Source: a virus (lineage: Duplodnaviria; Heunggongvirae; Uroviricota; Caudoviricetes). From it: DNA of 43,776 bases. The position numbers and the translations under genes are program-made. The stretch is taken from the IMG/VR virus record IMGVR_UViG_2537562190_000013. The stretch is one strand, 5' to 3'. Below the pieces are notes generated by a model. That model saw only the letters and a program-made list of their open reading frames with translations, made no database searches and was not told the origin of the DNA. Below are positions 1-43,776 of this stretch, one piece after another (within the stretch, counting starts at the first letter, position 1; every line of letters begins with the position of its first letter).

Positions 1-263
1 CAGCAGATTATCAGGCGCAACTGAAGCGGCATAATCTGCGTGGAAGTATGAGCGCAAAAGGTTGCTGCTACGATAATGCCTGCGTGGAAAGCTTCTTTCA
101 TTCGCTGAAAGTGGAATGTATCCATGGAGAACACTTTATCAGCCGGGAAATAATGCGGGCAACGGTGTTTAATTATATCGAATGTGATTACAATCGGTGG
201 CGGCGGCACAGTTGGTGTGGCGGCCTCAGTCCGGAACAATTTGAAAACAAGAACCTCGCTTAG
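1..263 (+). CDS. insF: IS3 transposase OrfB (InsF-like), C-terminal fragment, 5' end outside window
   Basis: Reading frame open from position 3; translation ...[45 protein letters not shown]... includes the DDE-transposase YDNA..E motif region. Confidence 0.8.
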
Positions 264-293
264 GCCTGTGTCCATATTACGTGGGTAGGATCA
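1..293 (+). mobile_element. IS3 element, right-end fragment (continues left of window); terminal inverted repeat ends ...GTGGGTAGGATCA at 293
   Basis: ORF at 1-263 matches the C-terminus of IS3 OrfB as I recall it; the following sequence ctcgcttaggcctgtgtccatattacgtgggtaggatca matches the IS3 right inverted repeat from memory. Confidence 0.8.
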
Positions 294-414
294 CGCAGGG
301 GTCGGCCCATTTGAGCTTCAGATAGGAACGTTTGAATTCCTTTCACAAAATACATCACATACTGAACGTGAACATTCCCACTTTGATCTTAAGGCCAAAA
401 AGTATGCAGGACTA

Positions 415-2133
415 ATGATTTTTAGGGATAGCTTGAGAGTATTACCTTATGGTCGAGTAGATAATGATTTCTTCCAGATAGAAGAAAGACGTTCATGGAA
501 TGCAGGGCGATATTATTGGTCTAATAGAAGGATTTTTGGTTATATTGGAATTACTCAATCCAGTAATAAAGAGCTGAAAGATAAGTCGGGGAGAGAGGGA
601 TTCATAAGAAACCAGGCTGCAAGAGAACTGAAAACTATTATATCTAATTTGTTAACTGAACTTGCTGATAGATTTTTTGGTTCACGTTCTGATGACCGTA
701 AAGAGCTTTTAGAACAAGTTAAGCGTGAAAAAGAGTTAAGAAAATCTGCTCAACAACAAGCTCGAAAATCAACACAAAAAAGTTTTTCAGAAGCTTTGAA
801 GAATCAGACACCAGTTCTTGATGCTTCCTTGGAGGCTGTTAAAAGGCTGAAAACTAAGCTTGATAAAACTGATGGTTCGTTAGATTTAAACTATCTTAAA
901 ATTATAGACAGTGATCTTACAAACTTAGATGCGTTGCGCAGTGAAATTAAAACGCCTATCAAACCTCCAAAACTTGGAATGTATGAAGAGAAATATAGAG
1001 ACTACAGAGATAAATTTAATGAGTTCTCTGCGTATATTCTACAAATGAAGTTAGCAATTAATAAACTTGATTCTGAATTAAATAAACTTGAGCCTTCATT
1101 GTCAGCGAAAAATCACCTTGAAAAAAATCAAGGTATTATTAATTCTAAACTAACTAAGTTTAATAACACGATAGAGGAGAAGATACATTCTCTTTTAAAA
1201 AAATGGGCCGATGAAATAAAGGTTGATCGAAGTGATTATTATGCTAAAACTATATCAGTTGTTGATTCAATAGATAATGATTCACAAATTGAAAATGTGT
1301 TTAATTTGCTCGATAGTTTATATGTTGAGTCAGTTGATACCCTAACTTTCAAATATCAATCAATAATAAAAGGTCTCGATAGATTATTTGAAGGTATAAA
1401 CTTAGATTCAGCATTCTCATTATCTGAAGAAGAACGCTCATATTTTGAAGAAAAAGCTAAAAGTTTAAACGCGCTTGCACAGTTAGGTATTAGTGTTGAG
1501 ATAATATCTCATGAACTTGAAGAAATGGATTCTATGGTAACCAGAGGACTAAACTCTCTTCCTACTTCTGTAAAAGAACACCCTGGTTTTTCATTGGCGT
1601 TAAATGCTCACAGATCGCTTACTCAACAAATACGTTTCTTATCACCTTTGAAAATATCAGGTTATCAATCCAGGCAGAGAATAACTGGAAAAAATATCAT
1701 GGATTATGTCCTGAAGTTCTTTGGGGAGCGTTTCGAACGGCAACGAATAACTATTGAATTTAGTGAAGAGTTTAAGCAAATCGCAATAACAGATATACCA
1801 TCAAGGATCTATCCTGTTTTTACTAATATTATCAACAATGCAATGTATTGGGTCAGTCTGTCAAATAATAGGCTCATAAAGATTGGTTTTGTGAATTCTT
1901 TGGTTATCATAGCAAATTCTGGTCCGGCAATTGATACCGATGATATCCCGCGACTATTTGAACTATTTTATAGCAAAAGAGCAAATGGACATGGGGTAGG
2001 TCTGTATCTATGTCGAGAAAACCTTGCTGTTGCACATCATAAAATATGGTATTTAGAACCTGATGAAGGCGATAACTATTTAATAAAAGATGGCGCTAAT
2101 TTTGTGATCCAGTTCAATGGAGTGGAGTTCTAA
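415..2133 (+). CDS. Cytoplasmic histidine-kinase-like protein: N-terminal coiled-coil-rich region, H-box-like ISHELEE, C-terminal HATPase_c (GHKL) domain
   Basis: 572-aa ORF; N-box-like NIINNAMYW, G1-like ANSGPAID and G2-like GHGVGLYLCRE motifs near the C-terminus; no obvious transmembrane segments; AT-rich codon usage; frame is open back to 334 with an in-frame stop at 331-333. Confidence 0.6.
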   Translation: MIFRDSLRVLPYGRVDNDFFQIEERRSWNAGRYYWSNRRIFGYIGITQSSNKELKDKSGREGFIRNQAARELKTIISNLLTELADRFFGSRSDDRKELLEQVKREKELRKSAQQQARKSTQKSFSEALKNQTPVLDASLEAVKRLKTKLDKTDGSLDLNYLKIIDSDLTNLDALRSEIKTPIKPPKLGMYEEKYRDYRDKFNEFSAYILQMKLAINKLDSELNKLEPSLSAKNHLEKNQGIINSKLTKFNNTIEEKIHSLLKKWADEIKVDRSDYYAKTISVVDSIDNDSQIENVFNLLDSLYVESVDTLTFKYQSIIKGLDRLFEGINLDSAFSLSEEERSYFEEKAKSLNALAQLGISVEIISHELEEMDSMVTRGLNSLPTSVKEHPGFSLALNAHRSLTQQIRFLSPLKISGYQSRQRITGKNIMDYVLKFFGERFERQRITIEFSEEFKQIAITDIPSRIYPVFTNIINNAMYWVSLSNNRLIKIGFVNSLVIIANSGPAIDTDDIPRLFELFYSKRANGHGVGLYLCRENLAVAHHKIWYLEPDEGDNYLIKDGANFVIQFNGVEF

Positions 2134-2134
2134 T

Positions 2135-3496
2135 ATGACAGTGGCAAATTATAATTCTCTTGTCCAGAAAACTTTCTGCGAAAATGCAATTCGTTCCGTT
2201 GTCATGATTGATGACGATTTTCTGACGTATTCTGAATCAATCAGGGCGTTGAATAACGAAGTTGATTTAGACTACAACAAAATTGACTCATCTAAACGAG
2301 CCGCTACTCTTGAGAGCTTTTTTCAATCTAAAAATATGATTTGTGATGTTGACAATGGTTCTGTTAATTTCGATGTGGATCGGATTAGAAAATCAGATCT
2401 TATTATTGTAGATTATCATCTTGATAATAATGCACCTGATAAAACACTTAAACTATTACAAGATTTGAAAGACTCCGATCATTTAAATATGATTGTAATA
2501 TATACTAGAGAGAATTTAGAAACGGTTTGGATGCAGATATCATCGACTCTCAAAGGTGCTCTGGATATCAACAGCTTGATCATTGACTACGATAATGAAG
2601 ATGTCCAAAGTTATTGGGAAGACGTTGTATTACCGAACTTAAATGATAATGGTAATAAAGCTCTCACAAGAGATGAAACAATAGCCTATATTAAAGACAG
2701 TAAGCCTTGTAGAAGAATTAAAAGATTAATACATGATGATGCTGTGTTGGAGGATCAAAAGGATAAAAACTTCATTGCAAAAATGATTGCAGAATATGCT
2801 GTGTCTAGAAATGCAATTATTTCTAGCAACACATCTGGCAATGTCATTCGGGGTGATGAAAGCGGAGTAAAATGGATTCAATGTGGTAATATCTTTGTCT
2901 CCCTATTTCATAAGGTTCAAGATGATCATGAAAACGATGGAGATAGGATTTGGCAAACTCTCAATGATTCTCTCATTGAATGGAAACCATCTTATTATCA
3001 GTTAATAAAATCTGAAATTCAGAATGCAATCGAAGCTGAGGCTTTATCTTTTGTAAATCATTTGGCTAACGATCATTACGGTCAAGCTGCGTGGTTAAAT
3101 GAGATATTAAAATCAGACTCGCCTGATATTAGATGTAGAAATATTGACTTTGTATTTGGTAATTTATCAGAAGAGCTTTATCAAAGACTTAAAAATAATA
3201 ATACGCTGGATGAATTTATCAAAAGTGTTTTTGATAGCTATTCAAATGAATACGCTAACAGCGGAGTTGCTGCATTGCTCCAATATTGCTCTTCAAAAAT
3301 GGATCTGCCATCAAATAATGATACTTATCACGAAATGTATCATGCTTTAAATATGAATTTGTCTTCAAAGAATTTTGAAGATGGTCATATTTCTACTGGC
3401 ACTATTTTCTTTGATACAGAGTCGAACAAATGGTATTTATGTGTATCTGCGGCATGTGATTTGGTTCCTACTCAGGGTAACGACCCTCACCATGTA
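2135..3496 (+). pseudogene. Receiver (REC)-like domain protein with large unknown C-terminal domain, 5' part; interrupted by IS629-like insertion
   Basis: ORF overlaps upstream gene (stop TAA 2131-2133, ATG 2135, GGAG upstream); REC-like motifs VVMIDDD ... DLIIVDYHL ... MIVIYT; the stop TGA at 3497-3499 is supplied by the first bases of the IS. Confidence 0.6.
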
Positions 3497-3538
3497 TGAA
3501 CCGCCCCGGGTTTCCTGGAGAGTGTTTTATCTGTGAAC

Positions 3539-4426
3539 TCAGGCTGCCAGATCATTATTTCCGATGGAAGCATAATAAGCTTTTTCTGCTTCTGCCGGAG
3601 GAATATGGCCCAGCCTTTCCAGCAATCGTCGATTGTTATACCAGTCCACCCACGTTAGTGTGGCCTGTTCCACTTCTGTCCGGTTTTTCCAGCTCTTACG
3701 GTGTATTACCTCCGCTTTGTAAAGACCATTGATGCTCTCAGCCATCGCGTTGTCATACGAGTCGCCAGTACTCCCTGTTGATGCCAGTAATCCGGCTTCC
3801 TTAAGCCGCTGCGTGTAGGCCAGCGATACATACTGAGAACCTTTATCACTGTGATGGATTGTGCCGGACGGCCGACGGGCCCACAACGCCTGCTCCAGTG
3901 CATCCAGCACGAATGTTGTTTCCATGGATGATGAGACCTGCCATCCCACGATGTATCCGGCGAACACATCAATGATGAACGCCACATAAACGAAGCCCTG
4001 CCATGTGCTTACCCAGGTAAAATCAGCCACCCACAACTGGTCTGGACGTTCTGCCACGAACTGACGGTTTACGCGGTCGCATGCGGCAACGGCTTTCCGG
4101 CTGACGGTAGTGCGGACCTTTTTACCCCGGAGAACACCGGCAAGTCCCATAACTGCCATGAGACGTGCCACAGTGCATCTGGCCACTCTGATACCTTCCC
4201 GTAACAACTGACGCCAGACTTTACGCACACCGTATACCTGGTGATTTTCATCGTATACGCGCTGTATCTCTTTCTTCAGCCAGTCATCGTGCTGCGCACG
4301 GGCACTGCGTTTATCCGGATGATGTCGCTGTTGCTGACAATGGTAATACGTTGACGGGGCAATATGCAGTTCGCTGCATACCGGTCCGACCCCGTACTGC
4401 TCACGCAGCTTATCCAGCAGTGGCAT
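3539..4426 (-). CDS. IS3-family transposase OrfB (DDE integrase core)
   Basis: 295-aa [16 protein letters not shown]...; DDE region ...SDKGSQY...YDNAMAESINGLYKAE... Confidence 0.85.
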   Translation of the reverse strand: MPLLDKLREQYGVGPVCSELHIAPSTYYHCQQQRHHPDKRSARAQHDDWLKKEIQRVYDENHQVYGVRKVWRQLLREGIRVARCTVARLMAVMGLAGVLRGKKVRTTVSRKAVAACDRVNRQFVAERPDQLWVADFTWVSTWQGFVYVAFIIDVFAGYIVGWQVSSSMETTFVLDALEQALWARRPSGTIHHSDKGSQYVSLAYTQRLKEAGLLASTGSTGDSYDNAMAESINGLYKAEVIHRKSWKNRTEVEQATLTWVDWYNNRRLLERLGHIPPAEAEKAYYASIGNNDLAA

Positions 4427-4752
4427 TATTTTTTCCAGAGGCGGTCGAACTCCGCCTTCGCAAAATAAGCGGAAGCCTGGCGAAGGATATCGTTACTGCG
4501 GCGCAGTTCACGATTTTCACGTTCCAGCTCTTTCAGACGCTGACGTTCAGCGGTGGTGAGTCCACCATCACCACTCCCGGTATCCCGCTCATGCTGGCGA
4601 ACCCAGACACGCAGAGTCTCCGGCGTACAGCCAATCTTTGGGGCAATGGAACAAATTGCCGCCCACTGTGAGTCATATTCATCCTGACTTTCCAGAACCA
4701 TACGAATCGCCCGCTGACGGACTTCGGGGGAAAAACGAGTATTTTTAGTCAT
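4426..4752 (-). CDS. IS3-family transposase OrfA (HTH, leucine-zipper region)
   Basis: 108-aa [22 protein letters not shown]...; overlaps orfB across an AAAAAA slippery stretch, typical of -1 frameshift-generated OrfAB. Confidence 0.85.
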
Positions 4753-4809
4753 CCTGTTTACCTCTTTCTCAGGGAGTTTAGTCTCCAGGATTTCCGGGGC
4801 GGTTCAGTA

Positions 4810-5196
4810 AGATTAAGTCCGCACAGGCTCATTAAAGTTCTGGAGCTTTTTAACGCCAGTCAGAGTAAAGCATTGCCATTTGCTGAACATTCGAAATATA
4901 TATATGTAATGCATAAAAATCAAAGAAAATATCTCTCTATTTTCGAAGGGGATAAAACGCTTCCTGTTGTTGATTATATGGTGGTGTTGAATCATGGAAC
5001 AACAGTTGATGGCGAAGAAAAAAATATTATTTCTGCCGTGTTTTTAAGTAATATGGATGGCAACGTGCAAAATGTTCCTGTCCGACTCAAACTTAAATCT
5101 CAACTGAGAACTGGTTATGCAGAAAGATATCAGGCTATAGCGTCTCAGTATAGCTCAAGGATTGGTGTGGATTATGTATCAATGATGCTACCATAA
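4810..5196 (+). pseudogene. 3' part of the IS-interrupted REC-domain gene (in frame with 2135-3496 once the IS and one GTA repeat are removed)
   Basis: Frame of 2135-3496 continues without stop from 4810 to the TAA at 5194-5196; the track ORF 4873-5196 is the tail of this frame. Confidence 0.6.
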
Positions 5197-5267
5197 TTAT
5201 TATATTTTAGGCGTGGTGATTTTTTTTCGCCATGCCTATTTTATATTTATCATCACAATGATGTTGT

Positions 5268-5684
5268 TTATTTTTGTTTAAGTCTTCTAAGCTTCATGCA
5301 TTCTAATGAGAATAATAATAGAGTTGTGCTGTATATAAAGCCAGAGTTAGTTAATAACTTTAAATTTAATGCTTCAGGATTTTCACTGAGAAAGTGAAAG
5401 GCATAAACTAAGTATACAGCTAAAGTAGCCGTTCCAATTGTTGGTCCAATATCGCCTTGATCATGAGGTTCAAGGTTTACATTGAACTTGAAGATTAGCC
5501 ATTCAAATCCCCAAGTAAAAAAAACAACTAATATCATGGCTGCGAATAATTTCGCGATGTTATCTGCTGATGGATTCATCAGAACAGATTGTTTCTGAAA
5601 AAATTCACAAAGTGAGAGTCCGAAAAAAATAAAAAAAAGTGGTCTGGAACTAAATTTTTCAAAAACTTTGAATAGGGTTTCCAT
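5268..5684 (-). CDS. Small hydrophobic (putative membrane) protein, unknown function
   Basis: 138-aa ORF with several hydrophobic stretches (FFIFFGLSLCEFF, AAMILVVFFTWGFEWLIF, ATLAVYLVYAFHF); AT-rich. Confidence 0.45.
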   Translation of the reverse strand: METLFKVFEKFSSRPLFFIFFGLSLCEFFQKQSVLMNPSADNIAKLFAAMILVVFFTWGFEWLIFKFNVNLEPHDQGDIGPTIGTATLAVYLVYAFHFLSENPEALNLKLLTNSGFIYSTTLLLFSLECMKLRRLKQK

Positions 5685-5740
5685 TTTCTTTACCTTCAGG
5701 ATTATATTAGCTATTCTGATACTTAGGCTACCAGAGCATT

Positions 5741-6952
5741 TTATCTTTGAGCTTGAACGTAATCACTCCACCATTGCATCAAACTCTGTCGCTCTATCAG
5801 ATATTCTGCACGATTGTATGCTGCGATAATTTCATCTTTTTTCGAGTGGGCAAGCGCTGCCTCAAGAACTTCAGCTCTGAATTTACCAGACTCCTCTGCC
5901 GCTGTTCGTGCAATAGAACGCATACCGTGAGCTACAAGCTCGCCTCCGAACCCCATTCGGATGATAGCTGCGTTGGCTGTTTGTTCATGCATATGATTAA
6001 GAGGCGCTTTTATGCTGGGGAAAACCCATTCTCTATGCCCACTTATTGATTTCATTAATTCAAGGATGCGCAAAGCTTCTTTACTCAAAGGAACTTTGTG
6101 AAGCTTTTTCATTTTCATGAAATCAGCAGGAATGTTCCAAATGCTGTTGGTTGTATCAATATCAGACCACCTTGCGCGAACGGCTTCACCCGGACGAACC
6201 CATGTCAACAATTGCCATTCAATTAGCATACGTGTTTCCAACCGGATTGACGCATTCGTCAAAGATTCCATAAACCTTGGCAATTCGCTTGGGGGAAGGG
6301 CAGGCATATTTTGCTTTTTTGGTTTACTGAATCTTTGACCAAGGTTGTCAGCCGGGTTGAACTCAATAAGTTCTTCAGTAGCTGCCCACCGGAAGATTTC
6401 ATTCAGACGTGAAATGATACGGCGTAGAGTTTCCAATACGCCTCGTTGCTCAATAGGATCAAGGTGTTGTTTTAAGAGCTTAGGTCGGATCTCATTGATA
6501 GGGACATTACCCAGACCGGGAAAGACATTTCTCTCTAAGCTGCGCCAGATGTCTGCTGCATGGTCTTGTGAGATACCTGATGTCTTTACCTTCTCATCTA
6601 ACCATTTCCGCGCTACGGCTTGGAGAGTGTGCTCAGTAGCACTCTTTAATGCCTTCGCCTTATCGTTGTTATGGATTTGGGGATCAACACCATTTGCCAG
6701 AAAGGAGAGATATTCATCACGTAAGGCTCTGGCTCTTGCAAGGGTAAGGTGAGGATATGTCCCAAGGCTCATTTTGGTTCTTTTCTTGCTCACTGGTACT
6801 GCATACCTGAAATACCAATTTTTCTTGCCTCCTTTCGCCAAAGGAGCGATTCGTAGAATCAGACCATCACCGTCAAACAAGTTGATTTCTTTATCGGCTG
6901 GCTTGGTGCTTTTGATTTCAGTGTCAGTGAGCTTCTTAGCGATTTTTGCCAT
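5741..6952 (-). CDS. int: Tyrosine recombinase / P4-type integrase
   Basis: N-terminal arm-binding-like MAKIAKKLTDTEIKSTKP...LFDGDGL; C-terminal catalytic-domain-like motifs; ATG at 6952 has a GAGGG ribosome-binding site; the track ORF extends to 6994. Confidence 0.85.
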   Translation of the reverse strand: MAKIAKKLTDTEIKSTKPADKEINLFDGDGLILRIAPLAKGGKKNWYFRYAVPVSKKRTKMSLGTYPHLTLARARALRDEYLSFLANGVDPQIHNNDKAKALKSATEHTLQAVARKWLDEKVKTSGISQDHAADIWRSLERNVFPGLGNVPINEIRPKLLKQHLDPIEQRGVLETLRRIISRLNEIFRWAATEELIEFNPADNLGQRFSKPKKQNMPALPPSELPRFMESLTNASIRLETRMLIEWQLLTWVRPGEAVRARWSDIDTTNSIWNIPADFMKMKKLHKVPLSKEALRILELMKSISGHREWVFPSIKAPLNHMHEQTANAAIIRMGFGGELVAHGMRSIARTAAEESGKFRAEVLEAALAHSKKDEIIAAYNRAEYLIERQSLMQWWSDYVQAQR

Positions 6953-7117
6953 TTTGGGACCCTCGGTTTTTGGACCCTTCTTAGTGGGTCCCATTCAGGG
7001 TGCCATAACTCGTAGTTCTCAGCAATTCTCACTGGACGACAATAGACGTAAAAAAGCCCGCAGAGCTTGTGCTGTGTGGGCTTAGTAGACTTCATTGAAC
7101 TTCAAACAACTAAAAAG

Positions 7118-7149
7118 TGGTGGAGCTGGCGGGAGTTGAACCAGCGTCC
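7118..7149 (-). other. att core: 32-bp copy of tmRNA (ssrA) 3' end (T-arm plus acceptor stem plus CCA), not a complete gene
   Basis: Minus-strand reading GGACGCTGGTTCAACTCCCGCCAGCTCCACCA; sequence further upstream does not continue as tmRNA. Confidence 0.7.
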
Positions 7150-7239
7150 ATTTGTTTTTAATTTATTGATTTTTATTGTTTTATTTTATTTCTCGCATGC
7201 TTCGTGTACTTCACGTATCCTTTTTAAGGAAATATATAT

Positions 7240-7905
7240 TTATGGATTCTTGCTTAAAAAATATTCGAAGTTATGGTTGCCAAGCACATACCTCATTTCT
7301 CCCCGTGTGCGGTAAAAAGAAGTTTGAATCTCATCAACATAGTAGTTAAAAAAAATCTTTAACATTTCGGTAGTCATCTTTTGCAAATGGGTTGACAGTT
7401 TAGCTGCATTACTTTTTGAATCAGACTTTAATAAATCTGGAAATGATGCTGTGATATTTAATTTAACTTTAGATGATGAGTGTAACCAGCCACATGCTTG
7501 TTTATACTGTGAATGCATGTACGCCCAGTTTTCATCAGTGTTGGTAGATTTAAGATTCTCGAAATCAAGAGTTCTAATTGTAATATCGAAATCCCCCCCG
7601 TTATCAACTTTTTGTAAGGATATACGTGCAAGATGTTCAATCATTGAGCGAAAATTAAGATGAAGATATCGCTCTCGTTTATGAAGTATCGCTGTAATTG
7701 AACTTAAAACATCATAAATAATACTTTTTATAAAGGTTTTGTGACTTATTTCTGGATGTGAGTTATGGATAAACTCCAGAAAAAGTACATGTTTATAAGC
7801 CGATGTAAGATTGTTTTCGGTGCGAATATCGACCTGAAATGATTTTATCATTGTGATAAATTCTTTCACGTCTTTTCTAAATCCATGTGGGTCTCTTTGA
7901 AGCAT
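7240..7905 (-). CDS. Hypothetical protein, third gene of ParA-like operon
   Basis: 221-aa ORF; start ATG overlaps upstream stop (TAATG); AT-rich; no recognised motifs. Confidence 0.55.
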   Translation of the reverse strand: MLQRDPHGFRKDVKEFITMIKSFQVDIRTENNLTSAYKHVLFLEFIHNSHPEISHKTFIKSIIYDVLSSITAILHKRERYLHLNFRSMIEHLARISLQKVDNGGDFDITIRTLDFENLKSTNTDENWAYMHSQYKQACGWLHSSSKVKLNITASFPDLLKSDSKSNAAKLSTHLQKMTTEMLKIFFNYYVDEIQTSFYRTRGEMRYVLGNHNFEYFLSKNP

Positions 7906-8318
7906 TATTTTCTATCCTTCTTCAAAAGAGCATTAATCCACGTACCTACATCTCGATTTGCATTACGTTTGACGTTACTTTTTTTAAAAGTAAGTGAGTT
8001 TTCATTATATCCAATAATAAATTTGTCAGTTTTAAAATACTCTGATGCTTTATATATGCATTCTTTAATGTCTCTCTCGCTCATATTTACAAGATTACGG
8101 GTAAGTCTAGCGCATAATAAAGTTCTTGACTTGATGACGTAGTCTAAGAAACTTAATCCAAATACATTTTTTACGAATTCTGCTGCATCTTCATTTTTAA
8201 CAAAAATTTCCCTAGAATAGATTGCTATTGTTATCAAACCAATAAACGCTTCTTTTGACGAGGGCTTCTTATAAACCAATGTCTGTAATAATTCGAGGTT
8301 GTTACTATTTTTATTCAT
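7905..8318 (-). CDS. Hypothetical protein, second gene of ParA-like operon
   Basis: 137-aa ORF overlapping ParA-like gene by 8 nt; AT-rich; no recognised motifs. Confidence 0.55.
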   Translation of the reverse strand: MNKNSNNLELLQTLVYKKPSSKEAFIGLITIAIYSREIFVKNEDAAEFVKNVFGLSFLDYVIKSRTLLCARLTRNLVNMSERDIKECIYKASEYFKTDKFIIGYNENSLTFKKSNVKRNANRDVGTWINALLKKDRK

Positions 8319-9162
8319 CTTCCCCCCCCGTTTGCACTTCTTGGATCCGACTTAAAAACTCTTCACAAATCGCTTTGATATATTTTCTGGATGATTTATA
8401 ACTTGATGATATATTACCTCTACCACCCACCATCAAATCCTGTACAAACTTCAACTGGTTATCAAAAAAGTATAGTTCATTAAAAGGTTCAGTACTTTCA
8501 AAGTCTGTCTTTAGCTTTTTTGTCTTTTTTGATAGATTTTCTAGGGTATTAGTATAAATAAAACCAAGGTTTTGAATGTTTTTATGGTCATAATTATCTT
8601 GAATGTTTTCTATTACGCTTAAAAGACTTGTCGCACCTAAAATTGAGTAGTGGTCAATTTTAACTGGCACAATATAATAATCTGAAGCAACGAGAGCTGC
8701 ATCAGTAAATAATGAAATGGTTGGTGGGCTATCGATCAAAATGAAGTCATATATATCTCGAAGCTTATGTTCTTCTATAAAGCGTTTTAGCTTATGTAAT
8801 CTTGCCGCAGGTTGTTCAATATCAAATATTGTATTAATATCACCAAAAATCATATCTAAGTGCTCTGACATCTTGATGATAATTTCATCAGGAGTGACCT
8901 GCTGAACTTTACCCGTTAAGCTTGATTTTGTCTCGAATATTCGTCTGATGGTTTTTGTATTTTCTAAGTGATCAGCTATATACTCTTTCACTCGATCATA
9001 TTTACTAAGTATTGACTGTGTAGCGTTAAATTGTGGGTCAATATCGATAATTAATACCTTTTTATCCATGAAGTTTGCAAGATATTCAGCAATGCCGACG
9101 CATAAAGTTGTTTTACCAACCCCACCTTTCATATTTATGAAACTTATTACTGGTGTAGTCAT
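8311..9162 (-). CDS. ParA/MinD/Soj-family P-loop ATPase (small, type Ib-like, no N-terminal HTH)
   Basis: Deviant Walker A MKGGVGKTT, A' motif IIDIDPQ, Walker B FILIDSPP; GGGA ribosome-binding site. Confidence 0.75.
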   Translation of the reverse strand: MTTPVISFINMKGGVGKTTLCVGIAEYLANFMDKKVLIIDIDPQFNATQSILSKYDRVKEYIADHLENTKTIRRIFETKSSLTGKVQQVTPDEIIIKMSEHLDMIFGDINTIFDIEQPAARLHKLKRFIEEHKLRDIYDFILIDSPPTISLFTDAALVASDYYIVPVKIDHYSILGATSLLSVIENIQDNYDHKNIQNLGFIYTNTLENLSKKTKKLKTDFESTEPFNELYFFDNQLKFVQDLMVGGRGNISSSYKSSRKYIKAICEEFLSRIQEVQTGGEDE

Positions 9163-9412
9163 TTTATCCCTCTAATTTATACTTCTTAAACAAAAATTTA
9201 AATGTTACATGTAAGTGAATTTACTTATAACATTTTTTTTGAAACAATAATACTGTTGTTTTATCAGGGGGATGGCATTTTTCAATGGAATAAATCTATA
9301 AGGGGTATGCTCATAATTGTAAAGAATACCTATTCAAGCGTGGATTTGTGGAGGACCTCTCGTTTTGAACGAAATAGGCTTCTTTGAATAACATGCTTTA
9401 CCTTGCTCAAGG

Positions 9413-10588
9413 CTACTTTTTGCAATTACTTGTGAGCGTTGTTGAGCTGTGGTTGTCATAATCACTCAAGTAACGCCCATAATGACGAAACAACATTTCG
9501 GGCCCCTTATGCCCCATCTGCCCTGCTAGCCAGAAGAGATTAGCTCCTTGGCTAATGTACTTAGTAGCATAAGTGTGCCTGGTCTGATATGGGTTTCTGT
9601 AGCGAATACCTGCTTTTCGCAATGTTGGCACCCATGCTTTTTTCCTGATTGCATCAGCACTTGCCCAAGGCTTATTGGTCTTTGGATCTTCAAAGACCGT
9701 AGCATCTTTCATGAACGTAAATGGCTTCTGATTTATCAGCGCCAACATTGCCTCTTCTGTCAGTTCAACTTTACGAGTACCGGCTTTTGTTTTGGTCCCT
9801 TTGATAACACCAACAACACTTGCGCTCTGGACATGTGCTGTTTTTCCAACAAAGTCGATATCACGCCATCGAAGGGCACATAGTTCAGAACTACGCAGGC
9901 CTGTATGTATAGCGAACCGGAACAGATTTTCCCATTGTTTGTTTCCGGCTGCTGCTAGTAATGCATCAACTTCTGCTGGTGATAGCGGATCAACCACATA
10001 GCTGCTTTCTGCTTCTGACTTATCACTTTGGTAGCGCGAAGCTGTTACTAACGATACGGGGTTAATTTGAAGTACCCCATCGGTCACGGCTTCATCAAGT
10101 GCTGACCGCAGGAAAGATAACTGGTTGCGAATGGTTTTTAAGGTTGTTTTCTGGCTTTGAATCCACGCTTTCAGGGTTGCTGGTGTTAATTCACTTGCAG
10201 GGCAAATGTGAAGTGAGGCTAACGCACTACGGCATTTTTTATAGCCACCAATCGTAGAGGGTGAAAGTTTTCTTGTTTCGCAGATTTCAAGATATTCGTC
10301 CAGGTACATCTTTACCGTTTTGCCTGCAGCAGCATTACCAAAAATTTTCAAACGAGCAGAACGGGGAAAATATTCTGCATAAATGAATGTTCCCCTTTCG
10401 ATCTTATTATGGATTTCGCCGAGTGTACGCTCGGCGTATTTAATGTTCTTTGGTGTTACTTCCAGATTGGAAAGCGGCTCACGACATCTAACTCCTTTGT
10501 AGGTGAAAGTTATATTGATCGTTTCGCCCTGGCGGTGTTTCCTGATTGTTACGCCGCGCGGTAGTTTGAGCAGTTTTGTCTGGCCCAT
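9413..10588 (-). CDS. int: Prophage tyrosine integrase
   Basis: 391-aa ORF with C-terminal catalytic-domain-like motifs (...HTGLRSSEL..., ...TRHTYAT..., ...LAGQMGHK...); overlaps the upstream xis-like gene. Confidence 0.85.
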   Translation of the reverse strand: MGQTKLLKLPRGVTIRKHRQGETINITFTYKGVRCREPLSNLEVTPKNIKYAERTLGEIHNKIERGTFIYAEYFPRSARLKIFGNAAAGKTVKMYLDEYLEICETRKLSPSTIGGYKKCRSALASLHICPASELTPATLKAWIQSQKTTLKTIRNQLSFLRSALDEAVTDGVLQINPVSLVTASRYQSDKSEAESSYVVDPLSPAEVDALLAAAGNKQWENLFRFAIHTGLRSSELCALRWRDIDFVGKTAHVQSASVVGVIKGTKTKAGTRKVELTEEAMLALINQKPFTFMKDATVFEDPKTNKPWASADAIRKKAWVPTLRKAGIRYRNPYQTRHTYATKYISQGANLFWLAGQMGHKGPEMLFRHYGRYLSDYDNHSSTTLTSNCKK

Positions 10589-10755
10589 TTTGCAACCTCA
10601 CTAAGATCAATCCACCTCTCCTTAACGCCTTCAACCTTTAAAACCTGAACACCTTCACGCCAAACACCGCGCTGTACACGTTTGTTTATTGCTTCAGGAG
10701 TTTCGCCAGTTTCTTTGCAATAAGTTGAGATAGGAACACAATCGAGGTTCAGCAT
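10549..10755 (-). CDS. xis: Excisionase-like small DNA-binding protein
   Basis: Small basic ORF overlapping the int 5' end, the usual xis-int arrangement. Confidence 0.6.
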   Translation of the reverse strand: MLNLDCVPISTYCKETGETPEAINKRVQRGVWREGVQVLKVEGVKERWIDLSEVAKWARQNCSNYRAA

Positions 10756-10814
10756 ATGTTTCTCCACTTAGCCCGCTGCACATGGGCAGTAATATCAAAT
10801 TCCAGTCCTGATAA

Positions 10815-11030
10815 TTAATTTTGTTCTCTGGTTGCTACTTGTTTTATTGGCCTGATGCTGTCCAGTAGCAGACGGCGACGCATGTTAGGTGCACCCCAAC
10901 GGTAACCAGTCTTTTTGTCGTAGGATTCACAACGTCCGGCAACCCAGGACGTTTCAGTGGAATGTAATTTCATCCGCTTTTCACCGTCTCGGGTGATAAC
11001 AATTCCTGTATGAGTTTTTATCACGCTCAT
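10815..11030 (-). CDS. Hypothetical early-left protein (YfdT-like)
   Basis: 71-aa ORF, stop/start coupled to the next gene. Confidence 0.4.
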   Translation of the reverse strand: MSVIKTHTGIVITRDGEKRMKLHSTETSWVAGRCESYDKKTGYRWGAPNMRRRLLLDSIRPIKQVATREQN

Positions 11031-11389
11031 TTCTTAGTCTCTGGTGCTTTCGGCATTACTGCCCAGTGAGTGATATTGACGTTTTCAAGGTCCCCGACCT
11101 GAAATGTCCACTGCCATTCTCCGGTTTCTTTTTGTCCCCAGGTGTACCAGAGAGAACGCCAGCCAATCAGCCAGCCTTCTCCGTTAGCATCAAATAACAG
11201 AACACTTTCATTTGCTGGAGGCAGTTCAGCTGACACTGGTATTATTTTGCTTTCCAGTGCCGCACATTTAGCTTCAAGCGCGTCGAATTTACGTACCAGG
11301 TACTCAGCATTTGTTTCGTTCACTTTCAGATCTCGCGGTACACATCTCCCACGAAGAAACCCTTCCATTTCGAAAACATTCATGCGCAT
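11027..11389 (-). CDS. Prophage protein with DUF551-like C-terminal region (YfdS-like)
   Basis: 120-aa ORF; Trp-rich C-terminal segment WLIGWRSLWYTWGQKETGEWQW. Confidence 0.5.
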   Translation of the reverse strand: MRMNVFEMEGFLRGRCVPRDLKVNETNAEYLVRKFDALEAKCAALESKIIPVSAELPPANESVLLFDANGEGWLIGWRSLWYTWGQKETGEWQWTFQVGDLENVNITHWAVMPKAPETKK

Positions 11390-11928
11390 TTGCGTAACTC
11401 CGATAACTCGTTAAAACGTTCCATAAACATCCCGTAGGCATGGCCCGGTGCCAGTGGAATCACGTTGAACATCTCTGTTGCCGGGATGCCTTCCAGTACA
11501 GGCCAGAAAGAGCCATCATCAAGCCCGAGATCGCGGCGTTCGGTTGCCAGCATGATGAGATCGGCATATTTCACAGGCGTGCTCATAACCGGGGGTAACC
11601 CGTATTTCTCACGGATTACGGCGTCTATTTTTTCTTCCATCCGTTTATAGTCAGGAAGAAGGCGTTTCAGTGGTGCGGGGATGTCCTGGCAATACGCTTC
11701 TGTTGCATCATGCATTAACGCTTCAAAAGCAAATTCCTGCGGTACCAGCTGGCTGCAAAGCACCGCATGTTGGGCGACGCTGTAGAAGTGTGAAAGATGG
11801 CCGGCAAAGCGACAGATATTTGAAAGGGAAACCGCGATATCGTTAATATCGATGTTGTCTTTATTTATCCTGTCATAATAAAAATGCTTCCCGGAAAAAG
11901 TTTTAATAAATGACATTTTGTTCTCCAC
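11380..11928 (-). CDS. yfdR: HD-domain phosphohydrolase (YfdR-like 5'-deoxynucleotidase family)
   Basis: H..H and HD motifs (VAQHAVL, LMHDATEAY); translation matches recalled CPS-53 YfdR. Confidence 0.65.
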   Translation of the reverse strand: MENKMSFIKTFSGKHFYYDRINKDNIDINDIAVSLSNICRFAGHLSHFYSVAQHAVLCSQLVPQEFAFEALMHDATEAYCQDIPAPLKRLLPDYKRMEEKIDAVIREKYGLPPVMSTPVKYADLIMLATERRDLGLDDGSFWPVLEGIPATEMFNVIPLAPGHAYGMFMERFNELSELRKCA

Positions 11929-12044
11929 GTTATATGCGCTGCACCGCGCTGAATTTTGGTTAAAGAAAACCCTCGCCTTCAGGCGATTATTGAGTCAATT
12001 ACGTTTCCATAAATGCCCCCGCAGGGGCATTTGCGGTAATGAAA

Positions 12045-12869
12045 TCAGGCGGTGAAAGTCCCAATAAAGGTTTCTACTTTGCTGTCCTTGAATTTCTCAA
12101 CAAGCAGATCACGAAATTCGTTAGCCATATCTTCCTGCACCGCTTCCAGCTGAATAATGCGTAGAACCAGTACCGGACGATCGCCAGTGATAATGCTGAG
12201 GCGTAATTTAAACGGACGTTCTTTCAGACCTTCAAACGGAACGCATTTAAACTCAAATGCCACTGGCATAATGTCTTTGGTCTTCGCTTCGACAGACTCC
12301 ATCAGGGAGCGTTTGCCGCTGAAGTCATTATCTTCAAAATCAGCAGTCTGGTTTGCTTCAATCGTGATTTTACGGACCGCCGCAGCCGCTTTTGTTGCCT
12401 GAATGGTGTCACCATTAGCATCAAAGCCCACAAGGTAGTCGGCCCAGTCTTCAATCCATTCTGCCAGTGACTTCTGGGAGTTACGCTCGCCATTAACAGA
12501 CAACAGAGCAGAGAACGGCGCTGCCTTTTTCAGTTTGAGAGTGGCGGTGTTATCTGCGTGACCTGGTTCATCAATAGTACCCAGGTTAAGCACACTGACG
12601 GCACGCATATTATCAGCATCGATAAAGCAGCGGGTGCCTTCATCTGCAAGATCTTTAGAATAACGGGTAAAGTCATCGATGCTGGCAGTGGAAAGCGCAC
12701 CACGGAAACGGAAGCGATTTAAATTAAATTTTTCCAGATCATGAATGCGGAAATTTTCAGGTAATGCCACTGCGTCGGCACCAATCTTACTGATAATTTC
12801 ATTAACACCCTGAGCAGAAATAAGGGCATGGATTTGATTAATTGCGGTTGCGTCTAAGTTCTGAGACAT
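12045..12869 (-). CDS. yfdQ: DUF2303-family prophage protein (YfdQ-like)
   Basis: 274-aa ORF; recalled similarity to CPS-53 YfdQ. Confidence 0.55.
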
Positions 12870-12933
12870 AATAAGTCCTCACTATATAAAATATTCAGTG
12901 ATGAGATAAATAATCAGTTAATTAAAAACGATA

Positions 12934-13314
12934 TTAATGACCTGCTGCGCGGAGTTTTCCGTCAGGTTCACCGGCAAGAGTCAGTAATTGTCCCTGGTCT
13001 TCCTGCAGAATAGTCAGGCGACCACCGCGATTGACATACATCGGCGTTTCGGTGGTGTCTTCTTCAGAAATTTTCCCGCGGTTAGTCGGGCGAACATATG
13101 AGAGTTTGTGTTTGATTTTCACACGGTTCTCATCAAATGGTTCGATTTCCAGGTTGAGTGAGACCTTACCTTTGGTTTTCGTGTTCATCACACCGGAAGC
13201 GACTTCACTGAGAACTGCGCCGATTTTGGTTTCAAATACGCCGCCGTCCAGCTCCCCGATAAATGCCTGCACATCAGTACTGCGTTCGCTAGCCATTTTG
13301 CTGCTCCTCATCAT
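12934..13314 (-). CDS. Hypothetical early-left protein (YfdP-like)
   Basis: 126-aa ORF. Confidence 0.45.
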   Translation of the reverse strand: MMRSSKMASERSTDVQAFIGELDGGVFETKIGAVLSEVASGVMNTKTKGKVSLNLEIEPFDENRVKIKHKLSYVRPTNRGKISEEDTTETPMYVNRGGRLTILQEDQGQLLTLAGEPDGKLRAAGH

Positions 13315-13733
13315 ATCGACCCTGCAAGGCCGATTAGTTTCTCCACAAAACAGAGAAGAACACCTGCGGTGGCAGCCGCCCGGATGGATTGGGTTATGAG
13401 CCCGTCGTCCGGTGATGCTCTTCTCTGTTTTGTAAAAAGGACGCTACCAGCCGGAAGCAAGGGTACAAACTGGTACCGCCAGGACTACACACAGCATAAA
13501 GTTGTGGTGCCGGGTGCCTCCCGGTGCCTGGCGAAGGTTGCACACCAGACGGGTGGGTATCCACAGAAGGTCGACTGTCAGCCTCAACCTTAACCCGCGT
13601 GCGCTGAGCCGCATTCACCACAACGCTAAGGATTCTCTTTGGTTGAAAATACTTAGCTGTTATGTGCCTGTCTTTTCACCACTTCAGGCTCGGTGGTATC
13701 CTTTTAAGCCCGTATACATAAAAGGAAAATCAA

Positions 13734-13979
13734 ATGACTTTTGATGAAAAAGAACTTGATAATGCAATTAATAAAATCATCGTAACGTCGCTCTTTTCCT
13801 GTCTCAGCGACACTCAGCAGAAACGGTTCTACGAATCGGCTTTCAACATGATCGAGCGTTGTTGTTTCTGCGATGCCGACGAGTTACCTGAAAAAATCAG
13901 GAAACAGTTGGCTGATGCTCTTCGAGTGCGACTTTCTGACCAATTTTCTGAAATGTGCTCTCCGAATTTGGACAAATAG
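13734..13979 (+). CDS. Hypothetical small protein
   Basis: 81-aa ORF with AAGGA ribosome-binding site 7 nt upstream; convergent overlap with 13897-14172. Confidence 0.4.
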   Translation: MTFDEKELDNAINKIIVTSLFSCLSDTQQKRFYESAFNMIERCCFCDADELPEKIRKQLADALRVRLSDQFSEMCSPNLDK

Positions 13980-14172
13980 AAAAAGGCCATTTCCATTCAG
14001 GGTCTGATGGAAATACTTCAGCCTGTTCCAAAGCACGGCGTAAAGAGAACACAACTCCAGCCATAATCTGATGTTTCCCATTGGTCCAGCTATCGCCGCT
14101 CTGATCTACAGGGGCGGCTATGTCGTATGACCAAACGACTTCACAGTTATTGTTTAAAATCTGGACTTTCAT
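13897..14172 (-). CDS. Hypothetical protein, first gene downstream of the putative leftward early promoter (N/rex position), not N-like
   Basis: ATG at 14172 with AGGTG ribosome-binding site; 91 aa; no arginine-rich motif. Confidence 0.45.
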   Translation of the reverse strand: MKVQILNNNCEVVWSYDIAAPVDQSGDSWTNGKHQIMAGVVFSLRRALEQAEVFPSDPEWKWPFSICPNSESTFQKIGQKVALEEHQPTVS

Positions 14173-14299
14173 TTCATACACCTGCTTTAACATGAGTGCC
14201 TGATGGCACAACATGACTCAACGAATCATCCTGGACTTCATATGCCCCAGGCGGCTACTTCGTGGGCGTCCTGCCTGTTCGTTATCTTTGATATAAAAT

Positions 14300-14313
14300 C
14301 TAACTTAACTTAG
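14300..14313. promoter_or_regulatory. Operator-like site CTAACTTAACTTAG (oL-like) overlapping a candidate leftward promoter
   Basis: Shares the CTAA-N5-CTTAG pattern with the two sites in the cI-cro intergenic region. Confidence 0.45.
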
Positions 14314-14378
14314 TTATTATGGCAAGAGAAAACACCAAACTTTTCTTAGTTCGGTGCCTTAGTTAGAGAAGAGAGGTC

Positions 14379-15005
14379 TTAGAGTTCGTATTGAACTCCT
14401 TTGACTACACCAATGATAAGGCAATTACCATTGATAGGGATGTTGGGATACCGAGGATTTAATGGCACTAAAAACTTTTGAGGGCCATCGATGACTAATT
14501 TTTTTACTGTAGCTTCGTTTGTTCCATCAAGTCGAGCGATGACTATTTTTCCATGACGAGGTTCTGCATCTGGATCTACAATCACTGTTGCGCCTTCTGG
14601 TATTGTTGGGAGGCCATTAGGGTTAGTCATGGAGTCACCTTTAACCTCTAATGCAAATGAGTTATCACCAATCTTTAATGATGTATCTACCCACTTGTCC
14701 ACTTCACTAAACACTTCTGCTGCCCTGCACTCAGTAAACTGCCCAGCCTGAACCCACGATATTACAGGAACTCTGCGCATGTTTGTGACGAGTTTGCCTT
14801 CAAACTCAGCACCATAAAGAATGTAATCTATTGACGTATTGAAGAACTTCGCTAATTTCGAAAGTGCCTCCCCACCAGGGGTATTGATGTCTTTCTCCCA
14901 GTACCCCACAGCAACGTCGCTTACTCCACAAAATTTACCCAATTCTTTCTGGGACGTTCCGGTAACTCTTCTCAGAGCTTTTATACGCTGACCAACCGTT
15001 TCCAT
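14379..15005 (-). CDS. cI: CI-like prophage repressor (N-terminal HTH, C-terminal S24 LexA-like peptidase domain)
   Basis: HTH segment QKELGKFCGVSDVAVGYWEKD; S24-like GDSM serine motif and C-terminal Lys (VKKL); divergent from a cro-like gene. Confidence 0.85.
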   Translation of the reverse strand: METVGQRIKALRRVTGTSQKELGKFCGVSDVAVGYWEKDINTPGGEALSKLAKFFNTSIDYILYGAEFEGKLVTNMRRVPVISWVQAGQFTECRAAEVFSEVDKWVDTSLKIGDNSFALEVKGDSMTNPNGLPTIPEGATVIVDPDAEPRHGKIVIARLDGTNEATVKKLVIDGPQKFLVPLNPRYPNIPINGNCLIIGVVKGVQYEL

Positions 15006-15027
15006 AGGAGCACCATTTCTTGAATTG

Positions 15028-15090
15028 CTAAGTAATCTTAGTTTTTATTGACCAAAGATAGATTTGTAATTAGCATCTAATAAAACTTAG
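15028..15090. promoter_or_regulatory. oR-like operator region: two 14-bp sites CTAAGTAATCTTAG (15028-15041) and CTAATAAAACTTAG (15077-15090) between cI and cro
   Basis: Palindromic half-sites CTAAG/CTTAG in the divergent promoter region. Confidence 0.5.
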
Positions 15091-15102
15091 TTTGGAGGGC
15101 GT

Positions 15103-15303
15103 ATGACAACTGACGATATCGAAAGCTACTTCGGCAGTATTGAGAAAGTTGCTGCTTTTTTCGGCATAACAACTGAAGCCGTTTATCAGTGGCGAAACCG
15201 TCCGGGCCAGTTAATTCCAAAAGGACGTGCAGCAGAAGCTGCATATAGAACTTGCGGACGGTTGCCATTTAAACCTGAGCTTTATGAAAAATCTAATGGA
15301 TAA
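15103..15303 (+). CDS. cro: Cro-like small HTH regulator (YdaS-like)
   Basis: 66-aa ORF, GGAGGG ribosome-binding site, divergent from cI; HTH-like segment AAFFGITTEAVYQWRN. Confidence 0.7.
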   Translation: MTTDDIESYFGSIEKVAAFFGITTEAVYQWRNRPGQLIPKGRAAEAAYRTCGRLPFKPELYEKSNG

Positions 15304-15892
15304 ATCGATTAACAGAAACCACAGAACGATGAGGCTAACCGTGGGTAAGCATCACTGGAAAGTAGAAAAACAGCCTGAGTGGTACGTGAAAGCTGTCAGA
15401 AAAACTATCGCAGCGTTGCCGGGTGGTTACGCTGAAGCAGCTGACTGGCTGGATGTAACAGAAAACGCATTATTTAACCGCCTTCGTGCCGATGGCGATC
15501 AGATTTTCCCGCTGGGATGGGCAATGATTTTGCAACGTGCTGGTGGAACTCACTTCATTGCTGACGCTGTGGCGCAGTCTGCAAATGGCGTCTTTGTGTC
15601 TCTTCCTGACGTCGAGGATGTGGACAACGCCGATATTAACCAGCGCCTGCTGGAAGTCATTGAACAGATTGGCAGTTATTCCAGACAGATTCGTTCGGCA
15701 ATCGAAGACGGTGTGGTGGAACCGCATGAGAAGACAGCAATTAACGACGAGCTGTATCTCTCAATTTCGAAGCTGCAGGAGCATGCAGCACTGGTCTACA
15801 AAATCTTTTGCATTTCAGAAAGTAATGACGCCCGCGAGTGTGCAGCTCCGGGCGCCGTGGCGTGTCGTGACTGTGGAGAAACTAACGCATGA
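15296..15892 (+). CDS. CII-position regulatory protein (YdaT-like), start uncertain
   Basis: ATG overlaps cro stop (ATGGATAA); ORF continues to 15892. Confidence 0.45.
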
Positions 15893-16227
15893 ACAGTTTA
15901 ACAACACACTACCGTCGCTCGCAACTGATTGCGCTTCCTGTACCGGGTGGAAAAGCGAAGGTGGAGTATTGCTATGCAGTTAATGTACCAGGTGACAGGG
16001 AAATTGTAACCCACAGCTTTGCTGAGTGGGCTGTGGGTGATTTCAACCGGCAGAAGGAGACAGTCCTTTGCGACAAGTTAACCGCTGGTTCAAAGATCAC
16101 TACGGAGTGCCCGTCAGAGTCATTCGTTGGGAGCCGGAAACACAACGAGTTATCTACCTCCGCGAAGGCTATGAGCATGAGTGCTTCAGCCCGCTCGAAC
16201 AGTTTCGTCGTAAATTCAGGGAAATAG
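15889..16227 (+). CDS. Hypothetical protein; 3' part may be frameshifted (alternative frame 16041-16247 looks more protein-like and ends overlapping the next start)
   Basis: Frame-1 ORF of 112 aa; a frame-3 segment [34 protein letters not shown] has no start codon. Confidence 0.4.
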
Positions 16228-16236
16228 AGGTCGGTC

Positions 16237-17178
16237 ATGAGCACTAAATTAACCGGCTATGTATGGGATGGTTGCGCTGCATCAGGCATGAAATTATCCA
16301 GCGTGGCAATTATGGCCCGCCTGGCTGATTTCAGTAATGACGAAGGTGTGTGCTGGCCATCAATTGAAACTATTGCCCGTCAGATTGGCGCGGGGATGAG
16401 TACCGTCAGGACGGCTATCGCACGGCTGGAAGCAGAAGGCTGGTTAACGCGTAAGGCGCGTCGCCAGGGTAACCGCAATGCGTCGAATGTTTATCAGCTT
16501 AACGTTGCGAAGCTTCAGGCAGCGGCATTTTCTCAACTGTCAGATTCTGACCCGTCAAAATCTGACGCATCAAAATCTGACCCGTCAAAATTTGATGCGT
16601 CGAAATCTGGCAAAAAAGCGGGTTTTCACCCGTCAGAATCTGGCGGGGATCCGTCAGTAAAATCAAAACATGATCCGTCAGATAAAAAACCTTCTCGTCC
16701 GGACGCTTCGCAACCGGACACGCAGACGGATGAACAGGATTTTTTAACTCGCCATCCTGATGCGGTTGTATTCAGCCCTAAAAAGCGCCAGTGGGGAACG
16801 CAGGATGATTTGACCTGCGCACAGTGGCTCTGGAAAAAAATCATCGCCCTGTACGAGCAGGCCGCCGAATGTGACGGCGAGGTGGTTCGTCCCAAAGAAC
16901 CGAACTGGACAGCCTGGGCAAACGAAATTCGCCTGATGTGTGTGCAGGATGGTCGTAATCATAAACAAATCTGCGAGATGTACAGCCGCGTCAGTCGCGA
17001 TCCGTTCTGGTGCCGTAACGTGCTCAGCCCGTCGAAGCTGCGGGAAAAATGGGATGAGCTTTCCCTGCGCTTATCGCCGTCCATCAGCACATACACAGAA
17101 AAACGCGAAGACCCATATTTCAAATCCAGTTACGACAACGTGGACTACAGCCAGATCCCGGCAGGATTCAGGGGGTGA
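16237..17178 (+). CDS. Replication initiator (lambda O-like role) with N-terminal HTH and internal iteron-encoded peptide repeats
   Basis: N-terminal HTH-like SVAIMARLADFSNDEGVCWPSIETIARQIGAGMSTVRTAIARLE; repeat DPSKSDASKSDPSKFDASKS encoded by the iterons. Confidence 0.7.
   Translation: MSTKLTGYVWDGCAASGMKLSSVAIMARLADFSNDEGVCWPSIETIARQIGAGMSTVRTAIARLEAEGWLTRKARRQGNRNASNVYQLNVAKLQAAAFSQLSDSDPSKSDASKSDPSKFDASKSGKKAGFHPSESGGDPSVKSKHDPSDKKPSRPDASQPDTQTDEQDFLTRHPDAVVFSPKKRQWGTQDDLTCAQWLWKKIIALYEQAAECDGEVVRPKEPNWTAWANEIRLMCVQDGRNHKQICEMYSRVSRDPFWCRNVLSPSKLREKWDELSLRLSPSISTYTEKREDPYFKSSYDNVDYSQIPAGFRG
16541..16690. repeat. Putative replication origin: about 5 tandem 15-bp iterons (around TCAAAATCTGACCCG) followed by related spaced copies and an A-rich tract
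   Basis: Direct repeats containing CCGTCA(A/G)AAT(C/T)TG at 16552, 16582, 16630, 16651, 16675; lies inside the replication gene as in lambda ori. Confidence 0.6.
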
Positions 17179-17669
17179 GCATGAGTCTTTTGAATGAAGT
17201 TCAGAAATTCATTGAAGCCCATCCGGGCTGTACTTCCGGAGACATTGCGGATGCTTTTGCAGGTTACTCACGGCAGCGCGTTCTGCAGTCAGCAAGCAAG
17301 TTACGTCAGAGTGGGCGTGTGGCTCACTATTGTGAAGGGGATACACGCAGACATTTCCCGCGCCTGACTGAGAGAGCGCAGGAGCCGGAACCGCAACCAG
17401 TTCGTGAAACCAGACCTGTGCGCAATTTCTATGTCGGCACTAACGATCCACGGGTGATTTTGTGCCTGACCCGCCAGGCTGAAGAACTGGAGTCCAGGGG
17501 CCTATACCGTCGTGCTGCAACGGTGTGGATGGCGGCATTCCGTGAAAGCCACTCCCAGCCAGAACGAAACAATTTTCTGGCGCGTCGTGAGCAGTGCTTA
17601 CAGAAAAGCAGCAAGCGCGCTGCATCGGGTGAAGAGTGGTATCTGTCAGGGAATTACGTGGGGGCTTAA
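17175..17669 (+). CDS. PerC-family regulator-like protein
   Basis: C-terminal LESRGLYRRAATVWMAAF...FLARREQCL resembles the PerC/Pch signature. Confidence 0.5.
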   Translation: MSMSLLNEVQKFIEAHPGCTSGDIADAFAGYSRQRVLQSASKLRQSGRVAHYCEGDTRRHFPRLTERAQEPEPQPVRETRPVRNFYVGTNDPRVILCLTRQAEELESRGLYRRAATVWMAAFRESHSQPERNNFLARREQCLQKSSKRAASGEEWYLSGNYVGA

Positions 17670-18322
17670 TGAGTAATAAATATTGCCAGGCGCTGGTGGA
17701 ACTGCGGAACAAACCAGCCCATGAACTGAAGGAAGTGGGCGATCAGTGGCGCACGCCGGATAACATTTTCTGGGGAATTAACACCCTGTTTGGCCCGTTT
17801 GTTCTGGATCTGTTCACTGACGGTGATAACGCCAAATGTGCCGCGTATTACACGGCGGAAGACAACGCGCTGGCGCATGACTGGTCAGAACGTCTTGCGG
17901 AGCTTAAAGGTGCTGCCTTTGGTAATCCCCCATACAGCCGCGCCAGTCAGCATGAGGGGCAATACATCACAGGCATGCGTTACATCATGAAGCATGCCAG
18001 TGCCATGCGTGATAAAGGTGGGCGCTATGTTTTCCTGATCAAAGCTGCCACCAGCGAAGTGTGGTGGCCGGAAGATGCAGATCATATTGCTTTTATTCGC
18101 GGGCGTATCGGTTTTGAACTGCCTGCCTGGTTTATCCCGAAGGATGAGAAGCAGGTGCCGACAGGCGCTTTCTTCGCTGGTGCTATTGCTGTTTTCGACA
18201 AGACCTGGAAGGGACCGGCAATCAGCTACATCGGGCGCGATGAACTTGAGGCATGTGGTGAGGCCTTTCTGGCGCAGGTTCGCCAGCAGGCAGAAAAACT
18301 GGTCAGGGAGATGGTGGCATGA
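17669..18322 (+). CDS. Phage orphan DNA N6-adenine methyltransferase (Dam-like)
   Basis: Catalytic NPPY motif (FGNPPYS); ATG overlaps upstream stop (TAATG). Confidence 0.75.
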   Translation: MSNKYCQALVELRNKPAHELKEVGDQWRTPDNIFWGINTLFGPFVLDLFTDGDNAKCAAYYTAEDNALAHDWSERLAELKGAAFGNPPYSRASQHEGQYITGMRYIMKHASAMRDKGGRYVFLIKAATSEVWWPEDADHIAFIRGRIGFELPAWFIPKDEKQVPTGAFFAGAIAVFDKTWKGPAISYIGRDELEACGEAFLAQVRQQAEKLVREMVA

Positions 18323-18645
18323 CGACGTTAACTCAATGCCAGCAGCAGGTGCTGGATATGCTGATTTCTTATCAGAAAGAACGTGGCTTCCCGCCAACCA
18401 ATCAGGAGGTGGCAACCATGCTGGGATACCGTTCAGTGAATGCAGCGGTAGAACATCTTCGCGCACTGGAGAAAAAAGGCGTCATCACGATAAAGCGTGG
18501 CGTGGCCCGGGGCATCACGCTTCATACCGCGGTGAAGGACGACGACAGCGAGGCGGTCGGGATTATCCGCTCACTGCTTGTCGGTGAGGAAAACGCCAGG
18601 CTGCGTGCAGCCCACTGGTTACATGAGAGGGGCCTGAAAGTATGA
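18319..18645 (+). CDS. LexA N-terminal DNA-binding domain protein lacking the peptidase domain
   Basis: QQQVLDMLISYQKERGFPPTNQEVATMLGYRSVNAAVEHLRALEKKGVI closely parallels LexA residues 1-70; only 108 aa. Confidence 0.7.
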   Translation: MTTLTQCQQQVLDMLISYQKERGFPPTNQEVATMLGYRSVNAAVEHLRALEKKGVITIKRGVARGITLHTAVKDDDSEAVGIIRSLLVGEENARLRAAHWLHERGLKV

Positions 18646-19031
18646 AGCTGATCCTGCCTTTCCCGCCCAGCGTGAACACGTACTGGCGACACCCCAACAA
18701 AGGGGCGTTTGCAGGTAAGAGCCTGATAAGCGCGGCGGGGCGCAAATTCCAGAGCGCGGCGTGTGCAGCAATAGTTGAGCAGTTACGTCGTCTGCCAAAA
18801 CCAACGTCGGCACCTGCTTCAGTGGAGATCGTGTTGTTTCCTCCGGATAACCGGATCCGCGATCTGGACAACTATAACAAGGCGCTGTTTGACGCCCTGA
18901 CCCACGCGGGTGTGTGGGAAGACGACAGTCAGGTGAAAAGAATGCTGGTGGAGTGGGGACCGGTTATCCCGGAAGGGAAGGTCGAGATCACTATCAGTAA
19001 GTACGAGAAACCGGCGGGTGCAGCCGCCTGA
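18642..19031 (+). CDS. rusA: RusA-family Holliday junction resolvase
   Basis: PFPPSVNTYW and DLDNYNKALFDALTHAG...DDSQV motifs. Confidence 0.85.
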   Translation: MKLILPFPPSVNTYWRHPNKGAFAGKSLISAAGRKFQSAACAAIVEQLRRLPKPTSAPASVEIVLFPPDNRIRDLDNYNKALFDALTHAGVWEDDSQVKRMLVEWGPVIPEGKVEITISKYEKPAGAAA

Positions 19032-19050
19032 TTAAGAGGAGAAACGAAGT

Positions 19051-19848
19051 ATGAATAATCTGATGGTTATTGATGGTATTGAAGTTCGTCGTGATGCTTA
19101 TGGGCGTTACAGCCTGAACGATCTGCACAGGGCTGCCGGTTCTCTGGATAAACATAAGCCTGCATTCTGGCTCCGCAATGAGCAAACCGAACGTTTAATA
19201 AGCGAGTTGCAAATTTGCAACTCGGTCAATATGGCGCCAGTTAACGTTATTCGTGGCGGAAATAACCAAGGGACGTATGTCTGCAAAGAACTGGTGTATG
19301 CCTATGCAATGTGGATCAGCCCGTCATTCCATCTGAAGGTGATCCGTACTTTCGATATGGTAACCAGCACACCGGAAAAATTATCCGGGCAGGCTGCTGA
19401 CAAGATGCAGGCTGGCGTGATCCTGCTGGACTTTATGCGCCGGGAGTTAAATCTGTCTAACTCTTCAGTGCTTGGTGCCTGTCAGAAACTCCAGGAGGCT
19501 GTTGGCTTACCGAATCTGGCACCGCGCTATGCCATTGATGCTCCTGCTGACGCGCCTGATGGCTCAAGCCGCCCCACGCTGTCACTGAGTGCACTGCTGA
19601 AGCAGTATGGTATCCGCCTGACAGCTAATCAGGCATATCACCAGATGGCGAAGCTGGGGATCGTTGAACAACGCGAACGATACAGCCGTACCGCGATTAA
19701 CAACATCAAAAAATTCTGGTCGCTGACGGCGAAAGGCTGCATGTTCGGCAAGAACATCACCAGTCCTGCAAATCCGCGCGAGACGCAGCCGCATTTCTTC
19801 GAATCCCGATTCCCTGAGCTGTTAAAGCTACTCGATACCGTTCATTGA
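19051..19848 (+). CDS. KilA-N domain protein (antirepressor-like)
   Basis: N-terminal KilA-N-like region ...YSLNDLHRAAG...KPAFWLRNEQTERLI... Confidence 0.6.
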   Translation: MNNLMVIDGIEVRRDAYGRYSLNDLHRAAGSLDKHKPAFWLRNEQTERLISELQICNSVNMAPVNVIRGGNNQGTYVCKELVYAYAMWISPSFHLKVIRTFDMVTSTPEKLSGQAADKMQAGVILLDFMRRELNLSNSSVLGACQKLQEAVGLPNLAPRYAIDAPADAPDGSSRPTLSLSALLKQYGIRLTANQAYHQMAKLGIVEQRERYSRTAINNIKKFWSLTAKGCMFGKNITSPANPRETQPHFFESRFPELLKLLDTVH

Positions 19849-19849
19849 G

Positions 19850-20845
19850 GTGACCGTGAGAGCACTACTGACCCCTGAAATTGCCCCGCGTATGGGGATC
19901 GTATTGTTCAGGCCAGGTTCAGAGCTGATGCCCCTGTTTATGCAGGGGCGTGTCCTGCTGGAGCCAGAGCCGGAACGTTATTCATCTTTCGCCAGTGGTG
20001 CCGTTCCGGCGGCAACACAACCGCTGGCGGATGATCCTGCCGTTCGGACCGTGTTCCGCAATGAGGCAGTGATCCGTCGTGCTGGTGGCGTGGAATGTCA
20101 TGAAAGCTGGTTACTTCGTGAAAAGGGCTGTCAGTGGCCTCATTCTGACTGGCACAGCGAGAACATGACCACAATGCGGCACGCTCCGGGAGCAATTCGT
20201 CTGTGCTGGCACTGCGATAACCAGCTGCGTGACCAGTTCACGGAACGGCTGGAATCAATGGCAACGGATAACTGTGCCCGCTGGGTGTTGTCTGTCGTGC
20301 GTCGGGATCTCGGTTTTGATGACAGTCACGTTGTGACAATGCCGGAACTGTGCTGGTGGCTGGTTCGTAATGATCTGGCGGATGCCTTACCGGAAAGTGC
20401 AGCCCGTAAGGCACTGAGATTACCGAAGCCTGTTGTGCCATCTGTCACCCGGGAAAGTGACCTTGTGCCTTCGGTTCCTGCCACCAGCATCATCCAGGAT
20501 AAGGCGAAAAAGGTGCTGGCGCTGAAAGTGGATCCGGAGTCGCCGGAGTCTTTTATGTTACGCCCAAAACGTCGCCGCTGGGTTAATGAAAAGTACACGC
20601 GCTGGGTTAAGACGCAGCCGTGTGCATGTTGTGGAAAGCCTGCTGATGATCCCCACCATCTGATAGGCCACGGTCAGGGGGGAATGGGTACAAAAGCGCA
20701 TGATCTCTTTGTGTTGCCTTTGTGCAGAAAGCATCACGACGAGCTGCATGCGGATACCGTGGCATTTGAAGAGAAGTATGGCTCCCAGCTGGAGTTGATA
20801 TTTCGTTTTATCGATCGTGCGCTGGCAATTGGTGTGCTGGCCTGA
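19850..20845 (+). CDS. DUF968-family prophage protein (YdfU-like) with C-terminal Cys/His cluster
   Basis: CACCGKPADDPHHLIGHG...LCRKHHDELH motif block. Confidence 0.6.
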   Translation: MTVRALLTPEIAPRMGIVLFRPGSELMPLFMQGRVLLEPEPERYSSFASGAVPAATQPLADDPAVRTVFRNEAVIRRAGGVECHESWLLREKGCQWPHSDWHSENMTTMRHAPGAIRLCWHCDNQLRDQFTERLESMATDNCARWVLSVVRRDLGFDDSHVVTMPELCWWLVRNDLADALPESAARKALRLPKPVVPSVTRESDLVPSVPATSIIQDKAKKVLALKVDPESPESFMLRPKRRRWVNEKYTRWVKTQPCACCGKPADDPHHLIGHGQGGMGTKAHDLFVLPLCRKHHDELHADTVAFEEKYGSQLELIFRFIDRALAIGVLA

Positions 20846-20847
20846 TT

Positions 20848-21219
20848 TTGTGGAGAAAGTTGATGCGTGATATGTATGAAGTAATGGATCGTTGGGGAGC
20901 TTGGGCTGCTTCAGACAATAGCGGAGTGGACTGGCAGCCGATAGCGGCTGGTTTCAAGGGACTTTTACCTCATGGCAAAAAGTCACGGATTCAGTGTGAT
21001 GATGACGAAGGCATCATGATAGACAGTTGTGTGGCTCGGTTGAGAAGGTATAAACCAGAGGAATATGAGCTCATCATCGCCCACTTTGTTATCGGTATCT
21101 CATTACGCACTATTGCGAAGAAGAGAAAATGCTCTGATGGCACAATTAGGAAGGAACTGCAAACTGCAATGGGGTTTGTTGACGGCTGTTTAGCAATGTT
21201 AGCTTATAGTATGGCATAA
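20848..21219 (+). CDS. Q: Late-gene antiterminator Q (small Q family)
   Basis: MRDMYEVMDRWGAWAA...WQPIAAGFKGLL... pattern recalled from E. coli prophage Q proteins; sits upstream of the lysis cassette. Confidence 0.7.
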   Translation: MWRKLMRDMYEVMDRWGAWAASDNSGVDWQPIAAGFKGLLPHGKKSRIQCDDDEGIMIDSCVARLRRYKPEEYELIIAHFVIGISLRTIAKKRKCSDGTIRKELQTAMGFVDGCLAMLAYSMA

Positions 21220-22413
21220 AAAATAAAATAGATTTACTGCCGATTTTTCAAAAAAGACTGGGAACTGTTTATATCCAACGTAAATAAGGCCTCCATAAAA
21301 CATGGCTGATGCGAGATATTTAACAGTTCTCATCCTTTTTTTAGCTTTATCAATCAAACCTGTAATGCTACTCTTAATACTATCTGCATTATCTTTGATT
21401 TCTTTATTTTCTTCAAACTTTAAATACTTATCGAAAGCGGACTCCACTCGAGAACGTAAGTTGTCGAATGTTTCATTGAATATCTCAATAGAAATGTAAT
21501 TGACTTTTTTTATCATCCAAAGTCCTGCGATAATCAATATTGCTTCGGTTGTTTCATTAGCCTTCACTAAGCCACCAGCAGCTATTAATGCACCGGGAAT
21601 AGTCAATGCTTTTGTCTGATTAGATGATATGAATTCGTTAATTTTACTCGTGAACTCAAGATTTTTCTCATCGAGTTCGTTAAGAATTTTATTTACAGAA
21701 AACCTCTTTGTGTAAATCTCATATAGTTCATCATATTTTTTCCTGACGAGTTCAGTAGAGTTAAGCAAGTCAAAGAAATTGAACGTACCATTTGCTTTAA
21801 ATACTTCGTTTATGGCTGAGCGTATAACGAGCTTGCGCTCGCTTTTGTGTAAATCATTGATTTTTATTGTGTCGAGAAGCTCCTTTATAATTTCATATTT
21901 AAGAGACGAGTTCGATAAGCGATTAATCTCGCTATATTGTAAAAAATGCGTGAGTTCGACTGTATAACTTTTGTCTTCATTGGTGAAAAATAAGACAGAG
22001 CAGTCACTGTTATGATGATCAGCAATTAATGAAAGGATATCTTTCCACATAAAGAAAATATGGATTTTTTCGATGCTTTCATTCTTAGAAGTAGGGAGTA
22101 TTAACGGCGTTCCGATGATATAATTTTTCGGAAGAGCGTTTTGGGTGTTTACTCTAGACCAAAAAGACTCAACATTCTCATAAATTATAGCGTCATCCCA
22201 AGATGAAGCTTGGCGATCTAGCCAAATTTCATTATTTTCGATGCAGGTTGTTGCCTTTTTATAACCTATAGATTGTAACAGTCTAATTATTTCAGAACTA
22301 TTTACAATAACAATGCTTTCTTCAAGACTTATGACAGTGTAGTAGCCCTCAACTCTGCTTGAGGCTCCGTTAATAATCTGCGCTAATCTTGATAAGTCAT
22401 CAGCAATTGTCAT
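21199..22413 (-). CDS. Hypothetical protein with C-terminal hydrophobic segments; second gene of Q-lysis cassette
   Basis: 404-aa AT-rich ORF; hydrophobic stretches ALTIPGALIAAGGLV, AILIIAGLWMI, LASAMFYGGLIYVGY; 3' end overlaps the Q 3' end convergently. Confidence 0.6.
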   Translation of the reverse strand: MTIADDLSRLAQIINGASSRVEGYYTVISLEESIVIVNSSEIIRLLQSIGYKKATTCIENNEIWLDRQASSWDDAIIYENVESFWSRVNTQNALPKNYIIGTPLILPTSKNESIEKIHIFFMWKDILSLIADHHNSDCSVLFFTNEDKSYTVELTHFLQYSEINRLSNSSLKYEIIKELLDTIKINDLHKSERKLVIRSAINEVFKANGTFNFFDLLNSTELVRKKYDELYEIYTKRFSVNKILNELDEKNLEFTSKINEFISSNQTKALTIPGALIAAGGLVKANETTEAILIIAGLWMIKKVNYISIEIFNETFDNLRSRVESAFDKYLKFEENKEIKDNADSIKSSITGLIDKAKKRMRTVKYLASAMFYGGLIYVGYKQFPVFFEKSAVNLFYFLCHTIS

Positions 22414-22415
22414 TA

Positions 22416-23591
22416 TTAGCTGTCTCTATATCTTTTGAGTTCATCATAATTTGCCTGACTCAATTTTATCACAATTTCGCATTTGTTGTCAGTGAGAATT
22501 ACAGGCTTATTTGACTTTTCGTCTCCAATAGCTCCACGCATTATTTTCAACTTAAAATTATTGTCGTTATCTGCCACTTCAATTGTAAGCGCGCTTTCAG
22601 CTGCTTTAGGAGTTGGTTCAAATTGAGGGTCAATCTGGAAACCATTAAGATTAACAAAATCGACAAACGTTCCCTTACATTTGTGTGAATCAGTCAGGCA
22701 TGAGTCAATTATTTTTGAAATATCCTCTATCTTAACGGACTTATTTCCGTGTTTATCTTTTGATTTTTTTTCCAGTAAGGATTTAACTTCATTGTCAATA
22801 GTATCACGCAGTACACGACCGAGTGAGTTTTTACTAGCAAAAATATCTATAGCACTGAATAATTGCTGAATGCTTCTTTTATTGTCCGAATCATGTCGGC
22901 AACCTAATGAGTCTTTGAAAAAATCGCTTTTAGATTTACCTTGCAAGAAATGTACATATGAGTCACCCTTGTTTTCTGGATAACTGGCTTCGAATAAAGT
23001 TAAATCGAACATCGCAGCCTGCCGTAAGGCATCGGTATTAATTGGATTTAATCTTGTTGGGGTCAACTTATCCGAATCAAAGTCATAGGCGCTTTGTTTA
23101 TCAACCATTACGATTAGAAGTTTCCCCAAATCCTCTGGTTCGGTAGACTTATAGTGGATGAAAACAACGCTCCCCCCCTGAAGTTGGGCAACTCTCGATT
23201 CGTTATTAGCATTATGTTTAAGCTTCTCTATTATAGCTCTAGATAAATCAATGAATTCATTATTTTTATTAATGTATTTTTTTAGGATCGTAGGAATGGA
23301 TGAAGGGTTGTGATCTGAGTCTAGGAAGTTATGAAATTTGTTTTTTCGGCTAAATTTTTTCTCAATTCTGGTTATGAATTCAGATGTGACTTCATTTTTT
23401 AGATCCCAAACTTCACCTAATCGATAATCAAATGCTCTTGAATCATTTTTTTCAAGATTTGCTGTTACAGCACCAATAGGAAAGTACGATTGTTTGCCCA
23501 GCACTACAACATGAGGCGTGGCACCGCATTTATCGCAAGCTACAGTTGGGTCGTCAAGAACATTGCCACATTCTAAACAAGTTATATCCAT
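22416..23591 (-). CDS. Zinc-ribbon plus NdpA/YejK-like (nucleoid-associated protein family) domain protein; first gene of Q-lysis cassette
   Basis: N-terminal CLECG...CDKCG; central GGSVVFIHY ... DLTLFE ... YVHFLQGKSKSDFFKDSLG block resembling the YejK family as recalled. Confidence 0.55.
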   Translation of the reverse strand: MDITCLECGNVLDDPTVACDKCGATPHVVVLGKQSYFPIGAVTANLEKNDSRAFDYRLGEVWDLKNEVTSEFITRIEKKFSRKNKFHNFLDSDHNPSSIPTILKKYINKNNEFIDLSRAIIEKLKHNANNESRVAQLQGGSVVFIHYKSTEPEDLGKLLIVMVDKQSAYDFDSDKLTPTRLNPINTDALRQAAMFDLTLFEASYPENKGDSYVHFLQGKSKSDFFKDSLGCRHDSDNKRSIQQLFSAIDIFASKNSLGRVLRDTIDNEVKSLLEKKSKDKHGNKSVKIEDISKIIDSCLTDSHKCKGTFVDFVNLNGFQIDPQFEPTPKAAESALTIEVADNDNNFKLKIMRGAIGDEKSNKPVILTDNKCEIVIKLSQANYDELKRYRDS

Positions 23592-23708
23592 TATATATCC
23601 CGAATTATAAGAATGAATTTTTATGTGGCTGAAAATTCTATCAAAACACTAACGCGTACGCAAAAAGTATTGTATTGTGTTAAGAGTGGTTACTTCGCCA
23701 CACAGCTT

Positions 23709-23740
23709 AAACCCGCCGTCGAGCGGGTTTTGTCGTTTCT
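23709..23740 (+). terminator. Intrinsic terminator hairpin (tR'-like) upstream of lysis genes
   Basis: Perfect 8-bp stem AAACCCGC/GCGGGTTT with 6-nt loop followed by TGTCGTTTC. Confidence 0.55.
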
Positions 23741-23882
23741 GGGCCTGGGGATTCGTTGGGCCTAGTCTATCCCGCAGTTATCCATTGGCTCGGCTTCTTT
23801 GACGTTTCCGCTTCTGATTTGCGGTACATGATGTTTCCTCAATTTGCACCTGCTGTATCAGCGAGGTGAGAGATAACTACAA

Positions 23883-24209
23883 ATGCCTCATAACCCAAAT
23901 ACTTGGCTGGAGTTGGTCCAGAGCTGGTGGCGTGGAGACACACCGCTGGGCGCAGTGATTATGTCGATCGTTATGGCTGGCTTGCGCATTGCCTATTTTG
24001 GCGGTGGTGGTGGCTGGAAGAGAAAAACGCTCGAGATTTTGCTCTGTGGCGCTCTGACGCTGACCTTTGCATCCGCGCTTGAGTATGTCGGATGGCCTAA
24101 ATCGCTTTCTGTTGCCATTGGTGGTGGCGTTGGGTTGATCGGTGTCGATGCTATTCGTGGGGCTGCAATGAGAGTAATCGGTAACAAGTTTGGTGGCTCT
24201 AAGGAGTAA
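23883..24209 (+). CDS. Holin
   Basis: 108-aa protein with hydrophobic segments and Gly-rich region, directly upstream of endolysin; GAGGTGA ribosome-binding site. Confidence 0.7.
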   Translation: MPHNPNTWLELVQSWWRGDTPLGAVIMSIVMAGLRIAYFGGGGGWKRKTLEILLCGALTLTFASALEYVGWPKSLSVAIGGGVGLIGVDAIRGAAMRVIGNKFGGSKE

Positions 24210-24212
24210 TTT

Positions 24213-24689
24213 ATGCAGGTACTAAATTCCCAGCGTAAAGCTTTCCTGGATATGGTGGCATGGTCAGAAGGAACGGATAACGGGCGACAACCGACACGTA
24301 ACCACGGTTATGACGTTATTGTCGGTGGCGAACTCTTCACTGATTACTCCGATCACCCTCGCAAACTTGTCACGCTAAACCCGAAACTCAAATCAACAGC
24401 TGCAGGCCGTTATCAACTTCTTTCACGTTGGTGGGATGCTTACCGCAAGCAGCTTGGGCTGAAAGACTTCTCTCCCAGAAGCCAGGACTCAGTGGCATTA
24501 CAGCAGATTAAAGAGCGTGGCGCTTTACCGATGATTGACCGCGGCGATATTCGTCAGGCAATCGACCGTTGCAGCAATATCTGGGCTTCACTGCCGGGCG
24601 CTGGTTATGGTCAGTTCGAGCATAAGGCTGACAGCCTGATTGCAAAATTCAAAGAAGCGGGCGGAACGGTCAGAGAGATTGAGGTATGA
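24213..24689 (+). CDS. R: Endolysin, lambda R-type lytic transglycosylase
   Basis: Near-identical by recollection to lambda R ([20 protein letters not shown]...[23 protein letters not shown]...). Confidence 0.9.
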
Positions 24690-25123
24690 GCAGAGTCACC
24701 GCGATTATCTCCGCTCTGGTTATCTGCATCATCGTCTGCCTGTCATGGGCTGTTAATCATTACCGTGATAACGCCATGACCTACAAAGAGCAGCGCGATA
24801 AAGCCGCATCCATCATCGCTGATATGCAGAAGCGTCAACGTGATGTAGCAGAACTCGACGCCAGATACACAAAGGAGCTTGCTGATGCTAACGCGACTAT
24901 CGAAAGTCTCCGTGCTGATGTTTCTGCTGGTCGTAAGCGCCTGCAAGTCGCCGCCACCTGTGCAAAGTCAACGACCGGAGCCAGCAGCATGGGCGATGGA
25001 GAAAGCCCAAGACTTACAGCAGATGCTGAACTCAATTATTACCGTCTCAGAAGTGGAATCAACAGGATAACCGCGCAGGTTAACTACCTGCAGGAATACA
25101 TCAGGACGCAATGCCTGAAATGA
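24686..25123 (+). CDS. Rz: i-spanin Rz
   Basis: N-terminal membrane anchor then coiled-coil region; matches lambda Rz as recalled; overlaps endolysin stop. Confidence 0.85.
24879..25070 (+). CDS. Rz1: o-spanin Rz1 lipoprotein embedded in Rz (+1 frame)
   Basis: Lipobox LVVSAC followed by Pro-rich segment. Confidence 0.75.
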
Positions 25124-25158
25124 TCGGGCGATGAAAACCAAAAAAACAGGAGCAATAC

Positions 25159-25434
25159 ATGACTAAGCTTTATCACCGCATCTCAGCTTTTCTCTCTGGG
25201 TGCTGGGCGTTTATCACGTCTATTTCGTTCGTCATCTTTAGTTTCGGTAGCACAGCATGCTCGCTTAGTCGGGGTCTGTGGCGTGCTATTTCAGCACTAG
25301 CGCCGAAATTTTTACCTGAAAAGGTTGTTTGGCGAATTGTAGAGCGAATGTGTAGTGAGAGCGTTCGCGAGAAGATTAACGTATTTGGACGTCATCCTCG
25401 AAATACAGGCGCATTGTGCAGTTCGTTACTGTAG
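25159..25434 (+). CDS. Hypothetical small protein
   Basis: 91-aa ORF with AGGAG upstream; no recognised motifs. Confidence 0.35.
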   Translation: MTKLYHRISAFLSGCWAFITSISFVIFSFGSTACSLSRGLWRAISALAPKFLPEKVVWRIVERMCSESVREKINVFGRHPRNTGALCSSLL

Positions 25435-25552
25435 TCATTACAAAGCCCATCTTTGGGTTTGGTTTGTAATTTCGCTGCTGCAATAATCACCAGAAATATG
25501 GCATTGTAATTGGTGGTCATATGTCATACCCATCAATTACAAAGGAGCAGAC

Positions 25553-25804
25553 ATGTCATCTACAAAATTAGTTAAAACTATCCTTTTCCATGGAGATAAT
25601 AAATATGAAGTTTATGCAACCTCCGAGTACGCTGACGTAGATAGAATCATTCATTACAAGTTACGCTCATGTAAAAACACAGATGGTTCAGATGGCAAGT
25701 CTGAATCTATATGGGTTGTATATAATCCTGCTGTTCAATTACCGGATGATCTGAACTACAAAAAAGTTAGCAACATAGCTCCTTATCTTGAAAAGTTACA
25801 ATAA
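25553..25804 (+). CDS. Hypothetical small AT-rich moron protein
   Basis: 83-aa ORF with AAGGAG ribosome-binding site, followed by a terminator, flanked by direct repeats. Confidence 0.5.
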   Translation: MSSTKLVKTILFHGDNKYEVYATSEYADVDRIIHYKLRSCKNTDGSDGKSESIWVVYNPAVQLPDDLNYKKVSNIAPYLEKLQ

Positions 25805-25823
25805 ACTTCCTTTTCCACATGCT

Positions 25824-25850
25824 AAAAGCCTCGTATTCGCGGGGCTTTTT
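25824..25850 (+). terminator. Intrinsic terminator after moron ORF
   Basis: Stem AAAGCCUCG/CGGGGCUUU with UAUUCG loop then U-tract. Confidence 0.5.
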
Positions 25851-26016
25851 ATTGTCATTACAAAAGCCACTCCCTACAGAGTGGCTTTGATAATGGTTTA
25901 TACCCTACACGGGATAACTTAACTGATATCCCTTTTAACGGATAAACGGAGCCAACAATGGCAGAGAATGTCGGCATTATGGCAGTTAAATTTGGATAAA
26001 TCGGAGATTAGTACAT

Positions 26017-26367
26017 ATGCCGCCACGAATCCCGAAAGCCTGCCGTGCTCGAGGTTGCCGTAATACCACCACTGACCCGTCAGGCTATTGCGAAAGCCAC
26101 AAAAGCGAAGGCTGGAAGCAATACAAACCTGGACAATCCCGTCATCAGCGCGGCTACGGTTCGAAGTGGGACAGTATCCGCGCGCGTGTCCTGAAGCGTG
26201 ACAAAGGCCTGTGTCAGTTATGTCTGCGTTCTGGTGTGGTGCGTGAGGCGAAAACTGTTGACCACATCATCCCTAAAGCGCATGGCGGCACTGATGCTGA
26301 CAGTAATCTGCAGAGTCTGTGCTGGCCGTGTCATAAGGCGAAGACGGCCCGTGAACGGTTAAAGTGA
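26017..26367 (+). CDS. HNH endonuclease (terminase-associated)
   Basis: Cys-rich N-terminus; HNH motif DHIIPKAHGGTDADSNLQSLCWPCH. Confidence 0.8.
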   Translation: MPPRIPKACRARGCRNTTTDPSGYCESHKSEGWKQYKPGQSRHQRGYGSKWDSIRARVLKRDKGLCQLCLRSGVVREAKTVDHIIPKAHGGTDADSNLQSLCWPCHKAKTARERLK

Positions 26368-26492
26368 TAATAATTCTCAACTGTCTGAGGGGAGGGGCGG
26401 GTCAAATCCCTGTGACCTGACGTCTTCCGGACTGCCCGCCCCATCGTTTTTTTATACCCGCGAAAAATGAAATTTAACCAGGAGTGCCGCAT

Positions 26493-26987
26493 ATGGCTGG
26501 AACGGCGGGGCGTTCCGGGCGTCGCCCCAAGCCAACGGCGCGCAAGGCGCTGGCCGGAAACCCCGGCAAGCGAGCCCTGAATAAAGATGAACCTGTTTTT
26601 ACGCCCATCAAAGGTGTTGAGCCACCGGAGTGGTTCGCAGAAGAAAATCTCCCTCTCGCCACGATCATGTGGCAACTGACAACCAAAGAACTCTGCGGTC
26701 AGGGCCTGTTGTGCGTGACTGACCTCGCGGTGCTTGAGCGGTGGTGCGTGGCCTATGAGTTCTGGCGACGTGCCGTGAAAAATATTGCCATACAGGGCAA
26801 CACCATCACCGGTGCAATGGGCGGCAGGGTCAAAAATCCGGAGCTGACCGCCAAAAAAGAACAGGAGTCCGAGATGAGCAGCACGGGGGCAATGCTCGGA
26901 CTCGACCCCAGCAGCCGCCAGCGTCTGATTGGCCTGGCGGGGCAGAAGAAAGCCACTAACCCGTTTCTGAAAATCATCGAGTCATGA
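26493..26987 (+). CDS. Terminase small subunit (P27-like)
   Basis: N-terminal [29 protein letters not shown] pattern; GGAG ribosome-binding site; overlaps large-subunit start. Confidence 0.75.
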
Positions 26988-28717
26988 GCCGGAAATCTTA
27001 CCCCAACGTAAATGCTGCCAATCAGTATGCCCGTGATGTTGTGCGCGGAAAGATTGTGGCCTGCCAGTTTGTGATTCAGGCCTGCCAGCGCCATCTTGAT
27101 GACCTGATGGCGGAAAAAAGTAAGTCGTTTCGTTACCGCTTCGACAAGGACCTGGCTGAACGGGCCGCCAAATTTATTCAGCTGTTGCCGCACACCAAGG
27201 GTGAGTGGGCATTCAAGAGGATGCCCATCACGCTGGAGCCGTGGCAGCTATTTGTGGTCTGCTGTGCGTTTGGCTGGGTCAATAAAGGGTCCCGGCTGCG
27301 CCGCTTCCGGGAGGTGTATACCGAAATCCCCCGTAAGAACGGCAAATCGGCAATCTCTGCCGGTGTTGCCCTGTATTGTTTTGCCTGTGATAACGAGTTT
27401 GGCGCGGAAGTGTATTCCGGTGCCACGACAGAGAAACAGGCGTGGGAAGTCTTTCGCCCGGCGCGACTGATGTGTAAACGCACACCCATGCTGACGGAAG
27501 CGTTCGGGATTGAGGTTAACGCCTCAAACATTAATCGTCCGGAGGATGGCGCGCGGTTTGAACCGCTGATCGGTAACCCCGGTGATGGTTCATCACCCCA
27601 CTGTGCGGTGGTGGATGAATATCACGAGCACGCCACCGATGCGCTTTACACCACGATGCTTACCGGGATGGGGGCGCGACGTCAGCCACTGATGTGGGCC
27701 ATTACTACTGCCGGGTACAACATTGAGGGGCCGTGCTACGACAAGCGACGGGAAGTTATCGAGATGCTCAACGGGTCGGTACCCAACGATGAACTGTTCG
27801 GGATCATCTATACCGTTGACGAAGGCGATGACTGGACCGACCCGCAGGTGCTGGAAAAAGCTAACCCGAATATTGGCGTGTCGGTTTATCGCGAATTTTT
27901 GTTAAGTCAGCAGCAGCGTGCGAAAAATAACGCCCGTCTGGCAAACGTCTTTAAAACAAAACACCTCAATATCTGGGTGTCGGCGCGTTCGGCGTATTTC
28001 AACCTGGTGAGCTGGCAGAGCTGCGAGGATAAATCACTGACCCTTGAGCAGTTCGAGGGGCAGCCGTGCATTCTGGCCTTTGACCTGGCGCGTAAGCTGG
28101 ATATGAACAGCATGGCGCGACTTTATACCCGCGAGATTGACGGTAAAACGCATTACTACAGTGTGGCTCCGCGCTTCTGGGTACCGTATGACACGGTGTA
28201 CAGCGTCGAGAAAAATGAAGATCGCCGGACAGCCGAACGCTTTCAGAAATGGGTGGAAATGGGCGTTCTGACCGTTACCGATGGTGCGGAGGTGGATTAT
28301 CGCTACATCCTCGAGGAGGCCAAAGCGGCGAACAAAATCAGCCCGGTCAGTGAGTCACCCATCGACCCCTTCGGGGCGACCGGGTTGTCACATGACCTTG
28401 CTGATGAAGACCTGAATCCCGTCACTATCATTCAGAACTACACCAACATGTCCGACCCGATGAAAGAGCTGGAAGCGGCAATTGAATCGGGGCGCTTTCA
28501 TCATGATGGCAATCCCATCATGACCTGGTGTATCGGCAATGTGGTCGGCAAAACCATTCCGGGTAACGATGATGTGGTGAAACCCGTCAAAGAGCAGGCG
28601 GAAAACAAAATTGACGGTGCAGTTGCGCTGATTATGGCGGTTGGCAGAGCCATGCTGTACGAGAAAGAAGACACGCTGTCTGACCACATTGAGTCCTATG
28701 GGATCCGCTCGCTTTAA
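26984..28717 (+). CDS. Terminase large subunit
   Basis: 577-aa ORF downstream of small subunit; central [10 protein letters not shown] (Walker-B-like acidic motif); coupled ATGA overlap. Confidence 0.8.
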
Positions 28718-28728
28718 CTGAGGTAATT

Positions 28729-28911
28729 ATGATCATGCTGATTCTCGCGCCTCTGGTGGGCGTGCTGGGGGCGCTTTTGCTGGCGTATGGTGCCTGGCTG
28801 ATTTATCCCCCGGCGGGGTTTGTTGTTGCCGGGGCGTTGTGCCTGTTCTGGTCGTGGCTGGTAGCGCGATATCTCGATCGTACACAGCTGTCTGTTGGTG
28901 GAGGTAAATAG
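28729..28911 (+). CDS. Small hydrophobic protein
   Basis: 60-aa ORF with GAGGT ribosome-binding site, two hydrophobic helices. Confidence 0.4.
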
Positions 28912-30152
28912 TGTTCTTTTCGGGATTATTTCAACGAAAAAGTGACGCACCGGTGACCACGCCAGCAGAGCTGGCGGATGCCATCGGGTTGTCCTACGAC
29001 ACCTATACCGGAAAGCAGATCAGCAGTCAGCGGGCCATGCGACTGACGGCGGTTTTTTCCTGCGTCAGAGTGCTGGCAGAGTCGGTCGGGATGTTGCCCT
29101 GCAATCTGTATCACCTGAACGGCAGCCTGAAGCAGAGAGCCACCGGCGAACGTCTGCATAAACTGATCTCCACGCATCCCAATGGCTATATGACGCCGCA
29201 GGAGTTCTGGGAGCTGGTGGTCACCTGTCTGTGCCTGCGGGGAAACTTTTACGCCTACAAAGTGAAAGCATTTGGCGAAGTGGCTGAACTGCTGCCCGTC
29301 GATCCCGGCTGTGTGGAACCGAAGCTTAACAGTAGCTGGGAGCCGATCTATCAGGTCACATTCCCGGATGGCTCCACGGATGTACTGAGCCAGGAGGATA
29401 TCTGGCATGTGCGCACGCTGACGCTGGACGGACTGGTGGGGCTGAATCCCATCGCCTATGCCCGCGAGGCAATATCGCTGGCGGCAGCGACCGAAGAGCA
29501 CGGGGCCAGACTGTTCAGCAATGGCGCGGTGACGTCGGGTGTGTTGCGTACAGAGCAGACGCTGTCAGATCAGGCTTATGAGCGCCTGAAGAAAGATTTT
29601 GAGGAGCGTCACACCGGGCTTGGCAATGCTCACCGCCCGATGATCCTTGAGATGGGGCTGGACTGGAAGTCGATGGCGCTGAACGCCGAGGACAGCCAGT
29701 TCCTGGAAACCCGCAAGTTTCAGCTTGAAGAAATCTGTCGTCTGTTCCGGGTGCCGTTGCACATGGTGCAGAACACCGATCGCGCCACCTTCAACAATAT
29801 CGAAGAGCTGGGGCTGGGATTTATCAACTATTCACTGGTGCCGTATCTGACCCGCATCGAACAGCGGATCAACACCGGACTGGTACGAAAAAGTAAGCAG
29901 GGCGTTTATTACGCCAAATTTAACGCCGGGGCGTTACTGCGCGGGGATATGAAGTCCCGTTTTGAAGCCTACGCCACCGGGATCAACTGGGGAATTTACT
30001 CTCCCAATGACTGCCGCGACCTGGAAGATATGAATCCGCGTCCCGGTGGTGATGTCTATCTCACACCGATGAACATGACCACGAAACCCTCCGATGGCAG
30101 TAAAGCCGGTAAGCAGAAGGATAACGCCAATGCAGACGAAACAACGTCTTGA
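28911..30152 (+). CDS. Portal protein (HK97 family)
   Basis: GTG start with GGAGG ribosome-binding site; 413 aa; position after terminase. Confidence 0.75.
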   Translation: MFFSGLFQRKSDAPVTTPAELADAIGLSYDTYTGKQISSQRAMRLTAVFSCVRVLAESVGMLPCNLYHLNGSLKQRATGERLHKLISTHPNGYMTPQEFWELVVTCLCLRGNFYAYKVKAFGEVAELLPVDPGCVEPKLNSSWEPIYQVTFPDGSTDVLSQEDIWHVRTLTLDGLVGLNPIAYAREAISLAAATEEHGARLFSNGAVTSGVLRTEQTLSDQAYERLKKDFEERHTGLGNAHRPMILEMGLDWKSMALNAEDSQFLETRKFQLEEICRLFRVPLHMVQNTDRATFNNIEELGLGFINYSLVPYLTRIEQRINTGLVRKSKQGVYYAKFNAGALLRGDMKSRFEAYATGINWGIYSPNDCRDLEDMNPRPGGDVYLTPMNMTTKPSDGSKAGKQKDNANADETTS

Positions 30153-30780
30153 TGTACCGCTGAGTCTGAAATCTGTCAGTGACTCCGGTGAGTTTGAAGG
30201 GTATGGCTCCGTCTTTGGTGTAAAGGACAGCCACGATGATGTGGTGATGTCCGGGGCATTTGCTGCTTCCCTGCGGGCGTGGAGTGACAGAAAAGCGTTA
30301 CCTGCGCTGCTCTGGCAGCACCGCATGGATGAACCCATCGGTGTTTACACCGAAATGAAGGAAGACGATGTCGGGCTTTACGTCAGGGGACGGTTGCTTA
30401 TTGATGATGATCCCCTCGCAAAACGCGCACATGCACACATGAAGGCCGGTTCGTTAACCGGCCTTTCTATTGGGTACGTCCTGAAAGACTGGGAATACGA
30501 CCGGAGCAAAGAAGCCTTTCTGCTGAAAGAAATCGACCTCTGGGAAGTCAGCCTGGTGACGTTCCCGTCTAACGACGAGGCGCGGATCAGCGACGTCAAG
30601 AACGCACTGGCCCGCGGGGAAATCCCCGAACAGAAAAAAATCGAAAGAGTCCTGCGTGATGTCGGACTCTCCCGTACCCAGGCCAAAGCATTCATGGCCG
30701 GGGGCTATGGCGCACTGTCCCTGCGCGACGCTGAGGATGTGGGCTCTGCACTGAATGCACTGAAAAATCTGAACTTCTAA
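30130..30780 (+). CDS. Prohead protease (HK97 family)
   Basis: GEFEGYGSVFGVKDSHDDVVMSGAF pattern; AAGGA ribosome-binding site; track ORF begins at 30094. Confidence 0.7.
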   Translation: MQTKQRLDVPLSLKSVSDSGEFEGYGSVFGVKDSHDDVVMSGAFAASLRAWSDRKALPALLWQHRMDEPIGVYTEMKEDDVGLYVRGRLLIDDDPLAKRAHAHMKAGSLTGLSIGYVLKDWEYDRSKEAFLLKEIDLWEVSLVTFPSNDEARISDVKNALARGEIPEQKKIERVLRDVGLSRTQAKAFMAGGYGALSLRDAEDVGSALNALKNLNF

Positions 30781-30794
30781 TCAGGAGAAATACG

Positions 30795-32000
30795 ATGGCG
30801 GTTGATATTAAAGATGTCGAACAGGTCGCGCAGGAGCTGCAGCAGAAGTTTGACGACTTCAAAGCAAAGAACGACAAGCGCGTGGATGCGATTGAGCAGG
30901 AAAAAGGCAAGCTTGCCGGGCAGGTGGAAACCCTGAACGGGAAACTCAGCGAGCTGGAAAATCTCAAAAGCGACCTTGAAAAAGAGCTGCTTGAGCTGAA
31001 ACGTCCGGCAGGTGGTGCGCAAAATAAACTGGCCACCGAGCATAAAGAGGCGTTTGTGGGCTTCCTGCGTAAAGGCCGTGAAGACGGTCTGCGCGATCTG
31101 GAGCGTAAGGCATTGCAGGTGGGTACCGATGAAGACGGTGGCTACGCCGTGCCGGAAGAACTGGATCGCAACATTCTTAACCTGCTGAAAGATGAAGTGG
31201 TGATGCGTCAGGAAGCCACGGTGATCACCGTTGGCGGTTCCGACTACAAAAAACTGGTGAATCTGGGCGGTACGGCTTCCGGATGGGTGGGGGAAACGGA
31301 TACGCGATCCCAGACTGCCACCTCCAGACTGGAGCTGATTGAACCTCTCATGGGGGAAATTTACGGCAACCCGCAGGCTACCCAGAAAATGCTGGACGAT
31401 GCCTTCTTCAACGTGGAGGCCTGGATCAACAGCGAGCTGGCAACCGAATTTGCCGAACAGGAAGAAATTGCCTTTACCTCAGGCGATGGCACCAAGAAGC
31501 CGAAAGGGTTCCTGGCGTATGAATCCACTGATGAAACCGACAAGGTCCGGGCGTTCGGCAAACTTCAGCATATTGTATCCGGCGAAGCGACCGCGGTGAC
31601 CGCAGACGCCATTATCAAACTGATTTACACGCTGCGTAAGGCACACCGCACTGGCGCGAAGTTCATGATGAACAACAACAGCCTGTTTGCCATCCGTCTG
31701 CTGAAAGACACCGAGGGTAACTATCTGTGGCGTCCTGGGCTGGAACTGGGGCAGCCATCCTCTCTGGCGGGTTACGGTATCGCTGAAAACGAGCAGATGC
31801 CGGATATTGCCGCGGATGCGAAAGCCATTGCATTTGGTAACTTCAAACGGGGTTACACCATCGTTGACCGTATCGGTACCCGCATTCTTCGCGATCCGTA
31901 CACCAATAAACCGTTTGTCGGTTTTTATACCACCAAGCGCACCGGCGGCATGCTGGTCGATTCGCAGGCCATCAAACTGCTGAAGATTGCAGCGGCGTAA
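30795..32000 (+). CDS. Major capsid protein (HK97 fold) with N-terminal coiled-coil delta domain
   Basis: 401 aa; coiled-coil N-terminus then capsid-like core; AGGAGA ribosome-binding site. Confidence 0.8.
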   Translation: MAVDIKDVEQVAQELQQKFDDFKAKNDKRVDAIEQEKGKLAGQVETLNGKLSELENLKSDLEKELLELKRPAGGAQNKLATEHKEAFVGFLRKGREDGLRDLERKALQVGTDEDGGYAVPEELDRNILNLLKDEVVMRQEATVITVGGSDYKKLVNLGGTASGWVGETDTRSQTATSRLELIEPLMGEIYGNPQATQKMLDDAFFNVEAWINSELATEFAEQEEIAFTSGDGTKKPKGFLAYESTDETDKVRAFGKLQHIVSGEATAVTADAIIKLIYTLRKAHRTGAKFMMNNNSLFAIRLLKDTEGNYLWRPGLELGQPSSLAGYGIAENEQMPDIAADAKAIAFGNFKRGYTIVDRIGTRILRDPYTNKPFVGFYTTKRTGGMLVDSQAIKLLKIAAA

Positions 32001-32049
32001 TCACTCAGGGGCGCGGAACCGCGCCCCCTGTTCTGACGGGTGAAGAATC

Positions 32050-32250
32050 ATGATCCTGAAACAAGATCTGAAATGGTCACCGGACGGTATGCGTGTTGAG
32101 GTCATTCGGGCCGGTGAGTATGACGACGGGGCGCTTCCTGCCCGGGTGCAGGAGATTGCACTTCAGGCCGGGTTAGCAGAGCGCGGAACCAGTGCAAAAA
32201 GCAGTAAAGCGACAAAAGAGAAAAAAGCCACGACCAGTAAAGAGGGCTGA
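32050..32250 (+). CDS. Hypothetical small protein after capsid gene
   Basis: 66-aa ORF, Lys/Ser-rich C-terminus. Confidence 0.35.
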   Translation: MILKQDLKWSPDGMRVEVIRAGEYDDGALPARVQEIALQAGLAERGTSAKSSKATKEKKATTSKEG

Positions 32251-32252
32251 GT

Positions 32253-32576
32253 ATGCTTCTGACAATGGAAGAGATTAAAGCCCAACTCCGGCTGGATGAG
32301 GATTTCGATGCTGATGACCGCCATCTGCAACTGCTGGCCTGTGCGGCGCAAAAGCGGACGGAAACGTATCTGAACCGGAAGCTCTATGCTCCGGATGAAA
32401 CCATTCCGGACAGCGATCCGGACGGGCTGCACCTGCCGGATGATATTCGTCTGGGGATGCTGATGCTTATCAGCCATTTTTACGAAAATCGCTCGTCGGT
32501 TACAGACGTTGAGAAAATGGAGTTGCCAATGAGCTTTAACTGGCTTGTCGGCCCGTACAGGTATTTCCCGCAATGA
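32253..32576 (+). CDS. Head-tail connector (gp6-like)
   Basis: 107-aa ORF, GAGGG ribosome-binding site, position and size. Confidence 0.6.
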   Translation: MLLTMEEIKAQLRLDEDFDADDRHLQLLACAAQKRTETYLNRKLYAPDETIPDSDPDGLHLPDDIRLGMLMLISHFYENRSSVTDVEKMELPMSFNWLVGPYRYFPQ

Positions 32577-32983
32577 AAATTCGTCAGGCGCAGACCAGCG
32601 CAACCTACATTCTGCCGGACCCCGGTGAACTGAATAAACGCGTCCTGATCCGCCAGCGGGTGGATATGCCCGCGGATAACTTTGGCGTGGAGCCTCAATA
32701 CCCGGTTACGTTCCGGACATGGGCGAAGGTTATCCAGACCAGTGCCACCACCTGGCAGGAAACCGCGCAGACCGGGGACGCCATCACCCATTACATCACC
32801 ATTCGTTACCGCCGGGGGATCACCGCTGATTATGAGGTGGTCTGCGGTGACAGTGTGTACCGGGTGAAACGTCAGCGCGATCTGAACGGGGCGCGGCGCT
32901 TTCTGCTGCTGGAGTGTACGGAGCTGGGCGAATGTAGGCAGAGTCACGGAGGCAACAATGACGACTTCCTTTTTGCACGTTGA
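32573..32983 (+). CDS. Head closure / head-tail adaptor protein
   Basis: Coupled start; position in module. Confidence 0.55.
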   Translation: MKIRQAQTSATYILPDPGELNKRVLIRQRVDMPADNFGVEPQYPVTFRTWAKVIQTSATTWQETAQTGDAITHYITIRYRRGITADYEVVCGDSVYRVKRQRDLNGARRFLLLECTELGECRQSHGGNNDDFLFAR

Positions 32984-33464
32984 TTTTCAGCAGCCCGCGG
33001 AGATGCGCTTTAACCGCGCCCGTGTCCGGCGGGCGTTTGTCACGATTGGTCAGCGTCATATGCGTGATGCCCGTCGGCTGGTGATGCGCCGTGCACGGTC
33101 GGCACCGGGTGAAAACCCCGGTTATCAGACCGGACGCCTGGCTCGTTCAATTGGTTACATGGTACCCAGAGCCAGTAAACATCGCCCTGGTTTTATGGCA
33201 CGTATAGCCCCTAACCAGCGTAATGGAGAGGGAAACCGCCGTATCACCGGTGATTTTTATCCGGCTTTTTTGTTCTATGGCGTGAGGCGAGGGGCAAAGC
33301 GTCGTCGCGGCCATCATCGTGGTGCATCCGGTGGCAGCGGCTGGCGACTGGCTCCACGTAATAACTTCATGGTGGAAACTCTTGAAAAGAACCGCAGCTG
33401 GACACGCTATTTTCTGGCGCGGGAATTGCGTAAATCACTGAAGCCGGAGCGACGACACAGATGA
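32958..33464 (+). CDS. HK97 gp10-like tail component
   Basis: Basic 168-aa ORF with GGAGG ribosome-binding site. Confidence 0.5.
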   Translation: MTTSFLHVDFQQPAEMRFNRARVRRAFVTIGQRHMRDARRLVMRRARSAPGENPGYQTGRLARSIGYMVPRASKHRPGFMARIAPNQRNGEGNRRITGDFYPAFLFYGVRRGAKRRRGHHRGASGGSGWRLAPRNNFMVETLEKNRSWTRYFLARELRKSLKPERRHR

Positions 33465-34021
33465 AACTGACGCCTGTTATTGCTGCACTGCGTGCCCGTT
33501 GTCCGTATTTTGAAAACCGGGTTGCAGGCGCGGCCCAGTTCAAAAATCTGCCGGAGGTCGGAAAGCTGAAACTCCCGGCGGCATATGTTGTACCGGGTGA
33601 TGATTCTCCGGGAGAAAACAAAAGCCAGACCGACTACTGGCAGGAGCTGAAAGAGGGTTTCTCCGTGGTTGTCATACTGAGTAACGGGCGTGATGAGCGC
33701 GGTCAGTTTGCCTCGTATGATGTGGTGGACGATGTCCGGCAGATGCTCTTTAAGGCTCTGCTGGGCTGGAACCCGGAGGCGTGCGGTAACCCGATTACCT
33801 ATGACGGCGGCACGCTGCTGGATCTGAATCGTCATGAGCTGATTTATCAGTTCGATTTTTCGGTCATCAGCGAGCTGACTGAAGACGATACCCGCCAGCA
33901 GGATGACCTGAACAGTCTGGATGAACTGCGAACGCTGGCGATTGATGTTGATTATCTCGATCCCGGTAACGGGCCTGACGGCGATATCGAACATCACACC
34001 GAAATAACCCTTCCTTCCTGA
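33461..34021 (+). CDS. Putative tail completion / structural protein
   Basis: Coupled start; position. Confidence 0.45.
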   Translation: MKLTPVIAALRARCPYFENRVAGAAQFKNLPEVGKLKLPAAYVVPGDDSPGENKSQTDYWQELKEGFSVVVILSNGRDERGQFASYDVVDDVRQMLFKALLGWNPEACGNPITYDGGTLLDLNRHELIYQFDFSVISELTEDDTRQQDDLNSLDELRTLAIDVDYLDPGNGPDGDIEHHTEITLPS

Positions 34022-34029
34022 GAATCTTC

Positions 34030-34200
34030 ATGTTTGTGAAACCTGTTAAAGGGCGGTCAGTTCCTGACCCTGCCCGCGGTGACCTTTTGCCCGCCGAGGG
34101 GCGAAATGTTGATGAGAACAACTACTGGCTGCGCCGTGAAGCAGCGGGTGATATCCGGCGCGTGAATGAAAAGGTGAATACCGATGACGATAAGCTTTAA
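34030..34200 (+). CDS. Small ORF (56 aa) upstream of and overlapping the sheath start
   Basis: ATG at 34030, ends TAA 34198-34200; below the track length cutoff. Confidence 0.3.
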   Translation: MFVKPVKGRSVPDPARGDLLPAEGRNVDENNYWLRREAAGDIRRVNEKVNTDDDKL

Positions 34201-35680
34201 CACCATTCCGTCGAATACGCTGGTTCCGATTTTTTATGCGGAAATGGATAACCAGGCGGCGAATACTGCACAGGACAGCGGAGCATCGCTGCTGATTGGT
34301 CATGCCAATAACGGTGCAGAGATTGTTGCCAACAGTCTGGTGCTGATGCCATCGGCAGACTATGCACGCCAGATTTGTGGTGCGGGAAGTCAGCTGGCGC
34401 GTATGGTCGAGGCTTATCGCCAGACCGACCCGTTTGGTGAACTGTATGTGATTGCCGTTCCTGAATCCACGGGCGCGGCGGCAACAGTTACGCTGACGGT
34501 GACCGGCGCGGCAACCGAAACCGGCACGGTGAATGTTTATGTGGGACGTACCCGCGTGCAGGCTCCGGTGACCAACGGCGATAACGTCACGACGATTGCC
34601 AGCAGTATCAAAGATGCCATCAATGCCGTTCCGGCCCTGCCGTTTACGGCTTCATCTTCGGCAGGCGTGGTCACACTGACCGCGCGTCATAAGGGGCTTT
34701 GCGGGAATGAAATTCCTGTCAGCCTCAATTACTACGGCTTTGGTGGGGGCGAAGTGCTGCCAGCGGGCGTACAGATTGCCGTGGCGACGGGTACCGCCGG
34801 TACGGGTGCTCCGGTTCTCACCGGCGCGGTGGCTGCAATGGCGGATGAGCCGTTTGATTATATCGGCCTGCCGTTCAACGACACGGCCTCCGTTAACACG
34901 CTGGTGACCGAGATGAACGATACCAGCGGTCGCTGGAGCTATGCGCGTCAGCTGTATGGTCATGTGTATACGGCAAAGATCGGCACGCTGTCAGAACTGG
35001 TGACCGCAGGTGACCAGTTTAACCAGCAGCACATTACCCTGGCGGGGTACGAAAAAGACACCCAGACGCCTGCCGACGAGCTGGCGGCAAGCCGTACCGC
35101 CCGCGCAGCGGTGTTTATCCGCAACGATCCGGCACGTCCCACGCAGACCGGTGAGCTGGTGGGTATGCTGTCTGCGCCGAAGGGGAAACGGTTCACGATG
35201 ACCGAACAACAGACCCTGCTGTCTCATGGCGTGGCAACGGCGTATGTCGAAAGCGGGGTACTGCGCATTCAGCGTGATGTCACCACGTACAGGAAAAACG
35301 CTTACGGGGTTGCGGATAACAGCTACCTCGACAGCGAGACGCTGCATACCAGTGCGTATGTACTGCGCAAACTGAAATCCGTCATTACCAGTAAGTACGG
35401 GCGTCACAAGCTTGCCAGCGACGGTACCCGCTTTGGTCCCGGTCAGGCGATTGTCACCCCGGCGGTGATCAAAGGGGAACTGCTGGCAACCTACCGTCAG
35501 CTTGAGCGTGCGGGGATCGTGGAAAACTACGAACTTTTTAAGCAGTACCTGGTTGTGGAGCGTGATGCCAGCGATCCGAACCGCCTGAACACGCTGTTCC
35601 CGCCTGACTATGTTAACCAGTTGCGTGTCTTTGCCGTGGTTAACCAGTTCCGTCTTCAGTATTCAGAGGAGTCTGCATAA
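34184..35680 (+). CDS. Contractile tail sheath protein (Mu L-like)
   Basis: 498 aa; precedes a 118-aa tube gene. Confidence 0.8.
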   Translation: MTISFNTIPSNTLVPIFYAEMDNQAANTAQDSGASLLIGHANNGAEIVANSLVLMPSADYARQICGAGSQLARMVEAYRQTDPFGELYVIAVPESTGAAATVTLTVTGAATETGTVNVYVGRTRVQAPVTNGDNVTTIASSIKDAINAVPALPFTASSSAGVVTLTARHKGLCGNEIPVSLNYYGFGGGEVLPAGVQIAVATGTAGTGAPVLTGAVAAMADEPFDYIGLPFNDTASVNTLVTEMNDTSGRWSYARQLYGHVYTAKIGTLSELVTAGDQFNQQHITLAGYEKDTQTPADELAASRTARAAVFIRNDPARPTQTGELVGMLSAPKGKRFTMTEQQTLLSHGVATAYVESGVLRIQRDVTTYRKNAYGVADNSYLDSETLHTSAYVLRKLKSVITSKYGRHKLASDGTRFGPGQAIVTPAVIKGELLATYRQLERAGIVENYELFKQYLVVERDASDPNRLNTLFPPDYVNQLRVFAVVNQFRLQYSEESA

Positions 35681-36036
35681 TGGCCCGTATCGGGGGAACC
35701 TGTTATTTCAAAATTGACGGTCAGCAGCTATCGCTGACCGGCGGCATTGAGGTGCCCATGAACAGGATGGTTAATGATGACATCATCGGCCTGGACGGTT
35801 CAGTGGACCGCAAGGAAACTCACCGTGCGCCTTATGTCAAAGGGACCTTCAAGGTGCCGAAGAATTTTCCGGTGGGCAAAATCACCTCGTCTGATGAGAT
35901 GACAATCACTGCCGAGCTGGCGAACGGTCAGGTCTATGTACTGTCGTCTGCTTGGCTGCACGGCGAAGCGAACCATAATGCCGAAGAAGGCACGGTCGAT
36001 CTTGAGTTCCACGGTGAAGAAGGGGATTACCAGTAA
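35680..36036 (+). CDS. Tail tube protein (Mu M-like)
   Basis: 118 aa; coupled start. Confidence 0.7.
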   Translation: MARIGGTCYFKIDGQQLSLTGGIEVPMNRMVNDDIIGLDGSVDRKETHRAPYVKGTFKVPKNFPVGKITSSDEMTITAELANGQVYVLSSAWLHGEANHNAEEGTVDLEFHGEEGDYQ

Positions 36037-36305
36037 TGAAAGAGCTTGAGTTAAAGAAACCGATTACCGCTCATGGCGAGACACTCTCCGTACTGGAGTT
36101 TGATGAGCCCACCGGGAAAGATGTCCGCGAGCTGGGGTATCCCTACCAGATGAATCAGGATGAGTCCGTCAGACTTCTGGCGCATGTGGTATCGAAATAT
36201 ATTGTGCGGCTGGCGAAAGTGCCGCAAAGCTCTGTCGACCAGATGTCTCCGGCAGACCTGAATGCAGCGGCGTGGCTTGTGGCTGGTTTTTTCCTCCAGG
36301 CCTGA
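36036..36305 (+). CDS. Tail assembly chaperone (short form)
   Basis: 89-aa ORF immediately upstream of tape measure; ends just after slippery T_TTT_TTC. Confidence 0.6.
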   Translation: MKELELKKPITAHGETLSVLEFDEPTGKDVRELGYPYQMNQDESVRLLAHVVSKYIVRLAKVPQSSVDQMSPADLNAAAWLVAGFFLQA

Positions 36306-36454
36306 CGGCTGAATACCTTACTGATCGCTTCTTTGACTGCGCCAGCTACTGGCGCATTAATCCTTTCGAATTGCTGAATATGCCGATCAGTGAAATTCCC
36401 TTGCTGGTCAGTCAGGCAAACAGGATAGAGCAGGAGAAACGCACACATGGCTGA
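36272..36454 (+). CDS. Tail assembly chaperone -1 frameshift extension (long form would be 36036-36454 via slip at 36287-36293)
   Basis: Overlapping -1 frame ORF; slippery heptamer TTTTTTC positioned as XXXYYYZ in the zero frame. Confidence 0.55.
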   Translation: MACGWFFPPGLTAEYLTDRFFDCASYWRINPFELLNMPISEIPLLVSQANRIEQEKRTHG

Positions 36455-38282
36455 ATTTGAGCTTAAGGCGTTGATCACCGGTGTCGACAGGCTTTCTCCC
36501 GCGCTGTCGAAAATGCAAAAGAAAATACGGGGATTTAAACGCCAGGCGGAAGAAGCGTCACAGGGTGGGCTGGCGCTTGGTGGCGGACTGGCAGCGGGTC
36601 TGACGCTTTCCCTGAAATCTTATGCCGATCAGGAAAACGCCGCCACCGGGCTGAAAGTCGCCATGATGGATGCGAATGGCGAGGTTGGAAAGCGCTTTCA
36701 GGACATCAATAAACTGGCTATTGGCCTGGGTAACCAGCTTCCCGGTACAACGGCTGATTTCCAGAACATGATGCAGATGCTGGTGCGTCAGGGGATCCCG
36801 GCAGAAAACATTCTTGGCGGTGTGGGTAAAGCGACAGCTTATCTTGCGGTACAACTGAAAAAAACACCGGAAGCGGCTGCTGAGTTTGCTGCAAAGATGC
36901 AGGATGCTACCGGAACGGCGTCAGAAGACATGATGGGGCTGTTCGACACTATCCAGAAGGCGTTTTATCTGGGCGTTGACGATACCAACATGTTGTCCTT
37001 CTTCACTAAAACCAGTTCTGTTCTGAAGATGGTGAACAAGGACGGTCTTCAGGCTGCACAGAGCCTTGCCCCCATCAGCGTCATGATGGATCAGATGGGG
37101 ATGAACGGGGAGTCGGCAGGTAATGCCCTGCGAAAAGTTATCCAGTCCGGATTAAGCGTTAAGAAAATCAGGGACGTCAATAAAATCATGGCCCGCCAGA
37201 AACTCGGGGTACAGCTCGATTTTACTGACGGCAAAGGAAGTTTTGGCGGTCTTGATAACATGTTCAGGCAACTGGCAAAGCTGCGAAAACTGACCGACGT
37301 TAAGCGGACAGGTGTACTTAAGGCAATATTTGGTGATGATGCCGAAACCCTTCAGGTGGTCAATGCACTAATCGATAAAGGAAAGGATGGCTACGATCAG
37401 ATCCAGCAGAAGATGAATAAACAGGCCAGCCTGAATAAACGTGTTCAGGCCCAGCTTGGTACGCTGTCCAACCTGTGGGAGGCAATGACGGGGACCGCAA
37501 CTAACGGCCTTGCGGCTATTGGCGGCGCATTTTCTGGTGACGCCAAAAATATCACGCAATGGCTGGGGGAGTTGGGGGAAAAATTCACGAAGTTTGCGGA
37601 TGAAAATCCCCGGGTTATTCGCGGCGTCGTCGGGCTTGCTGCCGGTCTTGCGATTCTGAAACTGGGATTGATGGGCGTTGGCAGTGCCATCAGTATTGTC
37701 AGCAGGCTCATGTCGATGACGCCGATTGGCATGATTGCGACGGCGATAGCCCTGGCTGCGGGATTAATTATCACTAACTGGGATGTTGTCGGACCTTATT
37801 TTAAGAAACTCTGGGAAACCATTGGTCCTTATTTTGAGACTGGCTGGGAACTCCTTAAGAAAGTTTTTGCCTGGTCGCCGCTGGGGATGGTGATCAATAA
37901 CTGGGGGCCGGTTGTTAAGTGGTTTCAGGATATGTGGGACAAGCTGAAGCCAATTATTGAGTGGTTTACCGACAGTTCCGGTGACACGGTCGATGCCATT
38001 AACTCGGCGCAGTGGGGGGCGGGTGCTTATGATGCTTATGGGACGGGAATACCGGCACGGGGATACACACCTTATCCGGCGGTAGATCCGGCTCAGTCAA
38101 ACAACGCCTCCGATGCCACAGGCCCGAATCCCTTCATGATTAACAAAGCTTCTGCGCCAAAAGTTGATGGTGAGATCAAGGTCTCTTTTGTGAATTCGCC
38201 TCCGGGTATGCGGGTTATGGAAACGCGATCCAGCGGTTTTGATGTCAGCCATGATGTTGGCTATACGCGCTTTGGCAGGTAA
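36447..38282 (+). CDS. Tail tape measure protein
   Basis: 611 aa; Ala/Gly-rich hydrophobic central segments; AGGAGA ribosome-binding site. Confidence 0.8.
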   Translation: MAEFELKALITGVDRLSPALSKMQKKIRGFKRQAEEASQGGLALGGGLAAGLTLSLKSYADQENAATGLKVAMMDANGEVGKRFQDINKLAIGLGNQLPGTTADFQNMMQMLVRQGIPAENILGGVGKATAYLAVQLKKTPEAAAEFAAKMQDATGTASEDMMGLFDTIQKAFYLGVDDTNMLSFFTKTSSVLKMVNKDGLQAAQSLAPISVMMDQMGMNGESAGNALRKVIQSGLSVKKIRDVNKIMARQKLGVQLDFTDGKGSFGGLDNMFRQLAKLRKLTDVKRTGVLKAIFGDDAETLQVVNALIDKGKDGYDQIQQKMNKQASLNKRVQAQLGTLSNLWEAMTGTATNGLAAIGGAFSGDAKNITQWLGELGEKFTKFADENPRVIRGVVGLAAGLAILKLGLMGVGSAISIVSRLMSMTPIGMIATAIALAAGLIITNWDVVGPYFKKLWETIGPYFETGWELLKKVFAWSPLGMVINNWGPVVKWFQDMWDKLKPIIEWFTDSSGDTVDAINSAQWGAGAYDAYGTGIPARGYTPYPAVDPAQSNNASDATGPNPFMINKASAPKVDGEIKVSFVNSPPGMRVMETRSSGFDVSHDVGYTRFGR

Positions 38283-38342
38283 TGAAAAATTAATCTGTTA
38301 ATGAGTCCCACTCCGGTGGGATTTTTTATGTACGGAGTTTAT

Positions 38343-39671
38343 ATGACGTGGAAAGACAGACTTCAGGACGCGTCATTTCGCGGTGTGCCGTTTAAGGTTG
38401 AAGAAGAAAGTGCGGGAACCGGTCGTCGTGTGGAAACGCACGAATACCCGAACCGCGACAAACCCTATACCGAAGACCTGGGGAAAATCACTTTCCGCCC
38501 GTCCATCACAGCTTATGTGGTGGGAGATGACTGCTTTGACCAGCGCGATCGCCTGATTGACGCGCTGAATAAACCCGGTCCCGGCACGCTTGTCCATCCG
38601 ACTTACGGTGAGCTGAAAGTCTGTGTTGACGGGGAAGTTCGGGTCAGCACATCGAAGAGTGAAGGGCGTATTGTCCGCTTTGACCTGAAGTTTGTCGAAG
38701 CGGGAGAACTCTCTTACCCCACTTCAGGTGCGGCGACGGCGCAGACGCTGATGTCATCCTGTTCTGCACTGGATGACTGCATCAGTGACAGCTTCAGTGG
38801 TTTCAGTATCGATGGCGTGGCAGATTTTGTGCAGAACGACGTCGTCGGTAATGCCGGCACAATGCTGGGGTATGTTTCTGATGCGATGAAAGTGGTGGAT
38901 TCTGCCGTATCGGATGCCGCCAGGCTGTTGCAGGGGGATATCTCGGTACTTCTGCCGCCGCCATCGTCAGGCAAAAATTTCGTTGAGCAGGTGCAGAAAA
39001 TGTGGCGTACCGGGAAACGCCTTTATGGTAACGCCAGCGACCTGGTCACCATGATCAAAACGCTTTCCGGTGTCAGCCTCGGCAGCGATCTGCAACCGCG
39101 CGGTGTCTGGAAAACGGACAGTAAAACCACCGCCACGGCGACGCAGCAGCGTAACGTGGTTGCCAGCATCCTTCGTACGACCGCAATCAGCGAAGCGGCG
39201 TATGCCGTCACCCGATTGCCTGCGCCAACAACTTCCGCGGTGATGCAGAATGCCGCAGTGGGGCAGGCAACAACACCCGCGCAGAGCACTGGCTGGCCTT
39301 CCGTCACGCATCCGGCACTGAACAATGCACCGGCGGTGAAAAACACGGTTGACCTGCCGACGTGGGAAGAACTGACTGACATTCGCGACACACTGAATAC
39401 GGCAATTGATAAGGAGTTGTCCCGTACAACCAGTGATGCGCTGTTTCTGGCGCTGCGCCGGGTGAAAGCAGATCTGAATGCGGATATCAACACGCGCCTT
39501 GAACAGTCTGCACGGATCATTCAGCGCACGCCGGATGAGGTTTTACCCGCGCTGGTGCTGGCGGCGACCTGGTTTGATAACGCGGCGCGTGACGCGGACA
39601 TTATCCGGCGTAATGCCATTACACATCCCGGCTTTGTGCCGGTGATCCCTCTGAAGGTGCCAGTGCAATGA
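38343..39671 (+). CDS. Mu N-like tail / DNA circularisation protein
   Basis: ATG with GGAG ribosome-binding site; track ORF starts at 38301. Confidence 0.6.
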   Translation: MTWKDRLQDASFRGVPFKVEEESAGTGRRVETHEYPNRDKPYTEDLGKITFRPSITAYVVGDDCFDQRDRLIDALNKPGPGTLVHPTYGELKVCVDGEVRVSTSKSEGRIVRFDLKFVEAGELSYPTSGAATAQTLMSSCSALDDCISDSFSGFSIDGVADFVQNDVVGNAGTMLGYVSDAMKVVDSAVSDAARLLQGDISVLLPPPSSGKNFVEQVQKMWRTGKRLYGNASDLVTMIKTLSGVSLGSDLQPRGVWKTDSKTTATATQQRNVVASILRTTAISEAAYAVTRLPAPTTSAVMQNAAVGQATTPAQSTGWPSVTHPALNNAPAVKNTVDLPTWEELTDIRDTLNTAIDKELSRTTSDALFLALRRVKADLNADINTRLEQSARIIQRTPDEVLPALVLAATWFDNAARDADIIRRNAITHPGFVPVIPLKVPVQ

Positions 39672-40747
39672 ACGACAATGTCACGCTACGGGTAAATGGC
39701 CGGGAGTGGAATGGCTGGACATCGGTGCGCATCGGTGCCGGTATTGAACGGCTGGCGCGGGATTTCAGTGTGGAGATCACTCGCCAGTGGCCGGGAGATG
39801 AGGGTATCACCACGCTTCAGCCGCGCATTAAAAACGGTTCAAAAGTGGAAGTGCTGATTGGTGATGAGCTGGTGATCACCGGCTGGGTGGAGGCGACTCC
39901 CGTTCGTTACGATGCCCGTTCGGTCAGCACCGGTATTGCCGGACGTAGTCTGACGGCTGACCTGATTGACTGTGCAGCCGAACCGACACAGTTTAACGGA
40001 CGCTCGCTGGTGCAGATTGCGCAGGCGCTTGCTGCGCCTTTCGGCATTGAGGTGGTGAACAGCGGTGCGCCGTCGGGTGTTATTCCTGATGTTCAGCCTG
40101 ATCACGGTGAAACGGTGATTGAGGTGATCAACAAAATACTCGGTCAGCAGCAGGCGCTGGCTTACGACGACCCGCACGGCAGGCTGGTGATTGGCGGTAT
40201 TGGCTCAACGCGGGCACATACCGCGCTGGTACTTGGGGAAAACATCCTTTCCTGTGATACGGAGAAGAGTATCCGGGAGCGGTTTTCTGTTTACCAGGTG
40301 GCGGGGCAGCGTGCCGGAAACGACGATGATTTCGGTGAGGCCACCACCACCGCGCTGCGGGCACGCACAGAGGACGCATTTATTGCCCGTTACCGTCCGA
40401 TGTATATCAGGCAGACAGGGCAGGCCACGGGGGCAGGTTGTATTGCGCGTGCTGACTTTGAAGCCCGACAACGGGCGGCGCGGACGGATGAAACCACCTA
40501 TGTGGTGCAGGGCTGGCGACAGGGTAACGGTACGCTGTGGCAGCCCAACCAGCGGGTGATTGTCTTCGATCCGGTCTGTGGTTTCGACAATACCGAACTG
40601 CTTGTCTCGGAAGTCACGTTTACTCAGGACCAGAACGGCACCCTGACGGAAATCCGTGTCGGCCCACCTGATGCTTATCTGCCTGAACCCGAAGCCCCCG
40701 GCGCGCGGAAAAAGAAAAAAGCCAGAGTACAGGAGGACCCGTTCTGA
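39668..40747 (+). CDS. Mu P-like tail / baseplate hub protein
   Basis: 359 aa; coupled start. Confidence 0.6.
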   Translation: MNDNVTLRVNGREWNGWTSVRIGAGIERLARDFSVEITRQWPGDEGITTLQPRIKNGSKVEVLIGDELVITGWVEATPVRYDARSVSTGIAGRSLTADLIDCAAEPTQFNGRSLVQIAQALAAPFGIEVVNSGAPSGVIPDVQPDHGETVIEVINKILGQQQALAYDDPHGRLVIGGIGSTRAHTALVLGENILSCDTEKSIRERFSVYQVAGQRAGNDDDFGEATTTALRARTEDAFIARYRPMYIRQTGQATGAGCIARADFEARQRAARTDETTYVVQGWRQGNGTLWQPNQRVIVFDPVCGFDNTELLVSEVTFTQDQNGTLTEIRVGPPDAYLPEPEAPGARKKKKARVQEDPF

Positions 40748-41295
40748 TGAGGACGATTGAAACCATGCAGCGACAACTCCTCGGCCTGATTGGGCGGGCC
40801 GTGGTGAAAAGCATCAGTGCCGCCACGAAATGTCAGACCGTGGATGTGTCCCTGATTGCCGGTGAACCCAAAGCCGGGGTTGAACATCTTGAACCCTACG
40901 GTTTTACCGCAAGGGCAAACAGCGGTGCGGAAGCGGTGGTGTTGTTTCCGGATGGCGACCGTTCTCATGCGGTGGTTGTTACGGTGTCGGACCGGCGCTA
41001 CCGCCTGAAAGGGCTGCAGACGGGTGAGGTGGCTGTCTATGACGATCAGGGGCAGTCCGTGACGCTGACCCGGGAGGGGATCGTGGTGGACGGTGCAGGT
41101 AAAACGATCACGTTTCGCAATGCGCCCAGAGCACGTTTTGAAATGGACCTGGAAGTGACCGGACAGGTGAAAGACCTGTGCGACTCCGGCGGCACCACCA
41201 TGTCAGCGATGCGGCTTGCCTATAACGGGCATCGTCACAGAGAGAACGGTCAGGGCAGTAACACCGACAAACCTGATAAAGCGATGGAGGCATGA
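40747..41295 (+). CDS. Baseplate assembly protein V / spike (Mu gp45-like)
   Basis: 182 aa; position in module. Confidence 0.6.
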   Translation: MRTIETMQRQLLGLIGRAVVKSISAATKCQTVDVSLIAGEPKAGVEHLEPYGFTARANSGAEAVVLFPDGDRSHAVVVTVSDRRYRLKGLQTGEVAVYDDQGQSVTLTREGIVVDGAGKTITFRNAPRARFEMDLEVTGQVKDLCDSGGTTMSAMRLAYNGHRHRENGQGSNTDKPDKAMEA

Positions 41296-41720
41296 TGGAA
41301 CTGTGGCTGACGGTGAACGGTAAACGCACCTGCGCCAGCGCACCGCTGGATCCGCTGACCCGCGCCGTGGTGATTTCCCTGTTTACCTGGCGGCGGGCGG
41401 AGCCTGATGACAACGCCGACGTCCCGATGGGATGGTGGGGGGATACCTGGCCTGCGGTACAGAATGACCGTTACGGCTCCCGACTGTGGCTGCTTCAGCG
41501 CAGCAAACTGACCAATCAGCTGGTGCAGACGGTAAGGGGGTATATCCGCGAATGCCTGCAATGGATGACTGATGACGGCGTGGTGTCCCGTATTGATCTG
41601 GATATCCGCCGCACCGGGATTAATGAACTGGGTAACAGTATCACTCTCTGGCGTCGTGACGGACCGGTAATGATTTCTTTTGATGATCTGTGGAGTGCGA
41701 TAACGCATGGCGGACAGTGA
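41292..41720 (+). CDS. Baseplate protein (Mu gp46 / gp25-like)
   Basis: 142 aa; coupled. Confidence 0.55.
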   Translation: MMELWLTVNGKRTCASAPLDPLTRAVVISLFTWRRAEPDDNADVPMGWWGDTWPAVQNDRYGSRLWLLQRSKLTNQLVQTVRGYIRECLQWMTDDGVVSRIDLDIRRTGINELGNSITLWRRDGPVMISFDDLWSAITHGGQ

Positions 41721-42765
41721 ATTTCAGCGCCCGACGCTGGCAGAAAATATCAGTATGCTCCGTAACGATTTATTTGCCAGGCTGGACGTCAGCGACACGC
41801 TCCGGCGCATGGATGAAGACGTGCGGGCAAAGGTGTATGCGGCGGCGCTGCATACGGTTTACGGGTACATCGATTATCTGGCAATGAATATGCTGCCTGA
41901 CCTGTGCGATGAGTCCTGGCTGGCGCGACATGCTGCGATGAAACGGTGTCCGCGCAAGGGGGCCACGGCTGCCAGCGGGTATATGCGCTGGGAAGGTGTC
42001 AGCGATGGCCTGAAGGTGACTGCCGGGAGTGTTATTCAGCGCGATGACCTGGTTCAGTACACGGCAACTGCCGATGCAACCAGCTCCGGTGGTGTCCTGC
42101 GTGTGCCGATCACTTGCTCAACTACAGGCGCGGTCGGTAACGCTGACGACGGTACGGCATTAATCCTGGTCACGCCGGTGAATGGTCTGCCGTCTTCCGG
42201 TGTTGCAGATACCCTGACTGGAGGATTCGATACTGAAGATCTGGAAACGTGGCGCGCCCGCGTCATTGAGCGGTATTACTGGACGCCGCAGGGCGGGGCT
42301 GACGGGGACTATGTCGTCTGGGCTAAAGAAGTGCCCGGCATTACCCGCGCATGGACATACCGTCACTGGATGGGAACGGGAACTGTCGGTGTGATGATTG
42401 CCAGCAGTGACCTGATTAATCCCATTCCGGAAGAATCAACGGAAACGGCGGCAAGACAACATATCGGGCCACTGGCCCCGGTGGCAGGCTCTGATTTGTA
42501 TGTATTCAGGCCGGTGGCGCATAAAGTGGATTTTCATATCCGCGTGACGCCGGACACACCGGAAATACGGGCTGCCATCACCGCCGAGTTGCGTTCGTTC
42601 CTGCTGCGTGATGGTTATCCGCAGGGAGAACTGAAGGTGTCACGTATCAGTGAAGCGATTTCCGGTGCGAACGGGGAATACAGCCATCAGTTGCTTGCAC
42701 CGGCAGACAATATCTCCATTGCAAAAAATGAACTGGCGGTACTGGGGACGATTTCATGGACGTGA
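41707..42765 (+). CDS. Baseplate J-like protein (Mu gp47-like)
   Basis: 352 aa; position. Confidence 0.65.
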
Positions 42766-43340
42766 CAAACGATGATTACATCCGTCTGTTGTCGGCACTG
42801 TTGCCCCCCGGTCCGGCGTGGTCAGCCAGCGATCCGGCGATTGCCGGTGCGGCACCGTCATTAACCCGCGTTCATCAGCGTGCGGATGCCCTGATGCGGG
42901 AGCTGGATCCGCGCACTACCACTGAACTGATAAACCGCTGGGAGCGTCTGTGCGGTCTGCCGGATGAATGTATTCCCGCAGGGACACAGACCCTTCGCCA
43001 GCGTCAGCAACGGCTGGATGCGAAGGTTAACCTGTCGGGTGGCATCAACGAGGATTTTTATCTTGCACAGCTTGCTGCCTTGGGCAGACCAGATGCCACC
43101 ATCACGCGATACGACAAAAGCACGTTCACCTGCTCATCGGCCTGTACTGACGCTGTGAACGCGCCTGAATGGCGGTATTACTGGCAGGTCAACATGCCAG
43201 CCGCCACCAACACCACCTGGATGACATGTGGCGATCCCTGTGATTCCGCACTGCGTATCTGGGGCGACACCGTTGTCGAGTGTGTGCTTAACAAACTCTG
43301 CCCGTCGCATACCTACGTAATTTTTAAATATCCGGAGTAA
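42756..43340 (+). CDS. Tail protein (Mu gp48 / YmfQ-like, DUF2313)
   Basis: 194 aa; position before fibre gene. Confidence 0.55.
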
Positions 43341-43343
43341 TCC

Positions 43344-43776
43344 ATGCATCGTATAGACACGAAAACCGCGCAGAAGGATAAGTTCGGCGCGGGTAAGAAC
43401 GGTTTTACCCGTGGTAACCCCCAGACCGGCACGCCTGCCACCGATCTGGATGATGACTACTTTGACATGTTGCAGGAGGAGCTTTGCAGCGTTGTGGAGG
43501 CGTCCGGTGCCAGCCTGGAGAAGGGGCGGCACGACCAGCTGCTTACCGCGCTTCGTGCGCTGCTGTTAAGCCGCAAGAATCCGTTTGGTGATATCAAATC
43601 GGATGGCACGGTGAAAACGGCTCTCGAAAACCTTGGTTTGGGAGAAGCGGCGAAAAGGGATGTAGGCACAGGAGAAAATCAGATACCGGATATGTCAGCC
43701 TGGAAAAGAAATCCGAGTTCTAATCGCTGGAGAAAATTGCCTGATGGAACCATCATTCAAATGGGAATATCAGCAT
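43344..43776 (+). CDS. Tail fibre protein, N-terminal part (continues past window end)
   Basis: Open frame from ATG 43344 to the window end; conserved fibre N-terminus [40 protein letters not shown]. Confidence 0.7.

What the first reader, a model, noticed from the sequence alone, without database searches (positions are those of the whole stretch)
14300..15090. Three 14-bp operator-like sites of pattern CTAA-N5-CTTAG around the repressor gene
Two sites lie in the cI-cro divergent promoter region (15028-15041 and 15077-15090) and one downstream of cI, overlapping a candidate leftward promoter (14300-14313). Together they predict the immunity specificity of this phage.
Basis: seen in the sequence. 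Interest (0 to 1): 0.35.

Follow-up and report, generated by a model that had tools for sequence, protein, structure and literature searches.

The report
P22-type operators of a prophage repressor
The three 14-bp sites are real and are almost certainly where this prophage's CI repressor and Cro bind; the switch is laid out like that of phage P22 but recognises CTAAG half-sites instead of TTAAG, so it is an ordinary, uncharacterised immunity type.

Summary
CTAA-N5-CTTAG occurs at 14300-13, 15028-41 and 15077-90 and nowhere else in the 43.8-kb window; about 0.2 matches are expected by chance. The same three places, and only those, carry it in the complete genomes of phages LLS and mEp460_4F5.

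The sites are better described as two-fold symmetric CTAAG-N4-CTTAG. In CI-homologous loci from eight genera (57-92% CI identity) the half-sites and the 49-bp spacing never change, while spacers and flanks drift.

The repressor is 208 aa, with an HTH_3 domain and an S24 peptidase domain. Its DNA-binding domain is closest to that of P22 C2, and cro belongs to the P22_Cro family.

Scanning P22's own immC shows a colinear layout:
- OR3 sits upstream of the pR -35.
- A weak OR2 sits in the pR spacer.
- OR1 abuts the -10.
- OL1 sits in the pL spacer and overlaps the -10 by 3 nt.
- OL2 lies about 35 bp further on.

The OL2 candidate is confounded by the cI terminator hairpin.

This is a new member of a known kind, a heteroimmune P22-like switch. 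It is widespread (519 of 5426 complete E. coli genomes) and not described in the searched literature. No binding experiment exists. Interest is low to moderate.

The parts
14300..14313 (.). OL1-like operator CTAACTTAACTTAG. It lies in the spacer of the leftward promoter and overlaps its -10 by 3 nt.
   Evidence: Exact motif and top PWM hit of the window at 27.6 bits. The 17-mer AATCTAACTTAACTTAG is invariant in all loci except Gilliamella, whose pL site CTAAGTTATCTTAG has the same geometry. P22 OL1 has the same position relative to its promoter.
14336..14349 (.). Candidate OL2-like weak operator CAAACTTTTCTTAG, 36 bp from OL1 and upstream of the pL -35. It is confounded by the cI terminator hairpin.
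   Evidence: Fourth-best PWM hit at 12.0 bits, which is not significant alone. It is a member of repeat family D1. CAAAC and CTTAG are kept while the spacer changes from TTTT to TAAA in relatives. P22 has a 1-mismatch site 35 bp from its OL1. The site coincides with a conserved hairpin.
15028..15041 (.). OR3-like operator CTAAGTAATCTTAG, with perfect inverted arms. It is proximal to cI, ends 6 bp upstream of the pR -35 and contains a candidate pRM -10.
   Evidence: Exact motif. Half-sites are invariant in 21 distinct OR variants while the first two spacer bases vary. It is colinear with P22 OR3.
15053..15066 (.). OR2-like weak central operator CAAAGATAGATTTG in the pR spacer. Its centre is 25 bp from OR3 and 24 bp from OR1.
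   Evidence: In 12 of 13 loci the best PWM offset between the two strong sites is exactly +25, at or above the 99.67th percentile of each locus. Variants are symmetric: CAAA..TTTG in the window against CTAA..TTAG in Rahnella. It aligns with P22 OR2, CTAAAGATTCCTTTAG.
15077..15090 (.). OR1-like operator CTAATAAAACTTAG. It directly abuts the pR -10 and covers the expected transcription start.
   Evidence: Exact motif and PWM score of 23.3 bits. CTAA/CTTAG are invariant while positions 5-8 vary. In Rahnella and Gilliamella this site is identical to OL1. P22 OR1 abuts its -10 in the same way.
15048..15076 (+). pR-like promoter for cro: TTGACC, 17-nt spacer, TAGCAT.
   Evidence: Promoter scan gives 9 of 12 matches. 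The -35 is invariant except in Gilliamella (TTGATC). The -10 varies only at positions 3 and 4 (TAGCAT, TAATAT, TAACAT, TAGTAT) in every relative except Gilliamella.
14297..14325 (-). pL-like promoter for the leftward early operon: TTGCCA, 17-nt spacer, TAGATT.
   Evidence: Promoter scan gives 9 of 12 matches. Most relatives have TTGACC as the -35, and the -10 is invariant. Gilliamella has TTGACT-N17-TAGAAT around its site.
15035..15040 (-). Candidate -10 (TAAGAT) of the maintenance promoter for cI, embedded in the OR3-like site. This is an inference.
   Evidence: ATCTTAG on the plus strand is invariant in all relatives, including the two 'spacer' bases AT, whereas the other two spacer bases vary. 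A GGTG-type Shine-Dalgarno sequence 6-8 nt before the cI ATG requires a start upstream of about 15017. No -35 was recognised.
14379..15005 (-). cI repressor gene, 208 aa: N-terminal HTH_3 domain and C-terminal S24 autopeptidase.
   Evidence: Pfam PF01381 and PF00717. The N-terminal domain matches P22 C2 at E = 2e-10 over 63 residues. The C-terminal domain matches lambda CI at E about 1e-27, with Ala87-Gly88, Ser125 and Lys168 aligned to lambda Ala111-Gly112, Ser149 and Lys192.
15103..15303 (+). cro gene, 66 aa.
   Evidence: Pfam PF14549 P22_Cro, E = 4e-11. A GGAGG sequence lies 6 nt upstream of the ATG.
14329..14360 (-). Probable intrinsic terminator of the cI transcript: an 11-13 bp hairpin followed by UUUUCUCUU, immediately upstream of the pL -35.
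   Evidence: Fold energy -15.1 kcal/mol, z = -2.4. The consensus hairpin is kept in 12 sequences, with one compensatory pair and many G-U changes.
14285..15316 (.). Exchangeable immunity cassette: OL/pL, cI, OR, cro.
   Evidence: Matches to heteroimmune phages stop at window positions 14281-14283 on the left (query ends 82-84). They resume at about 15317 on the right (query start 1618).

Best explanation
These are the operators of a lambdoid, P22-type lysogeny switch.

Dimers of the CI repressor (14379-15005) recognise two-fold symmetric sites of the form CTAAG-N4-CTTAG. Later in infection the Cro protein (15103-15303) most likely recognises the same sites.

At OR there are three sites whose centres are 25 and 24 bp apart:
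- A strong cI-proximal site (15028-41, OR3-like) sits just upstream of the pR -35 and probably over the -10 of the cI maintenance promoter.
- A weak central site (15053-66, OR2-like) sits in the pR spacer and is probably filled cooperatively.
- A strong cro-proximal site (15077-90, OR1-like) abuts the pR -10 and covers the transcription start.

At OL one strong site (14300-13) occupies the spacer and -10 of the leftward early promoter. A possible weak second site (14336-49) lies upstream of its -35.

In the lysogen, CI on these sites shuts off pR and pL. SOS-induced self-cleavage at Ala87-Gly88 separates the DNA-binding domain from the dimerisation and cooperativity domain and so releases repression.

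The half-site sequence together with the recognition helix (VSDVAVGYWE) defines an immunity specificity distinct from P22's TTAAG.

What is shown: the existence of the sites, their enrichment, their conservation, their positions on promoter-like sequences, the protein families, and colinearity with P22. What is inferred: which protein binds, relative affinities, cooperativity, and the location of pRM.
For: 1. Enrichment. There are 3 places against about 0.1-0.2 expected, and none elsewhere in the window. The same holds in the complete LLS and mEp460_4F5 genomes.

2. Independent recovery. A PWM trained on other genera ranks the three sites as the top 3 of 43.8 kb, above all 200 shuffles.

3. 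Phylogenetic footprint. Loci were chosen by CI homology only: Enterobacter, Kosakonia, Kluyvera, Rahnella, Serratia and Gilliamella, phages LLS and mEp460_4F5, and 80 IMG/VR contigs. In all of them CTAA/CTTAG and the 49-bp spacing are invariant, while flanks and spacer bases change.

4. Conserved recognition helix. The CI helix-turn-helix is invariant in relatives of 83-92% identity. It is nearly so in Gilliamella at 57%. This matches the unchanged half-sites.

5. Promoters. Promoter-like sequences are found at both places. Their variation in relatives falls at the least critical positions.

6. Protein families. The repressor N-terminal domain is homologous to P22 C2, with Val33 conserved as Val31. 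P22 C2 binds TTAAG half-sites separated by 4 uncontacted bp (PMC5175364). Cro belongs to P22_Cro.

7. Colinearity with P22. Scanning P22 immC itself gives the same order, spacing (25/23 against 25/24 bp) and promoter relationships for OR3, OR2, OR1, OL1 and OL2. The OR regions align without internal gaps.

8. Cassette exchange. Heteroimmune phages such as SfV share the flanks but carry a different cI and different repeats at the same positions.
Against: There is no binding or expression data for this repressor. Nothing was found in the searched literature.

The central OR site is weak: it scores 2.5 bits in the window and is absent from the 15 best-scoring positions of the PWM scan. It rests on register and conservation only.

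The OL2 candidate is not significant on its own. It lies in a conserved terminator hairpin, which could explain its conservation.

No convincing -35 was found for a maintenance promoter, so the OR3-like role of 15028-41 is inferred.

The structure model was unusable (pLDDT 36), so no structural check of the recognition helix was possible.
Confidence: 0.86

Rival explanations
1. The sites are bound by only one of the two regulators, for example Cro, or by some other phage or host protein. CI would then recognise a different sequence in the same regions.
For: No binding data exist. The left half-site is imperfect at position 5 in two of the three sites, so asymmetric recognition cannot be excluded.
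Against: An unbiased repeat search of the whole cI region finds no other family shared between the OL and OR regions. The CI N-terminal domain is homologous to P22 C2, whose operators have the same AAG-N4-CTT core and layout. In P22 and lambda, CI and Cro share their operators; this is established knowledge.
Confidence: 0.06
2. The conservation reflects promoter elements and A+T-rich intergenic composition rather than a regulator-binding motif.
For: OL1 overlaps the pL -10. The OR3-like site contains a -10-like TAAGAT. The regions are A+T rich.
Against: The same 14-bp pattern recurs at three places that stand in three different relations to promoter hexamers: in a spacer and -10, upstream of a -35, and downstream of a -10. 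Dinucleotide-preserving shuffles give about 0.2 matches. Conserved positions follow the two-fold symmetry of the motif rather than promoter hexamers.
Confidence: 0.04
3. The three matches are a chance coincidence.
For: None beyond the shortness of the motif, which has 9 specified bases.
Against: None of 100 shuffles reached the observed count. The same result holds in two other phage genomes. Positions and spacing are identical across genera.
Confidence: 0.01

Closest known systems
Salmonella phage P22 immC (C2 repressor, Cro, OR1-3, OL1-3)
   Same: - Protein families. The repressor N-terminal domain is homologous over 63 residues at E = 2e-10 (about 43% identity by my own count from the printed alignment), with the DNA-contacting Val conserved. 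Cro belongs to the P22_Cro family.
- Operator geometry. Pentamer half-sites are separated by 4 bp around an AAG-N4-CTT core.
- Site order. A strong site, then the -35, a weak site in the spacer, the -10 and a strong site, with centres 25/24 bp apart here against 25/23 bp in P22.
- OL. OL1 sits in the pL spacer and overlaps the -10 by 3 nt, with a second site 35-36 bp away.
   Different: - The half-site is CTAAG rather than TTAAG, with C at the outer pentamer position.
- The recognition helix is VSDVAVGYWE against VSNVAISQWE in P22, i.e. N32D, I35V, S36G and Q37Y in P22 numbering.
- No third OL site was detected.
- The OL2 candidate is embedded in the cI terminator.
- cI has a 22-nt leader with a Shine-Dalgarno sequence, whereas the P22 c2 ATG lies 2 nt from OR3.
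- The cII is of the CP76/YmfL type.
Phage lambda OR/OL with CI and Cro
   Same: - The C-terminal S24 domain is homologous at E about 1e-27, with the cleavage site and the Ser/Lys dyad aligned.
- cI and cro are divergent.
- OR is tripartite with about 24-bp spacing.
- The operators overlap pR and pL.
   Different: - The lambda operators are 17 bp long and of unrelated sequence.
- Lambda Cro has a different fold family.
- Lambda has rexAB between cI and OL and three OL sites.
- Lambda cI mRNA from pRM is leaderless; these points are established knowledge.
Shigella phage SfV / E. coli e14-type early regions (YmfL, YfdP/Q/R neighbours)
   Same: The flanking DNA on both sides of the cassette is the same at 94-99% identity. 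The gene order is the same. GenBank U82619 annotates a 'putative operator region' between cI and cro.
   Different: SfV cI (224 aa) and cro are unrelated at the DNA level. Its repeats are of the GGTACA/TGTACC type. It is therefore heteroimmune.
Phages LLS, mEp460_4F5, Kati, vB_EcoM-689R6 and vB_EcoS-569R4
   Same: They carry the same cI/operator/cro cassette at 77-99.9% identity, with the same three exact sites. They are predicted to be homoimmune with this prophage.
   Different: Their virion and other modules differ. None of the records inspected (689R6, LLS, mEp460_4F5) has operators annotated.

Membership tests
Lambdoid CI/Cro immunity switch | The repressor has an N-terminal HTH and a C-terminal S24 self-cleaving domain with an Ala-Gly site and a Ser/Lys dyad. 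| tested here: met
   PF01381 and PF00717. Ala87-Gly88, Ser125 and Lys168 align with lambda Ala111-Gly112, Ser149 and Lys192. These residues are invariant in relatives.
Lambdoid CI/Cro immunity switch | A divergently transcribed cro gene lies across a short intergenic region that contains the operators. | tested here: met
   cro at 15103-15303 (plus strand) matches PF14549. The gap is 97 bp.
Lambdoid CI/Cro immunity switch | Several related two-fold symmetric operators overlap pR/pRM and pL. | tested here: met
   There are three strong sites and two weak candidates on promoter-like sequences.
Lambdoid CI/Cro immunity switch | CI and Cro physically bind these sites, bind cooperatively, and autoregulate pRM. 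| not testable with these tools
   This needs EMSA or footprinting and reporter assays. No publication was found.
P22 C2-type operators | Pentamer half-sites are separated by a 4-bp uncontacted centre around an AAG-N4-CTT core. | tested here: met
   The window motif CTAAG-N4-CTTAG compares with the P22 consensus ATTTAAGATATCTTAAAT (PMC5175364). The central bases vary freely in relatives.
P22 C2-type operators | The half-site sequence is TTAAG, i.e. immP22 specificity. | tested here: not met
   The outer base is C in every site of every relative. This is therefore not immP22 but a different specificity within the same architecture.
P22 C2-type operators | The DNA-binding domain is homologous to the P22 C2 N-terminal domain. 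| tested here: met
   E = 2e-10 over residues 3-65 against 1ADR, 2R1J and 3JXB.
P22 C2-type operators | The OR3, -35, OR2, -10, OR1 layout and the OL1-in-spacer layout are the same. | tested here: met
   Direct scan of P22 AY121863 and a gap-free alignment of the OR regions.

The most novel reading that the evidence does not exclude
This cassette is a natural specificity variant of the P22 C2 family. A single outer half-site change (T to C) goes together with a few recognition-helix substitutions (N32D, S36G, Q37Y in P22 numbering). In addition, the second left operator has been folded into the loop and 3' stem of the cI terminator, so that one DNA segment would serve both transcription termination and repression. 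If both points hold, the system would be a clean model for how heteroimmunity evolves by minimal coupled changes in protein and DNA.
Probability: 0.3. Interest if true: 0.4.

Novelty: new member of a known kind. Interest (0 to 1): 0.25.

Why it matters
It assigns an operator sequence, a site map and a predicted immunity group to one of the commoner prophage repressors of Enterobacterales. The cassette is present in about 10% of complete E. coli genomes, including O145:H28 and strain 042. Close relatives of the repressor occur in Salmonella, Citrobacter, Klebsiella and Enterobacter. The operator layout was confirmed in Enterobacter, Kosakonia, Kluyvera, Rahnella and Serratia, and even in Gilliamella from bees.

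This allows prediction of which phages and prophages are homoimmune. It gives a simple sequence signature for annotating this switch. It also offers a close natural comparison to the structurally characterised P22 C2-operator complex for studying how DNA-binding specificity shifts. It does not reveal a new mechanism.

Tried and rejected
- **Structure prediction.** AlphaFold2 prediction of CI from the 9-sequence alignment gave mean pLDDT 36 and pTM 0.27. That is too poor for a fold search, so it was abandoned. Sequence homology to solved structures was used instead.
- **Rfam.** A search of the whole window and a permissive search of 14100-14400 found nothing in the immunity region. The conserved leader at 14200-14284 folds no better than shuffles (z = -1.2).
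- **Literature.** Searches for the three operator strings, the RefSeq protein accessions and mEp460 gave no description of this switch. The primary P22 C2-DNA structure paper (PMID 18237194) is not held, so contact details were taken from PMC5175364.
- **Third OL site.** I looked for one about 19 bp beyond the OL2 candidate, as in P22. The sequence 14355-14368 does not match and is not conserved.
- **TAGATT as an alternative pR -10.** I considered TAGATT at 15059-64 (pair I1). I rejected it because no -35 fits, and because TTGACC-N17-TAGCAT is conserved.
- **IMG/VR scan.** It returned only proteins 100% identical to CI. These were useful for polymorphism but not for divergence.

Full report
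**What is in the sequence**

- 14300-14313: CTAACTTAACTTAG
- 15028-15041: CTAAGTAATCTTAG
- 15077-15090: CTAATAAAACTTAG

The pattern CTAA-N5-CTTAG occurs nowhere else on either strand of the 43,776-bp window. Dinucleotide-preserving shuffles give a mean of 0.21 matches, and none of 100 reached the observed count.

The middle site has perfect inverted arms. The motif is therefore better written as the two-fold symmetric CTAAG-N4-CTTAG, with the fifth base of the left arm relaxed in two of the three sites. An unbiased repeat search of 14270-15110 recovers the same family and no competing one.

**Genes and promoters around the sites**

| Feature | Coordinates | Evidence |
|---|---|---|
| Repressor (cI), 208 aa | 14379-15005, minus | HTH_3 plus Peptidase_S24 |
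| Cro, 66 aa | 15103-15303, plus | P22_Cro family |
| CII-like protein | 15332-15892 | CP76/YmfL type |

The repressor's C-terminal domain aligns with lambda CI at E about 1e-27. Ala87-Gly88, Ser125 and Lys168 align with the lambda cleavage site and catalytic dyad. Its N-terminal domain is closest to the P22 C2 DNA-binding domain (E = 2e-10, residues 3-65).

A consensus promoter scan finds two promoter-like sites in the right places:
- Rightward: TTGACC (15048-53), 17-nt spacer, TAGCAT (15071-76).
- Leftward: TTGCCA (14325-20), 17-nt spacer, TAGATT (14302-14297).

The site at 15077-90 therefore abuts the rightward -10 and covers the expected start. The site at 15028-41 ends 6 bp upstream of the rightward -35. 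The site at 14300-13 fills the leftward spacer and overlaps its -10 by 3 nt.

**Related sequences**

The cI/operator/cro block is found, covering at least 80% of the query, in 518 of 5426 complete E. coli genomes; 519 have any match. These include strain 042 and O145:H28 RM12761. It is also found in the isolated phages vB_EcoM-689R6, vB_EcoS-569R4, Kati, mEp460_4F5 (94%) and LLS (77%).

In the complete LLS and mEp460_4F5 genomes the motif occurs only at the three homologous places.

A protein search shows CI relatives of 83-92% identity in Salmonella, Citrobacter, Enterobacter, Klebsiella, Raoultella, Kluyvera and Leclercia. Their helix-turn-helix is invariant.

Loci fetched purely by CI homology came from Enterobacter, Kosakonia, Kluyvera, Rahnella, Serratia and Gilliamella, the last at 57% CI identity. 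All of them keep CTAA/CTTAG at both OR sites, always exactly 49 bp apart, while flanks and the central bases drift. The left site is invariant as AATCTAACTTAACTTAG in all but Gilliamella. There a site CTAAGTTATCTTAG sits in the same register inside TTGACT-N17-TAGAAT.

In Rahnella and Gilliamella the cro-proximal site is identical to the left operator.

A weight matrix trained on these foreign sites ranks the three window sites first, second and third, above every one of 200 shuffles.

Two relatives at 38% identity (Morganella, Serratia H1w) lack the motif and show other repeats.

Weak central OR site. Between the two OR sites lies CAAAGATAGATTTG (15053-66), centred 25 bp from one strong site and 24 bp from the other.
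- It is a weak match, at 2.5 bits.
- In 12 of 13 loci the best-scoring offset in the gap is exactly this one, at or above the 99.67th percentile of each locus.
- Its variants change symmetrically: CAAA..TTTG here against CTAA..TTAG in Rahnella.

Possible second OL site. A further candidate, CAAACTTTTCTTAG (14336-49), lies 36 bp from the left operator.
- It is the fourth-best hit in the window but is not significant alone.
- Its arms are kept while the centre changes from TTTT to TAAA in relatives.
- It coincides with a conserved hairpin followed by a U tract on the cI strand, which is probably the cI terminator. Its conservation is therefore ambiguous.

**Comparison with P22, tested directly**

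P22 C2 binds six natural operators with consensus ATTTAAGATATCTTAAAT. The half-sites are TTAAG, separated by four uncontacted base pairs, and Val33 packs on the TTAA (PMC5175364).

Scanning the P22 immC record AY121863 gives the sites below.

| P22 site | Coordinates | Mismatches | Position |
|---|---|---|---|
| OR3 | 2257-70 | 0 | 6 bp upstream of the -35 TTGACT |
| OR2 | 2282-95 | 2 | in the pR spacer |
| OR1 | 2305-18 | 1 | abutting the -10 |
| OL1 | 1486-99 | 0 | in the spacer of TTGACC-N17-TAAATT, overlapping the -10 by 3 nt |
| OL2 | 1521-34 | 1 | 35 bp from OL1 |

The P22 OR centres are 25 and 23 bp apart. The window's layout is the same feature for feature, and the two OR regions align without internal gaps.

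The differences are these:
- The outer half-site base is C instead of T.
- The recognition helix is VSDVAVGYWE against VSNVAISQWE in P22.
- No third OL site is present.
- cI has a 22-nt leader with a Shine-Dalgarno sequence.

**Immunity cassette**

Matches to heteroimmune phages (SfV, SfII, SfIV, ST64B and others) stop at window positions 14281-14283 and resume at about 15317. SfV carries an unrelated cI and GGTACA-type repeats at the same two positions. The operators therefore travel with cI and cro as a 1.03-kb exchangeable unit, which is the classical definition of an immunity region.

**Most likely mechanism**

CI dimers occupy the OR1-like and OL1-like sites and block RNA polymerase at pR and pL. 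The weak OR2-like site is probably filled through cooperative contacts of the lambda-like C-terminal domains.

The OR3-like site contains TAAGAT, which is invariant including two 'spacer' bases. It probably overlaps the -10 of the maintenance promoter and so mediates negative autoregulation and shut-off by Cro.

RecA-stimulated cleavage at Ala87-Gly88 induces the prophage.

Only the anatomy and conservation are shown. Binding, affinities, cooperativity and the position of pRM are inferred.

**Novelty and verdict**

No paper in the searched library contains these operator strings or the protein accessions. The GenBank records inspected do not annotate operators.

This is a previously uncharacterised specificity within a thoroughly known architecture, so it is a new member of a known kind. 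Interest is low to moderate.

Noticed in passing
window 14200-14284: An approximately 85-bp block lies immediately downstream of the candidate pL start. It is 85-99% identical in many heteroimmune phages (SfV, SfII, SfIV, ST64B, YeP1-3, phiNP, SPN3UB and others). It forms most of the roughly 118-nt leader of the first leftward gene (13897-14172, minus strand). It has no Rfam match, and its fold is no better than shuffles. It could be a nut- or put-like or other leader element.
   Followed up: partly
window 14329-14360 (minus strand): A conserved hairpin with a U tract lies just after the cI stop and just upstream of the pL -35. It is probably the cI terminator. There are 11 consensus pairs, one compensatory CG-to-UA change and many G-U changes. 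The 3' arm is much more conserved than the 5' arm, which hints at a second, DNA-level constraint, possibly the OL2 candidate.
   Followed up: yes
window 3539-4752 (minus strand), pseudoknot at 4355-4471: An IS3-family transposase with its ALIL frameshift pseudoknot (Rfam RF01497, 120 bits) appears to interrupt a response-regulator gene (2135-3496, annotated as truncated in the identical RefSeq record NZ_CP027219).
   Followed up: partly
window 5723-10588: There are two integrase genes in tandem, at 5723-6952 and 9413-10588, both on the minus strand. A ParA-family gene (8311-9162) lies between them. The prophage therefore seems to sit next to another integrative element. E. coli 042 has a comparable arrangement next to ssrA (L097).
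   Followed up: no
L091 (Gilliamella mensalis), sites at 999, 1847 and 1896 in window orientation: A bee-gut Orbaceae genome carries a CI of only 57% identity. It nevertheless has the same half-sites, the same 49-bp OR spacing and the same pL geometry. The specificity is therefore old and stable across orders.
   Followed up: partly
L095 (Morganella) and L096 (Serratia sp. H1w), regions flanking the cI homologue: CI relatives at 38% identity lack CTAAG sites. They show repeated ACAC/GTGT-containing motifs (for example TCACGTTATGTGT) at both the OR and OL positions. This is likely another specificity of the same family.
   Followed up: no
L001 (SfV) 2080-2130 and 2858-2926: SfV, which shares both flanks of the cassette, has GGGTACA / TGTACC repeats at the positions equivalent to OL and OR. 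Only the OR region is annotated in GenBank, as 'putative operator region'.
   Followed up: partly
window 15006-15027 against L100 (P22) 2255-2256: The window's cI has a 22-nt leader with a GGTG Shine-Dalgarno sequence between the ATG and the OR3-like site. In P22 the c2 ATG lies 2 nt from OR3. This implies different translation initiation of the maintenance transcript.
   Followed up: no
phage records ON470584 (vB_EcoM-689R6) and ON470598 (vB_EcoS-569R4): The same immunity cassette, at least 99.6% identical over cI and the operators, is carried by phages named as a myovirus and as a siphovirus. This shows module exchange across virion types.
   Followed up: no

Follow-up and report, generated by a model that had tools for sequence, protein, structure and literature searches.

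Gene organization of the locus

The analysed stretch of DNA, called the window here, comprises 43,776 nt and contains an SfV/mEp460-type lambdoid prophage. Its genes follow the order CI (minus strand), cro, cII, a small ORF, an O-like HTH_36 replication protein, a PerC-like protein (yfdN), Dam, the LexA-like gene, RusA, KilA-N, DUF968/YdfU and Q; the features relevant here are compiled in Table 1. The LexA-like gene overlaps both of its neighbours. The TGA of Dam and the ATG of the LexA-like gene overlap in the sequence ATGA at 18319-18322, and an overlap of the same kind (ATGA, 18642-18645) joins the LexA-like stop codon to the RusA start codon. A consensus scan of the interval from the pR-like site to Q revealed neither a plus-strand promoter nor a convincing terminator, for which reason we infer that the LexA-like gene is a delayed-early member of the rightward operon, expressed on induction or infection and silent in the quiescent lysogen. 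Public names for this module are inconsistent: in RefSeq phage records, Dam appears as 'phosphoadenosine phosphosulfate reductase', following PHROG 33262.

Table 1. Coordinates of the LexA-like gene, its domains, neighbouring prophage features and SOS-box cassettes at loci of relatives (L numbers)
Feature	Position	Strand	Evidence or remark
Protease-less LexA-like gene (108 aa)	18319-18645	+	ATG-to-TGA ORF, PHROG 362, Pfam
Winged helix-turn-helix, LexA-type (residues 1-68)	18319-18522	+	Pfam, AF2 model, Foldseek
Acidic linker HTAVKDD (residues 69-75)	18523-18543	+	low confidence, pLDDT <50 at residues 71-75
C-terminal two-helix hairpin (residues 76-108; hairpin 76-104)	18544-18642	+	AF2 model, family alignment
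Upstream phage N6-adenine DNA methyltransferase (Dam)	17669-18322	+	PF05869 1.1e-45, TIGR01712 1.7e-76
Downstream RusA Holliday-junction resolvase	18642-19031	+	start overlaps LexA-like stop
Prophage CI repressor, S24-type	14379-15005	-	Peptidase_S24 match
pR-like promoter candidate 5' of cro	15048-15076	+	consensus scan only
Q	20848-21219	+	
SOS-box cassettes at relatives (examples)	L025:2797-3435, L003:4520-5000, L008:3500-4000		e.g. TACTGTTTATTTATACAGTA

Besides these genes, the window carries other cargo. Between Q and the holin, a two-gene insert on the minus strand (21199-23591) encodes a 404-aa protein, for which no Pfam or PADLOC match was found, and an NA37-family (PF04245) nucleoid-associated protein of 391 aa. 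The insert seems AT-rich, and its location would suit a moron or possibly a defence island; at the matching position, an E. coli relative (L001) has different cargo. A further island (415-9162) is separate from the prophage and lies to the left of the prophage integrase (9413-10588). It encodes a histidine-kinase-like ATPase carrying a HEF_HK domain and a 'Response_reg_2' (PF19192) protein. A pair of IS3-family transposases occupies 3539-4752, another tyrosine integrase is encoded at 5741-6994, and the ParA-like ATPase at 8311-9162 gives a weak PADLOC match to PDC-M28B.

Domain architecture and structure model

The original prediction, a LexA DNA-binding domain encoded without the autocleavage domain, is borne out. 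Residues 1-65 match the whole 65-position Pfam model PF01726 (LexA_DNA_bind) with an E-value of 2.9e-19 and 69 bits, the cut-off being 23.7 bits, and Pfam detects no Peptidase_S24 (PF00717) match in the 108-aa protein; the prophage CI does match this model. With the LexA equivalog TIGR00498, the score of 67.8 bits remains below the curated cut-off of 110.95 bits, and only model positions 1-91 of 203 are aligned. The closest solved structures are E. coli LexA chains (1lea, 7e-16, gapless over residues 2-69). A marginal PADLOC match of a CARF model over the helix-turn-helix (3.5e-4) was disregarded.

The AF2 model of the protein has a mean pLDDT of 79.6 and a pTM of 0.54, the placement of the tail relative to the domain being uncertain in the monomer. 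The modelled domain consists of helices 6-22, 28-35 and 40-52, the last of which is the recognition helix (RSVNAAVEHLRAL), and of two wing strands (56-59 and 65-68) carrying the invariant R64-G65-I66; the tail is modelled as helices 75-87 and 93-103. By Foldseek, residues 1-68 superpose on the LexA-DNA complex 3jso_B (rmsd 1.3 A over 68 residues, 50% identity), and the search returned no solved-structure match to the C-terminal tail.

Where the protein departs from LexA becomes apparent from a profile alignment of the family with E. coli LexA (hhalign, probability 99.7%), which covers LexA residues 1-87 only. The alignment ends just past the Ala84-Gly85 cleavage site, and up to residue 87 the tail aligns positionally with the LexA hinge and the cleavage-site stretch. 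The Ala-Gly self-cleavage site itself is not conserved: the window protein has V-G at the aligned position, close relatives have A-G or A-N, and distant relatives have neither. We also considered the tail as a cleavage-site decoy for the LexA/CI peptidase, an idea that was rejected as a family feature, the 'A-G-E' of close relatives reading V-G-E here and being absent from distant members.

Essentially, the protein amounts to the N-terminal piece of an already cleaved LexA, extended by a new C-terminus. Where LexA has the S24 peptidase/dimerisation domain, it carries a conserved, family-specific helical hairpin of 30 residues, and tail residues 76-104 possibly serve as a dimeriser. Since the S24/autocleavage domain is absent, RecA-stimulated self-cleavage cannot remove the protein.

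Recognition helix

The residues by which E. coli LexA contacts DNA are Ser39, Asn41, Ala42, Glu44 and Glu45 (PMC3091678). Alignment to LexA with inspection of the recognition helix, the check proposed along with the original prediction, gave a divided answer. In the window protein, these positions read S, N, A, V and E, so that four of the five contacts are kept (S39, N41, A42, E45) and the fifth, Glu44, is a valine. Overall, the helix RSVNAAVEHL shows two differences to LexA (RSPNAAEEHL), P40V and E44V.

Loss of the glutamate is a family trait. Among 55 tail-bearing relatives with 14 distinct helix variants, none has Glu at position 44, which is occupied by V, A, F, T, L or Y, whereas Glu44 is present in 9 of 12 full-length LexA-like proteins sampled from the same search. 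Those full-length LexAs that lack it look divergent or paralogous and have non-canonical helices. We also noted P0211, a full-length LexA-like protein of 209 aa with a VAAG cleavage motif, an S24 region and the helix SINAAVTHL, thus with Val at the Glu44 position as in the window protein. It may be a divergent LexA paralogue, and any known binding motif of it would give a clue to what Val44 reads.

Helix positions 43-45 vary by clade (VE, AE, FE, TD, AL, FI, AS). By contrast, Ser39 and the R64-G65-I66 wing are the same in all members, and Asn41 in nearly all; several other clades (SPNAAAEHL) are, like the window clade, only one to two residues away from the LexA helix. Because Ser39, Asn41 and the wing are conserved, DNA binding should surely be retained. 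It seems doubtful that the specificity is identical to that of LexA, and one target common to the whole family appears unlikely: the clade-varying positions 43-45 argue against all members reading one and the same site, such as the enterobacterial SOS box, which is invariant.

Search for operators in the window

No exact SOS box (CTGT-N8-ACAG) is present in the 43,776-base window. Boxes with one mismatch occur 19 times, with 13.5 expected, which is not significant. Over the whole window, we counted two palindromes of the type CTGT-N(2-16)-ACAG, where shuffled sequences gave 7.2 on average (sd 2.6), a deficit of about 2 sd that is only suggestive of an avoidance of LexA-type sites. One of the SOS-like boxes with a single mismatch (CTGTATATAAAGCCAG, 5329-5344) lies within an unannotated 138-aa ORF.

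A search for exact palindromes (arms of 6-7 bases, spacers of 0-12) in the non-coding DNA of 9000-26500, which includes the early and late regulatory regions, revealed no repeated or conserved palindromic operator. The exact palindromes that were found resemble terminator stems, with GC-rich arms and T tracts, or isolated AT-rich sites. As the phage's own genome has no exact box, and near-matches only at chance level, the targets of the protein, if it reads LexA-like boxes, lie elsewhere.

Distribution and conservation

As a sequence, the gene is not new; it is already catalogued and very common. Of 5426 complete E. coli genomes, 2233 (41%) carry the 327 bp at >=95% identity. The public name is 'LexA family transcriptional regulator', with the accession WP_000210173.1 for an identical E. 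coli copy, and the PHROG 362 profile covers the protein over its full length (5.4e-59, residues 1-108 against all 106 profile positions). The same profile also matches distant tail-bearing relatives. In phage collections, the 1.5-kb segment from Dam to RusA was recovered from 51 records by DNA and the protein from 61 records by tblastn. Phage carriers include SfV (orf42, 'unknown'), SfII, SfIV, mEp460, the cdtI phage and Stx2a/Stx2c converting phages, with copies 95-99% identical in protein, and relatives occur in Salmonella, Citrobacter, Hafnia and Klebsiella. The dN/dS ratio is 0.13 against a Shigella copy and 0.16-0.36 against relatives of 40-50% identity, indicating purifying selection.

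We found no functional study of the enterobacterial protein in the literature; a genomics survey of Stx phages merely lists a 'pham' with pfam01726. In some records, the peptidase-less protein is mislabelled as 'SOS-response repressor and protease LexA' or 'RecA-mediated autopeptidases'. Such database names are homology labels, some of which are wrong for a protein without the peptidase.

The wider family and its gene neighbourhood

A profile search over 1.84 billion representatives yielded tail-bearing full-length relatives with 38-47% identity, and neighbourhoods were obtained from exact-protein look-ups of six relatives and from two viral-contig scans. All relatives follow a common plan of LexA domain, linker and a hairpin with a kept hydrophobic pattern, in which A97 and L101 are invariant. 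Every located relative is encoded in the early-right (nin-like) lambdoid region, between the replication genes and Q and 5' of DUF968, a location that is the same in seven distant relatives and more than 50 loci.

The original prediction had emphasized translational coupling to the upstream Dam gene. The overlap is real, yet the stress on Dam was misplaced, as the upstream neighbour varies in the relatives and can be Dam, a large C5-type methylase, a replication protein or small ORFs. In most sampled lineages, the gene is followed by RusA, usually with a 4-base overlap; exceptions have a 67-aa ORF or an inserted reverse gene in between, and in the Klebsiella-type clade (L021-L042) the locus contains no RusA. 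Given the variable upstream neighbours, the linkage to Dam is incidental; that to RusA is frequent without being obligatory.

A variant of 158 aa is encoded at 3501-3977 in the loci L052-L059. Here, the LexA domain (residues 1-69, helix RSPNAAASHL) is fused to an unrelated C-terminal domain of about 90 residues that has no match in Pfam and belongs to PHROGs 29443 and 24920. The variant gene is ATGA-coupled to RusA and preceded by a gene for a 460-aa Dam-domain protein.

SOS-box promoters upstream of relatives

In 30 loci of the Klebsiella type and related ones (L003, L008, L016-L042 and L049), a canonical LexA-box promoter is located a few hundred bases 5' of the homologue. Its layout is that of a sigma-70 promoter following a rho-independent terminator, with a -35 element and, across its -10 element, a complete TACTGT-N8-ACAGTA box; among the 30 loci, the arms of the box are kept and the spacers vary. 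The genes after the box encode DinI (PF06183, in most loci), a conserved ORF of about 80 aa (PHROG 1813), the LexA-like protein and a 67-aa ORF (PHROG 1212). Being preceded by a LexA-box promoter, the homologue in these phages should respond to SOS induction in the lysogen as well, beside the RecA modulator DinI.

This arrangement connects the family with SOS circuitry, subject to two caveats. First, the box is canonical while the helix of the homologues varies, so that it is most simply a host LexA site and no proof of binding by the homologue. Moreover, the SOS-box-DinI-X cassette is also found 5' of NinB in mEp237, SPN3UB and Chris1, which lack a homologue at that spot; the SOS association is hence partly positional, and DinI linkage loses weight as proof of an SOS role.

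Two further boxes were observed in this survey. In Shigella flexneri (CP182557.1, L011), a perfect 20-bp SOS box (TACTGTTTTTATATACAGTA, 1104-1123) lies within the coding sequence of an S24-type CI-like repressor (639-1331, minus strand), in the inter-domain linker region. LexA acting within a cI gene would be unusual, if this box is functional. A similar box (CTGTTTTTACATACAG) is located at about position 998 of the Citrobacter sp. FP75 locus (L013), at a comparable distance 5' of the LexA-like gene.

Possible roles of the LexA-like protein

According to our best-supported proposal, which we consider possible though short of probable, the protein is a RecA-insensitive mimic of the host SOS repressor that is expressed early in the lytic programme and acts on LexA-box-like sites outside its own genome. 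It would be produced only on prophage induction or infection, when host LexA is already cleaved. Pairing would be brought about by the hairpin, aided by wing-wing contacts on the DNA, and the paired protein would occupy LexA-box-like sites with CTGT-type half-sites, the exchange of Glu44 to Val probably shifting or loosening specificity or affinity. Because the phage's own genome is without such sites, the targets would be found on the host chromosome or on co-resident elements, i.e. SOS genes or LexA-controlled functions of other mobile elements. Repression would thereby be re-imposed in a form that RecA* could not lift. Two known cases are in keeping with this: the bare N-terminal fragment of LexA keeps some SOS-box binding and repression, and its removal by ClpXP is needed to complete induction (PMC10584840); and NinH, encoded in the nin region of lambda, is a mimic of the host protein Fis (PMC7166090). 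Occupancy of SOS boxes immune to RecA, as originally predicted, thus gains from the LexA-like helix and the missing cleavage domain, but is called into question by the loss of Glu44, the clade differences at positions 43-45 and the lack of the dimerisation domain.

Nearly as likely, if still rather doubtful in itself, is that the captured LexA domain has drifted to an operator of its own and, as a regulator private to the phage, activates or represses a promoter of phage or host that has no relation to SOS boxes. Such a course has a precedent in gp6 of GIL01 (PMC6182141), although gp6 is unrelated by BLASTP, has no tail and was captured independently. The family-wide loss of Glu44 and the clade-variable positions 43-45 would fit a private operator, as would the non-canonical helices that accompany a residue other than Glu at position 44 in full-length LexAs. 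Yet the helix of the window clade differs from that of LexA only by P40V and E44V, and the search for exact palindromes in non-coding early and late regulatory DNA offered no repeated or conserved one as a candidate operator.

The recurrent neighbourhood raises the question if the protein is a transcription factor at all, or rather an accessory DNA-binding or DNA-bending factor for nin-like recombination/replication that works with RusA, perhaps also with Dam. ATGA coupling to RusA recurs in most lineages, among homologues of 38-50% identity and with a variable upstream gene, and persists in the L052-L059 variant despite its different 90-aa C-terminal domain; lambda NinH, beside the Rap/NinG resolvase, provides a precedent (PMC7166090). 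We nevertheless regard this as improbable. The entire clade L021-L042 has the homologue and no RusA in the locus, and adjacency to RusA is weak evidence because lambdoid nin gene order is conserved anyway. Conversely, RusA is widespread without a LexA-like partner, as in rusA of E. coli DLP12 and in phage 82. In addition, the invariant S39 and nearly invariant N41 suggest base-specific reading. Least credible of all, and largely refuted by the conservation data, is a functionless, decaying remnant of a captured lexA. The protein does end roughly at the LexA cleavage point, with hhalign covering only LexA 1-87, but a remnant would hardly agree with dN/dS values of 0.13-0.36, a length and tail kept across genera at 38-47% identity, the maintained overlaps of start and stop codons and a gene carried by 41% of complete E. 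coli genomes.

Returning to the mimic of the host SOS repressor, a more far-reaching form of the idea would be an SOS 're-repressor' out of reach of inactivation by RecA. Encoded in about 40% of sequenced E. coli and produced from the moment of prophage induction, it would re-occupy LexA boxes after host LexA has been destroyed. We rate this as unlikely. If it were true, error-prone polymerases and other LexA-controlled functions would be silenced, whether chromosomal, plasmid-borne or in competing prophages, and mutagenesis, antibiotic tolerance and prophage competition would be shaped as a result; the Klebsiella-type DinI-X-LexA-like cassette would then be a lysogen-expressed version of the same SOS damper. 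The SOS response, which is defined by destruction of LexA, drives mutagenesis, induction of prophages and of Shiga toxin, and antibiotic tolerance. An indestructible LexA DNA-binding domain would provide a hitherto unrecognised means of braking or re-wiring this response, and prophages carrying the gene are present in about two in five sequenced E. coli, Stx2-converting phages included. If, instead, the protein reads a private operator, it would represent the second, independent capture of a LexA domain by a phage as its own regulator, after GIL01 gp6. Since the gene is already catalogued, the value of the present analysis lies in a hypothesis and not in gene discovery; the hypothesis is cheap to test and touches on SOS, Stx-phage induction and prophage competition.

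Comparison with known systems

The family is the same as PHROG 362 and NCBI's 'LexA family transcriptional regulator', with no structural difference. [quoted passage not shown] Unlike LexA, it lacks the S24 peptidase/dimerisation domain and with it Ser119 and Lys156; it has Val in place of E44, Asn in place of R28 and Val in place of P40, and continues after about residue 87 as a hairpin. In sequence extent, it nearly equals the LexA autocleavage fragment (residues 1-84). The natural fragment, however, has a newly exposed ClpX signal and is degraded, whereas the phage protein runs into the hairpin and ends in ...ERGLKV, from which we infer that it should be free of an exposed ClpX recognition signal.

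Lambda NinH, too, is a small protein whose gene lies between those for replication and Q; it copies the DNA-binding part of a global DNA-binding protein of the host and is encoded beside a junction resolvase (PMC7166090). It differs in fold, has Fis rather than LexA as its host model and shows no sequence relationship. A further parallel may be drawn to gp6, the truncated LexA homologue of the Bacillus tectivirus GIL01, which activates the late promoter P3 at its own palindrome GaCACAnnTGTGaC (PMC6182141). Like the window protein, gp6 is phage-encoded, and has a LexA DNA-binding domain without the remainder of LexA; it is an early gene product acting after loss of host LexA (PMC6182141), as the window protein is predicted to be. 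In contrast to the window protein, it has 66 aa and no tail, descends from a Gram-positive LexA and acts at a defined operator that is not an SOS box. BLASTP gave no alignment between the two at E<=100, and only the generic LexA-domain pattern is common to both. The protein described here counts as another, independently derived 'phage-encoded truncated LexA homologue'.

Follow-up and report, generated by a model that had tools for sequence, protein, structure and literature searches.

The window, by which the whole stretch of 43,776 nucleotides analysed here is meant, carries between the antiterminator gene Q and the lysis genes two tightly linked genes on the minus strand, named here DS-1A and DS-1B after the defence system to which they are assigned below. 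The genes, the relevant parts of their products and the neighbouring regulatory features are as follows, with coordinates counted from the first letter of the window:

20848..21219, plus strand: antiterminator Q (Pfam Phage_antitermQ PF06530, E 3e-47)
21199..22413, minus strand: DS-1B gene, 404 aa, second gene of the operon
21256..21327, minus strand: C-terminal hydrophobic helix of DS-1B (residues 363-386; hydropathy profile and AlphaFold helix 337-383)
21490..21615, minus strand: conserved hydrophobic helical hairpin of DS-1B (residues 267-308; family hydropathy profile)
21919..22413, minus strand: acidic N-terminal alpha/beta domain of DS-1B (residues 1-165; AlphaFold secondary structure)
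22416..23591, minus strand: DS-1A gene, 391 aa, first gene of the operon
22464..23402, minus strand: NA37/YejK-like two-domain clamp region of DS-1A (residues 64-376; Pfam envelope)
23526..23579, minus strand: four-cysteine motif of DS-1A, a putative zinc ribbon (residues 5-22, CxxC-10-CxxC; read from the sequence)
23592..23663, minus strand: promoter and 5'-UTR region of DS-1 (promoter scan and direct reading of the sequence)
23601-23598, minus strand: Shine-Dalgarno-like GGGA of DS-1 (read from the sequence)
23609-23604, minus strand: perfect TATAAT, candidate promoter element of DS-1
23644-23639 and 23622-23617, minus strand: candidate DS-1 promoter, TTGATA and AAAAAT with a spacing of 16 (promoter scan and sequence reading)
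23663-23658 and 23640-23635, minus strand: candidate DS-1 promoter, TTGCGT and TAGAAT with a spacing of 17 (promoter scan and sequence reading)
23643..23731, plus strand: conserved 89-bp late-promoter element (homology to the mapped PR' of Sakai Sp5)
23673-23678, plus strand: putative -10 of PR', TATTGT, with a predicted start near 23685
23709-23730, plus strand: terminator-type, tR'-like hairpin (stem of 8 pairs, then a T-run; dG -13.3 kcal/mol)
23883..24209, plus strand: holin of the lambda S family, first late gene (Pfam PF05106, E 6e-25)

The stop codon of DS-1A and the ATG of DS-1B are separated by 2 bp, and both genes run antisense to the late operon, as stated in a preliminary description of this DNA, which had also correctly placed the pair between Q on one side and the hairpin and the holin on the other. 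The same description had called the cassette more AT-rich than its surroundings, and the composition agrees: the GC content is 34.9% in the cassette and 49.2% in the remaining window, and in a 400-bp profile the dip to 0.33-0.36 coincides exactly with positions 21200-23600. The Q and DS-1B genes are convergent and their 3' ends share 21 bp; "antiterminator Q family protein" is the annotation found in all 30 of the E. coli matches listed (107 in total). Past the holin, a 158-aa ORF, which gave no Pfam match here, is annotated by RefSeq in matching genomes as a GH24 lysozyme, and the ORFs beyond it look like a putative Rz/Rz1 spanin pair. An Rfam search of positions 20800-24300 returned no match.

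The 89-bp element next to DS-1A recurs in 367 phage records, among which are Stx1a and Stx2a phages, SfII and cdtI; it constitutes the right-hand edge of a variable slot that begins at Q. It aligns with a stretch of Sakai Sp5 that agrees with three published landmarks (PMC7547250): the start of PR', an RNase E site (+173) and the end of tR' (+258). By this homology, the element is identified as the PR' promoter together with its start and its first hairpin, and a consensus promoter scan from DS-1A to the holin yielded no plus-strand site. The small RNA StxS was considered as another identity for the 89 bp and was rejected, as the published StxS distances map further downstream in Sp5.

DS-1 thus lies upstream of the predicted PR' start, on the opposite strand and outside the late transcript. 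In the preliminary description, this position had been equated with the slot in which Shiga-toxin phages carry stx, a statement that has to be corrected. In Stx2a_1447, whose Q is 92% identical to that of the window, stxAB is found about 2 kb further on, separated from this slot by PR', the terminator, a methylase gene and three tRNA genes, and Sakai Sp5 likewise has stx after PR', the terminator and tRNA genes; DS-1, being located between Q and PR' and upstream of the late promoter, is therefore not in the stx slot. The Q-proximal slot of Stx2a_1447 is occupied by a different antisense two-gene cassette. Since DS-1 stands back to back with the late promoter and converges on Q, early rightward transcription at prophage induction would be expected to cross the cassette antisense, and in this way the prophage may keep its own abortive system from being set off.

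Both proteins are recognised by curated anti-phage models. DS-1A reaches 451.4 bits with NCBIfam NF053868 (DS1_1_antiphage), where the cut-off is 330, and the match spans positions 3-369 of a model of 369 positions (E 2e-135); DS-1B reaches 375.2 bits with NF053869 (DS1_2_antiphage), where the cut-off is 315, and the match spans the whole model, positions 1-337 (E 3e-112). These models describe DS-1, the DefensePredictor system 1 of DeWeirdt, Mahoney and Laub, presented as a bioRxiv preprint in January 2025 and published in Science in 2026 (PMC13092281). The DS-1A of the window is identical to WP_000355468.1 in 391 of 391 residues, and its DS-1B is identical to WP_000150292.1 over the 399 residues given in Table S8 of that paper; the published cloned unit (NZ_RRVY01000002.1, 220602-222994) measures 2393 bp and is exactly as long as positions 21199-23591 of the window. 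In current RefSeq, the two products are named "nucleoid-associated anti-phage protein" and "anti-phage protein". That the pair in the window is the DS-1 defence system can be taken as practically certain. It is not a new system: DS-1 is already known, published and validated, with curated models, and the remark of the preliminary description that the pairing was not recognised as any named defence system is accordingly superseded. Neither protein was matched in PADLOC-DB v2 (2023), a null result that says nothing against the function because the database predates the publication of DS-1; the accessions WP_000355468.1 and WP_000150292.1 were found in no searchable main text.

When the DS-1 unit is carried on a plasmid with its native promoter, it protects E. 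coli that lacks the DS-1 prophage (PMC13092281). The reductions in plating, expressed as -log10 efficiency of plating, are 7.6 for Bas1, 2.7 for Bas26, 1.7 for Bas3, 1.7 for T3, 1.0 for T5 and 0.9 for T7 (PMC13092281, Table S7), and SECphi27 forms only small plaques on cells containing DS-1; the protection is flagged as replicated (PMC13092281). Lambda is not among the restricted phages in the published table, which has no row for T4 (PMC13092281). With the curated anti-phage equivalogs passed and protection documented for an identical pair, the earlier suggestion of a prophage-borne anti-phage module is borne out.

From a structural perspective, the first protein had been said to resemble the NdpA/YejK family, and this resemblance is significant: Pfam NA37/YejK covers residues 64-376 of DS-1A at E 1.2e-23, scoring 84.5 bits where 24.6 is the cut-off. 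The protein belongs to PHROG 3767. In the AlphaFold model (mean pLDDT 85), a YejK fold is shown, with E. coli YejK (9be2) as the sole significant PDB match (Foldseek, E 3e-14), and the DS-1A family profile compared with the same structure gives an E-value of 1.6e-19. The score of 81.4 bits lies well below the cut-off of 341 of the YejK equivalog (NCBIfam NF001557), and on these sequence scores DS-1A is classed as a distant paralogue of YejK and not as YejK itself. YejK clamps DNA as a dimer and shows no preference for particular sequences (PMC11229321). Its first basic DNA-binding cluster is partly kept in the DS-1A of the window (K219, K221 and K226); the second is mostly absent, K329 alone being left, and the protein is not basic overall (pI 6.3).

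The N-terminus of DS-1A displays the pattern C5-x2-C8 ... C19-x2-C22, read in the preliminary description as a zinc ribbon. The motif itself is present as described and is kept in enterobacterial members of the family and in P0161, and the HHpred table of the DS-1 authors lists a NinF-like zinc beta-ribbon at 86%. As a ribbon, the motif is putative: the Pfam models Zn_Ribbon_1, DZR and Zn_ribbon_3 score 11-13 bits on DS-1A, under their cut-offs of 25-27, and the AlphaFold pLDDT is low (48-65) across the cysteine stretch. Moreover, the motif is not a family-wide trait, as it is absent from Pseudomonas, Oceanimonas and other members, the Pseudomonas proteins having an acidic tail where the ribbon would be.

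DS-1B consists of a soluble, acidic N-terminal part and of C-terminal hydrophobic helices. A soluble part followed by hydrophobic helices had already been recognised in the preliminary description and is now refined by the family hydropathy profile, in which three hydrophobic segments are conserved, at residues ~267-286, 287-308 and 363-386. The N-terminal domain, a candidate for the site at which DS-1A docks, has a pI of 4.8 and a net charge of -9; soluble parts across the family have a median charge of -8. Conservation in the family is highest over residues 224-284, ahead of the hairpin, and the invariant or nearly invariant columns are K268, A269, P273, A275, A278 and G280. DS-1B belongs to PHROG 5023 (E 2e-158) and has no match in Pfam; its AlphaFold model (mean pLDDT 85.3) gave no significant structural relative in structure searches, so that a membrane-damaging activity is conjecture. 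These features are consistent with a membrane-anchored partner of DS-1A with a putative effector role.

The two genes travel together. In 19 of 20 related loci, among them a degraded copy in Photorhabdus (L020), the A gene is directly upstream of the B gene, and in the twentieth (L011) the contig ends before the expected position of the A gene. All intact loci that were checked have the A-then-B order, a Pf prophage of P. aeruginosa and two very distant pairs among them, and the pairwise identity matrices of the A and B proteins are strongly correlated (r = 0.93), a value reached in 0 of 2000 Mantel permutations. For the Vogesella homologue of DS-1A, no contig is on record. Beyond lambdoid prophages, the pair occurs in a filamentous Pf prophage, in a locus adjacent to HicAB and in another near an IS110 transposase. 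The INPHARED phage collection contained no DNA match to the cassette and no tblastn match to DS-1B, and the relatives of DS-1A found in it are only NA37 proteins of ~20% identity from F116-like and P. protegens phages; because INPHARED lacks matches, DS-1 appears as a feature of prophages and not of sequenced virions.

This distribution bears on the possibility that DS-1A is a nucleoid-associated regulator serving the mobile element, mainly silencing or regulating prophage or host genes, as NdpA2 does for the PAPI-1 island, with DS-1B as an accessory and defence as an incidental effect. The cassette does sit in the regulatory heart of the prophage, from Q to PR', and NdpA-like proteins of mobile elements can regulate element transfer (PMC8565334). 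Against such a role, the pair is present in very different elements, also where no phage genes are nearby, the strict pairing of A with B suggests a machine of two parts that is complete in itself, and on a plasmid the pair alone protects a host lacking the prophage from unrelated lytic phages. A mainly regulatory function is consequently considered quite improbable.

A mechanism can be proposed by analogy with type II PANGU, a system of E. coli ("E. coli upec") composed of Pag2A and Pag2B and described in April 2026 (bioRxiv 10.64898/2026.04.06.716658), whose architecture matches that of DS-1. In that system, assayed on T4 under IPTG induction, both genes are needed, neither is toxic alone and the phenotype is that of abortive infection; Pag2A-GFP is at first on the nucleoid and becomes diffuse upon T4 infection, and Pag2A binds the acidic domain with a KD of 19 nM (10.64898/2026.04.06.716658). 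Type II PANGU calls for a YejK/NdpA-like first gene, which DS-1A is according to NA37 and Foldseek, and for a same-strand partner less than 40 bp away, the gap being 2 bp here; the C-terminal transmembrane region and the acidic, DNA-mimicking N-terminal domain of its partner may have their counterparts in DS-1B in the predicted hydrophobic segments 267-308 and 363-386 and in the acidic N-terminus.

Transferred to DS-1, the scheme would run as follows. In the uninfected cell, DS-1A dimers would be clamped on long chromosomal DNA. Degradation of the chromosome driven by the phage would set DS-1A free; T5-like phages and T7/T3 are well known for breaking down the DNA of their host. The freed protein would then bind the acidic cytoplasmic domain of membrane-anchored DS-1B, and this binding would switch on the helical hydrophobic part of the latter. 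Active DS-1B would finally compromise the inner membrane or otherwise arrest the cell, aborting the infection before progeny are released. For this release-and-activate mechanism, which leans on the type II PANGU work, the balance tips slightly in favour; the reduced basic clusters of DS-1A, its pI of 6.3 and the lack of T4 in the published DS-1 spectrum count against it. The broader reading, of an AT-rich, self-promoted cassette of a lambdoid prophage, located between Q and the late promoter, expressed in the lysogen and acting through an abortive clamp-release mechanism, is judged reasonably probable.

Two other readings of the same architecture have to be weighed against release and activation. 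In the first, DS-1B would detect attachment or injection and recruit the DS-1A clamp to the phage DNA, blocking replication or transcription at the site of entry without killing the cell, in the manner of Kiwa or of superinfection exclusion. A membrane protein paired with a DNA-clamp fold is what such a block would employ, carriage by a prophage is shared with many exclusion systems, and the complete effect on Bas1, 7.6 logs with no plaques, would fit direct immunity. On the other side, the architecturally equivalent clamp of type II PANGU leaves the nucleoid on infection and growth follows an abortive-infection pattern, the Foldseek PDB search of DS-1A gives YejK alone and no Kiwa component, and there is no match in PADLOC, assumed from its 2023 date to include Kiwa models; a block at entry therefore seems unlikely. 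In the second, the pair would be a toxin-antitoxin or addiction module stabilising the prophage, with DS-1B as a membrane toxin restrained by DS-1A. The tight two-gene operon with a hydrophobic second product is reminiscent of the many prophage cassettes that are toxin-antitoxin-like, but single-gene constructs of type II PANGU are non-toxic and its clamp is an activator, not an antitoxin, and Pfam, NCBIfam and PADLOC returned no toxin or antitoxin family match, which makes an addiction module very improbable.

In other lambdoid phages, a comparison of slot occupancy showed unrelated antisense two-gene cassettes between Q and PR'. Two of the other membrane-protein cassettes of this kind have no family assignment, one of them carried by a Shiga-toxin phage. 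The cassette of E. coli F637 encodes proteins of 313 and 149 aa, that of Stx2a_1447 proteins of 343 and 179 aa. It is conceivable, and is put forward tentatively, that the stretch from a PF06530-type Q to the late promoter is a lambdoid defence hotspot in which unrelated antisense, AT-rich cassettes are swapped, each with a soluble protein encoded first and a membrane protein second (DS-1, PDC-M53 and two or more uncharacterised pairs), and that DS-1B represents a new class of helical membrane effector switched on by a DNA-free clamp. A brief literature search found no description of this interval as a defence hotspot.

As DS-1 is now published, validated and modelled, the present finding adds little to the system as such; it does illustrate that a reading of the raw sequence found a real defence system still missed by a PADLOC database of 2023. 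New here are the constancy of the A-then-B order, the want of a structural relative for DS-1B, the location upstream of the late promoter and the unrelated cassettes of the slot. The structure model of DS-1B, its conserved hairpin and the conserved residues named above provide concrete targets for mutagenesis, and the other two-gene membrane-protein cassettes of the Q-proximal slot are cheap candidates for new defence systems.

Several known systems can be compared with the pair. E. coli YejK (PDB 9be2) shares the two-domain fold and the Pfam NA37 domain with DS-1A at an identity of only ~19%. YejK is a housekeeping nucleoid-associated clamp, whereas DS-1A is encoded by a mobile element and has an obligate partner; unlike YejK, DS-1A bears an additional N-terminal four-cysteine motif and largely lacks the second cluster of basic DNA contacts. 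PDC-M53, a PADLOC candidate system of Shigella phage SfII, has the same placement between Q and the late promoter, the antisense orientation, two genes, a low GC content (32%) and a hydrophobic second protein, but its proteins are unrelated to those of DS-1, with no BLASTP similarity and no NA37 domain.

Kiwa is composed of the membrane protein KwaA and the DNA-binding effector KwaB. The logic of a membrane protein combined with a DNA-binding protein is common to Kiwa and DS-1, but the signal suggested for DS-1 would run the opposite way, from a DNA-bound sensor to a membrane effector. Membership in Kiwa was considered and rejected: neither protein was matched in PADLOC, and no Kiwa chain is present among the Foldseek PDB matches of either model. 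Type I PANGU (Pag1A and the GRel toxSAS Pag1B) offers a parallel in its sensor principle: its YejK-like clamp, once degraded DNA has released it, binds a domain of the effector that is acidic and mimics DNA. The substitutions K200A/R203A/K204A in Pag1A are reported to cost DNA binding and to cause partner-dependent toxicity. The effector, however, is a soluble alarmone synthetase, and DS-1B contains no such domain and has hydrophobic helices instead.

Type II PANGU resembles DS-1 in having a YejK-like gene first, followed by a tightly linked partner with an acidic N-terminus and a membrane C-terminus, the latter predicted for DS-1B, and in being a system of E. coli with a defence phenotype; the likeness is one of architecture. 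The two differ in the reported details: type II PANGU was tested on T4 under induction, whereas the spectrum of DS-1 was obtained with the native promoter and does not include T4, and a zinc ribbon goes unmentioned for Pag2A, whereas DS-1A has the four-cysteine motif. Finally, with the published DS-1 the pair of the window shares both proteins residue for residue and the A-then-B order, and no difference between the genes was found; the DS-1 paper proposes no mechanism and does not comment on where in the prophage the pair lies.

The AT-rich antisense cassette of the window is DS-1, a real finding that concerns an anti-phage system already known and validated. Its first protein (DS-1A) passes the equivalog-level NCBIfam model NF053868 (DS1_1_antiphage; 451 bits, cut-off 330) and its membrane-anchored partner (DS-1B) passes NF053869 (DS1_2_antiphage; 375 bits, cut-off 315), also at equivalog level. 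The name DS abbreviates "DefensePredictor discovered system" (DeWeirdt, Mahoney and Laub, bioRxiv January 2025, Science 2026; PMC13092281), where DS-1 has the working name D390. The unit cloned there, NZ_RRVY01000002.1 220602-222994 (WP_000355468.1 and WP_000150292.1), and window 21199-23591 have exactly the same length, 2393 bp, and the window translations are identical to the sequences of Table S8 of that paper, over all 391 residues for A and over the 399 printed for B. The anti-phage function proposed in the preliminary description is thus borne out by a validated identical pair, and the pairing, not recognised there as any named defence system, is a named one. The pair can still seem unnamed because PADLOC-DB v2 (2023) contains a model for neither protein: the suggested PADLOC check gave no match.

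The gene arrangement described from the sequence, with two tightly linked ORFs between Q and the hairpin and holin, is found as follows.

20848-21219, plus strand: antiterminator Q (Pfam Phage_antitermQ, E 3e-47), left neighbour
22413-21199, minus strand: DS-1B, ORF of 404 aa
23591-22416, minus strand: DS-1A, ORF of 391 aa
23709-23730, plus strand: terminator-type hairpin, right of the cassette
23883-24209, plus strand: lambda-S-family holin, right of the cassette

The two ORFs are spaced by 2 bp, and the GC content is 34.9% in the cassette against 49.2% in the remaining window, with a step down that matches the gene borders. The ORFs after the holin resemble lysozyme and spanin genes. Upstream of Q, a DUF968 protein (19850-20845) has a putative HNH nuclease match (HNHc_6, 26.9 bits; cut-off 26.6); the DUF968 and KilA-N genes are part of a module common to the compared prophages, at 95-97% identity. 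Q and DS-1B converge, their 3' ends overlapping by 21 bp (21199-21219), and no terminator lies between them at this overlap, so early rightward transcription at induction would cross the entire cassette antisense. Such transcription, we infer, may silence DS-1 while the prophage itself grows lytically.

The variable segment has its right border at 23643, and an 89-bp element common to 367 phage records spans 23643-23731. Parts of this element match many cassette-free prophages in E. coli genomes, and its block TAAGAGTGGTTAC shows no variation among five aligned sequences. A consensus promoter scan did not detect the late promoter PR' in 23643-23731; PR' was placed by aligning the element with the Sakai prophage Sp5, using the published distances from PR' to the RNase E site (+173) and to the end of the terminator tR' (+258; PMC7547250). 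By homology to the Sp5 PR', the late transcript would start at about 23685, with a putative -10 TATTGT at 23673-23678, and the hairpin, an intrinsic terminator, would then occupy about +25 to +46. With this late start, DS-1 falls in the interval from Q to PR', points away from PR' and is no part of the late transcript, so the stx position to which it had been assigned is not the one it occupies. When slot occupancy was compared, as had been suggested, each of the lambdoid phages examined was found to carry a cassette of its own between Q and the late-promoter element, made up of two antisense genes and rich in AT (32-39% GC).

Window 20965-23642, antisense: DS-1 slot, compared with L022-L024
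L022:2033-3445, antisense: E. coli F637 cassette, 313+149 aa
L023:1396-2959, antisense: Stx2a_1447 cassette, 343+179 aa; Q 92% identical
L024:841-2455, antisense: Shigella phage SfII cassette, 340+194 aa

BLASTP detected no similarity among these four cassettes, but all of them encode a hydrophobic second protein. For the SfII pair there is a match to PADLOC candidate PDC-M53A/B; the libraries searched gave no family match for the pairs of F637 and Stx2a_1447.

The NdpA/YejK resemblance noted for DS-1A is upheld by the HMM search (Pfam NA37, 84.5 bits; threshold 24.6) and by a confident model (pLDDT 85), whose sole significant PDB match is YejK (9be2, E 3e-14), a dimeric DNA clamp (PMC11229321). 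From the DNA-contact clusters of YejK, the window's DS-1A retains just part of the first and little of the second. The N-terminal C5xxC8...C19xxC22, read from the sequence, is present as described; this putative zinc ribbon occurs in the enterobacterial clade and, outside it, in a single metagenomic member. DS-1B has no Pfam domain. Its confident model (pLDDT 85.3) has an alpha/beta domain (residues 1-165) followed by long helices and, together with three hydrophobic segments kept throughout the family, agrees with the original description of a soluble N-terminal part and hydrophobic helices at the C-terminus. The N-terminal domain has a pI of 4.8 and a net charge of -9 (family median -8).

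A word-indexed search returned 110 clusters for A and 69 for B, chiefly from Enterobacterales, plus Pseudomonas, Oceanimonas, Vibrio and Vogesella. An exhaustive profile search, with clusters defined at 50% identity, found 781 clusters of DS-1B relatives at E <= 0.001 and 377 at E <= 1e-10, nearly all of 380-450 aa among the 150 clusters listed. In 19 of the 20 loci examined, one degraded copy included, the B gene is immediately preceded by a same-strand NA37 gene; in the 20th (L011) the contig end removes the site expected for the A gene. The degraded copy (L020 3594-4972, Photorhabdus viridis) has a truncated A gene and a B gene broken up between two frames. Among the intact loci are two very distant A-B pairs and one in P. 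aeruginosa at the end of a Pf filamentous prophage (B homologue 28% identical, E 1e-36). The P. aeruginosa genes (L002-L004, 6001-8422; 386 aa and 425 aa) overlap by 17 nt at the Pf-type prophage edge, adjoining Zot, DUF2523 and coat-region genes. In Oceanimonas (L005) a HicA/HicB pair (9699-10456) is near the DS-1-like operon, with a domainless 402-aa protein on the opposite strand between them. Over 16 loci, pairwise identity among the A proteins tracks that among the B proteins (r = 0.93, a value reached by 0 of 2000 Mantel permutations), so the two genes move together. Of 5426 complete E. coli genomes, 106 carry the cassette at >= 99% identity, a Q gene being annotated at each of the 30 matches listed, and an 85%-identical Klebsiella copy also adjoins a Q gene. 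At least two prophage backgrounds carry it: 79 genomes have the junction with a lambda-type holin seen in the window, and the remaining ones a Stx-phage-type late region with tRNA genes and the nanS-p esterase, without stx.

The published assay used a low-copy plasmid, with the native upstream region kept, in E. coli MG1655 (PMC13092281), and gave for DS-1 the following -log10 efficiencies of plating.

Bas1: 7.6, no plaques
Bas26: 2.7
Bas3: 1.7
T3: 1.7
T5: 1.0
T7: 0.9
SECphi27: about 0, small plaques only

Across all 26 occurrences of D390, the plating table has a row for neither T4 nor lambda. The YejK domain is among those that the paper reports as newly validated in defence, and no mechanism is proposed there (PMC13092281).

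A possible mechanism comes from PANGU, two-gene operons with a YejK-like nucleoid-associated protein as sensor (preprint, April 2026; 10.64898/2026.04.06.716658). In type I, the clamp protein attaches to long DNA whatever its sequence, quits the nucleoid once T4 nucleases break down the chromosome and then binds the acidic "DNA-mimicking" domain of the effector, which it activates; with a DNA-binding mutant of the clamp protein, toxicity of the pair is constitutive. In type II, the partner is a membrane protein whose N-terminal domain is acidic and whose membrane domain is C-terminal, defence requires both genes, which are singly non-toxic, and cultures show abortive-infection behaviour; upon infection Pag2A-GFP departs from the nucleoid, and Pag2A binds the acidic domain with a KD of 19 nM (same preprint). 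DS-1 is like type II in architecture, combining a YejK-like protein with a membrane partner that has an acidic N-terminal domain. Host DNA is degraded by T5-like phages and by T3/T7; lambda is not known to degrade it. By analogy, a DS-1A clamp released from the degraded chromosome would bind the acidic domain of DS-1B and activate it. The published spectrum of DS-1, which is without T4, and the small share of YejK's DNA contacts that DS-1A retains call for caution over this mechanism. We favour it by a little as the likeliest for DS-1, since the system has the type II PANGU architecture and its spectrum holds degraders of host DNA (T5-like phages, T3/T7) without lambda.

What the first reader, a model, noticed from the sequence alone, without database searches (positions are those of the whole stretch)
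25444..25868. Small AT-rich moron flanked by direct repeats downstream of the spanin genes
The sequence GTCATTACAAA(A)GCC occurs at 25444-25457 and 25854-25868, bracketing an 83-aa AT-rich ORF with a strong ribosome-binding site and its own terminator. Further short inverted repeats lie inside (ATTACAAA/TTTGTAAT; TTGTAATTG/CAATTACAA). This looks like the footprint of a small inserted cassette between the lysis and packaging modules.
Basis: seen in the sequence. Interest (0 to 1): 0.4.

Follow-up and report, generated by a model that had tools for sequence, protein, structure and literature searches.

The report
Swappable phage gene between RNA hairpins
A small, AT-rich accessory gene of unknown function sits in a prophage between two copies of a conserved RNA hairpin that marks gene boundaries in many related phages, and relatives exist with the gene missing and only one hairpin, so it is an ordinary swappable cassette whose flanking "repeats" are the more interesting part.

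Summary
The repeats, the ORF, its ribosome-binding site and its terminator are all real. The first repeat is at 25434-25447, 10 nt left of the coordinates given.

The 83-aa ORF is a genuine but very rare gene. It occurs in 17 of 5426 E. coli genomes and has 9 hits among 1.84 billion cluster representatives. It has no assignable family or fold.

It is an indel polymorphism. One viral contig (L137) has the same left flank (part of Rz, ORF91), a single intact hairpin, then the same right flank. HK140-like phages carry other DNA in the slot. One E. coli prophage carries the same cassette (25436-25850) in a different context.

The repeats are not an insertion footprint. They are the 5' arms of a conserved hairpin family, CAUUA-CA-[variable 9-10 bp stem-loop]-GA-UAAUG. 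The family has many compensatory changes and U-G wobbles that fold only on the late-gene sense strand. It usually starts 1-14 nt after a stop codon. It has no Rfam match and is unannotated in every phage record inspected.

Homology breakpoints fall inside the hairpin and inside the terminator, and left and right flanks reassort around the hairpin.

Best reading: a moron exchanged by recombination at conserved RNA "punctuation" elements. The function of both the hairpin and the protein is inferred, not shown.

The parts
25159..25434 (+). ORF91, the left neighbour. A small basic protein (pI 10.2) with a hydrophobic N-terminus. It is the same family as HK140_069 and phrog_34701.
   Evidence: In 34 viral contigs and several annotated loci its 3' end is followed by three alternative arrangements.
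25434..25447 (+). Direct repeat copy 1, GTCATTACAAAGCC.
25433..25474 (+). Hairpin 1, a decayed or hybrid member of the hairpin family. Its 5' half is shared with HK140 and L137. Its 3' half belongs to the cassette. It now folds as a shorter, terminator-like stem.
   Evidence: Covariance model score 10.2 bits, against 63.5-65.5 bits for the orthologous hairpin in HK140 and L137. dG -11.9 kcal/mol, z -3.9. Flagged as terminator-like.
25436..25850 (+). The cassette as a transferable unit. This is the stretch shared (92.3% identity) with the E. coli cM8a prophage, where it lies between BRO-N and KilA-N genes.
25499..25507 (+). TGGCATTGT, an extended -10-like motif (TGnCAnnnT). The TG, the A at -11 and the T at -7 are invariant in five homologous cassettes that share 62-87% protein identity with the window ORF.
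   Evidence: alignment A4. The canonical promoter scan did not call it.
25542..25547 (+). Ribosome-binding site AAGGAG, 5 nt before the ATG.
25553..25804 (+). ORF83, an AT-rich accessory gene of unknown function. The predicted fold is four antiparallel strands plus a C-terminal helix.
25824..25849 (+). Intrinsic terminator AAAAGCCUCG-UAUU-CGCGGGGCUUUU followed by UAUUG. It is homologous to the element annotated as a Rho-independent terminator in epsilon34, HK75 and HK544. It marks the right-hand homology switch.
25854..25868 (+). Direct repeat copy 2, GTCATTACAAAAGCC.
25853..25898 (+). Hairpin 2, an intact type-2 member of the family: a 6-bp outer stem, a 2x2 CA/GA internal loop, a 10-bp inner stem and a 6-nt loop.
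   Evidence: Covariance model score 50.1 bits, E 2e-11, on the + strand against 15.8 bits on the - strand. dG -20.5 kcal/mol, z -6.1.
25896..25957 (+). Conserved leader with four TATCCC / GGGATAA half-sites. In other phages it precedes hkbM/DUF2560.
25958..25967 (+). The first 10 nt of an hkbM/DUF2560 gene. Homology to Sf6, HK140 and L137 ends here, and the HNH/terminase module follows.

Best explanation
The segment is a small accessory-gene cassette (a moron) in the variable slot between the spanin genes and the packaging genes of a mosaic lambdoid prophage.

The cassette consists of an extended -10-like promoter motif, a strong RBS, an 83-aa cytoplasmic protein and an intrinsic terminator. 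Relatives lack it, so it is dispensable for the phage.

The two 'direct repeats' are the 5' arms of two copies of a conserved hairpin: CAUUA / CA / variable 9-10 bp stem-loop / GA / UAAUG. This hairpin folds in the sense-strand RNA of the late operon. It normally sits 1-14 nt after the stop codon of whatever gene occupies the slot.

The cassette was brought in, and can be lost or replaced, by recombination within short conserved non-coding islands. On the left the island is the first ~23 nt of the hairpin. On the right it is the ~24-nt terminator. No element-encoded insertion mechanism is needed.

Shown here:
- the anatomy of the cassette;
- the rarity and reality of the gene;
- the empty, alternative and transposed-context alleles;
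- the position of the homology breakpoints;
- the conservation of the hairpin through compensatory changes, and its strand specificity.

Inferred:
- The hairpin is an RNA processing or stability signal in the antiterminated late transcript. I favour an RNase III-type processing site or a 3' exonuclease barrier that uncouples accessory-gene mRNA from the downstream structural mRNA (about 0.3 each).
- ORF83 is expressed from its own promoter in the lysogen and acts by binding a host or competitor-phage protein. This last point is low confidence.
For: Gene reality and rarity:
- Ten homologues at 35-87% identity keep the length and 8 invariant plus 11 nearly invariant columns.
- There are only 5 clusters among 5.8 billion proteins and 9 hits among 1.84 billion representatives, two of which are repeat artefacts.
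- The cassette DNA is in 17 of 5426 E. coli genomes.
- In divergent phages the homologues always lie after the lysis genes. Where the contig extends far enough (L009) they lie before the packaging genes.

Indel polymorphism. The 3' end of ORF91 is followed by one of three arrangements:
- the cassette, in 11 loci;
- an unrelated 'aaaccgg' spacer plus a second hairpin, in about 24 loci including HK140;
- a single intact hairpin directly joined to the leader, in L137 and L153.
In L137 the two window flanks overlap on that single hairpin.

Breakpoints:
- The window matches HK140 up to 25458 and cM8a from 25436.
- It matches cM8a up to 25850 and L002 from 25827.
- Both switches therefore lie inside shared 23-24-nt elements.

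The hairpin is a selected structure:
- In 60 distinct covariance-model hits, 98.9% of cells are paired and 9 of 14 pairs show double changes. No shuffle out of 500 reaches this.
- A sample chosen only by the downstream leader gave 155 loci with 44 distinct sequences. The 37 of these that were aligned gave 15 pairs, 7 of them with compensatory changes. The CA/GA loop is invariant in nearly all rows, and its closing pairs switch A-U to G-C.

Strand specificity:
- U-G pairs are abundant and A-C pairs almost absent.
- The + strand is more stable by a mean of 4.5 kcal/mol, in 52 of 60 and 32 of 39 cases.
- The model scores 50-65 bits on + against 12-22 bits on -.

Position: the hairpin starts 1-14 nt after a stop codon in 61 of 91 cases, downstream of at least 29 unrelated ORF clusters.

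Reassortment: four left-flank classes each occur with both main right-flank classes.

Promoter-like motif: it is conserved in five cassettes.
Against: - No expression, RNA-end or cleavage data were available, so the hairpin's function is unproven.
- The canonical promoter scan did not call a promoter in front of ORF83. The -35 region is poor.
- The left hairpin in the window is itself not significant against the model (E 2.1). Its identity rests on flank homology.
- The half-hairpin 'scars' (window, L002, epsilon34) imply illegitimate or microhomology joins, not only clean homologous exchange.
- Part of the covariation sample was retrieved with a pattern that fixed the outer stem. The sequences are related, so the counts are not independent events.
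Confidence: 0.7

Rival explanations
1. Insertion footprint. A mobile cassette inserted by transposition or site-specific integration and duplicated its target, GTCATTACAAAGCC.
For: An empty site with a single copy exists. The exact 11-mer occurs only twice in the window, in direct orientation.
Against: - The two copies belong to different hairpin subtypes and diverge immediately after 14 nt.
- Both copies exist about 40 nt apart without the cassette in 34 loci.
- In cM8a the same cassette is not followed by the repeat.
- There are no terminal inverted repeats and no transposase or integrase nearby.
- The repeat is part of a structure conserved by compensatory changes next to at least 29 unrelated genes.
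Confidence: 0.04
2. The hairpins are simply weak, possibly bidirectional, intrinsic terminators. They are conserved because they stop non-antiterminated transcription. The repeats are an incidental part of them.
For: - The inner stem is GC-rich and followed by UUGAUAAU on the + strand and UUU(U)GUAAU on the - strand.
- Rfam terminator-containing leader models align weakly to it on both strands.
- The decayed hairpin 1 is flagged as terminator-like.
- Intra-operon terminators of unknown role are noted in P22-like late operons (PMC8022706).
Against: - There is no U-run directly after the stem.
- A true terminator sits immediately upstream of hairpin 2 (25824-25849), which would make a second one redundant.
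- The outer 5-8 bp stem and the invariant CA/GA internal loop are conserved and covary. A terminator does not need these.
- The fold is strand-specific.
Confidence: 0.15
3. A DNA-level site: a palindrome or cruciform, or a single-stranded DNA hairpin, recognised by a recombinase or nuclease that moves cassettes. This would be integron attC-like or homing-like.
For: Breakpoints cluster in the element, and flanks reassort around it. GIY-YIG and HNH nuclease genes occur in or next to this slot in relatives. A G-T wobble can also form in single-stranded DNA.
Against: - U-G/G-T asymmetry means the two DNA strands cannot both fold, which argues against a cruciform.
- There is no attC-like R/L core and no integron integrase.
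- The element occurs in phages with unrelated nuclease content.
- Its position abutting stop codons, on the sense strand only, fits an RNA role.
Confidence: 0.08
4. Chance repeats around a spurious ORF.
For: An 11-14-nt repeat in AT-rich DNA is only weak evidence on its own.
Against: Covariance model E 2e-11 for hairpin 2. The hairpin has hundreds of homologous copies. The ORF is conserved down to 35% identity with preserved length.
Confidence: 0.01

Closest known systems
Morons of lambdoid phages (Juhala et al. 2000, as cited in PMC4104026; from my own knowledge, Hendrix and colleagues)
   Same: An extra gene lies between genes that are adjacent in relatives. It has atypical base composition and its own terminator and promoter-like motif. 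It sits in a slot known to hold Rha, KilA-N, GIY-YIG, Gp49 and 'anti-CRISPR'-annotated genes.
   Different: The protein family is almost orphan and of unknown function. Promoter activity is untested. The cassette is bounded by a specific conserved hairpin and terminator rather than by arbitrary joints.
PeSL (promoter-early stem-loop) cassettes of T4-type phages (Arbiol et al. 2010, PMC2839356)
   Same: Short conserved intergenic regulatory elements containing a stem-loop are repeated in a hyperplastic region of non-essential genes. Recombination between them gives insertions, deletions and replacements.
   Different: - PeSLs include a strong sigma-70 promoter, and their stem-loops are effective terminators. 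Hairpin A has no promoter and no U-tract.
- It lies in a late, antiterminated operon of temperate phages.
- At most two copies were found per locus.
- Mini-circles were not examined.
'Boundary sequences' of HK620 and Sf6 (Clark et al. 2001 and Casjens et al. 2004, from my own knowledge; the bsq7 feature in the Sf6 record)
   Same: Short conserved sequences at mosaic joints of lambdoid and P22-like phages, proposed as foci of recombination.
   Different: The only bsq feature annotated in the stretch of Sf6 that was read lies inside Rz, not at these hairpins. The hairpins are unannotated in the stretches of HK620, Sf6, HK140, HK544 and epsilon34 that were read. The hairpin is conserved as a structure, not only as a sequence.
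T7 early-mRNA RNase III processing signals (R1.1 type) and the lambda sib retroregulator (from my own knowledge; RNase III accommodates about 22 bp and can make single cleavages, PMC6212723)
   Same: An intercistronic hairpin of about two helical turns (17-18 bp plus a 2x2 internal loop). The conserved internal loop is about 10 bp below the apical loop. The hairpin lies directly 3' of a coding region in a long polycistronic phage transcript.
   Different: No cleavage data exist. The helix is slightly short. The loop is symmetric 2x2 rather than the asymmetric T7 loop. There is no sequence similarity.
REP/BIME-type 3' stabiliser hairpins and integron attC sites
   Same: Repeated imperfect palindromes at the 3' ends of genes or cassettes.
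   Different: - Unlike REP elements, it is not dispersed through the genome. The window holds one intact copy and one decayed copy.
- Unlike attC sites, it has no integrase and no R/L core.

Membership tests
Moron (lambdoid phage accessory cassette) | Lies between genes or elements that are directly adjacent in related phages | tested here: met
   In L137 and L153, ORF91 is followed by one hairpin and then the leader, with no cassette.
Moron (lambdoid phage accessory cassette) | Own transcription terminator | tested here: met
   25824-25849, dG -14.7 kcal/mol, U-tract present. It is carried with the cassette in cM8a.
Moron (lambdoid phage accessory cassette) | Own promoter | tested here: inconclusive
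   A conserved extended -10-like motif, TGnCAnnnT, is present in 5 homologous cassettes. The -35 is poor, and the consensus scan does not call a promoter there.
Moron (lambdoid phage accessory cassette) | Base composition unlike its neighbours | tested here: met
   GC 33.7% and GC3 27%, against 48.4% for the window.
Moron (lambdoid phage accessory cassette) | Expressed from the repressed prophage | not testable with these tools
   Needs RNA data from lysogens.
Transposon-type insertion with target-site duplication | Direct repeats created by the insertion and absent as a pair from uninserted sites | tested here: not met
   Both repeats are present about 40 nt apart without the cassette in 34 loci, including HK620 and epsilon34.
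Transposon-type insertion with target-site duplication | Terminal inverted repeats and/or an element-encoded transposase or integrase | tested here: not met
   The only coding sequence in 25436-25850 is the 83-aa ORF, which has no family hit.
PeSL-like mobile regulatory cassette (T4-type phages) | Repeated conserved intergenic element containing a stem-loop | tested here: met
   Covariance model hits: 91 in 100 loci and 78 in 56 loci, with one or two per locus.
PeSL-like mobile regulatory cassette (T4-type phages) | The element includes a strong sigma-70 promoter | tested here: not met
   The 42-nt hairpin element holds no promoter-like hexamers.
PeSL-like mobile regulatory cassette (T4-type phages) | Indels and replacements between related phages are bounded by the element | tested here: met
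Rho-independent terminator (for hairpin A) | GC-rich stem immediately followed by a U-run | tested here: not met
   The stem is present, but the tail is UUGAUAAUG. The consensus scan calls only 25824-25849 and the decayed hairpin 1.
RNase III processing signal (T7 R1.1 type) | Interrupted helix of about 20-22 bp with an internal loop | tested here: inconclusive
   5-8 bp, then a 2x2 loop, then 9-10 bp, giving 16-20 positions. The enzyme accommodates about 22 bp (PMC6212723).
RNase III processing signal (T7 R1.1 type) | Cleavage by RNase III in vivo or in vitro | not testable with these tools
   No RNA-end data are available.
Integron attC site | R''/L''-L'/R' cores (GTTRRRY) and an adjacent integron integrase | tested here: not met
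   There is no such core in the consensus. No integrase gene lies in the region between Rz and TerS.
Any Rfam 15 family | Match at or above the gathering score | tested here: not met
   Only sub-threshold terminator-like matches (best 22.8 bits against a gathering score of 50 across 25000-26500).

The most novel reading that the evidence does not exclude
Hairpin A (CAUUA-CA-[stem-loop]-GA-UAAUG) is an undescribed, functionally selected RNA element of the late operons of lambdoid and P22-like enterobacterial phages. All or part of the 141-nt segment that holds hairpin 2 matches in 2494 of 5426 complete E. coli genomes. On this reading the element has two roles. It is a host-factor-dependent processing or stability signal placed after accessory genes. 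It is also the recombination linker that makes the slot between lysis and packaging genes a cassette array, comparable to T4 PeSLs but built from a different part.
Probability: 0.45. Interest if true: 0.6.

Novelty: new variant of a known kind. Interest (0 to 1): 0.45.

Why it matters
The gene itself is one more moron of unknown function.

The useful result concerns the repeats. The mosaic joints in one of the most variable slots of temperate coliphage genomes coincide with a short, structure-conserved, sense-strand RNA hairpin and a conserved terminator.

This gives a concrete, testable substrate for an old question: how lambdoid mosaicism is generated. It could be short conserved functional islands, or random illegitimate joins followed by selection.

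It also points to an unannotated RNA element that may control processing of the late transcript. All or part of the 141-nt segment holding it matches in almost half of sequenced E. coli genomes.

Finally, it gives a practical rule for delimiting accessory cargo, including candidate anti-defence genes, in prophages.

Tried and rejected
- Two long 'homologues', P0011 and P0013, are tandem-repeat artefacts.
- 5'-UTR hairpin 25504-25542. It is not better than shuffles and shows an uncompensated change in most copies. Rejected as a conserved structure.
- A sigma-54 reading of TGGCAT-N5-TTGG. The -12 element is not conserved in the homologues (by eye). Rejected.
- Rfam gave nothing at the gathering score or at a convincing E-value.
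- The weak isrJ match on the minus strand is noise.
- Prophage sRNA literature (anti-sRNAs, Pas sRNAs) concerns other positions.
- A literal sequence search of the paper library found nothing relevant.
- E. coli K-12 DLP12 lacks the hairpin, so K-12 transcriptome data cannot be used.
- The genome-contig scan with the loose hairpin pattern was swamped by chance hits. Only 2 of the 120 returned loci were real, both Enterobacteriaceae. The host range outside the enterobacteria was therefore not established.

Full report
**Setting**

The window is a mosaic lambdoid prophage (Pfam for HNH). Around the finding, all on the + strand, it encodes:
- a lambda-type holin (23883-24209)
- an endolysin (24213-24689)
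- Rz/Rz1 (24686-25123, with 24879-25070 embedded)
- a 91-aa ORF (25159-25434)
- the 83-aa ORF (25553-25804)
- an HNH endonuclease (26017-26367)
- a P27-family small terminase (26484-26987)
- a large terminase (26984-28717)

**Observation**

Both repeats exist. The first is at 25434-25447, not 25444-25457, and its G is the last base of the ORF91 stop codon. The second is at 25854-25868 as stated. The exact 11-mer GTCATTACAAA occurs only at these two positions in 43.8 kb.

The other features check out as follows:
- RBS: AAGGAG at 25542-25547.
- Terminator: 25824-25849, dG -14.7 kcal/mol, z -4.5.
- Both internal inverted repeats are present.
- ORF83 has GC 33.7% and GC3 27%, against 48.4% for the window.

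**The gene is real but nearly orphan**

Homologues down to 35% identity keep the length and a conserved core, K/xLV.T.L..G..KYE.Y....V.RIIHYKLR. There are very few of them:
- 5 clusters among 5.8 billion proteins
- 9 hits among 1.84 billion representatives, two of them repeat artefacts
- no match in 50,697 phage records
- 17 of 5426 complete E. coli genomes

In the divergent carriers the gene again sits after the lysis genes. In L009, the one contig that extends far enough, it sits before the packaging genes, even though those modules are of other types (M15 or CHAP endolysins, DUF2280 terminase).

No family library names a function. A confident model (pLDDT 88.5) shows four antiparallel strands plus a C-terminal helix, with no significant structural neighbour.

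Upstream, five cassettes share an invariant A-ATGGCA---T. This reads as an extended -10 (TGnCAnnnT) with the key A-11 and T-7. The canonical scan does not call a promoter, so an independent promoter is plausible but unproven.

**It is an insertion polymorphism**

I retrieved every viral contig carrying the 3' end of ORF91. Together with the annotated loci already in hand, these gave three alleles:
- the ORF83 cassette, in 11 loci;
- an unrelated 'aaaccgg...' spacer plus a second hairpin, in about 24 loci including HK140;
- a single intact hairpin joined directly to the conserved leader and the hkbM/DUF2560 gene, in L137 and, with a variant leader, L153.

In L137, window 24718-25458 aligns to positions 1-743 and window 25854-25967 aligns to positions 719-828. 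Both window repeats therefore map onto one hairpin.

The cassette also occurs at 92% identity, as window 25436-25850, in E. coli cM8a. There it lies between BRO-N and KilA-N genes.

**What the repeats are**

Each repeat is the 5' arm of a hairpin.

Hairpin 2 (25853-25898) folds at -20.5 kcal/mol (z -6.1). Comparison with HK140, Sf6 and an E. coli prophage first showed the same architecture with different sequences.

A loose pattern retrieved more than 120 viral contigs. Most of those from enterobacterial prophages have CATTACAAAG-[variable stem-loop]-CTTGATAATG. A covariance model built from 30 copies gave these results:
- 50.1 bits (E 2e-11) for hairpin 2
- 63-65 bits for the HK140 and L137 copies
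- 10.2 bits for the window's hairpin 1
- 91 and 78 hits in the two sets of fetched loci, with one or two per locus

On 60 distinct hits, 98.9% of cells pair and 9 of 14 pairs show double substitutions. No shuffle out of 500 reaches the observed values.

That set was partly selected by a pattern that fixed the outer stem, so I drew an independent sample by the downstream leader only. All 155 loci carry a hairpin directly upstream. They fall into three sequence types, among them window hairpin 2 (type 2) and TTATTGCAGAGrCC...GGTCTCGACAATGG (type 3). RNAalifold on a plain MAFFT alignment of 37 of these sequences predicts the same fold. It gives 7 of 15 pairs with compensatory changes. The CA/GA internal loop is invariant in nearly all rows, and its closing pairs switch A-U to G-C.

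**Strand and level**

U-G pairs are frequent and A-C pairs almost absent. The + strand is more stable by 4.5 kcal/mol on average, in 52 of 60 and 32 of 39 cases. Model scores are 50-65 bits on + against 12-22 bits on -. The hairpin starts 1-14 nt after the stop codon of an ORF on the same strand in 61 of 91 cases (exactly 1 nt in 28), behind at least 29 unrelated protein clusters.

So the selected structure is on the sense strand of the late operon. That means the RNA or, less likely, that single DNA strand.

It is not in Rfam 15. It is not annotated in the stretches of HK620, Sf6, HK140, HK544, HK75 or epsilon34 that were read. In those records the feature called 'Rho-independent terminator' is the separate AGCCUCGC...GCGGGGCUUUUUU element, which corresponds to window 25824-25849. 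All or part of the 141-nt segment holding the terminator, hairpin 2 and the leader matches in 2494 of 5426 E. coli genomes, always with no annotated feature or only the start of DUF2560.

**How the cassette moves**

The homology breakpoints are informative:
- Left: the window matches HK140 and L137 up to 25458 and cM8a from 25436. The overlap is 23 nt, the hairpin's 5' half.
- Right: the window matches cM8a up to 25850 and the L002-type unit from 25827. The overlap is 24 nt, the terminator.

The window's hairpin 1 is accordingly a hybrid: a resident 5' arm joined to the cassette's own degenerate 3' arm.

Across loci, four left-flank classes each combine with both main right-flank classes around the hairpin. 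That is a four-gamete signature of recombination at the element.

Half-hairpin scars also exist. In 34 loci, GTCATTACAAA is joined to TACCAGGATTT, then the terminator, then an intact hairpin. So not all joins are clean homologous exchanges. In addition, both of the window's repeats pre-exist without the cassette. This excludes a target-site duplication.

The closest described mechanism is PeSL-mediated modular shuffling in T4-type phages (PMC2839356). The general idea of recombination at short or diverged homologies in lambdoid phages is in PMC2327257.

**Function of the hairpin (inferred)**

Four features point to recognition by a host factor acting on the late polycistronic RNA:
- a helix of 5-8 bp, a 2x2 loop and 9-10 bp, with a sequence-invariant internal loop;
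- placement right after stop codons;
- presence only in transcripts that read through the preceding terminator;
- occurrence in phages with unrelated Q, lysis and head modules.

RNase III fits the size and geometry: it accommodates about 22 bp and can make single cleavages (PMC6212723). T7 R1.1 and lambda sib are comparable cases, from my own knowledge. A plain 3' exonuclease barrier is about equally likely. A weak terminator is less likely: there is no U-run, a real terminator lies 6 nt upstream, and the outer stem and loop are conserved. None of this could be tested here.

**Verdict**

The cassette reading is right and its predicted empty site was found. The 'footprint' reading of the repeats is wrong.

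The gene is an ordinary, if very rare, moron. The flanking hairpin family is a modestly novel, well-supported structured element that deserves experimental follow-up.

Noticed in passing
window 25896-25957: Directly after hairpin 2 lies a conserved leader with four half-sites: TTATACCC, GGGATAA, ATATCCC, CGGATAA. The consensus in other phages is TTATCCCC-N4-GGGATAA-N8-10-TATCCC-N5-6-GGGATAA. The half-site sequence is conserved rather than covarying, and two alternative RNA pairings are possible (1:4 with 2:3, or 1:2 with 3:4). Whether it is a DNA operator or an RNA switch is open. In other phages it precedes hkbM/DUF2560.
   Followed up: partly
window 25958-26016: ATGGCAGAGA at 25958-25967 is the first 10 nt of an hkbM/DUF2560 gene. 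Homology to Sf6, HK140 and L137 stops at 25967. Homology to the HNH/terminase module of other prophages starts at 26017. This is a mosaic joint 10 nt into a gene, followed by 49 nt of unplaced DNA.
   Followed up: partly
window 21199-23591, minus strand: Two AT-rich antisense ORFs lie just upstream of the holin gene, on the opposite strand. This is probably the other classical moron slot, downstream of PR', though Q and PR' were not located in this window. One is 391 aa, with an N-terminal zinc-ribbon-like CxxC...CxxC and a PF04245 (NA37 nucleoid-associated) domain (E 1e-23). The other is 404 aa with no Pfam hit. Neither has a PADLOC hit.
   Followed up: partly
window 25159-25434: ORF91 is a small basic protein (pI 10.2) with a hydrophobic N-terminus, directly after Rz/Rz1. 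It is the same family as HK140_069 and phrog_34701, and its function is unknown. Another small ORF of unknown function sits directly after Rz in many lambdoid phages (for example the 153-nt gene 65 of Sf6).
   Followed up: no
L002 2075-2170; L132 (epsilon34) 1775-1825; L168 (HK620); 34 loci in all: Half-hairpin scars. The 5' arm GTCATTACAAA is joined to TACCAGGATTT, then the terminator, then an intact type-2 hairpin. Hairpins are therefore sometimes broken by illegitimate joins, and the window's two repeats pre-exist about 40 nt apart without any gene between them.
   Followed up: yes
L072 7862-7903; L027 2939-2980 and other viral loci: Hairpins of the same family also occur at other late-operon junctions. 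One follows an ORF rich in Ig-like repeats. Several lie directly in front of ORFs whose N-termini look like small-terminase subunits (judged by eye, not tested). The element is therefore not confined to the slot after the lysis genes.
   Followed up: no
window 25392-25520, minus strand: A 42-aa ORF overlapping hairpin 1 is annotated as a hypothetical protein by PGAP in some genomes (for example L006). Its 3' part lies in ORF91-derived DNA that cM8a does not share. It looks spurious.
   Followed up: no
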